Shown here: piece by piece, positions 1 through 64,000 of the stretch
How the letters are laid out: the number at the start of each line of letters is the position of its first letter
Position numbering within the stretch: the first letter of the stretch is position 1
DNA from: Phoronis australis
Lineage: Eukaryota; Animalia; Phoronida
Length of the DNA stretch: 64,000 nucleotides
Direction: 5' to 3'
NCBI GenBank assembly: GCA_002633005.1
Contig: NMRA01000001.1
Coordinates: forward strand, 1,896,938 to 1,960,937
Made by a program: the position numbers and the translations under genes
The notes under the pieces: model-generated
Seen by the model: the letters and a program-made list of their open reading frames with translations, nothing else
Database searches by the model: none
What the model was told of the DNA's origin: nothing

Positions 1-537
1 CAACTCCTAAAACAGAAGCGTGCGATTGGAACATGTTATCTGTGCAAGACTCATCATTGCTGTATAGCCACCAAAATTTTTATCGGATTGGCAAACAAAA
101 TCTGAGGTCACATTGGCAACCTACAGGTTGCTAAATCGAGCCTTTGCCTGTAACTAATGATTGTTTTACCTTGCTTTCCTATGTGTACAATACAAGGCAA
201 AAGTATTCACACAAAATTACCCAGAATTCTTTGTCATGATGGCTCAGTATAGTCCTCCTTCTTGACTGAGAATGAAGTGGAAATAACAGGAAACTTAGTA
301 AAGTGGCTAAGCCATTCTATTATTAGAATTTGTTATTACCAATGAATTTTTGCTGTTGGTCATCATGACGGAGAAAACGATATTTTGTCTGATAACTTTG
401 GTGACTGTATGTTCATATTTCGGCATGCGCATAGCTTATTTTTTTGCATCTGAGTATTGACTAAACGTCCCCCACTTGCATAACCAGATGTCCTCTATTG
501 TAGTACCCTGTAGCCTATATTTTAGTAGAAAACATAT

Positions 538-802
538 CTGGAGTCCATTTCATGAAAGTGATTTCAGACTTAAGACAGAGTAATTTTGTCTTACACTCCA
601 CATTTTTGAAAAAGTCTCACTTTAGCAAAAAAGCAAAGTCTCTGAGAATATACACATAATTGTTAATTACTGAGATAAATTCTATAAATTATTTTTAGAC
701 TCTGATGCGCTCGTAGATACAAAACCATCGTTCAGCAATTGCGAAGTAGGAGCATAAGTAAAAAATTAAGTCTTATCATCTCTTTCACGAAACAGAACCT
801 TG
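538..802. mobile_element. Short non-autonomous DNA element (MITE-like), related to a copy at ~15212-15420
   Basis: Imperfect terminal inverted repeats (GGAGTCCATTTCATGAAAG ... CTTTCACGAAACAGAACC). The internal part 661-800 is the reverse complement of 15212-15350 (TTACTGAGATAAATTCTATAAATTATTTTTAGACTC vs GAGTCTAGAAATAATTTATAGATGTTATCTCAGTAA). Confidence 0.55.
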
Positions 803-2771
803 GCAATTCTTTCAGAGCATTACCTAGAAATGAAGCTAAAATAGCTTGGGTGAAGGACTTTTCTTAACCAAAGAAATGGCATTTTTGCGTGCTGTGAACG
901 TGAAATTGGACTGTTTTTCATATCTGTGGACTGTTATTTGAAGGTCACTGTAGATGTGAAATTGATCTAAGTAAGAGGCAACGGGGGTATTGAAGATTTG
1001 GTGGTGACTAGGGTGAGACAAATGGTGCCAATGGGGCGGGGAAAATAGGTGAGGATGGGGGAGGAACATCAATCTTGTTATTCCGTGAAATCTGGTTAAT
1101 ACCATTATGTGAAATTCAGTTACCATTGTCAAGTGTGAGATTTTACTTGTGGTATTCATGAGGTAACCATCCCTTCTCCCCCGTCAAAATTACCCACCTG
1201 ATACTATAAGAACAAAATCTCCTATCCAAGTTTTGGCTATGTCCCTATCTACATCTCCCATAGAGAGTCCTACTAAAAATGTGTCTTAAGTGTTTTAGCA
1301 GTTGCAAGTGCGTGCATTTTGAAGACAGATTTTGTACAGTTACATTGATGACACAAACCACTTTAATTAATGAATGTAAGAAGTTCACATCATTATAACA
1401 TTGATAAACATACCTGAATATTACATTTCAGATAAGAATCTAAGACTTAGCTAAGTCTTAATTTTAGAATTCATATGAACACAGTACAGTAGCAAAATTG
1501 AAGACAGTGAAAGTACTTTCTTGCCTTTATCATAAAGCACATTGAGAGCATTTTTGAGTCAAAACATGCTTTAGAAAATCATTCTGTAATCTGACCTTTT
1601 CTAATTAATTGCAGGATTTCAACTCAATCACAAGATATTTCTCAATTCAAACTCAATGTTGAAACTGATGCTGTGATGGTTAAAAAGTTTTTAAAACTAT
1701 ATCGAGCACTTTTGTGTTCTATGAGTACGTAATCTCTGAAAATAATCAGACAAAATTACCCAAAATTCTTAGTCTTCATAGCTGAGTTCAAGCGAAATTC
1801 CACATCATGATGGCTCAGTGCAAATGAAATTCACCAACAAAGTAGCTCGACTGACTCGTCATGACAGGGAAATGGAATGTTGTTCAATTACTTTTATGTG
1901 TACTGACTTGGAAATCTCATTTCACACAATGGAGAACTTGTTGATTTAATTTAATTGCAATGAGTCAGAAAAACGACTGGTGAAAGAATGCAGGTAAACA
2001 GTACTTCTTCTGTGTTATGGTTACACTACCGTATTGTCGGAATGGAGCCCATAGATGTCACTTTTGGTTCAATATCCCACATCACTCTGTTTTATCTTAC
2101 TTTGAATTTGCTCATTTTTAATAGCCATATTTGACAAATGACGGCAGGTTTGGGATCAAAAAACTGTAACCAAATATCCACTGGAGCATTTTCAAACTGG
2201 CAAGTGTTTTATTAAATGAGACAACTTACGATTTGATCTTAATCCCTTGGTAGCAAAACATATTTGGGATACAAAGTCCTGCAAAAATTTTTTGTGTTTT
2301 CATAGTTTCGAAAGTAGATATCTTTACGAAAAACTACGATCTTCACTTAGGTTTCATACAATGAAAACTCCACTTTGTGTCACTTTTAGTTTGCTACTGA
2401 GCCAGTAGATCTTAATGCTGTTCTAGCAGTAAATTATTTTTGGTTAGAACAATACAAATTCAGAATTCCGAAAAGGGTCATCTGAACATAAACAGGCATA
2501 TTTGCTCACCATTGAGGCTCTCACCTATCATGGACAACTGGCTTCATCTGAATAACCTAGTTTCTTAGACTGCCACTAGGGGTCAGTATGCGGCAAGAAT
2601 TCGGTTGTGGGTATGGCCTAATTTACGAGGCTGATGAATATTCTGAGATAAATTCAGAATTAATCTAACGGAGATCAGTTTAAGTCGCTATGTAAACAAG
2701 AAATCAATTTCAGTGAGTTAGGCTTATGAGAGGGTCAATGGCCAGCTGACGCACTTGACAATTTTTAGTTA

Positions 2772-5135
2772 TCACTGTGTGTCAAGGAAGTCGTATTGGA
2801 AAACCTTGATAATTCCGTTGGTCTGCAGAACTAGTAATTCACCGCAGCTGCTGACTGCCACTGACGCGGGCATATCAATGCCATTCTTCTTGCTCAAGAG
2901 AATTCCCAGAAAGTCTCCAGAGGGCGAAATCTGGTGTATCTCATCTTTGCCCTTATTCACCACGAGTATCCCTCCGAATACGTCTGTGCAGATGCCCCAG
3001 GGATTGCTCAACTGTGCCGCTGCTGACTCTGGCGAGTATGTTCTCACCAGCTTTCCTTTCTTGTCAATCATGTGGATGGAGTCTGTGTTCATGTCTGTGA
3101 TGAGGATGGTGTCTTCATGATTAGTGGAAGCGTAGTTGGGCTGGAACGACTCCATTCCGAGGCTGTGCTTATCCATACGCTGTAGTATGTAACCAGTCAA
3201 GTCACAAACGGTGACCTCCTGACCTTTGAAGTCACAGATGATCAACTCATTTTTGCTGTTGACAGCAATGTGGCCGATGCCCACGAACATATTGGGAAGT
3301 CCTCCTACCAACTTATGATCTCGGTCATAAATATAGATTGACTTGTTGATATTATCTGATATGATCAGTTGGCCGTCGACTGAAAATGCAATATCCAGTG
3401 GTTCCTGTGGCCCGCCTGCTGCACCCACGTCAATCTTGCTCTGTAGCTGTTCACCAGTTGGTGCTATAACTTTTATATTTTTGTTCGTAGAATCCAAGAC
3501 GTAGATTGTGTCGTCTGGTCCAATAGCCATTGATGTAGTATGAATATCTGCAGAATAATCATCCTCCACTCTCAATGTTTTGATCAGTCGGCATCCATAC
3601 TGCATAAGTGTTTCAACCTTCTTGTCAATCTTCAGCATGTACTTGGGACAGAGGTTGACAAAGTTAAAGTAGATCCTCTCGTTAGCAATTGTGGATGTCT
3701 TCGTAGCTAGCTTATTCAATTCATTTTGAATTGCTCGAATACCAACAGTTGGTTCTGATACATTTTCATAATCTTGATCTTCATTGCTATCTTCAAACAA
3801 CGAAAAGGAATGTTTTAGTACAAGTAGTTCAGCCAGTTTTGACTCAGCACTATATAGCGTGTCATCTAGGTTTTTAGCACTTTCACCAAAAACATTCGAC
3901 ACATCTTTCTGCAATTTTGCATGAAGAAATTTTATCCTCCTTTCTTGTTCCTTGGCCCATGTTTCAATTTGTTCCTCAATGGTCTCTCTGTCTTTCTCTA
4001 ACTGCTGCTTTAAGAATTTGGTGTTGTCAGCTTTTTTCGTCAACAGTTTTTGTAGGCATTCAATTTGAGATTTGAAACAATTGTTCCTGTTTCTTACCTC
4101 GTATGTTCTGCTGCTTAGACTATTCTCACTTTCATTGGAACTTCTGCTGAGACGATGATCTTCATTCGATGTTACCTTCGGTTGAATTGGTTCGAGTGTG
4201 TGATTTATGGTCATTTTTGTCCTTCGATGGTACTTGGTACATTCTGTGCAAAGTACATCCTGACATTCTATGCAGAGGTGTGAAGCAGGCGATGCCTTGT
4301 CGTCTGTTAGCCTGCAGACATCACAAAGTAGGTATGTCTCATCAGGATACACATATTCATCGGAAATGTTGTCTATTTCTACTTGGTCGTGCTTTTCATA
4401 ATTTCCACCTGCTCCATCACTCACATCGCTGTCTTCCCTCCTTGGCATAGTTGCCTGCTCTCCACCATCATTGCTGTCATTGTCCTTTAAGTTTTTAGGC
4501 TTTGGTCTAACTATAGTTAGTGTGGTTGAGTCATCAGGCAATTCACTGTTGCTATCACCACCAAGTGTGCTGACTTTTTCATCACTGTTGTCTCCATCCC
4601 ATGTTGTTTGATCACCATCTCCACCATCTTTTACAATACGTACATTTTCTTTACTACTTCGAAATGGCCTGGTTTCCATTTTTTTCGCACATGCCTGCTC
4701 ATGTAACTGCTCTACTGGCTCTGAGCTATCACTTTTTGTACGGTGAGACCTTGAGCAACAGTTTTCGTATTGCGGCAACCCATTGGGCTCGCTCAGACTT
4801 GCTGTAGGTCCTTTTCTTTTTTTGATCGTTTTGAATTTGACCACGGTCTGATACTTCTTGTAACAAACGGGGCACTTCTTAAACGATGAGAGTCCACTCT
4901 TATTTTGCTCCAAGTTATCCTGAAAACACTGCTTGCATGCCACTATGCTATGGCCGCATTTCAACTCACAATTCGAATTGTTCCAAGCATCCATTTGTGT
5001 GTAGGGGCAAATCATGCACATGGCTGTCTCCATTTTGCCTGTCATGATATGTCTGCCAAAAAACACTTGGCTGTCTATCTTTTCATCCCATACTCGGCTG
5101 TTCCACACATCATAAGGGGGCAATTTGGAAAACAT
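2772..5135 (-). CDS. TRIM-NHL-like protein (RING, B-box, coiled coil, NHL repeats), single coding exon, 787 aa
   Basis: Uninterrupted ORF. It has a RING (CMIC...CGHSIVACKQC...CPVC), an acidic low-complexity linker, a B-box type 1 (CDVC...ASHLCIECQDVLCTECTKYHRRTKMTINH), a coiled-coil region and C-terminal NHL repeats (PQEPLDIAFSVDGQLIISD, LSNPWGICTDVFGGILVVN, GIDMPASVAVSSCGELLV). Confidence 0.9.
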   Translation of the reverse strand: MFSKLPPYDVWNSRVWDEKIDSQVFFGRHIMTGKMETAMCMICPYTQMDAWNNSNCELKCGHSIVACKQCFQDNLEQNKSGLSSFKKCPVCYKKYQTVVKFKTIKKRKGPTASLSEPNGLPQYENCCSRSHRTKSDSSEPVEQLHEQACAKKMETRPFRSSKENVRIVKDGGDGDQTTWDGDNSDEKVSTLGGDSNSELPDDSTTLTIVRPKPKNLKDNDSNDGGEQATMPRREDSDVSDGAGGNYEKHDQVEIDNISDEYVYPDETYLLCDVCRLTDDKASPASHLCIECQDVLCTECTKYHRRTKMTINHTLEPIQPKVTSNEDHRLSRSSNESENSLSSRTYEVRNRNNCFKSQIECLQKLLTKKADNTKFLKQQLEKDRETIEEQIETWAKEQERRIKFLHAKLQKDVSNVFGESAKNLDDTLYSAESKLAELLVLKHSFSLFEDSNEDQDYENVSEPTVGIRAIQNELNKLATKTSTIANERIYFNFVNLCPKYMLKIDKKVETLMQYGCRLIKTLRVEDDYSADIHTTSMAIGPDDTIYVLDSTNKNIKVIAPTGEQLQSKIDVGAAGGPQEPLDIAFSVDGQLIISDNINKSIYIYDRDHKLVGGLPNMFVGIGHIAVNSKNELIICDFKGQEVTVCDLTGYILQRMDKHSLGMESFQPNYASTNHEDTILITDMNTDSIHMIDKKGKLVRTYSPESAAAQLSNPWGICTDVFGGILVVNKGKDEIHQISPSGDFLGILLSKKNGIDMPASVAVSSCGELLVLQTNGIIKVFQYDFLDTQ

Positions 5136-5911
5136 CAGATTTGCACTTTTACCAACCTAGGCACTTACAAATTTTTTTTTTTTTACTTCCATAACTTGTT
5201 TAAACTTAGTATCTGACACTTTGACATTATAGTGTGTGCTTTATGTGAAATTGTAATTCTGTTTCAGCAGTTTCCATTGTTCATTTTTTAATACAGGGTT
5301 TCTCATTTCCTTGTCAAAATCAAAGTAAACATGGGGCACTGGTATTGTGACCTGAATTTGAAGTGACCTGAGTAGAGGTCTGTGGCCCTGTGTTGCAATA
5401 AACAAGAAGATGTCAAATGCTAGAAATGTTAAATATTTTTTCCAGTTTGAATCTTGGAAGTAGCAGACGCTGAAAATGTGTTTCATCAGTTTGACTTCAG
5501 GAGTTTGACTATTCCTTCTGGTCTTTATAAGTCCTAGGGTTTCCGCTTACGCTCATTGTTGTATCACAAAAGGTACCTGGAATTCACATTTTTTAACGCA
5601 GTACTATGTCATATTTATTCACTATTGTTCAGGTGTATTATTTGCAATGAGGCATGTTTGCTATAGTTGTGCTGTGCAGGATGTCATTGATAATTGTCTG
5701 ACCGTGATAGAAACATGAGATTATCGAGTCACAGTTTAACCACCGAGACATGATTAAACTTTATTTAAACATGGGCCAGAAATTTATTTATCAGCATCAA
5801 CTTAGAAAATCCTTCAGTTTCTTGGTCTTATTATTTGTTAAGAGGCAATCTACGTAATAACCAGTAGGTTATAAAAAATCAGTCTGTGGATTAAAATTCA
5901 AAATGTATAGG

Positions 5912-6385
5912 CAGGCCTTTATCTAGGATTTTGAAAATAGGGTGTCCAAAATGGGGTTCCCAATATTCCAGGGCGTCCATGATTCCGACGCGTAATCCCC
6001 CACCCCCAGCAATCCCCCCAAACACACAGATTTTTTTACAAAAAATACATAGACCAAGCTGTTTTTACATCTAAGTTTACAAAAGTGAGCATTTTTACTA
6101 AAAAAAACTGTAGACCAAGACTTTTACAATGCTATCAACCAAGTGTGAGCATAGGAACATTTTATATACTTTGTTTATACATTGTATATTCCTGCTTTGA
6201 AAAAAGCCCCCACTGTGAGCCTTCAGAGGCTTCCTACTATTCATTACAATGTGTGTGTCCAAACTTGAAAGGTTCCTATTGACAGTGGGCGTCCAAATGA
6301 TACATTGGGCGTCCTTGCCAGAGCGTCCAGATTAGTGCTAGGGTGTCCATTTGGACGCCCATGACCTCCGCTGCATAAAGGGCTG
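5912..6385 (+). mobile_element. Non-autonomous hAT element (MITE) with 8-bp TSD
   Basis: TIRs CAGGCCTTTATCTAG / CTGCATAAAGGGCTG. Perfect 8-bp TSD TGTATAGG at 5904-5911 and 6386-6393. Subterminal G(C/T)GTCC repeats. A second family member lies at 28396-28632. Confidence 0.85.
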
Positions 6386-6484
6386 TGTATAGGTATCCTA
6401 ACAAAAATCTAAATGTCACATTTTGTGCACTCTATGGCACCCCCCATCCCCAGTTGGTAGGTGTGGGGCGGGGGTGGGTGGTGG

Positions 6485-6959
6485 NNNNNNNNNNNNNNNN
6501 NNNNNNNNNNNNNNNNNNNNNNNNNNNNNNNNNNNNNNNNNNNNNNNNNNNNNNNNNNNNNNNNNNNNNNNNNNNNNNNNNNNNNNNNNNNNNNNNNNNN
6601 NNNNNNNNNNNNNNNNNNNNNNNNNNNNNNNNNNNNNNNNNNNNNNNNNNNNNNNNNNNNNNNNNNNNNNNNNNNNNNNNNNNNNNNNNNNNNNNNNNNN
6701 NNNNNNNNNNNNNNNNNNNNNNNNNNNNNNNNNNNNNNNNNNNNNNNNNNNNNNNNNNNNNNNNNNNNNNNNNNNNNNNNNNNNNNNNNNNNNNNNNNNN
6801 NNNNNNNNNNNNNNNNNNNNNNNNNNNNNNNNNNNNNNNNNNNNNNNNNNNNNNNNNNNNNNNNNNNNNNNNNNNNNNNNNNNNNNNNNNNNNNNNNNNN
6901 NNNNNNNNNNNNNNNNNNNNNNNNNNNNNNNNNNNNNNNNNNNNNNNNNNNNNNNNNNN
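6485..6959. other. Assembly gap (N run) flanked by G-rich sequence
   Basis: Run of N. Confidence 1.
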
Positions 6960-7607
6960 GCAGGGGTGGTGGTGGGGGCAGGGGCAGGGGTGGTAGTGGT
7001 GAATGAAGATGTCAGAAATGAGTAAGAAATAGACTATAGAAGGTAAAGCAACAAAAGTGCAGCAAAATTAGTGAACTTAGGAACAGCGTCAACAGAAATT
7101 AAAGAATGAGTCTATGTCTTACTGCTGTGTGAATTGTATTGTATTAACAGTGATCATGTATGCGTGCCATAGTGTTAATATTGTCATTTTGTGGTGACGC
7201 ACAAGATAATTCAATGGGATTTATATGAAGGTAAGAAAAACGCAGAAAATATGCTTTTGTTGTTTGAGATCTGCATTTCTGTTGATAGTAAGCCACGGGT
7301 CCGCGAAATTGGCCTCGTTGACTGAGAGCTGAGTTTTAAATAAGCGCTGTTCTTGAATAAGTGCTGGGTCAAAAATGCCCTTGGAATATTAGCGCCCACA
7401 ACATTACAATATTAACAAAAATTTTATGACTACTTTTCAAGTGTTCTGGAAACAGAAAGGTAGAATAAACAGTTAGCATCTTGGGTTTGTGATTTCAGGT
7501 ATAATCTTTGCTCCAAAGAGTTTATTTGAGTTTTGGTTTTCCTCCTGATCAGGGTTGCATAGCAACCTTACTATGGTTAGATCTGAGTGGGTGTCTGACA
7601 GTCTGAG

Positions 7608-8220
7608 CAATACTCGATGCTTAGTTAAATGCCCAGTCGCATTTGGCGACCTGCCAAAAATACCAGGTTGTCAAACGAAATCTGAGGTCGCCAAAACTGA
7701 AAATCTCCAGCCTTGACAAATTCTGAAGTTCCGAAATTCTAGGATTCCTATTCAGGTGTTTGGCGAAAACTTTTGTCAAAAAACCAGCAGACGACCCATT
7801 CTCCTTTCGCCTTTCCTAATTCCACCTGTAAATCATTCTCTTAGTCCATTATTCTTCCAGCCGCCTTCAGGCGAAAAGCGCAGGATGCAGATGACCGCAT
7901 GGACCGATGCCGCGAATTTCAGCAATCTTGCCCGATTTATTGCCAAACAACTTCGGCTTCTGTCTGTTTACCTCCTGTTGTAATTTAAACGTGGTGGCAA
8001 ATGTGCTGAAGAAATGGAACAATTGTGAATCAATGATAATAAATCTAGGAAAACTGTTAGTAATTTGAAATTTGGAAGTCAACACGTACCTTGAAATGAA
8101 TTTAGGGGGAATTATTGTCTGACTTTGATACTCGCAGTAGCAACTTCTTGGCGACTTGGAGTTTTTCTCAGGTCTCCAAACACATTCTAAGGTCGCATCG
8201 CATGAATCAAAAATCTAACA
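7608..8220 (+). mobile_element. Degraded DNA-transposon relic related to the 24299-26677 family
   Basis: Shares GGTCGC/GCGACC subterminal motifs and a CTCGA-type end with the 24.3-26.7 kb element. A similar end fragment lies at ~95-145 (AAATCTGAGGTCAC...ATCGAGCCTTTG). Confidence 0.4.
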
Positions 8221-9262
8221 CCACCTACAGTTCACTCCTGTAAAGTAGATGGAAATTTAAGGCAGTGCGGTATTTCAAAGCGATGCTATGAATTATTTAT
8301 AGTTACCATACTGTCAAATTACTAATTTTGATCTGCAGGATATACCAATGATTCATGCAAGAAATCTATTGTAAATTATCTGTGAATGAGAGAAATCATG
8401 TTTTGTTTTGGTTTTGTTTTGCTTATCACCAAAATTTGAAATTGTGTCATGTTAGACTCACTTTCATGCTCTCTGACTACAATGCAATCAAATGGCCGTA
8501 ATGCAATCTTAGGGACATCAGGGATATATATGGATATGATATTATCAGCCGTTTGAGTTAGGCTTGTCCTGAAAAAGACCGAAAAAGTGAAAAAGATATC
8601 TTGATTCGTTCAGCAACTCTTATCCGAATATCATCAGCTTATTAATGTGTGTGGGTGTGAAACCCCATGTAATCTGTGGAACGAAGAATGGGGGTTTGCT
8701 GAGGAATTTGGATCATACTCCGTAGTTAATGCTGGCTATTCAGGGACGGTCTATTACCACGAAATTACATTACGCAACACTAAAGAATTGTGTGTTGAAT
8801 GTTTCTTGTGTATGCAAATCTTACATGTTACAGGTTTTACAACATTTGTATCAACATTTGTTGTGCCTTTTCTAGTTAAACAAGGTTTGAATCATTTCAT
8901 TCTGTCTCTCGGTATGCAATACAGTGATACTTAGATCATGTAAAGATTTTGGAAGTCCTCCAGATTCGGACACCATGAAATTCTTGTAGGACAAAGTTCA
9001 TTCAAAAAGGGGTTGTACTGCCATAGACCACTTGCAGGATTCACCAACAGATAAGGGGAAGTGGAACAAAATGGCCGTTTCGTTGCATAACTTTGTCTTG
9101 CAGTGGAAAACCAGCATGATCAGCCCTGGCAAAGGCTCACTCAGGTGAATTCCTGTTAATTGTCTAGTAGCAAATTATCACCATGAGTTCCAGGCATCTG
9201 AAACAACAATCCACCTTGCTTATCTTGCAACAAAATCTGTTATTTTCTTTGTCCAAAAATGA

Positions 9263-15821
<6,559 letters not shown>

Positions 15822-16438
15822 TGGGAATGCTTGTGCCTTGTACGGCGTTACGTGATGGCAACGGAACAATACTGTTATAAATTATGGTAGAAACAAAAGC
15901 AGTAATGTGCTTCACTAAGGGTTGATGCGAAGGGGGATATGTGTGTACGAACGAAAGTTTTGTGGTTATTTAGTACTCAACTTAGAAATCATTCATGGTA
16001 TGTCTTGTTGACATATCAAATTTAAGTTATATGAGTATTGCCTTGGTACACCCAGTTTCTCACAATGGCGAGTTTTGAATTTTTTATTTAATTTTTTGGC
16101 GGCCACAAAATCCCTAGTCATGAAATGCAAGTTAACACTTGTTTTCTATGGTGAAACTGTGGTCACAATGGAGCTCATAGGTATTATTTTTGCTTAATAA
16201 ACTGCCTTTACACTTTTATCTGAACTATGAAGACTCAATTTTTGATCTGAAAAAGCAACACTCAGATTAACTTTAAAATAGGAAAGGTTATTCATTGTCA
16301 AGTGTTTTGGAAGGCTTAATAATGAAGATTAATGATGCGACTGTCGTTTTAAATTACTGTACATATTGGTGATACTGTGTATGTCTGATTAGTTAAGCAA
16401 CAGTCATGTCTTTAATTACTTGGTTTGTGTCATAATGT

Positions 16439-16676
16439 AGAAAATAAATCTGAAACTAAGAAGGCGATCCAGATCCTCCCAAAGATACTATTGTTTCACG
16501 AAATATAGAATATAAATTGGTAAATAAAACAACAAGAACGGATCAACTGAAATTTGAAATTTTCGGATGTAATAACTTCCTTTGTTTCTGTTTCTGTTGA
16601 CAAAGGAAGTTATTACATCCGAAAATTTCAAATTTCAGTTGATCCGTTCTTGTTGTTTTATTTACCGATTTATATT
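16439..16676. mobile_element. Penelope-like element 3'/pLTR fragment with an inverted partial copy (hairpin) and ~20-bp TSD
   Basis: 16439-16585 matches 58032-58177. 16600-16678 is the reverse complement of ~16507-16585. Flanked by the direct repeat CTTGGTTTGTGTCA(T/C)AATGT (16419-16438, 16677-16696). Confidence 0.85.
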
Positions 16677-17024
16677 CTTGGTTTGTGTCACAATGTTTAT
16701 TCTTTGCATTTGAAATTTAATATTCATGACATTTTAGATATTGAGTCAGTTTGATCTTTGAGGTGTAGATCAAAAGCTGCAGTTACCAACTGGATGTGAT
16801 TTTCTTCTCCCATTTTCGCATATTGCTTTTATTGTGGTCAAATTGATTATTTATTTTAATTAATTAGCTTTGATCCATTAAACGAACTGGAGTGTTATTT
16901 GTAACTTCGATTTTGTTTTATGCCAACCTTAAATGTGAAACTTAAATTATGTCTTATTCATTGGAAAGTTTCTACTTCAGGTAGTCAGTCAAATGCAGGT
17001 TATCAGTAATTTTGTCTTGATTTT

Positions 17025-17669
17025 TGTAACAGGAGTGCCCCTGGACATGATTATGTAAGATATATGCGCCCTCTAGTGGTCAAGCTGTGTATTACGTATG
17101 GAATTTTCCTATGTTGTTGAGTCCTTTGGACGTGGCCAAATATGGTCAGATCCTAGGAGCTATGGGCCTTGCCCTTCAGATCGTGTCTGATTGGTTGAAA
17201 TTGTGTACTTAAGCTTTGTCTCTGTCAGACAGGAAGAGTCCAGTCGCAGAGTTCCAGAAGCAAACATTTACACCTTCACTCACACCAAATTGCAACTGTT
17301 TGTGCAGCTTTCGGGCTCCTCCCGAACTTGGCTGCCAAAAGTTTAGCCCCAGCAATTCTCGGGCTCCTCCTGAGCTTGATTGCATCTCACCTTTCGGATC
17401 TGAATAACCAAATTGCCCCGTTCTTGCACACACAACTATTAATCAGCGACTGGCTTGCCCGTGTATCAGAACTGTATAAATCACAACGCTGCGATACTAA
17501 ATCATATGGAACAACTGGATTGCTTGTAAGTGTGGAATATTGTAGTTATTTATTCTTACAATAAACCTATGTATTATTCACCAACTTTTAGTTTTCAATA
17601 TCACCCTCAGTCCGCACCGGGCTCGTAAAATCGGTGCGCCTTGGTCGTATAGATACCGCCCCCGTTACA
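17025..17669 (+). mobile_element. Solo LTR (probably Ty3/Gypsy type)
   Basis: TGTAAC...GTTACA termini with TTTT on both flanks (4-bp TSD). Contains ATTGG, TATAAA (~17475) and AATAAA (~17560), plus a duplicated TCGGGCTCCTCC(C/T)GA(A/G)CTTG motif. Confidence 0.8.
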
Positions 17670-19099
17670 TTTTGAAGGTCTTATTGCTGCATGTGCTTAT
17701 CTAGTTCAAATAAAGTTTGAGGTGATATGATGCAACTTCAATTTAGAATCTCATTGTTATGTTTCAAGTGAATTTTCTTTACACATAAAACAGTGAATTA
17801 AAATGCTAGATACATAACAAGTCGGAAGTATTCAAACAAAATGCTGCAGAATTCTCTATTAATACGGCTGAGGGAAGCCGAATTCACCATCAGAGTAGTG
17901 TTCTCTCATGACCCGAGAATGAAGGGGAGGAACTCTAGGGTGGCTAAGACTTTCTACAATAAGAAGTTTGCTCGGCCACCTTGATGGTCATTACCAGTCA
18001 TTTTGGCTGTTAACAGAATCAGCCATCATGACAGAGAAACTTTATTTTGTCTGGTTATTTTTGTCTTGTATTGTGCTCTGTAAACGGAGCACGGTTCACA
18101 GCTCGAGTAGTGTATTTGAATGCTGTTGGCAGAATAGCTTCCAAATTTTCCTGCTTGACACCTTTTTCAAGACACAAGGCAAACTAAAAGGTATGGTAAA
18201 ATCTCACTTAATTAGGACACAGTATGTCAGATGAAATTTTATTTTCTCATTTTTCACATATGATATACAGTACGAGAATGATACTTTGCCATATCTAATT
18301 CTGTACAATCATCAGACAATATTTTGAAAGCTGTGGGCATTCATAATAATGTTAGAAGCCCTTGAAAATGAAAGTGAAATTGTGGCCATTATTTTTCTCC
18401 AAAATCGGTGAGACTTTACCCCCATCTGAACATAATGCAGAACTCAGTGAACCATGGTGCTCCAGGAATACTCAACTATGTATGTTCAATGTGGTGTTCC
18501 TCTGGAAAAAGGGGATACTTGCCCTTAAGAGACTTGGTTAAATGAAAACTTCAGGAGTTAATCTTTGACCCCAAGAGGTCGATGATGTGTCAAAGTTGAA
18601 ATGTTATTTTTTATAAAGTTTGGGCTTCATGGGATTGCACAAATTTGATAGTATAGTGAAATACCCATAGTTAGCTTATTAATGACAATTATTAGCAACA
18701 CACATGAAAATCAGCTAATTTTTAGGGTCAAGTGAACTCCCAAAATGGGTCCATTTAGGCAAAAAAATGAAAGTTATAGGACAGTCAAATATGGGTCCTG
18801 AAACTAAAGGGAATGGGCTTTTATGAGATGAGACCAGAATTGTGTATGTAGCCACAATTTTAATTTTTTGTCTCCAGGTTGACCTTTCATGGAATTGCCA
18901 TATGGTTTTCCCAAATGCACAAAAATGGTGATTTATTAAATTTCTAACTGAATGTTGAATAAATTTCCCTTTTCTCCAAGCTCAACCGCAGTTGGGCACA
19001 TTGCTCGGCCCTGGAAAAAGTTTCAATTGGGACAGTCACACCTCCAAATTCCGTGATGATGTTACACTTCTCTTCTCAAACGACTAGTCTCTAATTGCT

Positions 19100-19560
19100 T
19101 TAATTTCCTCCTGGAAGCGCTAGTGTATTATGGGCCAGGCCCTAAGATCCGTTGTAAAGATAATGGCGAAATTTTTGTGCGGGTTCGCTATGTTAATTGG
19201 AACTTCACCGTGAAACCACCTTTCATTCTTTTTGATAATGCAAACAATAATTTTTGTGTTAACGCAGTTAACTCCGAGTTTCCACCCCGTTGGCAATATC
19301 GATACAGTGTATTCAGTTTTCTCTGTAGGTCGACTACACTGAATGAATATAGGACCACTGAAATTATCTGCATACAACAAATGAAACAGCAACTCCACCA
19401 TACCAAAAGCCCATGTACACCTAAATCTTTCGTTTATATATGGAATAAATAGGAATGGTGTTACTTTTGTGACGGCTCTTTGAGTCCGCTGGGACAGTCA
19501 AATGCGTATAAACTAGCACTCAGCCCAACACTAACTTAGCAGCATATGGATCGAAGCATA
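19100..19560 (-). pseudogene. Non-LTR retrotransposon (LINE) reverse-transcriptase relic
   Basis: Frameshifted minus-strand frames join to give FDCPSGLK...FHLLYAD(N)...VLYSFSVVDLQRKLNTLYRYCQR/WKLGVNCVNTKIIV...KKNERWFHGEVPINI, which is the YADD region and downstream RT motifs of a LINE ORF2. Confidence 0.75.
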
Positions 19561-19656
19561 TAGGGAATATTTTACCCTCAATTTTGTGATGTACAAGCTT
19601 AAAAATAATAGTTTACATTTCTATACATAATAGTAAACAGAATTTGTTAAATGCAC

Positions 19657-20355
19657 NNNNNNNNNNNNNNNNNNNNNNNNNNNNNNNNNNNNNNNNNNNN
19701 NNNNNNNNNNNNNNNNNNNNNNNNNNNNNNNNNNNNNNNNNNNNNNNNNNNNNNNNNNNNNNNNNNNNNNNNNNNNNNNNNNNNNNNNNNNNNNNNNNNN
19801 NNNNNNNNNNNNNNNNNNNNNNNNNNNNNNNNNNNNNNNNNNNNNNNNNNNNNNNNNNNNNNNNNNNNNNNNNNNNNNNNNNNNNNNNNNNNNNNNNNNN
19901 NNNNNNNNNNNNNNNNNNNNNNNNNNNNNNNNNNNNNNNNNNNNNNNNNNNNNNNNNNNNNNNNNNNNNNNNNNNNNNNNNNNNNNNNNNNNNNNNNNNN
20001 NNNNNNNNNNNNNNNNNNNNNNNNNNNNNNNNNNNNNNNNNNNNNNNNNNNNNNNNNNNNNNNNNNNNNNNNNNNNNNNNNNNNNNNNNNNNNNNNNNNN
20101 NNNNNNNNNNNNNNNNNNNNNNNNNNNNNNNNNNNNNNNNNNNNNNNNNNNNNNNNNNNNNNNNNNNNNNNNNNNNNNNNNNNNNNNNNNNNNNNNNNNN
20201 NNNNNNNNNNNNNNNNNNNNNNNNNNNNNNNNNNNNNNNNNNNNNNNNNNNNNNNNNNNNNNNNNNNNNNNNNNNNNNNNNNNNNNNNNNNNNNNNNNNN
20301 NNNNNNNNNNNNNNNNNNNNNNNNNNNNNNNNNNNNNNNNNNNNNNNNNNNNNNN
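19657..20355. other. Assembly gap (N run)
   Basis: Run of N. Confidence 1.
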
Positions 20356-21109
20356 NTGACGGTGCATAGTCAAAACACTTACCCATTCAGAAGGAATTGA
20401 CATTTAGCGCACGTAACTACCGTACTTGCAGCTGCATTGATGTGGTAGGTCACCGACTCCGGTCAAAATTTGCGACTTAAGAGTAACGGATATCAAACGG
20501 GGCACCAAGTACGTTAACTTGAAAGCATTTCAATTTGCCAATAAAAATGTCGTTTTACACAACCTACGCGGGTGCTCCCGCTGCCAGTGCTCTAGAGCCA
20601 GTCTGCAACGAACGCCATTACCCGAGTATGGTAATGTTTTTAAGCTCTTTGGATTCAACTAAACATGGCTACGGTGCATCTTCAAACCTCTTGACTAGTA
20701 TTGAAGAAATGCAAATAATTGGTAGATCGTTCCCTAGTAGTCAGTAAGAGCAGACAGAAACCGATGATCACCGTCATCGGGTAGTGCAAGTGCGGCAACC
20801 TTTCCGGCTGCCACTCCGACAGTCACTGGCGTCCTGCTAATCCTTACAGATGTTCAATGCTTTTACCTGACAATGAAATTGACTGATGATTCTCTGTTAG
20901 TCAACTTTTTATTTGCTGTAGCCGCATATTGTTAATTCTATGAGTCGTATTCTGACACTTCGGGTAACTATAAGTGGCACAGAATGAAGTCAACGCGAAA
21001 AACAAAGTTGTACTGTTCAAAGTGGTTCTCTGTCGCTCAAACAGAAGTCGAACTGTTCACCAAGATTTTTATGGTTTGATGGTAAAGATTTTGAATTTCT
21101 GAAAATGTC

Positions 21110-21422
21110 AAATATAAAAAGGTAAATAAAACAACATGGATCAACTGAAATTTTCGGATGTAATAACTTCCTTTGTCAACAGAAACAGAAATAAAGTAAA
21201 ACCAAACACTATATGACAATTGACATTTAAGATATGGTGTAATGAACGTGATACATTTTTGTGTAAAAAATTCAATGACATATTTTGAGAAGTTTTTATG
21301 TTCAATCCATGAGGTTCTATTGTATTGAGCTTGTCTATCCAATATTGTTCTCTTTTGAGTCTGTGAGGGGCACTGGTGTGTTGGAGTTTTTCTATTATTT
21401 GTACAGAAAGATCTTGAATATT
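21110..21422 (-). mobile_element. 5'-truncated Penelope-like element copy (GIY-YIG C-terminus plus 3' pLTR)
   Basis: Near-identical to ~58105-58402. Encodes NIQDLSVQIIEKLQHTSAPHRLKREQYWIDKLNTIEPHGLNIKT. Confidence 0.9.
21145..21182 (-). ncRNA. Minimal hammerhead ribozyme variant (U3-A8) in Penelope pLTR
   Basis: Minus strand reads CTG-TTGACAA-A-GGAAGT-TATT-ACATCC-GAA-AATT-T-CAG: stem I CTG/CAG, core UUGAcAA, stem II with one mismatch, GAA plus palindromic AATT stem III. Homologues at 16594-16632 (+) and 58147-58186 (-). Confidence 0.55.
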
Positions 21423-21836
21423 AGTTTCAAAGAGCGACCAGTCAACTGGATGTCGATCTTTGTTGATGACTGAGTACGTCATTCCCAAGCACAAGGCAAG
21501 GCGGAATGAAACACGGTCACATTCGATATGGTGGCAATTAAGGGATACTGACTCCTTTGCACATTTTTTTTCATCCCTTGAGCTTTGATGCAAACAAATA
21601 AACAATGATGATTGTGAACTTGGTGAATGTTTACTGAGTGCACATACTCGCTTATATTGGCTACCATACTTCCCATGCGGAGAGTGTTGGATGAAACTTC
21701 GACTGTATAGTTTCGGCTGTGTTTCAAAGATAGTGAATCGGACGGTTTCTTGCATTATTCAAAGTGAATAACGCTCACGTTAATAACCCCAATCAGTCAC
21801 TGCAAGATTTTCCCATTATAAGTTCAGTTCTCATCA

Positions 21837-22139
21837 TAGTCGTGCACCGGGCGCTCGGGCCGCGGACATGCCTTGCCAACTACATATGCTGGCTACTGAC
21901 CACCTAGCGGCACGCACGGAACCAACGACGCACCGGGCGCGGTAACCTGGTTCCTGGGCATCACAAGCTGACGTCACGGATAGCTTGTGAAGGGACCCCA
22001 ACCAATCTCGAGGGTTTCAGTATGCAGGAGACCTACGGGCCCGGCCGAGCGCCCTCTGAGCCACCTTCACCCTTGCTAGATACGCCGAGAGGCGGCAGCA
22101 CAGACACTCTCCCAGGTTTCACACCCGCAGCCTGGACTA
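21837..22139. mobile_element. GC-rich MITE-like insertion upstream of SGPP
   Basis: GC-rich island in AT-rich DNA with short TAGTC...GACTA termini and a repeated GCACCGGGCGC motif. Confidence 0.35.
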
Positions 22140-22462
22140 AAACTGAGTCACTGTTGTTGATAAGTGCTAGTATTAACACTTAGTTCCATATAAGTGATAC
22201 TTTTTGACAAATACAAAAGCTAACAATTCTAATTTAGTTTTTTCATTACATTTAGTTGCGTAACATATACAAACACAGCCGGTTTCAGTATCAGTGATAA
22301 AGCAATAAAGTAGCATCTGGCGGGAGTTTTTCATCGAAGCAACACCATAACGAGGCTGTTGGTTTCCACGAGAGAAGTGAGGAAGTTTGCGACTGAGTGT
22401 TCAGGTTCGTCTTATACATAAGGCCTATTCAATCGTTCAGTCGATTGAAGATAACAAAGTTC

Positions 22463-23462
22463 ATGGATTATTTGTGGAAACTGAATGATCCACAAATTGT
22501 GGCTGACTTTCAGAGACTGTGTGGCGTTGTAGTGGAGCATGACTCTGCGAACACGAAAAATGGACCGGCTTCCAGCCATTTGTTTCAAAATGGCGACGCG
22601 GTTACTCCGAAGTCCGAGGCCAAAATCCAATCCAAATCAAACGGTATACATGCGTCGCCTTATAATTTAAGGTCAAGGAGAACGTTAAGCAATACAAGTT
22701 CGACACAGGAGATGGAAATAGACGATGATAACAGCGCTAATTCCAGTTCAAGCGAAGATGCCGACACACCTCTGAAAAAACTGAATCCGGGAATGAAATA
22801 CCATGTCACGAACAGATTTTTGTATTGGCTGTTCGTCTGTGGAGCTGGTGTTGGCAACGAGCTATTCTATTGTTTCTTCTTTCCATATTGGTGTTGGAAT
22901 GTTGATGGATATGTGTGCCGTAGAGTCATCATCGTTTGGGTATTCATCATGTATTTTGGACAGGCTGCAAAAGATGTCATAAGGTGGCCCCGCCCTTCAT
23001 CTCCCCCTGTTGTCAGGCTGGAGAAGCGTTATGAGTTGGAGTATGGAATGCCCTCTACACATGCCATGATTGGACTAGCTTTTCCATTTACAGTGCTCAT
23101 TGCAACCATGAATAGATATGAGGTAATTGGGATCAGTTATTTACAGGGACACTATTTTGTTAAAGGCCAGTCAATTAATCACAGTGCCCGGTCTCCTACT
23201 TCGAAAAATAAGTGTCCTAATGATTGTTCCAGGTCCATATCCTAAAGAAGGAATTTAGTTCTATTTTCGAGGAAAAATTACACCTTTTGTAAGTTTCAAG
23301 GAAAAATTTAACATTTATTTTAAATACATGTGTGGTGGGACGGGATTCTCGAATAATGATTTCTTAATTCAGATTTAAATTAGGAGTTGTGTAATTTCAG
23401 TGATTTGCAGATGACGAGACGAGAGATTCTAATGGTGTGATTACCAACAATACTAACATAAC

Positions 23463-23501
<39 letters not shown>

Positions 23502-26500
23502 GTGATAATAACAATACTACTAATAATAATAATAATAATGATAAGTAATTAGTTACAACAACAATCTGAAGTTATGTAGATGTACTCGAGTAGATAGATA
23601 ATAACAGCAATACAGCGTCCTCGCTCATTCGTCAGGGGAAGGTGGCTGTGCCTTCAAAGACTGGAATTTTTTTGCCCCACCACCACCAATGCTTGCCATC
23701 CTTCGTCAGAATTTGTCTCAATTAGCCAAAACCAACATTTTGAAGAGTGGTTTTAACTTCAAGTGGAATTTTTAATCATTGGTGGGGAATTTTTGGGCCT
23801 GATTAGGAGAAGCCTACATGATTTATAAACATGTTTCAAAGGGACTTGGGCTAATAAAGTGTACATATTGTAATAATGACAATTTCAATGAATTAACAAT
23901 ATTTGTTCTAATCATAATTATAACAATAATAATATGATTTATACTCCTAAGAAGTATTAATTGTATAATAATAATATTAACCACAGGGCTGATTTGTAGA
24001 GAACCATCTTAAAAACAAAGTACAACCTCAGACTGCTGGTGGCGTCCTCAGCTAGAGCCTCACTCTCCAAATGAGACTTCAAATAGAGTCTTTTCACATT
24101 TCTAATGCACACACCATCGGCGTGAGTACACGAGACAGTGCGAGTGCCCGGGCATGAGTGCAATTGAAGGGGCATTGTTTACTTGGGCTCTGTTTACTTG
24201 AGCGAGAGCACATGCTTGTATGGCAATATAGCTGTAAAATTCTCCTGATTACATAACAGGTGGGTGGCCGCGATATTTGTTGCGTGTTTGGGTGTAGACA
24301 GGGCTCGACATAACGAGCTGCAGGTCGCATTTGAAATTTTGAAATGCGAGCTGAGATTTTTGCCAGCTCGTATCAAGTCGCAAAATGCGACCTAGAATTT
24401 CTAACGTAAGCGAGTTGCGTTTTTATACTTCTCGGCACACCGGGCAAATATAAAGCAACTTGTGGTTGTTGCCAAATCAAGTTCAAAAGAACACTAACCA
24501 CGAGAACATCCCTCCCGATGACTTGTTAGCGTGTCACATGAAAATGGGATAATGCAGAATTGATCTTTTACGGGTTTCATTGGCTAACATTTTCGGTTAG
24601 TTTTGTAAATTTCTGGATGAGCCAAAAAAGTTTTCGACAACGGCATAAGACGTGATAAAACGTCACAAAAGAGCTGTGTTTCTGCTAATTCTTAGAGGAT
24701 TAACTTGCCAAAGTTTGTGGTGGAAAAACATATTTTGCACGTAAGGTGTCCTTATCAAATATCCACGACATAATCCCTGGTATCACAATGCAGCACTTGT
24801 TGGTCCCGTTGTTAGCGCGCAAGCACATCTGTCAAACGACCGTGACTTGGAAATGTGCGTCTGGTTTTGATCGCAAAATAGAGCATACGATAAACGACGG
24901 CCACGTCTTTCACCAAAGTAGATTTTGAGTCGTCAAGAAATTCTCAAACCCTTTACTTGTTTCTTGGGCTGACGTGTGCGACATACGAGTCGTCTGTCAC
25001 CTGTTGTTGCCAACGTAAAGTGTAGGCCTACTCCAACGATTCAAGTGCATGAGCTCATGTGGGTGCACCATTCCAAAGCTGCAAATCAGCGACAGTCCTA
25101 AATGAAAGAGTATACCGGCTTGGCTTTGTTAAGCACTCGGGTGCCAGTGACTTATTTGACAATGAACTTAATAGATTCCCGGTGGTTAAGAAAGGCCCGA
25201 TGCTTAACGATATTCCCTGGGACCGATGTAACCCAGAACTAATGCTTTCCCTCTGTGATGTTCCCCGGGTCGATGTTCCCTAGGCCTGATGATCTATGTC
25301 GTAACCAGCTATTGCCACTAAATGGGTGCAATGCATGTAGATGGGAAATTGTGGTTAGCGAACTTTTTTATTCTTCTCTTCATGCATCCCCCGCCAATTT
25401 TTCGCTCCCCAGGCCACGCCGTAAAGTAATTTTCAAACTCCAATAGAAAGAATCTTGTTCCGGCTGAAGTGGGCGATTAAAATAAAATTATTCTGGGTGC
25501 CTAAGGGTACAGTGTAGGTGGTAATGATAGCCAGAAATTGGCCCCTACTCGATGAAGTTTGCCTGACAAGTTCGTATTACAACGTTTCGTACCATCGCAG
25601 TCTTTCAATATCTTACTACCTCAAACACTCAGGTTAACAACTGTGCTCTCGTATGCGCCTACTCCCTACCTTTGAAGTGTTTCATAATAAGCGCCCAAAG
25701 CTCTACTAAGCGTTCTTCGTCGACTTTTGAGAATTCTCAATTAAGCACCCACAGTTCAGGCTAGCGACCATCATAGCGCCGCAAACGACCACATGTGGTT
25801 TGAAATTGACACGCAGCCTATATAGTGAGTCAGTCTCATTTTACACAACAAATTCAGTTTTCAAAGAGAACGTCTTTTCTCAATATGTAAAAACCAACCC
25901 CGGCTTTGTTTTGTTCTTCCGAAAGAAAGTAAAGACAGTGCCATATGTGTCGTTTTGTTGACCTATTTTTTCCGTACATGGAAGGTATTGAGGAGCAAAG
26001 GTGAATTGCCCGATGGAAGCTTGCACTGAGACTTCATTTCATGGAAAACTAATTGTTGAGTACTTAAACAGCATAAGTCCAGCATTTAGTTGTGAAATTT
26101 GCAGTGATTTGTAAACATGCATCCGGCATACGTCATTTGGCTAAGGCAACGTTTCACGGATTTTTTCGATAGGTTGTTTTTCAAACATCGAGTTAAGTTG
26201 CAAAGTTTGGAGGTTTGCACCTAGAGTTTGGATCTTTAACAATATTGATGACAGTAATATAGCAGGTCAGACCTAGCAAAATCGCGCATCCTTTTCAACG
26301 AATATTTTATCCCTTTTCACGTTGCAAACTTAGATACTGGAATGCACTTGTCGGATAGAGAGTACTGATTCAACTTTCACTGCGGCAACAACCTTTGAAT
26401 GTCGGTTGTGAAGAACAGTAACATCGTAGGCCTACCTGCATGTAAGAACTCAATTTTGCAACCTGAAATTTAACGCCGCAGGTAAGAGCATAATCAAAAC

Positions 26501-29500
26501 CTTTTCTTGATAATATCTAAAACGGCTATTTTGGTGCGTAAAAATGGCGGGAAAATTTGCAACCTGGCATTTGTGAATTTGAGCTGAATTTTGAAAATGC
26601 GAATTTTGAAAATGCGACCTGGGATTTTGGCTAGGTTGCAAAATGCGACCTGACGATTTTCATAGCGTCGAGCCCTGGTAGAGACGTCAACCCGGAAATG
26701 TGTTAGGATTTTTACGCTTATATATCATCTACTAAGCTACAGCATTGGGCCCTGAACATAATATGGCCCGACCCTGCCTCGCAGTCACAGGGCCCTCACA
26801 ACTATGTTTTGTTTAGAACTGTGACAATGCATGTGCAAAACCAGAGGGTTTCATCGATCAAAACAATATTTGATAGGAACATTGTCGTATGGAACAAAAA
26901 TATGTGCTTTTTTGCAGTAGAAGTTGTGGAAGAAGTTGTTTTTCTAGGAAACACATTGTTTGTTGGTTAATTGTTCTGTGCCTGTATTAGGAGGCTCTTG
27001 TTGTAAGCTTGAGTAGGCGAGCAGTTGTTTACAATGAAGTTTTGTTGAATTCCCCAAAAACCTACCACTACCGTGAAGTTGGCATACATGTAACTAATGT
27101 CCAACGTATCTCTGTGATAACCTCATCAGTGAATTGTACCTCAGACAGTGTGACTCTGTTGGTCAATGTTAATCAATGATTTCTTAAAAGATTCACGAAA
27201 ACGTACCTCATCTGGGGGGCACTTGCATAGTAAGGGTCTTCTGGTTGAGAAACGTGACAGCAAGTAAAACTCATAAATTGTTCAGCCAGACCAAAAGATT
27301 TTGTCAGTTGGACGAAATCTGACTTGGTCTGGAGGCCCAAGTGCATGAACTAGAACAACTTTGCCGCAGAACTTTTGTCCGTTATTGAAAACAAGACTTA
27401 TGCAAGTCTGACTGAAAAATTAAGACTTCTATTGTAGTTTCTCAAATCAGCATTGCCGAGATTCACAAACAGTGAATAGTTTGTAAGTTGCAATTTGAAA
27501 CCTTACTTTCAATTTCTGTTTCTTTTAGCGTAGTCCATGACTTATTCAGTTTGAACGGATGTGAATAATTTCCTGCATTCGTCAAACACAAAAACTTTGT
27601 CACACACCTAAACTTGAACTGCGTCTGGCATTGTCATGCTCATTTGAGTGCTCGGCGTGTCATGGAATGCATACGTTAAATCATGGTTCCCTTAAAACTG
27701 AAGTTTCTTAAAATTTTAGTTGAAGGCATTAGCCTAACATGAGCGCTAAGCTGAATGACTACAGCTCTACAATGTAATTCCTAAAATTGTCACATGGAAC
27801 AAACTGAAATCAAGTGACTGATTACATAATGTCAGACTCTCCCAATATTCGTATTTTTTGTACACTTGTTCCAAACGGTTCTCAGTTTTAATATGTGGTT
27901 GTCAAAGAATGGAAGTGTCCAACCATTTTAACATCACATGATTCCAGAGTGATTCAACTGGCATGTAGATTATTGAAACTCCCTTACATCTACCTGAGAC
28001 AAAGGGCAAGATAGAACATTACAAAATTGAGGGAGCAAGTGGGAGTACAAACCATTTTAAAGCCATCATTCATGTTGACTCCGGTCATTCATAGGGCGTA
28101 CATGCATTTAATGTTTGTGTGTCATTCATAAACAGTTACGTATCACTGATCAATCTCTAAAGGAAGAAGATCTCGAACATTTCATCCTCAAGCTCAGAAT
28201 TTCGGTCTTTCATTGTACTTTTCAACCTTTTTCACATTTTGACCCGTGACTTTCCTTTTAGCTTGATGTATACGTTTGTCTTTCTTATTTGCATTGGGGG
28301 ACCATTGATGAATTGGCTTCTCTTCTTTATTTGCACGCACTCTTGATGTTATTCCTCCCCTGTCATTTTGTGAGAAATGGACTAAATAGTGTACCCANTT
28401 AGTACTTAAAAAAGCCCAATACAAGGGAGCTGTTTTTGTAAACTTAGGTGTAAAAGCCTTGTTCAACGCATTTTTAATTGTAAAAAAACCCCACTGTGTG
28501 TATTGGGGGGGGGTTACTGGTGAATGGGGTGGGGAGGGGAGTGGGTAATGCGGCGTTGGAATCATGGACGCCCTGGAATATTGGGAACCCCATTTTGGAC
28601 ACCCTATGTTCGAAATCCTAGATGAAGCCCTGAGTGTACCCAGTCTGGATATGTATAAAAAATACAAAGCATCCTATTTCTTGGCCGTAAAATTGACAAT
28701 ATAAATTTCTCAACAGTCATCAATTTGATGGATTGTCAAACTTTGTGTGGGCTTACATGAAGACGCAATCGTGGTGGAGGATTTGGTGTAGATAAACCTG
28801 CAATCCTGATTGAGATACCTAGATCAGGTTGAAGCTCAGGTTGGGAGGTTAAGGTTAAAAGTCCATCTCCCAACATAGGGAAGAGATAACATATCCTTGA
28901 CCATTCTGTGATATATTCATGTAGTGGGTTACATTCATTTGAGCAACAAAGCAATGGTTAAGACTCATTGTGACTAATAAGCAATGTTCATTGCCAGATC
29001 CGGGATCAAGGGGGTCCGGACTTCATAGGGGGGGTCAAGGGGTCTGGACCCCTTTCTTTTTCCCTTGATTTTAATGATATCAAATCTAGAATTTTTTAAT
29101 TTTTGACTTAGACCCCTTCTTTTAAAAAATTCTTGATATGACCCCCTTTAAAAAATCCTGGATCTGTCCCTGAAGTTAGAAAATGTTTTGACAGTTATTG
29201 TTTGATTTGCACTTCGAAAGTGACACATCATATAGGTAAAGTTCCCTAGATGTGGTCATTAATCTAGATGTGTCTCTTCAAAATTATTAATACGGATACA
29301 TTTTTAACAGAACAGTAGTTAGAAATGGGAGATATTTGCAGTATGCTTAACCAATTATGAAAACGTTGCTGATCACTTTTTTTCTCATTTGGCGGAAGGC
29401 ACATGTCATTACATTATATTTTGCCACCAAATTTCTCTTGTTGAAAAGTTTCCTTGATCCTGGATTGGATCCATATGTGCCATGCCTTGACCTCTGCGCT

Positions 29501-32398
29501 TTGGAGATAATAGCTTATTGGTTGTTTCAGTACCATGTCAACGTTGGGCTGTTCTTTGCCATTCTGTGGACAGTAATTGTCAGCTTGAGTCGGCTTTACC
29601 TGGGAATGCACTCGCTTCTGGTAAGTGATTCTTTCATTTGTAATGGATCAAAATCTAACAGGACCATGCGCCCACATATTTATATGTTTACGCATTATAC
29701 CGTCATCTCCATCCGTCTGTTCGTCCGTCCGTTCGGGCGGCGTCCATCCGGCGTCCACTGCTTTATCTCCAAAATCCTTTGACATACGTTCATGAAATTT
29801 GTTCCATTCATGAATGGGACGGCGTGAGCGAAATTTAGGACGGATCCGAGTACCGGTGTGCCCCCTAGTGGCAATTTTAGTTTTTTACGCTTACCTTTGT
29901 ATCTTCAGAAGTCCAGTACGGATTTTCATGAAATTTGGTATGTAGGCACCTATTAGTGGGATGACGCTATCCTCTTGTTTTCGGATGGATTTGACGTAGT
30001 TTGCGCCACCTAGTGGCCATTGTTACTGTTTATTGTGTCCACCCCTCTATCAACCAAACCGCTCAAAGGGTGATTGGGAAAATTGGCATGTATGTGCTTA
30101 CTATAAAAAGGACAGTTGATGATGATTTTCCGACGATTTCGCCTACTGTGGCCCCTCCTAGTGGCAGTTTTGTTTTTGTTGTGTCTATGGCCGTTCACAG
30201 GATCTTTACTTAATTTAGCAAGTGTATTTATGTGATGTTGACTACGGATGACGACGACTTTCAGACAGATCTGACTGCTGCTGTGCCCCCTAGTGTCAAT
30301 TTTAGTTTTTTACGTTTAACTCAATATCTTCAAAGGTCGTCAACAGATTTTCATAAAATTTTAAATATAGGCATCTATTGGTGTGATGATGCTATCTGCC
30401 CGTTTTTGGATGGAATCGAGGTATTTTGCACTTCCTAGTGGCCACTTTTGCTGTTTTCAGATCTTGTTTTTGGTGTCCATCCCTGTATCAACCAAATCAT
30501 TTGAAAATTGGCATATATGTTCTCAGTGTGAAGACGACCTTTGATGATGGTGGCTGATTATTGTGGCACCTCCTAGTGGTAGTTTTGTTTTGCGCCCATA
30601 GTTGTATCTCTTAAACCCACTGCAGGATCTTCACCAAATTTAGTAAGACAGTGTATTTATATGAAGATAGCAACAGACGATGACCACTTTCTGACGGATC
30701 TCAACGGACACTGTGCCCACTAGTGGCAATTTCATTTTATTCTGTTTTCCTTTGTTTTTCTGAAGTTCCTTGACAGATTTTTATGAAATATGGCATGTTC
30801 CTGTTTGTGAATGGATTGTGTGTTTTGTGCCATCTAGTTTCCATTTTTATGATACAAATAAACAACCCTATAAGCACACCATTTGCAATGCGTTCGTGGG
30901 CGCATTTCAACGCTCCGCGTTGCTCTTGTTACTCTTGTTGTAGGTGATGCTGTTGAATTTTCTAATTCAGTTTGTGTAAACAGTCATCTGGTAGACGTTC
31001 TTGAAAGGTGCTTGAATGTAGTTTGTGGTAGAATTGAGTGATAAAAATATCGCTGTTCTTAACTTGTTTGATGTTACCAGGTGTGACATTTCTCTTTTTG
31101 GTGACGTTGCAGTGTACTTACATCAATTCAAACATGGTGGTGCATCGTGTTTGAAAAATTTTGCACCATGTTTGGAAGTCTTGAGCCATGTTTGAGAAAC
31201 TCTGAACCGTGATTGAAATCTTGAGCCATTTTTGAAAAGCCAGAGTGTTTTGCTTTCAAACCAAATGATTGAAATTGTGTGGTACATGTTTTATAGTTTA
31301 ACAGTGAAAATGATAGTGACATGCACACCAAGTGAAAATACTGTGTAACTATAGGAGGCAGTGTGGCCTAGTGTGATAGGTGTCGCTTCCATTGCTCAAG
31401 GTCGTGGGTTTGAGTCCCTCTGGGCACACTGTTAGACCCCTGAGTCAGGTCTCTCAAGCTCCTCAGCTCGGTTTTAAGTATATATTAATAAAGCACAAAA
31501 ATGGTTCCAGGTGATCACTGCAACGGGCCCAAATGCACGGCCTGCGCATGTCTGGGACAACGTGTACCAGACTGCCTACAGTTGTTTTCATGAATAAAAG
31601 AAAAGGCTACTATATGCAAGAACATAACATGCAGTTTGCACCTTTTGTGAATTTTCGTCCACGGAGTACCTTGCATTGTTGCTCAGCATTCTTGTGTTGC
31701 TTTTCTATTGCAACCTGTTGTCTGCTTGCAGTCACTGTTCCTCAAAGTTATTTACATGTTGTATTCAGAGTCCAAAGTATATTGTCACCTGTGTTTATTC
31801 TTTGACATCCATGCGTTCTCCTTTGCAGGATGTGATATGTGGCCTGTTGTCTGCTGGTGTCATGCTGCCACTGTTGTTCCTCATCATGGACGGCCTTGAT
31901 GAGTTCCAGGTGACGCACCCTTATGCCCCCTACATCATTGTTGGAGGCTACCTCTTGATGGCACTCTGCTACCCTACACTGGATAAGTGGAGCACAGCGC
32001 GCGGCGACACCACGTTGATCCTCGGTGTGGGTGCTGGTGTTGCCGTCGGCAGCTGGCTGAACTTCCATCACGGCTTCATTTCCAAGACGGCACTTGAGCC
32101 TCCCTATTACGTGGTGATCCCCGATGCGGTCTGGTTCGGTCAGATGGCACGTCGTACTATGCTTGGTCTGGTCATCCTGTTTAGCACGCGTGCCATCGTC
32201 AAGGCAATCACATACCACCTAGTGTGTTACCTGCTAAAGCTGGACAAGAAAGATATGAGCACGCGTCAGCGACTGGCTGTGGAACTGCCTTACAAATTCA
32301 TCGCTTATTTCTGCATCGCCTTTAACGTGGTGTATCTCGCTCCGTGGGTCTTCAGGTATCTCGGCATTGAGCGAATCAACTACTTCACAGAGCTGTGA
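22463..32398 (+). CDS. SGPP: Sphingosine-1-phosphate phosphatase (SGPP1/SGPP2 family, PAP2), 3 exons, 439 aa
   Basis: Exons 22463-23122 (GNELFY...[33 protein letters not shown]), 29531-29620 (SLSRLYLGMHSLL) and 31829-32398 (DVICGL...WSTARGDTTLILG...VELPYKFIAY). All three PAP2 motifs are present (KxxxxxxRP, PSTH, SRxYLGMH) and all introns are phase-0 GT-AG. Confidence 0.95.
23467..23544. repeat. (AAT)n microsatellite
   Basis: Imperfect TAA/AAT run. Confidence 0.95.
24299..26677. mobile_element. 2.4-kb non-autonomous hAT-like element with 5-bp TSD (hAT5-like) in SGPP intron 1
   Basis: TIRs CAGGGCTCGAC / GTCGAGCCCTG. GTAGA on both flanks (24294-24298, 26678-26682). Multiple subterminal AAATGCGA / TCGCATTT repeats at both ends. 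Confidence 0.8.
28396..28632 (-). mobile_element. hAT MITE, second copy of the 5912-6385 family, collapsed at a single-N join
   Basis: 28540-28632 is the reverse complement of 5912-6005. 8-bp TSD AGTGTACC at 28388-28395 and 28633-28640. The N at 28398 replaces the missing half. Confidence 0.85.
28996..29172. mobile_element. Small GC-rich MITE (GGATC/GGACCCC-repeat type)
   Basis: GGATCAAGGGGGTCCGG...AAAAATCCTGGATCTGTCCCTG with repeated GACCCC motifs. The end resembles that of the 50057-50921 element. Confidence 0.45.
29660..30930 (+). mobile_element. Helentron-associated non-autonomous element (HINE/DINE-1-like) with an internal ~140-bp tandem array
   Basis: Subterminal IR ATGCGCCCAC (29666) / GTGGGCGCAT (30896), a (GTCC)n-like microsatellite near the 5' end, a 3' hairpin CAACGC-TCC-GCGTTG followed by CTCTTGTT, and diverged internal tandem units each with a CCTAGTGG-type motif. 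Confidence 0.75.
31124..31300 (+). repeat. Dispersed repeat, second copy at ~43165-43330
   Basis: Both copies share ATTCAAACATGGTG(G/C)TGCATC(G/A)TGTTTGAAAAATTTTGCACCATGTTTGGAAGTCTTGAGC and internal ~21-bp GAGCCATGTTTGA units. Confidence 0.8.
31354..31500 (+). mobile_element. tRNA-derived SINE (degenerate)
   Basis: A-box TGGCCTAGTGTG and B-box GGTTTGAGTCCC at tRNA-like spacing, followed by a non-tRNA body (CCCCTGAGTCAGG...). No complete cloverleaf. Confidence 0.65.
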
Positions 32399-35300
32399 TC
32401 TTTTGACAGTGTGTATATTTGTTGTCCTGTAGTGGTGCAGCTGTCAAAAGTAGAAATTTGTTGAGGTTTGTCCTATGGCAAAAACCAGGGAGGAAAACAG
32501 GTAAAAAATAACTAAATCATTTGAAAAATATCCAAAATTATTTGCTCTTAACATTTTTGGTGACACTTGTCAGTGCTCAGTGGTTTAAACCAAAGCTTTT
32601 TTGATAGTTTGTAATTGAGAAGCCTTACATACAAAATGACTCTTATTTTAATTGTTAACCACTGATTTGCGAAATTACGCGTGAACAACTAATTATGCGC
32701 TTTTACCGTATTATTTTCTCATTAATTCTCTGATTCAATTACTACTTGCTTTTAACTGGGATACCGTTTTCCAGAGATGTCTACAGTTGACTTAAAGAAT
32801 TTCAATAATGCGGTGAATTAGAAAATATGGTGAGAAATACAGTGCCTTGGTTTTCCACAGTTGCATACAATTTTTGTGTAACCTTTCAATTTAAAGTTTT
32901 CTATTAATGTTCAAAAACAATGTTGAGTCAGTGAAAAACTTACTTTTACTTTTACTTATAACATCACGCGATCCATTTTACGACGTGGTAAGACGGTAAA
33001 CACAAAAACATAAGTTTTCTACGCACAAGGTGGCTGACAAATGCAAGTTGAAAACTTAAAACTTTCTTTTGTTTATTAAGTGACATTTTGTCATCTATTA
33101 TTAATCGGAAATTTGACTTTTGACAATGATTACAAAATTATTCAGCCAGCTCGTGTGTTTTGACTATCGGTCAGAATTGAGCTCCACTCCAGTTGCTGAG
33201 TTGCCAGCTCTCTTGTTTAATCATATGCACTGTACGTGCGTGTGATGCGGCAGCCAGCTTTGACCCAGCAGTGCAGACCATATATATTTCTATTACCTAG
33301 AAAACAAATGAATGTATTTCTATACTGTGTTGATGTCTGTACTCTTCTGCTGTACTGTTATAGCAATCAATTTGCTTGTCCGCTTCTAAAGTAAATTAAA
33401 TGTCAAGGTCGCTTTTGAGTTACAAGTAAAAGTATTGGGGGTGTGAAAACACTATCGAGCACTGTTACTTTTACTGTTGATCAAAATGTAAAGCAAAAAA
33501 ATCTAAAGCCCTCTAATGTTACTATGTGCACTTAAAGAAGACTGAGTCAAAATTGTAACATGTAGGCTAGTAAAAGTTGTCTTGGCAATTTTTTTGTTGA
33601 CTCTTGAATTCAAAAGCCAAGATAATGTGCATGTTTGTCTTGAATTTTTATTTTTGTATATTTGTGTTCTATACTTTGTATCATGTGAGGTGGGGGAAAT
33701 GAAACTGTTATCATGGAAACTAATTTGTTCAGTCACAAACTCCGAACAAGTAACCGATTCATGTATGTATGTATGTATGTTGTGTTAACTGTGCTGTTTC
33801 TTGGACCTGATTTCTTGTCGAGCTGTTGATGGGTTTTGCATAACTGCTACTCCAGTCATTTACAGGGTTCCTGATTTTACGCACCAAGTTTTCTTCGCTG
33901 AATAACTGGCATTAACTGATTCTCAAAATCTTGATTCCCTGTAAGTGACTATTGTCGTGTTAATAGAAATTGACACCTTTTGATACCAGAACCATCCTCA
34001 AATGTAACTATTAGTCGAGCCACGTTATATCAAACCTGGTTCATGAAGTTTATTCACTTAATGCATTCCGTTTCACAAGTTCCAGGCCAGCAAACTTTAG
34101 TTGCAACAATCATTCTAGAAAGACCCCATTGAGGGTTTGTTGTGGTGCAGTTTGATTGTAGTTATTTGGTTAATAGGTAGCCTTTTGAAAGTTGACTTTG
34201 CGTTGCAAGTGAGATCCGTTAGCTGTTTTGTTGAGTCAAAGAACTCAAAAGAGTTGTTAACTAACTGAACGTCTCCTGCCCAGCTTTAGTTGATTATTAA
34301 AGGGGCGCTTTTTTGGATTGTTGAATGGTTTAGACTTCTTTGAATTTTTAGCTTTGGGCTTAGCTGTAAAACAACAAAATCCATTGGGATTTGTTAGAAA
34401 TCGTTGATTCTCACTGTTGTTTTCCAGCCATTTGCTGAAGGCTGGTGATTTCCAGTTAAACACACTTAAAAATGTTCTGCCAGTGTTATTTAGCTTTGCC
34501 AGCATAACTGCGACTACTGAGGTTACACATTTGATTTCGCGCTTTTGGTGCCAATAATGTCAATCATAAGTTTCAGCCTATAGAAAAATTGTTCTTTGGA
34601 TTGAAAAGTGATTTGTTCACACTTCGAACGGTTTGGAGTGTGTGTTTGGAGGTTCAACAGTGGTGCAATATAGTTCATCTTTTTATTATTGATAAGAAAT
34701 CTGTGGCGATGAGTGCCATGTTAGCAACACTGGTAGCAACATTGTTGCGTAGGCAGTTTTAAGTTGCCATGGTTTGTTAGCGACTTCTGCAGGGAGTAGA
34801 CATGTTATAATAGGCATCATTGCAAGTATGGGGTATTTGTGCCACTTGACTAATACTGGTAGGACCGTTATCTCATTAACGTCACAGAGATGTTTGAGCT
34901 TACTGTACTTTCTCAATAACTTCATAGCACATACTTTAGTGGCAGCATCTGTGTGACTTTAGAATACTGTTGTAAGTTCTCTGAAGGGCAGTCACAATTA
35001 CAGCCAGTACTTCAGGTAATGTGTAATTGAAGTGTGTTAAATGAATTGAGCCGAGACAAAAGTTATGTTCAGCACAAGTTACTCATAAAGCCTGCGGGAC
35101 TATGATCCTTTCAATGTCTCTAAATGTGTTGTGATGGACTTTTTCTGCATGATTTATTTTATGTTAAGAGGTCATGATGTGATATGGTAACTGTTCAGTA
35201 CTTCCTTTAGTAGAGCATAATAGTGCAGTAAGCTATTTATTCATCATGAAAGTGGAATGGTTTTGGGGTTATCTGACGTCATCTTGGAAAACTAGGATTA

Positions 35301-38300
35301 TAGTATTACCGAGACATTTGTTTTTCTCGAATTACTGTTTTACATTTACTTACTGGAGCCAGTTGAAGCAAGGACCGAGTTTGGAATTACTGATATTTTA
35401 TTAAGGAGTACTAGACTTAATATGGAAACACTGGAGTTGGGTATCAAGTGTTTAATTCCTTAGTAAGCAGAATTAGTAACATTTTGTGTAATTACGGCTG
35501 GCATGTTATCAGTTGGATTTTGTGAAACTAATTGTGATGTATTCACTGTAAATTGTGAATTATCATGTCTTTGTCTTGTTCTGTGTAAGTTAGTGCAAAT
35601 CAGTGTGTATTTCTGTTATACTATATAGAGTTGTCAAACGAGTCTTACTGTGTTTTATGTACAGTGTTTCAATGGGTCTCACTCTGGTCTCGTTCTGTGC
35701 ATTCACATAGGTTTGCCTTGTTATGTGACAATCCAGTGTATTTATCACCTTATAATTCTTCATATACCGTATGGAAATATAAACTGAGTAAAAAATATTC
35801 CTCGTATTATTTCTAACCTCGAAGAAGTTCCATTTTAAATTCATATTTCAATATTTTGTTTGTCTTCCAAACTAAGCTATTGCTGAACACATTCAAGTTG
35901 AAATGATGCACCTTTTTGCTACCCCCACTACGCAGTACTGCGTACATATGGATTGTGACATCACCTGTGTTGAACACAAACTTGTCTCTTCAAATGTACA
36001 CCTTGTGACAATGAGAGTTTCCTCATGTTTTCACCCTCAATGCAACCTGATGTGTTGCCAAAAGTACACTGCACAGTGACATGGGGGGTGCTGCAATTTC
36101 CTCAGCCATGAGGACTGGTTAGTCCAGAATCCCACAGAGAACAAGCATTTCCCTTTGAGGTTACTGTGACTTTTGAAGTCATTGAAATCTTGATATTTAA
36201 AACTGCCTTTGCATTTCAGGAGATAGTCAAAGAAATTCAGTCACAAGTTGAGATCAGTTTTCCAGCAGATTGTGATCTAAATCATAAGTTGTATTTATTT
36301 AAGTGTACTGTGGTTTATACAGTAACTCAGTAGTTGCTTACCTCAGAAATAATTCTCAAAACTCATATTTTAAAATGATTAAAATCACTATTTTTTTCTT
36401 AACGTGTGATAACTGAGTGCCATAACCAGAAACGCAAGAGTTTCATGACAGTTGTACAGTTAAAAGTGCAATGAACAAAAAATTGATTTAGATCTAATAC
36501 CATTATAAAGTCGGTCTATTCTTGTTTCCTTGTTTCTTACACAGATTAGAAATAACTTCTGAGACTTGAGAAGAACCCAAACTGCTTAAAACCCGACTCA
36601 TAAACTTGTCATGCAAGCACAAAAAAATTGATTCATTCCAAGTATTAATCAGTTCTAATCTTAGCAAAGGAATAAACACACCAGATTCATAGCCGTGAGA
36701 GGTATGAATCAAAAGTTAAGATTATCTGAAGTATTTTTCTTGACAAATTTTTTCAATAAACTAACACATTTCTGCCAAATTGTCTTCATAAAGCGGTATC
36801 GTCAAGAATTACTGTAATATCAAATTGCAGGGGAAAATGTCCAAATTTGGCGAACTTTGGAATATCATATCACAAAAATGGAAGATTGAACTGAAACTTT
36901 TACACTCTGCTTCAGGAAGTTCTCCAATGCACTGTTGGGGATTATTTTAAAAATATTCCACTAAGTTTTTTATGTAAAATTATCAAAAGCTTGATAAAAC
37001 AAAAACGAAATCATAATAAACTGTAACAGCATTTTTGAAATTTCATCTTGGAACATTTACGTTAAATGAAATTTGGTCATGAATATACGTTTCTTTTTTG
37101 TAAAGTTTTACTAAAAAGACATTGTGATCCAAACAATGGCAGATTAATAATAAGTCAAAAACCAAATTCAAAAGGCTTTCTGCTTATACTTTCATTGACT
37201 AATGGTCTGTAGTTATGTGGATATTTACTTAAATACACAAACTCGTCAATAAGGTCTTGCATAACCTTCAACAGGAGAAACACGAATCTTTTTAATAAAT
37301 AACCAAGCATCTGCCAGGCACCAGAAACCTTCCCTCTGAAAATTTAATGCAAAGAATTCATTTCATCAAATGAAAGTCCGTAGCCAAAACCCAAAGGAAA
37401 TCTCCAGTAACGGGAAATGATAAAGAAGACACATTTTTCTTGCAACAAGCGTCATTCACAGCACAACTAGTACAGGATACCCTTGAAGATTTCAAAATGA
37501 TATTTAACAAATCTTCGAAATTACAGTATAACCATCCTGACGTTACTGGACCTCTGTGTTTACTCGCACAATGATTTACAATTCATGTTGGTACAATCTA
37601 GCAACACTCGGAGATCTAGGACCCGTTTTATCAAAGATTGTAATTCTGGTCTTTGCCAAGACACTCATACCTTGAACATTTATTGGGAAACGAGTTATTC
37701 AAATACTTCACGAAGACGGGCGCTTAGCTTGATTGTGAGCTTTGATCAGGTTACTCCAGTAGCAATCACTTCACACATAAATAATGCAGTGCGCATCACC
37801 TACACAAAACATTCCTACGACAATCTTAGCTACGACCAGATTTACGATCTGGTTAAACAGTCCCTGGACCAGTACAGGTACATACTAGCTCCGGTAACAT
37901 ACAAATCATCATCACGAAAACAAGTATACCATTCTATCACTAATTGCACAATTAAACAAAAAATATCAATTTACACACAGTTTCCTCCCATAATTCAACA
38001 CCATCTCGACATAGCTACCAATTCAAATAGCATCCACTTTGCCAATGCATGTTAATACGGTTGCGAGCTTTCTCCAAAATCCTTATGAGATCTGGTCTTT
38101 CACTAAAATGCTCATCACAAACTCAAAAGATACTGGCCTTATGGAATATAGACTTCAGTTAATCTAAATGTGCATTCACTCCAGTCACGTAAGGTTCAAT
38201 ATGATCCCATTGAATGTGTTGAATTTGTCTACTTCTACACAAGCCAAATGCATACAATGGTGTTGCTTGATACAAAAAAGTGGTTTTAAGCTTCGGTTAC

Positions 38301-38449
38301 TGTTCATGACTCACTCTACACAGCCCGTCCTAGCTGGGTTTCGGCCCTCACATTCTCATTTATGTTCACACATTACCACATGAACACATGGGATTTTTCA
38401 CGTAATTACACTTGGACTTGACCATTCCTGTACCTATTCCCAAATCCTT

Positions 38450-41400
38450 TCATGAAGATGCAGCCAGAGCCAGTGTTGGCTTGACTCCAGGTACTGTGTT
38501 CAACTCATCCACCTTAGTTCTCTGTATGTGAAATGCGGGTGTCACCCACTGTCCACATGGACACCGTTCGCCAACCCAGTTGAATGAGCCTAGCTTGCCA
38601 TCACATTTGGGACAATTCAACTAAAAGTACACAAAAGCCATTTTCCAACATGTTATTCAAGCTTACAAAGTTCAAATTAGCATGCCGTGGTTTTGAAAAT
38701 TTTGCTAATTATCTATAACTTAAAATAAGAACAGAAATGGTTGCAACTTGTTTATTTAAGTCTGCTTCAAACACATGAACAGCCTTGGTTTTGCATCAAG
38801 TTTCACAAGTTAAAAGTAAAAACATGCTTGTGAGATTATAATTCAAATTCTAACCTTGACATGCCTTTGAGACAAGTTTACATTCCAACCTACAGATTTT
38901 GTTTTTTCTTTTGGTCCTTGACATTTGTCCTGAAGTGTCAAAATCTGTCAGGACATTTTGAAAGTCAGCCAGACAAAATTTGCCATTGGAGTATGGTGAC
39001 CAAACTTTGGCTCAATAGTGGAAACCAATGAATTTGAAAGGAGTGATTTTTTGCCATGAATGGTCAAGTTTGTAACAAACATGATAGGCAAAGGGAGCGA
39101 ATTCTGTCTACACTATTACCACAAACGAATCGGCCAAATGTCTGGACTAAAGTAAAATAAATCATACACTCTGAAAATAAATCACACCCAGTCGAATGGC
39201 CAATGCTTTACAAAATGTCTACTAACCCTGACTTACCTTTCCTTCAATCACAGAAATACAATTCTTCATCCACTTTAATGGTTCAACAAACAATGACTGC
39301 CTACAGGTACCGCCCTCGCATTCTATCCCATCGTGCTTCATTACTTTCAGCCTCCAATCAAACGCTGCCTCACCAGCACCAATACTGTGGTCCATGACAG
39401 ACCCCGAGCGAAACAAGACTCGTCGGCATCTCCTGCACTTAAACGTGTGTCCATGACTCACATTTGGGTTCACAGCAGGATCAGCCGTCATCATGTCCTC
39501 AGGCACATCACAGACGGACTTTGCTGAAGGAGAGAAAAAACGTCAAATAATTCCACTTCAATACTACAATTGAGTCTTTGTGTCTACCGCCTTATGCAAA
39601 AAACTACAACCAAACACAAGCCTAAAAAAAGCAGCGATATTTTCCTTCTGTAAATAATTGGTCCATTCATTTTAGATACACCGGCCACAAGGTAAACCAA
39701 AGTTAAGAAAGCAAAATGTGTATTACGTGATTTTTATCCCAACCAGTTCTTACCTATTTGAATCTGTAAAGACAACAGGGTCAACTTAAACCTCTTGAAT
39801 GCCCAGTGTGCTGGATCCACCTTATAGTTCATAGACTCATAAATTTGCAGTTGCTTCATGAACCCATCATTGGGACTAGAATACAAACAGACGTAATACA
39901 ATACAACATAATACAATACAACATAATACAATACAACATAATACAATATAATGTAGCCAACACATTACACCCAACAAAACCAAAAAGAAACATATTGTGG
40001 CATTTGAACAAAGATCCTTACTGGCAAATCAATTAAAACTAAATGTACAATCTTCATTTTGTCCTGCCCATAAATCCTCATTTGACAACTACAATGTCTA
40101 AATATTCTTTATTCACAAAAGAATAATAGAAACAAGATGGCATTGTTAAAAATTTTTGGTATTTCACGACCAACCAATTTCCCTATTGCGAGGAGGTTCA
40201 GACTTCTCAACATATATTTTACAACTGCTTCTGCATTAAATAAAGTTTTTAACTTACGTATTGAACAGTCTTCAAATCAAGTTTTAGTTTGTTTCTTTGG
40301 CAGAGGAAGTGAAGTCTTCAATACCATAGAAACTCCTGCTCAATACTATATTTCTACTTCATAAAGGCATGGGTCTCTGTTTGAGACTGTCAACATTAGT
40401 ATACTTAAAATCTCAATAACATAAGTTGTCATTAAAATTTTCCATGTAGTTAAGCCTATAAGTAGATGTAAATATAAACTTACTTATTCAGTTAGAGTGG
40501 TGCAAGTGTGAATCAATGTATGACCGTCCTTTCCCTTACACTTCCTTCCACCCTTCTTCTATAATAATCTCACGTCAATTTTACATCCAGTCACAAGTGT
40601 GATTCAACATGATCATTTGTTCTGTATTATGTATTGTTATTTTTATTGTAAGGGCACATAACTGGGGCCATCCAACCCCAGTCATATTCACTAAAATGGT
40701 TTCTGGGTAAATAAAATGCCCAAATAGCCATTGAAGTAACTAACTGCTCTTATTCATACTCGTCCCAATAAAAACATGAGTATGTACACGCATAGGTACA
40801 GATATATACAAGAAGTACAGGTGTGATATTTAATAGTTATAGCTACAGTGCACAAGTGACAAAATGCTACCTGTAACATTAAAGAGAATTACAAACAAAA
40901 ATTAAAGTTAATCATTCAAATCTTCCAAACTCCCTATAATAGTTGTCACAAAGCAATTAGCAGTGTCTCAACCAGACACTGGGTTTGTACAAGCAACGAC
41001 GGCAAAAGGTTGGCATGAAACACAGCAGTAACTTCAACGAACGCAGGCAAAAATGGATATCTTAAAATCACCTGATATCTGGCTTTAACTTCTTCACGTG
41101 TTGAAAAGCATCACTGACTGACATCTGTGAAGTATGCATCAAATATCCTATGGCCACCGTGGCACTACGGGAAACTCCATGGCGGCTACAAAGATAAAGA
41201 TGGATGTTAGACGACGACGTGATTGAATAAAGGAAAGGTACCACAAAATATGTCAGGTGGAATAGATTAACAATTTAGGTAGACTAGATGCAGCTGCAAT
41301 ATTACGTTATACAACCAAACCTTTCAATAATGTTGGTTTTAGGCCACACAATTTCAATAATGTTGGTTTTGGGCCACACAATTTCAATAATGTTGGTTTT

Positions 41401-44400
41401 AGGCCACACAATTTCAATAATGTTGGTTTTAGGCCACACAATTTCAATAATGTTGGTTTTAGGCCACACAATTTCAATGAAATTGACAAGTGAGCCTCTA
41501 CTGCAAGGTTCGAAAAAAACCTAACAAGTTCCGTAAGAATGACATTTGACAGGATTGTACAAGGTTATTTGATACAATATTCAGTTTCTGTTTAATGTTA
41601 TCATGTATGTAGACATACAAGACCAGGCTGGGTAATTTTGTAATAAACTGAACCATTCAGCTGAACCCATCAAGCTATGCATACTTTCTAACGTCCTGCG
41701 AATCGTCAACATCACATCTCCTGTTCATGTCATTCAAGACGCGTATTAAATCATTGACTTTGTTCAGTTAAAAATTACAAAGAAACGACAATCCACTTGC
41801 TGACTGCAAGATAACTAAGAATGCTTTCACCTTTCGCATCACTCTCCCTGGCCAAGGCTGATTGAATCAGTCTATTTCATTATTGGCATCTGACATTTTA
41901 AACACAGCATAAAAAATACATGGAAGAGATGTGTTAGTTTCCTAATTCACCAACTGTAGCAATATGACAAAAATTGTGATTCTTGCATGACACAAGAATC
42001 ATTCTGGCGCATGCATTTGACAATAATGAGTTACAAAGAACGCTTCACTTGTGTCAAGTGTGGTCACGACGAACAATGCCTAAAAATTTTTCAACAGCTC
42101 TTCTGGAATGTAAGGTAAGAATGACACGATTGGTTAATGGTGTATTCCCTGGAAACGAGACGGGCTCATTAATAAAATATAGCACATATATATGTATATG
42201 TATATCTACATGTACATGTATATTTTGGTAGTAGACCTTCTTTAATACATGTTTCATTGAAAAGTAAGCTGTTCTTGGCCTTAGATAGTTTGTTCAACAA
42301 AGTTTCGTATTGTCTACATAAATGTCTTTAGTCAGATGGCAGTTGAAATAGTAGATCACCGAGTGTAAGTGGAATCACAAACACAAATATATAAGTATAT
42401 ATAAAATAAAACACTGTGCAGAACATTTCATAGTAAAACACTTGCTGTACTTCGACTAAACTTCAGTCATCCAAGACAAATGAATTTAAAATTATAAACA
42501 AGAACAATGACTTTAAACACGAATATAAGGAAGCATATATAAGAGCGCAATTTCTTTCACAAGGAATTGTCATCGGAACTAAGCTACTATAAAATGTTGT
42601 AAAATTTAATGAAATACATAGGTATTACAAAACATGGACAGTATTTATGTAACAACAAGGTACGATGGAACCAAGTATCTTGGGAATTTATGTAAGGAGT
42701 TTCAATTTTTATTATTAAAGCTTCGACAATTTTCAGATGAAAGATATCCCGTTCGAAATACCTAACAATAGTATTGTCCACGTTGTCAGAACAGGACATT
42801 TTCTTTTTGTGGAGTGTTTGAAAGTGATCTTTAATGGAACCATTTTGCAGATGCATAGATAACAGGAGAGATAAAATTCAAGTTGTATAGCCAACATATC
42901 TTAAACAATCAGTGTTAGAACGAATACATTGAACAGATAAAACAATACGAAAGTTTGTTGAACAAACTATCTAAAACCAAGAACAGCTTACTTTTCAATG
43001 AAACATGTATATGTATTTCTATATGTATATGTATTTGTATACGTAATTGTATATGTATATGTATTTGTACATGAATTTGTTTATGTATATGTATTTGAAT
43101 ATGTAAATGTATTTGTATATGTACATGTATTTTGTAAATAGAGCTTTCAGTTTTCCCTACACGTATTCAAACATGGTGCTGCATCATGTTTGAAAAATTT
43201 TGCACCATGTTTGGAAGTCTTGAGCAATATTTGAAAAGCTCTGAGCCATGTTTGAAATCTAAAGCCACGTTTAAACAGCGTGGGTTTATATGATTCATAC
43301 GACAAGTGATTGAAATAGATTGCATGGTGGTATTTAATTCTAATCTGTTCTTTTGCTTTGTAAAACCAATAACAGCGTGTTCAGCAAGTGAAAGTATTGT
43401 GAAACTCTACCGTCGTTGTTTCTGAGATCAGTAGAAAAGAAAATTTGGATGCAAAAACTTGACGCACAAATTACAGGGCTTGGAATGAAAAAAAAAACAT
43501 TTCCAGGTGATGCATCATTCCACAATAAATAGGCTTATGTGGTAGAAATATTTTTGGTTGTAAAATTTAATAGAGACAAAAAAGAGCAAACTGGCAATCA
43601 AATAAGAAGAAATCGAAACCAAAAAAGAGGAAGACCTCTTAAAAGAGGAAAATTACAAGCCCTGAAATAATACCATGTTTCAATTTTTGAAAGAGAGAAC
43701 CATGCGCCTTCGGTTCACAGAATATGACACCTACCAATGAACAAGAGCCTTGCCTCCACTGTTACGAGCCTCATTAAGAAAGTTAGCACATGAGTCAAAA
43801 TGGCTGAGTAGGTCATCCAGTTCTGTATCACAGGCTTGTATCCACTTACATGTATAGATATCCTGGCCAAATAAAGCAATTTGTAATTCACATAAATAAC
43901 ATCTGAAAGAAGCCGTGGTTAGACAATAGACATTACAGTAACAAATTCTTCAATTTAGGAGAAAAACAATTGCTAAAATTGCCATATTTCTATTTTTCAG
44001 AGGCTTACCACATTGTTGCAAATGCTCAAAGTTTTACCAAGTAATGTTCGGTAATAGCTACGCCATACAAATCGTGCTAAAAGCAAAGTAATTTTCCAGA
44101 AAAATTGGTTTTATTGAGAAATTTACCAAAATGAAATTACACTTGTCCAACAAATTGTGTTCCAAACTGAAGAAATTTTACTGTAACGTTATTAAACAAA
44201 AATAAAGCCTGTAAATGTCTGTTGAAATTTGCACATGTTAGTTTTATCCAAACTGTAAACTCAATACACAGGCACACAAAATACCATTATTGCTATGCCC
44301 TATATTGGCATAAACTTTCACTTTCATTGGCCTGTTCACAAAACGGCAGAAAAAATCTGATAGTCACCAATGCTACTACCCCTACAGCATAGACAGCCCA

Positions 44401-44603
44401 CTGAGAAACATTTCCATTTCTACAAGAAGAAATGTCAAATTCCCATTCACTCACTCCCAACTACAAACCTGTGTACATTTCTTCAGTGGCCTATCATCCA
44501 CCGTCAATATGTGAGTCACTCCAAGAGCCTTCAACTCATCTCCTCGTTTAGTAACATCCTTCAGGCACCCCAGGTACAGGCCTTCAACAAGTTTCACTGG
44601 CAT
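38450..44603 (-). CDS. DUSP12: Dual specificity protein phosphatase 12 (YVH1), 6 exons
   Basis: Minus-strand exons 44603-44469 (MPVKLVEGLYLG...GVTHILTVD), 43862-43735 (DLLSHFDSCANFL...ALVH), 41185-41072 (CRHGVSRSAT), 39875-39754 (PNDGFMKQL), 39523-39237 (FKCRRCRRVLF...CRQSLFVEPLKWM) and 38620-38450 (LNCPKCDGKLGSFNWVGERCPCGQWVTPAFHI). HCx5RS catalytic motif plus the YVH1 zinc-binding domain; phases are consistent. Confidence 0.95.
39895..39952. repeat. 15-bp tandem repeat (AATACAATACAACAT)n
   Basis: About 4 copies, next to the DUSP12 exon 4 acceptor. Confidence 0.9.
41323..41478. repeat. 30-bp minisatellite, ~5 copies, in a DUSP12 intron
   Basis: Unit TTTCAATAATGTTGGTTTTAGGCCACACAA repeated almost perfectly with no spacers. 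Confidence 0.95.
42246..43010 (-). mobile_element. Penelope-like element fragment (second family) bounded by inverted repeats, inserted in an (ATATGT)n microsatellite
   Basis: Minus strand YVGYTT*...MHLQNGSIKDHF...LKIVEALIIKIETPYINSQ, the C-terminal half of a GIY-YIG domain. 42246-42313 is the inverted copy of 42942-43010. ATATGT-type repeats lie on both sides (42187-42222, 43005-43130). Confidence 0.75.
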
Positions 44604-44690
44604 GCTGAGCCGGAATAAGAATTACACCGTATAATAAACTTAACGTCCAATAATTGAAATCAGTCTTTATTAGTAAAAACTGGCAACACT

Positions 44691-46696
44691 CTAAGCTTGG
44701 GCCTTTTCTTGGTCCACTTTGGTGTAAACAGGCTTGATCTTCTCTTTGAACTCTTTCAAAGCATGCTGCCTATCAAAATACTTTACCTGGAAAATGACAA
44801 AGATTTTCGTTCTCATACAAGCTAATTTCAAAGGCTTTTGTATTGGGAAGTTAAAAAGGTGGTTGAGCATGGGCGATTAAAAATTCTTTGATATGAGTGG
44901 TACATATACAATCGACTGTCAGCCACAGGTATGCAAATTGCGCGAGTATTAGGAGTTATATATTCATACTTGGATGGTATTAAAAACCTAAAAGTCTTGA
45001 GTGCACTTATGGTGAAAGGCGCTTTACCAAACATGACCGTTCAAAAGTATATTTAGTCAAGCGTGGGTGTTAACCTGGAGGACAATGGTAAGATAAATCA
45101 ACATGGAATGACCAAAGTCACCTTCTACAAAGTGATGATAAGAAACATAAATAACACTCAAATTGTATGTATTTAAAAAGCAGATACAAGAAAATGATAA
45201 TTCTCCACTTATTTTGCACAAATAATAGAATTGTGACTGTCTTTTTTCATAGTCTGATTACTTGACTGTGAATCATGGTAAATTCACCAGAAGTTGTTTT
45301 AAGACATCTAAACAGAACAATCCATAGTACCGTAGTAACAGAAATAACCTAGTACACAATATTCTCTAATATACATACATCAGAGATGATAGTAATGAAT
45401 CATCATTTGGAAAGCTACTATAAGAGAAAATTTGCTCCTTCACTTTGAATTTAGAAGGTAAAAAGTTATATTTGTACCAAGACAAATACTTGAGGAATTG
45501 CAAATTTTCTAAAAACTGCTTTGTTTTGTTACAAAATATGGGACAACAATAAAAACTATCATTCTGTACTTCACAGATGAAAAGCCTACAACCTTCCTCA
45601 GTTTCTTGAATTACCACTAAATGCCGACATTACAGTTCTATAATTAGAATTAGTGCATCACAAAACTGGTCAAATTCTAACACAGAACTACATAACAAGG
45701 GCAACGCGTAGCGTTAAAATGCGCTCACGGCTGCACCGCAAACGGCGTGCTTCTAGGGGTGTTGATTTGTATCATAAAAAATGGTCATTAGACGGCACGG
45801 AATACATTGGACCCACCCAAAATGGGAAGGTGCCGTCAACCAAATTTTATGAAAATCCGCCAAAGAATTCCTCAGATACAAAGGCAAACATAAAGAAAAA
45901 CAAACTGCCATCAGGAACCACAGCAGTAGTCGAATCCGTCCATCTGCCGTCAAGTTAATAGCGGGTAACGAGTGGGAGTGCTGCCTAAGGGCTATATGTG
46001 AAATCAATAACTGGTCACGTGACTACATAGGTGCAGACGAAAAATCTAGTAGTCACTATGAAAAATGGCTATGACCACGTGGAAGCCATCTTTACAATAT
46101 TGCATAGTTAACAAAAACATTATATATACTTCCAAAATTCCTCAAGCAGGGAGGTAGGTTAGCCGAGCAGCAGCGGTGAAAATAAATCATCCCTTGTGAC
46201 AGTGGGCCTGTAGAAGGTCTCAAAGCAATGCATCGACCTTTCTGTCCCAGTTTATCACAAAATTCAAACATGACTTTTCTACGTCTGTAACCATTAGTAA
46301 CCTTACTGAGTGGACAGAAAAAATGGCAGTGAGATAATTGAAAATTCTTGCTTCGATTTTTCTTTTCGAATTTTCAGTCACAGCATCAGAAGTTGTATGA
46401 GTTGTTTTTTGTAAAAAAACTGCAAAATTTCATGGGGTTTTGGAGATAAAGCAGCAGATGACAGCCGGACGGACAGGGATGATGGCATAATGCACTCACG
46501 TGTAAACATGTGGGCACATGAAAAGGCATTACAACGTAAAATCACAAACCCAACTCTTGGGACAAAATTCTTCATATTTGTCTCTGAATTCTTTGCACTC
46601 GGCAGAATCCTCCTTATTGACATCCGCACACTGAAAGAAGCGATCTCGAGCTGTATAGCATTTTTCACGAGCATTCTTTAGTGGTGGAGACGACAT
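44691..46696 (-). CDS. COA6: Cytochrome c oxidase assembly factor 6 (COX6B-like CX9C-CX10C protein), 2 coding exons, 80 aa
   Basis: Exon 46696-46550 MSSPPLKNAREKCYTARDRFFQCADVNKEDSAECKEFRDKYEEFCPKSW and exon 44786-44691 VKYFDRQHALKEFKEKIKPVYTKVDQEKAQA*. CX9C-CX10C spacing and the CPxSWVKYFD motif. An acceptor at 46716 implies an upstream non-coding exon (candidate donor at 48763). Confidence 0.9.
45693..46520 (-). mobile_element. HINE/DINE-1-like element (same family as 29660-30930) in the COA6 intron
   Basis: 46430-46520 reverse-complemented matches the 5' end of the 29660 element (ATGTGCCCACATGTTT...GCATTATGCCATCATCCCTGTCCGTCC...CTGCTTTATCTCCAAAA). 45693-45730 matches its 3' hairpin end (AACAAGGGCAACGCGTAGCGTT). 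Confidence 0.7.
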
Positions 46697-47161
46697 TTTT
46701 TCAGAAGCATTCCACTGCAACAAAAAGTGAACTTAAGTCTCTGTGCCACAAGAACAATATTTTCAAAAAGAAAATGAACAAGCTAGGAAAAATGGTATAC
46801 TTTCATAGACCCAGAAAACAAGTTCAATCCAAAGTCCAACTTCAACTCTACAACATCCCCACAAAGTAATGCAATAAAATGTGTGTAAAGCTGAGTGCCT
46901 GGGGTTTTAGGGAACATTTTTGTACTTTGACCACGAATTTGTTGCGAACTCGCCGGAGCAGGACACCGTGAATGGTATTAGAAGAACAATTGCTAATGGT
47001 TTGTTGAAACCCTGTTTTGTATAAATTTATTGAGTTTCGTGTTTGATATGGACGGCTGAAGTGAAGCACCCATGGAATTCCTTGTCAAGAGTGTCATACC
47101 TTGTAGTATTATATATAGTGTATTGGGGATGATCAAAAGCTGAGGACGCCTGTGCCACATC

Positions 47162-48590
47162 CGGTCTTTAGCTCTTCATTTTGATAGAAGTTTTACAGCG
47201 AGGTGACGAGCAGAACTACACAGAAATAACACATAGCCAGGGTAGTTCTGCTCGTCAACTCGCTGTGAAACCTGTATCTGCATGTAGAGCTAAAGACCCG
47301 ACAGGGTGCATGCAAAATCTGGGAATCAAATAACACTCACCTTGCCCGTTAAACCGTTGGAAAACAATCTAATAAATTTCATTTTCTTGCGTAATCCCCC
47401 ACCTTTTCTAACAAAGAAAAGTTATGTTGTCGTATTGAAAACAGTACGCTCGTGACACACGTACACACCATTTCCTAAATTTTTTCGGGAAATGATGATA
47501 GCTTGGCAGCAGCAAAATTACTTCTGAAATTCGGTTTTTCAGTGTCAAAATTCTAAAAACTTGCAACTTATAATGAAGTGAAACCAGTTCCGATAATTTG
47601 TTGTGACATGTACGTAACCTCGTGAAAGAACAACTGTTGAGTGAAGAATATGCGAAAAAAGAAATTGGCCAATAGGCGACACAATATTTCATGGCGCCGA
47701 AAGTTGTCGCTAAAGATCGCTCCACAACTTCAGCAGTCATTTTTTCCAACACCATTAAGTAATCTAGCTTACTCAAGGAAGACTGTAGTTTTTAATGACA
47801 CTAATTTTGGGTCAGATTTTATCTTACCACTTTTTGACCCACATCTGCGCAAAGCTGTATGTTTAGTATACAGTTTTTTGTACCAAGGCTAGCTATTGCC
47901 TAGCCAGCCAGCTAGCAGTATGGAGACTGATGTCAAAATACAGCTAGGTACCACTGTGTGTATTTCTTCAGTAGACCCCAAAATTGCACACAGCCAGGGT
48001 AGTTCTGCGCGTCACCTCGCTGTGAAACTTGCATCAACATGTAAAGCTAGAGACCAGACGGGGTGCATGCAAAATCTGGGAATCAACCGACACTCACCTT
48101 GCACGTTACAGCCGTTTAAGTAAAAAACAATGCAATAAATGTCATTTTCTTGCGTAACTCTCCGCCTTTTCTAACAATGAAAAGTATGTAGTCGTTTTGA
48201 AAACAGTACGCTTGTGTCACGCGCACTCGCCATATCCTAAATTTTTGCGACATCTCTCGGGAGATGATGATAGTTTGGCAGCAGCAAAATTTCTTCTGAA
48301 ATTCGGTTGTTTGATATCAAAATTCTATAAAAACTTGGAATGAAATGAAACCAATTCCAATAATTTGTAGTGACGTGTACGCAACCTCGTGAAAGAAAAC
48401 AGTTGATTGAAGAATCGGTGAAAAAGGGAAAGTTAACTGGCCAATAGGTGATGCAATATTTCATGGCGCTGAAAGCTGTCGCTAAAGATCGCTCCACAAC
48501 TTTAGCAGCAGAATAATGGTACAACGCCATTTTTTCCAACACCTTTAAATACTTCAGACTGTAGTTTTTAATGATACTAATTTTAGCCAA
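47162..48590. repeat. Two diverged direct copies of a ~560-600-bp repeat (47234-47810, 47992-48590) preceded by an inverted partial copy
   Basis: Both copies start AGCCAGGGTAGTTCTGC and share GGGTGCATGCAAAATCTGGGAATCAA and GTCGCTAAAGATCGCTCCACAACTT. 47162-47219 is inverted relative to 47242-47299. Confidence 0.85.
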
Positions 48591-48763
48591 GGCTGCAAGT
48601 GCAAACCACAACTCCACAAGCACAAGCAAGCTGATCACAACAGATAGCACCACTTGGGTGTTTTCTTATACATTTAGTCTATACATTCCAACACCATACT
48701 TACACTTGAAATTCGTAGAGCTTCAGTCAGACCATACAATGTATCTCAGATACGTAGACCTAC

Positions 48764-49196
48764 TTGCAAAAAAATACAGATCAACAACGTTCTAAGCACG
48801 AGAAACGAAAACGGAAGTGACCGTAGTGCAGTCTATTTTTATAAATGCGCACAAAATGAGTAACAAAATAATTATGAATTATTTAACAAAAATCATAATA
48901 TTCATCAATTAAATGTTATTGTTTTCAAAAAATATAAGACTTTTGGTACGTTGAAAGCTATGAAATTTTACAGAAAGCGAATAATCAAAAACCCAGTTTG
49001 AACGCATAAATATTTCCATAGCAATTTCACATGCGCGGACTATTTTGAAAAATGGCGACTTACTGGGAAGTGCCCTGCTCATTTAAAACAGAATGTGTTA
49101 TTTCGTGGATAGCTTTTTCCCAGCCAGTGGAATTGTTTCAAAGTCTCATTTGATGAAGCAGTCGGCGTGTTCACCGTAAGCCCCTAATTACCAATC
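48764..49196. promoter_or_regulatory. Putative bidirectional promoter between COA6(/DUSP12) and NAA30
   Basis: The genes are divergent. ETS-type CGGAAGTG at 48812, YY1-type AAAATGGCG at 49049, and a minus-strand donor AA|GTAGGT at 48764/48763 that could end a non-coding first exon. Confidence 0.55.
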
Positions 49197-52100
49197 ATGG
49201 ACATTGCTCATATGTCGTCTGATCTCGGAAATACTGAGCCATCTGTAGGTTCGTTGCCGTTAAATGTTGCACAGACAACCATATCGAAGTCATCAGTTGA
49301 AGGCAATGGCGTCATGCCAAACGGCTGTGTGAAAATTTTACCCAATAATGACAAAAGCTATAAAGACAATGACTACCGAGATGTGGACCAGTGTTGCAAA
49401 ACAAGCGATTTATGCAAAGATAAAACAAGTGGATGTGTAAATCAATCACTACTGGTGGACAGTGCCAGTGGTTGTGGGGATGATCATGAACACAAGTTAA
49501 AAGATGATATTGAGGAACTGACTAGTTGTATATCCAACACCAAAGTAACTGATGAAGTGATTACAGAGGCTGGCCAATCTTCAACAGATGAGGAGTGTGG
49601 CATTAGATACGCTGTTTATGTGTCGGAGCTACAGATGCCTGATATCATAAGACTGATTACTAAAGACTTATCAGAGCCATATTCAATATACACATACAGA
49701 TATTTTATACATAATTGGCCAAAATTATGTTATTTGGTAGGTCCTAGTGAGGTCCGCAGGTGCAATGATTCCCACAACTCTAGTTTCAGTTGCTAACTTC
49801 ATGTATGACCCTAGAAAAAGTGCAAATTTGGCTGTGAAACATATCTCAGAAATAGCAGACTAGATTTATATGAACCCTCACTTTTGCACAAGGGGTTGTC
49901 AAAATATAATACTTATATGATTTTCATGAAAAAAGTCAAAGGTCTGATGAAACAAAATTGATGATTTAGAAAAATGTAACCGCTTTTTTCCTTTCTTCAT
50001 TCAGATTCATGTGAACCAGAATTTGATTACTGTGAACCATTGTTTAGCTATCAGCGCATAGGCGGATTTAGGGGGGGGGGGCCCAGAGGGCCCGGGTCCC
50101 CCCCCNNNNNNNNNNNNNNNNNNNNNNNNNNNNNNNNNNNNNNNNNNNNNNNNNNNNNNNNNNNNNNNNNNNNNNNNNNNNNNNNNNNNNNNNNNNNNNN
50201 NNNNNNNNNNNNNNNNNNNNNNNNNNNNNNNNNNNNNNNNNNNNNNNNNNNNNNNNNNNNNNNNNNNNNNNNNNNNNNNNNNNNNNNNNNNNNNNNNNNN
50301 NNNNNNNNNNNNNNNNNNNNNNNNNNNNNNNNNNNNNNNNNNNNNNNNNNNNNNNNNNNNNNNNNNNNNNNNNNNNNNNNNNNNNNNNNNNNNNNNNNNN
50401 NNNNNNNNNNNNNNNNNNNNNNNNNNNNNNNNNNNNNNNNNNNNNNNNNNNNNNNNNNNNNNNNNNNNNNNNNNNNNNNNNNNNNNNNNNNNNNNNNNNN
50501 NNNNNNNNNNNNNNNNNNNNNNNNNNNNNNNNNNNNNNNNNNNNNNNNNNNNNNNNNNNNNNNNNNNNNNNNNNNNNNNNNNNNNNNNNNNNNNNNNNNN
50601 NNNNNNNNNNNNNNNNNNNNNNNNNNNNNNNNNNNNNNNNNNNNNNNNNNNNNNNNNNNNNNNNNNNNNNNNNNNNNNNNNNNNNNNNNNNNNNNNNNNN
50701 NNNNNNNNNNNNNNNNNNNNNNNNNNNNNNNNNNNNNNNNNNNNNNNNNNNNNNNNNNNNNNNNNNNNNNNNNNNNNNNNNNNNNNNNNNNNNNNNNNNN
50801 NNNNCCGACCTCCCCCCATTCGGTGCTATGGGCATCTACAATCGTGGTTCAGTTTGCGCAAATGTTTACAGCCGGACAAAAATGTTGGGCCCCCCCTTGT
50901 GATATCCTAGATCCGCCACTGCAGCGTACCTTTCTTTTTGCTCAATTTTTACAAAAGAAATGCGGTTACGAAATCCAATTAATGACATGTTGGTAATAAG
51001 TCAAAAATTTAATTCTGCATGCTTTGTACTGTAAGAAAATGTGTTCTTTCATTGAGTTGATAACTATAGTTTCCTTTATATAGATACTCAGATTTTTGGA
51101 CATGGTCCTACATAACCTTGAAGTCATTAAAACTATACTAAACGTACTACAAAACAGTTAACTGACAACTAAACCTTAACTACTAAGTTTATAGCTAAAG
51201 TCAGTCGCATGCCCACAAACGTCTGTTTTTGTGCGCAAAATACATTTCCGGGCTGATCAAGGATTTTAATTAATAGCACTTTAAAGAATATTTCAAGAAA
51301 TGTTACCTTGCTAAAACAGTTTTAAACAGTGGAACGTTAGTTATTTTTACTCGGCACTGCGACTGCAAGATTTTTCAAAATGGTTTACTAAAATTCGAAA
51401 TCATTAGGTCTATGCCATTCTATTAATTCTTTGAGTATAAAAACTGGTTCTAATAATTAATTAAAAACACAATTTCAAAAGCAAGCTGGGAGTTCTTGAT
51501 GCGGCGACTGTTTAGTGTAGGTCCAGAAGAGATAGTGCATAAGTTTACTCTACTTTGAACGTTTACTGATTGAAATGCACATTCTCCAAGATGGTTTCAT
51601 GTCATCTAATTCCAAGTTTTCCTTGTGTAAAGTTAAGTTGTGACTTATGTGGAATTATTTGATTCGAGTTGAGACCAGTCTTTGTATATTTTGTTGATTT
51701 TACTCCTTGGAAAACCAGGATCTTTAAGCGATTGTCATATTCTTATAGGTTGACGAACACATTTAGTGTTTAAATCTGGTATAACATCTGTCTTCCGTCA
51801 AAAACTAACTTTTGATTTAGACCTCTTGCGCTTACAAAACTGACCTGTGCTTGCTCCTCATTCAGGCAAGTGATTTCTAAGCTTAAAAGATGTGATACTT
51901 CATTGTTGAATGAGATCATGTGTGCGACGCTAAGTACTGCTGCAACACACCAGTCGTGATACTGTACTCACTCTCTTCCTGTTGCAAAGCAACAGCTTTG
52001 ATACTGTTCCTACTCTCTAGCAGCAAGGAATTTCCTAAGCCCAAAAATATTTAGTTTGAGAAAGGAACGCGTTCAGACCAGCTTTTATTCATAAGTTGTT

Positions 52101-55100
52101 TTGCCTGCATAAAACCTGCATACAATCACCATCATAAGTCTTTATCGCCTGTGCTTATTTTCTACGTCTCGTTACAGGCATATGATCAAGAAAGGTGTGT
52201 AGGTTCCATTGTGTGCAAGTTAGACATGAACAAGAAAATGGTGAGACGCGGCTATATCGCTATGCTGGCGGTAGACAAGGATTATAGACGGCGGAAAATT
52301 GGTAAAGTTCTGTAGCCATGTTGTGTTAAGAACACTTTCTTTAAATTCTTGGGTATTTCTTATTATTAACCAATGAAATAATTCAAATGAATAATTGATC
52401 TTAAAAATTGATTGCAGCTCCCTGTGAACTTTGCATTTTTACAGAATAGGGCTTGACACTTAACATAACATCAACCTGTCCAATTCCAAATCGCCAAACA
52501 GGAAATGAAGTCGACAAAACAAGAAATCCCCACGAGGCCTCCACAAAGAGGCGTAGTTGGCAACAGCCAAAAATGTGATAAGCTAGATACTTGAACTGAA
52601 GACCCGGTGAACTCTATGAACATCTGCCACATCACTGAGGTCACCCAGTTGGTTTCATTTTGTCGAACTGAAAGTAAGGATTGCCGTGTACTCAATAGTG
52701 ACCAATTTCTTTCTCGGGCACAATATTCCACGCGGGCTCATGTGAGGCCTTTGGGCAGAGGCAGATGATTAGCACCCATGCATGACTCGTGAATGAGCCT
52801 TCCGGATTTTGCCAAAAGTTTTCAACTCCCGTCTTAGTATTTTGAGTGTATGCTCTGATGTGTTTGTGGTGATTCGAGATTTTTACCTAGTCACCAACCA
52901 AGATCTAAGATCGTTTTTGCAGGATATAGGATGCGAAATTGAGCCCTGCAAAATGAGTCTCAAAGTAATATATTGCGCCATAGATCTTGTATTCCCATTT
53001 TTAATTTCAAGTTAAGTGCGTGTTTGTGTTTCTGTGAGGGTATTTTCATCACTGTCAGGTGTTGTGTTTTCAGCATTTTAATGCAATATTTTTGTGAAAA
53101 TTCGCTATGAAGTACAAAAGCAAATTGATGAATGTGTGTCGAAATTGATGTACAAAATGAGAAGTGACAAATTTTGTGAAGGTTGTGTTTCCGCAGCCTT
53201 AGCTGCAGTTGAGTCAGTACAAAGAGAGGCCCTTTACCTTACCACAAAGATTTGGGCTGCGTTCCCTAGGCCCTAGGTTCTCGCGAAAACGCAAGATGGC
53301 AAGATTGTGCCATGCTTTACAAATGAAGCATGTGATAACACTGTCTTTTCTCACGATTGTAGAATGCAGCCTTGTTTCTATATCCACGAAGTACATGTTT
53401 TGCTTTATGTTTTTTCAGGCTCAAATTTAGTTTTAAAAGCTATCCGTGCAATGGTTGCTGATGACTGTGATGAGGTGGGTGTAATTCTAATGCAACAGTT
53501 TATTCCAGCCTTTAGTCTCCACAAAACATCTTGTTCATACAATTCCTTAAGTTCAAGGAGTATGTAAATACAGCCACATGTAGTGGTAATTTTGATGTGC
53601 ATTATGGTGACTTCATGAAGCAAAAGATTTGTTAACTCACTGTTTGGCCAAAAGGCATAGTTGTTTCTGGTCTGTACCCATGTGCCTCACGATTTAAAGA
53701 AAAGAAACGCGTGCCCGGATCAATTTCAGCTAAGATTTCGGCCTTTATTTTCGAAAGCCAAATGAATGCATGCAAAGAAGGTTTTTTACGGCATAACTTT
53801 TTAAGTCGACCATAATCATCTCAGGGTTGACTTTCAATGACTCACTCCCTACCCCACCCCACTTTGGCTCATCTCAGGTGAATCTCTTTTGAATAATGGA
53901 CAACAACCGCATCAATTTATTAAAAAAAAAACAAACCAGAACCAATTTTGCTTTTTTGACCTTGTGCGTGTTTTTTAAACACAGCATGAAATTTGATAGC
54001 ATGATAATTAGCATCTTGACATTCAGTTCTCTAAAATTTATTTTTACTTAGATTTTTGTGCACATTTGAGTTCTAACTTTCTTTCAAGCAACCCACTGAT
54101 TACAGTAAAACTTTTTCAGCCTGGGACAGATGGAATTACTAAAATTGCATTTTATGTTTTCAAAGCCTTGCAACTTTGCTTCAAATGCTGATTTTTTGCC
54201 GAATGCTGTTTGGTTATAGCTGTTCTATATGCAGATTGCTAATATCAAAGTAAAATTTCATTGAAAGTAGATATCCTGATTTTCCATTTTCAAGATGTCC
54301 GTTTTTTTGCAAAAAAATTTTTTTTCACGTTCTAAATTTTCAAATTTCGTTTTACTATATAGTAATGATAAATGAAATAGAAATGATCTGGGAATTGCTT
54401 TTTCTCCACTGAATTATGCTGCAGCTCCATTTCACTGATAACTTACTGCATGCCATGTTTGTTGTTTCTCATAACTGGAAAAAACAGCGCCACCTCCTAG
54501 AAGACTGAACAACAACTTGGACACGTCTGGTGCAAAACAACTGATCAATTTGTGGCTGGCATATGTTGAATTTAATGGATTGTATTCCTAATTTCTCGTA
54601 ATCAAAAGTCCAACTATTAGAATTGTAGCAACTGGTACTGTAATGAGGAAATTCAATTCCATTATCACGTAAAATCAGAGTTTCTGTAAAAAAGTCATTT
54701 CAAAAGCCTCTTGTTTGGTTGTAACAGCAATTTTCTTAATTGAGGCTTAACCCAGACATCAACCTAGTCCATTGTTAATCATTCTGGTGTTCTTTTGTCC
54801 GGCATCATGACACATAGGGCTGTTAACTGCCATGGTTCTAAGAGTTACTAAAACCGCTCATCAATGGGTACCAGGGAATCGAAACGCGTCTATTTTGGCT
54901 AATTTTTGTTGCATTTTTTCAGGTAAAAATATTCCAAATTTTTTACAAGGAATTCAATTTCAGAAGCCAAACAGTTCAAAAAATCTGTTATAGTCCATGA
55001 TATATCAATTTATTTTAGCCAGTTTTATTACTTTGAAGCCCTCGCTAACGCTAATGCAGCAATTTCTCTACTCCACAAAATAGGACCTTAGGTCAAATTT

Positions 55101-55908
55101 CTTGATAATCACGCCTTTTGATGATGGCGGAGCCTGTCAAAATCTGCTGAGGAAGTACAACGTGCCTTGAAACGAACCCAGTTTCTAATGTCAGTTTTAA
55201 ATTATAAAAAATTTGACATAATGAAATTTCACTTTTCTGTCATATCAAGTCGTAAACCGAAAACTTTGTGCCAGTGTAGGTGAATTCTGTCGTATCATAT
55301 CTGATTTATAAAAATATTTGTTGTAGCCAAAGCTCGTTGTAACGAAATGTACTTGTACAGTACAGTTTGCTCAAGACTTGGGGAATGGAATATTTTAAGG
55401 AAACAAATATCATAAATCAGGCCAAAAATAACCATAGTTGGTTCTCATCCCTACCCCGATTCATTTCGAAACCTGCGCTCACTGACTAAAGAAATGCCTG
55501 CCTTCATCACTTTAAGCCAAGATCTTGTGTTTTTTGAAAAGCTGCACAAAGGCATGTAAGCAAGGTTTGAAATGTCTGCAAATCCCGAATCGTTTTTGCT
55601 TGCATCAGGTGGCATTTTTTAAGAAGTGAGTAACTTAAACAAACACCACACCACTGTCTCGATTTAAAAAAAAAGGGACCAAGGCCAACCATGCTTTTTT
55701 GGCCTAATTCGTTTTGACTGTAAGTAGTGTAATGCTAACTCTTGATATTTATAAATTGTATCTTTTGCAGGTTGTTCTGGAAACAGAGATCACAAATAAG
55801 GCTGCTTTGCGTTTGTACGAAAATTTGGGATTTGTCAGAGACAAAAGGCTTTTCAGGTACTATTTGAATGGTGTGGATGCCCTCCGTCTCAAGCTGTGGT
55901 TGAGTTGA
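49197..55908 (+). CDS. NAA30: N-alpha-acetyltransferase 30 (NatC catalytic subunit, MAK3), 4 exons
   Basis: Exons 49197-49736 (...[37 protein letters not shown]), 52178-52301 ([10 protein letters not shown]...[20 protein letters not shown]), 53419-53474 ([18 protein letters not shown]) and 55771-55908 ([45 protein letters not shown]). Confidence 0.97.
50057..50921. mobile_element. GC-rich MITE spanning an assembly gap (Ns ~50106-50804), apparent 5-bp TSD
   Basis: TIRs CATAGGCGGATTTAGG / CCTAGATCCGCCACTG. CAGCG on both flanks (50052-50056, 50922-50926). The interior is mostly N. Confidence 0.6.
53644..55706. mobile_element. Possible degraded ~2-kb non-autonomous DNA element filling NAA30 intron 3
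   Basis: Imperfect inverted ends TTGGCCAAAAGGCATAGTTG / CAACCATGCTTTTTTGGCCTAA. A third similar end at ~55419 suggests a nested short copy. Confidence 0.35.
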
Positions 55909-56249
55909 GCTGTTGGTTTCTCGATTTGTACCGTTTTTACTCATATTTTATGAAATACACAAAATTGTTGCGAGTTGTTACTATTTGTTGTTTTTATTAC
56001 CTTTGTCAGGACAAATTCTGTCGAATTTTTTGCTTTTACTTGGTGAAATGAAATTTCTCCAAGTATGTTGTTGTGTCATAAAACTTGGGTTTTTGTTTGT
56101 TTGTGTCTTCATTCGCATGCTTCAGATGGTAATTCTTATCTGTTCAATGTGAAATGCAAACACAACATGTGTCTCGTGAATGGTTTGGAGACTGTTGTTT
56201 TTGGTTAAAATCAGATACAAGATGGCGCTGCGGCAGCCATTTTTCAATT

Positions 56250-57580
56250 TTTTTTGCGAAGCCATAGGATTGGTGTTTCTGGTGATATTTTTATTATTCT
56301 GTGGATAAATCACTCCAAGGGCTATCACAAGTGTGTCATTGGTATTCTCTGGTCTTGCTGTTCTCTAGTTATTCCAGATTTTCTGAGGACTGGTGTCCCA
56401 GTAACTCATTTTTTTGCCATATCTTTGGCATCCGTTGACAGATCTGCCTGAAATTTGGTATGTGGCTAGATCTTTTCAAGCGCCATAACTTGTGTGATCT
56501 GTTTCTTGCTACTACTTACGGTTCTCTCGTTATTCGAAATGTACTGTTCAGATGACTGTTCTTTTGTTGACTAAGTATTTATAGCTGCACTTTGTTAGCT
56601 TATCATATTTGTGCTAGAGATTGCATTTTTCGTCTGATGGACATGAAATTGACGTACAGAGTTTACTTTGTCAATAGCCTGATAACTGTTGTTCTTGGGT
56701 GAAATCCCACGTTAGATAGCGCTGTGACGGGCCTTTTTCAAATTGTTTGCTGGGCTCTCACTCTGCGATCCTTTGTCCGAACCTTTTCAAGTTTGGTATA
56801 CGTTAGTGTAATTATTGATTTTCCTAGCCGTTGGTTTGCGGAGCCGTAGCTCCGATGTTGCTGTGCTGGGATAGATCTTTTCAAGGGCTATGGAGGGCTT
56901 GCCGTTTGTCTTTCTCTAAGGCTAACGGTTCTCGAGTTACTCAAAATTTTCGATGACTGCTCTCCAATTGAGTTTTTTGTGCGGTATTTGCGACATCCTG
57001 ACAGATATGTCTGAAATTTGATATGTGGATTATACTTTTCGAGCTCCATCAGCATTTTTGTCGTTACGACTTGCTTTTCTCGAAATATTCCAGATTTACT
57101 GCTTATATGACTGTTCTTTCATTGACTTGTTTGAAGCTGCACTTTGTTGGCCTATCATATTCATGCGCGCACCCAGCCTAAAAATGGGGTGCTCGAATTT
57201 TTTAGAATTTGGACCTTTTACAAAAAATAGGTCGCGTTCAGAGCTGTGAATTGTGCATTCGCTGAGTTTTGGTAGTTTCTGCGTTTTTAGTGATGTTCGT
57301 GCTAGAATTAGAGTTTTTCGTCTGATCGACATGAAATTTACGCACACTGTTGATCTAGTCATTGAGTTCGTTTGTTTTGGGCGAAATCGGACGCAAGATG
57401 GCATTTTAAGGTAATGTTTGCGAAGCTCCAGCTCTGCGATGCTTTGACCACGATCTTTTCAAAATTGGTATGTAAATCAATTTGGTATGCAAATGGGCTA
57501 TCTAGTCATCGACCTCACCATGAATTTCTTACTCGATTTCACGAGGTGTCGCGCCTCGTAACGCTTTCGTTAAGTATTCA
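56250..57580 (+). mobile_element. Probable HINE-like element with diverged internal tandem units
   Basis: Starts after a T-run. Recurrent GAAATTTGGTAT, GATCTTTTCAAG and GCTGCACTTTGTT units (e.g. 56436-56660 vs 56990-57345). 3' hairpin ACGAGGTG-T-CGCGCCTCGT. Confidence 0.5.
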
Positions 57581-58009
57581 CTGATTTATGACACAATACA
57601 GCAGGTGCGGGATTAGAAATCAACCTGGGAGGTGAAAATGACAAATACACTGACTTGGGTGAGCTTGGAGCACGAACAAATATTATGTTACACTATTATA
57701 GAAGCACTGGTGTTACACGTCAAATTGTCCACGTTTGGGTAGCCTGGGTTGCATAAAACTTCAAAATTATCCGCTGCATAAGTTTGATTGTTGCGTGACG
57801 CCAGATGCATTGTTCAACAATGACAACGTGACGCGTGATAATGCGATGTCATTGTTGCTATCCAGCGTAAAATTTTTATGCAACTGGGTCCATGTGATTT
57901 CGTGCGTGGGCTGGTTTAAGCCCCGTGCTCCCCAACCCGCCTGACACGACCAAAAACAGGACCACATGGCGTTAAAAATGACGATCATGGCCTGTTTGCA
58001 TAAAGTCAT

Positions 58010-59010
58010 ACGTTCATAATGAGAATCACGTAGAAAATATATCTGAAACTAAATAAGGCGATCCAGATCCTCCCAAGGATTCTATTGTTTCTTGAAATGA
58101 AGAATATAAATCGGTAAATAAAACAACAAGAATGGATCAACTGAAATTTGAAATTTTCGGAGGTAACAACTTCCTTTATCAACAAAAACAGAAATAAAGT
58201 AAAATCAAACACGAAATGACAATTGACATATAAGATATGGTGTAATGAAAATGATACATTTTTGCGTAAAAAATTCAATGACATATTTTAAGTTTTTATG
58301 TTCAATCCATGAGGTTCTATTGTATTCAGTTTGTCTATCCAATATTGTTCTCTTTTAAGTCTGTGAGGGGTACTGGGGTGTTGGAGTTTTTCTATTATTT
58401 GTACAGAAAGATCTTGAATATTATGGTTTTTGGAATTGAAATGATTACCTACAGTATCAGAAATGTTTTTATGTATTATGTTAAATCTATGATTACGAAA
58501 CCGAGTTTGTAGATTATGTTGAGTTTGTCCTACGTATTGGATAGAACATTTTTTACAAGTTATAAGGTAAATAATATTGTTGGTGGTGCAATCAGAATAA
58601 TGTTTTATTTCAAAGTTTTCATTGGTTTGGGAAGACTGGAAAAAAGTGCTATCGTTGATGAAGTTACACATTTTACACCTAGTTTTGTTACATTGTGTGT
58701 TGCCAATAGGTTTGTCAGTTTGGTGTATATTGTCGATATTAGCTTTAACTAAATAATTTTTTAGATTTTTACATTTTCTCCAAGAAATTATAGGGGGATG
58801 AGGAAATAGGTTTTTCATTTGAAGGGAAATATGCAGTGTAGAAAGATGTTTTTTGAAGACGTGGCTAATTCCGTTTAAACATGGATTGAACATAGTTATG
58901 AAAGGTATTCTATTAGTAGTATTGCCTTTAGTTTTAGTTCTTAAAGATTCATTTCGAGTAATTGAGCGGACTTTGTCAAACTGTTTGTGTAAATCTTTTT
59001 TGAGGTCAAC
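58010..59010 (-). mobile_element. Penelope-like retroelement, 5'-truncated: linker, intact GIY-YIG endonuclease coding region and 3' pLTR
   Basis: ORF 58288-59106 contains RIPFITMFNP...PPIISWRKCKNLKNYLV, a Cys-rich motif (CNKTRCKMC), NIIYLITCKKCSIQYVGQT...RFRNH and REQYWIDKLNTIEPHGLN. No RT domain is present. A ~30-bp direct duplication (59012-59042 / 59053-59082) marks the 5' junction. Confidence 0.92.
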
Positions 59011-59109
59011 TTTATCTTGAACACCTGCTGTGATAGGTTTTTTTTTTGGAGGTATCTTGAACACCTGCTTTGATAGGTTTTTCTTTTCTTTTATAATGAG
59101 AATCAAAAA

Positions 59110-59560
59110 TGTTTATTGTATATAGGTCTTGGCCTCATAACACAGTTTACATTAAAACTTTACAGTGGATAAAATTTTAGCCCTTGGCACCGTTTCTCTT
59201 GAAATATATAGCGCTTGGCTTTTTAGTTCACAGATTATGACTTTGATTTAATCTAACTACTCTGGCATCATCTGTATATTTGTCAGCAAATTTCTGCGCT
59301 CATCAGCAAGGACAGGCCAGTGACACCTAAAATGAATCTCGTTTTCAATTTGACCAGTGTTGCATATTCCACAAATTCTCTTAATCCTTGATTAGACCCA
59401 CGTGTCGCCTTGTTTCAATGTAAAGCTTGTGTATTGCGCACCTAAAACGAACAAGTATTTAAAGTACTTTCCCTAATTAGGGTTCTAACAAGTACATTAA
59501 TAGCACAATGCAGTTGATATTTAGTCGAATTATTAATTGCAGAGTGCCAATTTTTTCGTC
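59110..59560 (-). pseudogene. LINE ORF2 3'-end relic (C-terminal CCHC-like region)
   Basis: Minus strand LVRFRCAIHKLYIETRRH.../RICGICNTGQIENEIHFRCHWPVLADERRNLL with a frameshift, followed by AATAAA near 59115. Confidence 0.75.
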
Positions 59561-59723
59561 AGTGTCAATTAATCTCTGACGGAATTCAGAAAGGGATAAA
59601 TCTACGTCACCCGGTCCGTATAACCGCATCTCTCCAAACCCAAATCAAATCCTGCCTAGCACAAAAAAAATCACACCATGAGTGTACCACGTATCCGTGC
59701 TCGTTCTTCTAAGAATGCGGGAA

Positions 59724-59765
59724 CACCTGAAGATGGCCGGAGAAGAGACCGACCGAAACGTCGTG
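59724..59765 (+). ncRNA. Minimal hammerhead ribozyme of Penelope pLTR type
   Basis: CAC-CTGAAGA-T-GGCCGG-AGAAGAGA-CCGACC-GAA-ACGT-C-GTG: canonical CUGAnGA/GAAA core, GUC cleavage triplet, stem II (5 of 6 bp), palindromic ACGT stem III and stem I CAC/GTG. It lies in a ~59575-59850 pLTR-like segment. Confidence 0.75.
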
Positions 59766-59982
59766 ACAGTGTATATAGACTAGAGGTCGGTGTAAATAGA
59801 CCAAGAGATTTTAATGATAGTTCTACTATGTACCGATACTAATCAATCGATCCATTTGCTTCAACCTCAGTAAAGAAATAGATATTTATTTAGTCAAAAC
59901 CTAAAGATTCTGAAAAATTGAAACATTTTAGATGAGGAGACTAAATCCATATATGTTCTAAAAGTCAGTCGTCGCAGGATTT

Positions 59983-62700
59983 CTACATGCAGACGCACAT
60001 TGCCCGTTTACCAGGCTCGTGCTCGTCGCCATTTTCAGACTCGTCATCACTGGATTCTCTATCGTCACTGGATTCATGCATTGCCGACCCGGCTTCGCTG
60101 AACTGTGTTGCTGCATCCTCATATTGGCGAGCAGGTTCATGAATACGAACCTTTGGATGAGTTTCGTCGTCTTCTCCCGGTCTTTGGACGATGTTTTCAG
60201 ACCTTACGCAAGAACATACATCAATCGGACAACATCCAAGCACAAGCCGGCTCGGTTCCGGATTCACAGCCCCGCTTGAAACTGTTTGAGCATGTGTTAA
60301 GTCTGCTTCGGGAATTTCATCAACAGTGTCAGTTACTGGTATTTGTTTCATACAAGAACATACAACTAGCGGAAAACATCCTTGGTCACTTGATTTCTTT
60401 TTTGTTCCGTTTTTATCATTGGCGCATGCTATAGCTTTGAGCTCAGCCGGTTCATGGCAAAATGCCATCCATATTCCGATTAAACATGCCGCCGAGTGAA
60501 TTCGATAAAATATAGCCAATGGGTAGATAATATATGATATGATAAGCCAATGGCTCTTTTCGTAATACTGATCTGGAATGAAGTCACTGGCCGAGACATT
60601 TCTATTGATTTCATATTCCAGCATGGCCCAAAATCCAATGTTACACATGGCGAGAACTCCAGCCCCATGACGGACGAACCATGCCATCTGACGTATCTGT
60701 TTGGCCTTCTCAACAATTTGAATAGTTATATTACGGTCGTGTTCAATGATTTGCCTCTCTTCATCGGTACGTAAGACATCAGAAGTTTTGCGACAATTAC
60801 TGCAATGGCAACTGCAAAGTTTACACACATAGCTGCATAATTGTTTTTTGAAATCGACTGAAGTCAACTTCATCGATTTTAATGATTCTTCGCTGATCTG
60901 CGGAAAAGAGCTTGGCAAGCAGATTAAAATAAATAATGTCTGAATGACGCATTGCACGACGTTTAAAACTGAGTCTGAAATGTACACAGCTTGCAAACTT
61001 CGTTGCGTTGCATCCAGCGCAGTGTGGTTTCCAGCGGCACTGCCATTTGCTACACGGAAAGCCTCTGGCGTTGCTGCAAAGCAAAATCCACTGAGAAGAA
61101 ATGTACCCATTAAAGAAACGAACAAAAGGTAGACGTCTAAAAGCACGTGGTGAGACCGCGTTTTTTCCTCTGCCTGTCTGTCATCAACGTGGAACACACT
61201 TTTGTTCAGACTAAATATCCCCACAATCGACAAGGCCATCATAAGAATATAAAACGCAATTCGCGCTCCATAATAAATAGCGAAGTTAATTNATCTGACG
61301 TATCTGTTTGGCCTTCTCAACAATTTGAATAGTTATATTACGGTCGTGTTGAATGATTTGCCGTTCTTCATCGGTACTTAAGACATCAGAAGTTTTGCGA
61401 CAATTACTGCAATGGCAGCTGCAAAGTTTACACACATAGCTGCATAATTGTTTTTTGAGATCGACTGAAGTCAACTTCATCGATTTTAATGATTCTTCGC
61501 TGATCTGCGGAAAAGAGCTTGGCAAGCAGATTAAAATAAATAATGTCTGAATGACGCATTGCACGACGTTTAAAACTGAGTCTGAAATGTACACAGCTTG
61601 CAAACTTCGTTGCGTTGCATCCAGCGCAGTGTGGTTTCCAGCGGCACTGCCATTTGCAACACGGAAAGCCTCTGGCGTTGCTGCAAAGCAAAATCCACTG
61701 AGAAGAAATGTCCCCATTAAAGAAACGAACAAAAGGTAGACGTCTAAAAGCACGTGGTGAGACCGCGTTTTTTCCTCTGCCTGTCTGTCATCAACGTGGA
61801 ACACACTTTTGTTCAGACTAATTATCCCCACAATCGACAAGGCCATCATAAGAATATAAAACGCAATTCGCGCTCCATAATAAATAGCGAAGTTAATTAC
61901 AGTGGCTAGCAGAGTACTTTTTGGCAAGATGTCAGTAGCGAGGAAAACGATTATCATTAGAATTATTACGAACATTGCACCGCCCACCAATATGCTTCCC
62001 TCCCCGCCTTTGATTTTGACTATGCGGCTGCGTGATAAAGTTTCATTTGATTTTAGAGCCTTGTTTTCACCTTTCTGCTCCTCACATGGTACAACTATGC
62101 CCCACATGTGAAGCATCAACCCGGAGCAAATAAGTGCATACTCTAGAACGAACGGGTCGAGAAACGGTCTCACTGTCATAGCAAATACTTCAATTGTGGA
62201 TGTTAAGTTCGATCCGTTGCATTCTTGTCTGTAATTTCCGTTACAACATCGTCTAAGGCAGTTCTTAATTTCCCGGTCGTCCTTCGATGCCTCGTCTACA
62301 AACACCTTTAACCACAAAATGACGTTTGTTGCTATGATGTGTGTCAACATTAAATAGTTCACGAACTTGGCAAAGAACCTCTTTGTAGAAAACCTGTACA
62401 GAAAAAACAACTGCAAGAATACGAAAAAGAAATAAACCAATAGGTATATTGTGTGCGAGGCCGGGTTTACTCTGTTGCATTGAATAAAGCAGTGGCCTCG
62501 GGGATTATCCTCACGTGTATCTATTAGAAAGGCGACGAAACTGGTTGCTGACGAGAATGCTGTTACTAAACCAAATATGAACGCCACCCTTCGAAGGTGT
62601 AACGGAAGTCTCGCGTGTTCATCGTTGTTGTTCGTGCACAGACAACCCGTGGGTGCAGCACAGATAACTACCATCATCAGCACCACAGCGAAGCACATGG
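59983..62700 (-). CDS. Otopetrin-family proton channel, large terminal exon (5'-partial; split by an artefactual 607-bp duplication)
   Basis: Multi-pass membrane ORF with otopetrin motifs THIIATNVILWLKVFVDE, FLDPFVLEYALICSGLMLHMW, MCNIGFWAM and PLAIFYRIHSAACLIGIW. Acceptor TTTTTCAG at 62708-62701. ORFs 61286-62698 and 59983-61323 merge into one frame once the duplicate is removed. Confidence 0.85.
60686..61898. other. Tandem 607-bp duplication joined by a single N (probably unmerged haplotype overlap)
   Basis: 60686-61291 is near-identical to 61293-61898, with N at 61292 and a handful of substitutions. Confidence 0.9.
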
Positions 62701-63563
62701 CTGAAAAAGATTAGCATTATTAAAAAAACGTGGCTTTAATATGCTTCGCAACGCCGTAGGAAGTGGGAATAGTTAATTGCCAGGGAACCTAAGAATTCTA
62801 GCTAAAAGGTCTTACTTGGTTGGACCTTCTTGCAAATTGTCATCAGCCGGAATGTTATAGAGCAGTCGTGCTCAGTCTCCAGCGGTCCTCGGTTTTGTGG
62901 TGAGGCGGACATGTTTTTAGGTGTATCTGGTCCCATTTTCTAGCCCGGGTAAGTTCTATTTGTTTATGCTTGTCCTGTTTTGTGGTGAGACAACGGTCCG
63001 ATTTGGTGGGCGGATGGTTCTGTTTTGGGTCCAGCTGTCATTTTCTTTCCCACCGCGGTGGATTATCGGAGTTCTCTATTTTTGTATCTCCTGCCATGTG
63101 TTGGACAGTACTGTCCATATAAGGGTTGTGCCCGTTATAGGCTCATCTTTGTTTATCTGAGCGATTTTTACAGGCAGTAACGACATGCATAGCCGAGTGT
63201 CCTATAGCTAATCAGATTTCACAGATGGTCAATATTTGAGAAACCACAAACTGAATCATTGAAAAGTAATGATATATCAAACGCAAGTTTCCAGTTTAAT
63301 CTTCCTCTAGCGTATAGTCTTTATATTCTGACTTTTTCGAGATTTTGTCGTGTGAATCATAAATTAGAGATGGAAACAGAGATGCAATACAAAAGGAATT
63401 AATGTTACAGAATTTGCGTTCTTTATAATATTGACTGTGTTACAGATGAACTGCAGTTTTGTGACTTTCTTGTGAAGTGACGTGGAACTTCGACAACACG
63501 TTTAAATGTTTTTCTAATAATGCTTTTCTTTTTCAAATGTAGTCTACTGACTAGCAGCAAATT

Positions 63564-63850
63564 TAACAAGAGCAACGCAGAGCCTTGAAATGCGCCCACG
63601 AATGCACCGCAAGCGGGGTGCTTCTAGGGTTGTTTATTTGTTTCATAAAAATAGCCACCAGATGGTGAAAAAACGTCCAATCCACCTGAAAAAAGGAAAT
63701 ATGCCATCGCTTGTTTAATAGAAAGCTATTTATCAATTTTCTTAAAAATCTGTCAAGGAACTTTGGAGCAACAAAGGAAAACAGAAAAAATGAAATTGCC
63801 ACTACGGGGCACAACGTTCATTGGATCGGCCTGAAAGACGTCGTCATCTT
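63564..63850 (-). mobile_element. HINE-like element 3' portion (same family as 29660 and 45693)
   Basis: AACAAGAGCAACGCAGAGCCTTGAAATGCGCCCACGAATGCA is the reverse complement of the 30885-30930 terminus. It continues with GTGCTTCTAGGG like the 45693 copy. Confidence 0.75.
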
Positions 63851-64000
63851 TTGTTAGCTTCGTATAAATACAATTACTAAATTTAATAAAGATCCTGCTG
63901 TGAGTTTAGGAGATGCAGCTATGGGCGCAAAACAAAACAAAACTACCTCTAGGAGGCGCCACAGTAGTCAAATTCGTTATCGTCAACCGTCCTCTTCACA

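Follow-up and report, generated by a model that had tools for sequence, protein, structure and literature searches.

In this study, we found that two genes on the minus strand, COA6 and DUSP12, meet within a single exon of the window (the whole 64,000-nt stretch of Phoronis australis DNA analysed here, to which all positions refer). The exon is bounded by two splice junctions and holds both the COA6 stop codon and the DUSP12 start codon. Both open reading frames are intact, and the reads show no sign of use of the AATAAA and acceptor-like AG in the spacer between them. That a mature bicistronic mRNA exists is very probable, whether DUSP12 protein is made from it or mainly from shorter mRNAs. 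The best explanation of the exon, to which we give an even chance, is that COA6 and DUSP12 share one bicistronic mRNA from the COA6 promoter and that DUSP12 would be made by ribosomes resuming scanning past an upstream stop codon. The gene parts are as follows.

46550-46696, minus strand: COA6 first coding exon (Pfam COX6B), acceptor predicted at 46714, donor at 46550 read-supported
44691-44786, minus strand: COA6 last coding part, ending in TAG; the whole protein has 80 aa
44469-44786, minus strand: composite exon made up of the last COA6 codons, the spacer and the first DUSP12 codons, with continuous depth in all three raw-read runs
44469-44603, minus strand: first part of the DUSP12 coding sequence; its ATG (44603) has A at -3, and the donor at 44469 is read-supported
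43735-43862, minus strand: DUSP12 exon 2 (Pfam DSPc), acceptor read-supported; gene model
41072-41185, minus strand: DUSP12 exon 3 with the catalytic motif (Pfam DSPc, E 4e-10); gene model
39754-39875, minus strand: DUSP12 exon 4 (predicted); gene model
39237-39523, minus strand: DUSP12 exon 5 (predicted) with the Cys-rich domain; gene model
38450-38620, minus strand: DUSP12 last coding exon (predicted); gene model

The COA6 protein matches Pfam COX6B with an E-value of 8e-16, and a profile search gave 137 COA6-family relatives, among which 2 of the 20 looked up carry the name COA6. A DSPc domain was found in none of 20 COA6-family hits scanned (17 longer ones and the 3 top ones), and word-index homologue searches with the COA6 exon and with a DUSP12 exon returned no matches. 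The downstream gene model has 6 exons and 318 aa, is stop-free with canonical splice sites, and carries an HCxxGxSRS motif, a Cys-rich tail and DSPc matches on two exons. We take this gene to be DUSP12 from its architecture of phosphatase motif and Cys-rich tail, and MKP-4 (CG14211) to be its fly orthologue. The first AATAAA downstream of DUSP12 is at 37684. Its intron 2 contains, at 42245-43130, 69-nt inverted repeats (96%) that are separated by 628 nt and adjoin a degenerate 6-nt tandem array; a 30-nt tandem array is found at 41322-41478.

The spacer has these features.

44604-44690, minus strand: intercistronic spacer of 87 nt, ATG-free, kept in mature RNA by RNA-seq, with no unusual fold
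44666-44671, minus strand: AATAAA, 19 nt 3' of the COA6 TAG; no use seen in RNA-seq
44605-44624, minus strand: acceptor-like YAG, its AG at 44606-44605, 1 base before the DUSP12 ATG; no use seen

By sequence inspection the COA6 TAG lies at 44693-44691, and the positions given in the preliminary description for this codon, the ATG-free spacer, the AATAAA, the AG and the DUSP12 ATG proved exact on re-check. An AATAAA is expected by chance in 87 nt with a probability of ~0.07 and a YAG with at least 12 pyrimidines in 17 nt with ~0.16, and as to U-richness, a T content of at least 40% is true of 23% of 62-nt windows in the same gene. The spacer motifs taken singly are near chance; the genuine feature is the closeness of two genes on one strand. 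The two reading frames share a frame, 29 codons apart; readthrough of the COA6 stop cannot fuse them because the spacer holds two in-frame TAA codons (44672-44670 and 44624-44622). Splicing of the exon at 46696-46550 to 44604 would likewise give no fusion protein, the joint being out of frame as had been described before. The region 44786-44590 showed no structured IRES-like element (fold z = -0.08 versus shuffles), and an Rfam scan of the 64-kb window gave no matches.

Three raw stranded RNA-seq runs with the same species label (X1, X2 and X3) were mapped to 44380-44920, using 18-19% of each run. They gave 22, 27 and 73 reads, respectively, 122 in total, of which 120 aligned at 99% identity or more. 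All 122 have one orientation: their first mate lies on the plus strand, which is what minus-strand RNA gives in a stranded library. In each run, depth is unbroken between 44787 and 44468 and is zero in the introns on either side; the reads thus represent spliced RNA rather than DNA or pre-mRNA. Reads with loose ends at 44787 (5 in X1, fewer than 3 in X2 and 4 in X3) match the end of the COA6 exon at 46550, and those with loose ends at 44468 (9, 7 and 28) match the DUSP12 exon at 43862. Partly aligned reads number 14, 9 and 33, and the junctions account for 14, 7 and 32 of them; a leader, a foreign exon or a poly(A) tail could thus be present on no more than 3 of the 122. By edge depth (2.4), the two unlisted clips of X2 fit the COA6 junction. 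Inside the exon, no joint, leader or poly(A) clip and no pile of read starts or ends is listed for the 122 reads. A contig run (X4) had no records matched to the region.

The continuous exonic depth over 44786-44469 supports the earlier proposal of a shared transcription unit, and reads cover this interval unspliced, as expected of the unspliced bicistronic mRNA that had been named as one of three ways to resolve it. Among the 122 reads, none was seen, and no pair, that joins the COA6 exon junction to DUSP12 coding sequence. Pooled depth climbs from 19.8 at 44760-44778 through 34.8 at the COA6 stop and 50.7 shortly before the AG to 59.2 at the DUSP12 ATG (44589-44607); the stretch directly upstream of 44604 has 82% of the depth found downstream of it. 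Across the exon, depth roughly triples in X2 and X3 and is nearly flat in X1. The depth at the stop exceeds that at 44741-44759 by 2.5, 4 and 8.4 in the three runs; as derived from depth, ~15 reads begin within ~60 nt above the COA6 stop and, at ~145-150 nt, most reach the DUSP12 ATG.

Two features upstream of COA6 bear on where the transcript would begin.

48700-49200, strand unassigned: candidate shared promoter region of COA6 (minus) and a presumed NAA30-like gene (plus); CpG o/e 1.19, from sequence
Donors after 48764 or 48704, minus strand: predicted non-coding first exon(s) of COA6, from sequence only

The CpG o/e of 1.19 at 48700-49200 lies above the window's 90th percentile of 1.03, and the values are 0.31 at 44300-44800 and 0.64 at 44600-45100. 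If gene bodies are methylated in this animal, there would be no promoter-like CpG signature at DUSP12. A plus-strand GNAT acetyltransferase gene (Pfam) lies within 48700-55908, head to head with COA6; we take it to be NAA30-like from its motifs. The region has motifs that we take to be an ETS-like site (48812) and a YY1-like site (49049), which suggests a bidirectional promoter for three genes. Within the predicted first COA6 intron, 47148-48508 comprises two diverged tandem copies of a ~765-nt element with blocks 83-91% identical and inverted repeats, which is probably a non-autonomous mobile element. Elsewhere in the window, at 60686-61898, an otopetrin-like gene free of introns contains a 606-nt direct duplication (98.5%), its copies lying on either side of a single N (61292), likely an assembly artefact of two haplotypes. 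A GIY-YIG endonuclease ORF fragment (58288-59112; Pfam E 2e-9) has a partial copy, 89% identical, at 21096-21758; we take these fragments to be remains of a Penelope-like retroelement. A minus-strand open frame of 794 codons (2772-5156) is TRIM-NHL-like, with B-box and NHL-repeat matches. For an exon of a neighbouring SGPP gene, the best named matches come from Lingula (59%) and Arenicola (52%), followed by gastropods, which points to a probable lophotrochozoan of brachiopod/annelid-like kind.

Five transcript models were simulated with 12,000 draws each per run, of which the closest 600 were kept. Fragment length, 3' bias, 5' end and ratios were left free in these rough models with assumed priors, and the two unlisted clips of X2 were entered as COA6-junction reads and the one of X3 as lying elsewhere. 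The two bicistronic models without a spliced leader (SL) together made up 76, 82 and 71% of the 600 accepted simulations in X1, X2 and X3. The modelling thus favours a bicistronic molecule, with a 5' ramp and extra internal starts fitting alike; it is this depth modelling, for which fragment lengths and the 5' end were assumed, that supplies the bicistronic link. In a separate power check, joining of molecules at 44604 was simulated with 600 draws per setting. With at least 75% of molecules joined there, the probability of the data was at most 0.03, which in this modelling excludes such joining as the main route. With 50% joined it was 0.54 for a 22-nt leader and 0.19 for a 40-nt leader, and with a 50% share of a cis-spliced shared exon it was 0.057 for a 60-nt exon and 0 of 600 for a 120-nt exon. 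By these estimates, a joined minority of up to ~25-50% for a short leader, or ~10-25% for a shared exon, would be compatible with the read depth.

The bicistronic mRNA may be real and the DUSP12 protein nevertheless come mainly from shorter mRNAs that start within the composite exon (~44770-44670). On these the DUSP12 AUG would be first or second, and COA6 would borrow the DUSP12 3' end, as in the fly lmgA/lmgB pair. We regard this as possible but short of probable. It would account for the three-fold rise in depth in X2 and X3 and for the lower junction counts on the COA6 side than on the DUSP12 side, and there is just one AUG in the 183 nt above the DUSP12 start; the available text on fly lmg places a 5' end 107 nt above its second ORF (PMC3372440). 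A bicistronic mRNA with internal starts supplied 25, 41 and 54% of accepted simulations in X1, X2 and X3, versus 52, 41 and 17% for the bicistronic mRNA only. However, the read-start table has no spot where many molecules begin, X1 is nearly flat, DUSP12 lacks a CpG-rich signature, and a 5' ramp with 3' bias reproduces the depth rise too. Two monocistronic mRNAs with overlapping ends, COA6 being polyadenylated at ~44650 by way of the AATAAA and DUSP12 having a promoter near 44760, would also give continuous depth, and the AATAAA stands at a normal distance behind the COA6 stop. This arrangement reached 15% of accepted simulations in X3, but only 0.8% in X1 and 4.5% in X2, and we consider it improbable. 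The preliminary description had called for mapping 3' ends near 44650; the 122 reads, at low depth and with tails that may have been trimmed, show no poly(A) loose end, no end pile and no fall in depth past the AATAAA.

Resolution at 44604 itself had been put forward in two forms, and neither emerges as the main route. In a nematode-like operon, COA6 would be cleaved at the AATAAA and a spliced leader trans-spliced to 44604. The layout and the 87-nt gap resemble SL operons, whose gap is ~100 bp in C. elegans (PMC7986045, in the part available), and a bicistronic mRNA with an SL form beside it took 23, 13 and 14% of accepted simulations in X1, X2 and X3, with a median ratio of 0.2-0.3. However, no loose end or leader joint is listed at 44604, the depth upstream of it stays at 82%, the operon with poly(A) and SL was accepted in 0 of 600 simulations in each run, and a leader at the downstream acceptor of most DUSP12 mRNAs was not found, a minority being compatible with the data. 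According to the available text of 10.1101/2020.05.07.078311, trans-splicing and operons are absent in Dimorphilus, 'similar to other annelids'. They are patchy elsewhere (available parts of PMC12460157 and PMC7986045), and the SL lineages listed in the former are others; among the matches listed, we found no literature on SL in brachiopods, phoronids, nemerteans or bryozoans, which does not settle their status. We therefore consider such an operon very unlikely. Only slightly less remote is that a minority of molecules is resolved at 44604 by a short SL, the bicistronic RNA being a slowly processed or alternative form; if true, this would be SL trans-splicing in a lineage where the literature available to us reports none. 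As unlikely as the operon is that a shared non-coding first exon (~48764), cis-spliced to 44604 and skipping both COA6 coding exons, supplies most DUSP12 mRNA. The acceptor has 12 pyrimidines in 17, like the gene's real acceptors (10-15), and candidate donors exist at 48764 and 48704, but such splicing would leave long loose ends at 44604, where none are listed, and the power check for a 50% share speaks against it.

Under the best explanation, one bicistronic mRNA, transcription would start near 48800 in the CpG-rich region common to the NAA30-like gene, and cleavage would pass over the spacer AATAAA and happen after DUSP12. COA6 would be translated from its own AUG. For DUSP12, two short upstream ORFs matter.

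46678-46710, minus strand: 10-codon uORF, out of frame and overlapping the COA6 start codon; predicted from sequence
44756-44764, minus strand: final AUG ahead of DUSP12; its ORF has 2 codons and closes 152 nt short of the DUSP12 start

Seven AUGs precede DUSP12 on the full-length message (46710, 46696, 46674, 46661, 46623, 46575 and 44764), possibly with one more in the predicted first exon, a number at expectation (6.7 expected in CDS plus spacer). Every out-of-frame upstream ORF closes at least 152 nt before DUSP12, and three of those in COA6 exon 1 end at one TAA (44785-44783), just past the read-supported splice junction. The 158 nt directly before DUSP12 are ATG-free where 3.1 ATG would be expected (chance ~0.045, for a stretch chosen after the fact). 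Some ribosomes may initiate at the 10-codon uORF or at the five other out-of-frame AUGs, scan this 158-nt run and reinitiate at 44603, and reinitiation past the COA6 stop may contribute.

In-frame AUGs within the first cistron are reported to attenuate the second at fly stoned and snapin (Wall et al. 2005, as cited in the available text of PMC3372440). The COA6 ORF has no in-frame internal AUG; this is weak evidence, many homologues being alike: internal Met is absent in 28 of the 61 COA6 homologues screened out of 137, a filter on length or motif having removed the rest, and many extend into introns. Other translation modes fit less well. Leaky scanning of the green-algal type, marked by AUG depletion and a weak ORF1 start (PMC11892635, in the part available), fits poorly because AUGs are not depleted and the COA6 start codon, like that of DUSP12, has A at -3. 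For TURBS-type termination-reinitiation, in which stop and start lie within ~20-30 nt (available text of PMC10275272), the 87-nt gap is too long. From the arrangement of AUGs, reinitiation is the mode that would fit DUSP12.

The locus agrees with dicistronic loci in the FlyBase sense: two intact, non-overlapping ORFs lie on one strand, the intercistronic region is kept in processed mRNA, and the 87 nt from stop to start fall inside the -34 to 319 nt range of exclusively polycistronic fly loci. That range comes from PMC4528330 (this and the following sources are cited from the parts available), which counts 159 such pairs in flies, or 2.5% of the gene models, enriched in small proteins and often with alternative monocistronic forms. 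A close likeness is Drosophila Ccdc56 (COA3)-mtTFB1, where a small cytochrome-c-oxidase assembly factor likewise shares one mRNA with an unrelated gene; the two are 88 nt apart from stop to start and annotated as all dicistronic (FlyBase File S1 of PMC4528330; 10.1101/704403), the name Ccdc56 being confirmed by PMC9953451. The genes are other ones, however: both fly products are mitochondrial, whereas the second gene here is DUSP12, with five more introns past the first stop. Drosophila lemming (lmgA-lmgB) is alike in its 89-92-nt gap and its small first ORF (85 aa), followed by an unrelated second ORF of 365 aa (PMC3372440; PMC4528330). Its main product is dicistronic; minor forms end in the spacer or begin within ORF1 (PMC3372440). 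It differs from our locus in being intronless and in the three in-frame AUGs of its ORF1, where COA6 has none. The second lmg ORF is, in the available text, dispensable and without detectable translation (PMC3372440), the latter a point against the best explanation, whereas DUSP12 is an intact conserved phosphatase. The Drosophila conserved-peptide uORFs with twin CX9C motifs (Hayden and Bosco 2008), a noted class (PMC2276209; 10.1101/704403), also encode small mitochondrial proteins with a cysteine motif in the first ORF, ahead of an unrelated gene on the same mRNA; a term search of the available text of PMC2276209 did not find the COA6-DUSP12 pair among them. In the polycistronic KSHV ORF35-37 mRNA, short uORFs repress the first gene and permit the second by termination-reinitiation (PMC3561293). 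This is an analogy for the uORF at 46710, though the viral case is experimentally shown and ours inferred, with five more AUGs in the way. The SL operons of nematodes, tunicates and chaetognaths likewise have genes a short distance apart on one strand, with a poly(A)-like signal and an acceptor-like site between them, but at COA6-DUSP12 no leader or cleavage is seen and the spacer stays in mature RNA.

A search of 11 of the 12 supplements of PMC4528330, with fly dicistronic lists, found neither MKP-4/CG14211 nor Coa6. No report of a COA6-DUSP12 bicistron was found among the matches listed in a literature search with subscription papers mostly outside it, and a search on lophotrochozoan bicistrons, including the available part of PMC12257675, gave nothing. 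A gene-order scan of metagenomes left 1 locus of 582 candidates, with only the DUSP12 tail, 280 nt upstream of it and no COA6 match, which is uninformative on gene order. The two best COA6 matches lie on contigs of 1,366-1,433 nt, a length close to the 1,305 nt counted between 46714 and the DUSP12 stop; this is a lead only. A Trichinella gene model (P0053) merges COA6, PRORP and Vps53 domains; these are probably neighbouring genes joined by annotation, and COA6 may be close to other genes in Trichinella. It seems doubtful to us that the COA6-DUSP12 bicistron is conserved in lophotrochozoans, with serial reinitiation beyond the seven AUGs yielding its second protein.

In summary, COA6-DUSP12 is likely an added case of the known bicistronic mRNAs of animals, of the fly type and not a worm-style operon. 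A short gap with an AATAAA and an AG is, by itself, no evidence of an SL operon. With seven AUGs ahead of a conserved phosphatase, the locus poses the question of how that protein is translated, and with five introns following the first stop, of how the mRNA escapes decay. Animal bicistrons headed by a small mitochondrial assembly factor have mostly been catalogued in flies, and this pair would extend them to a lophotrochozoan.
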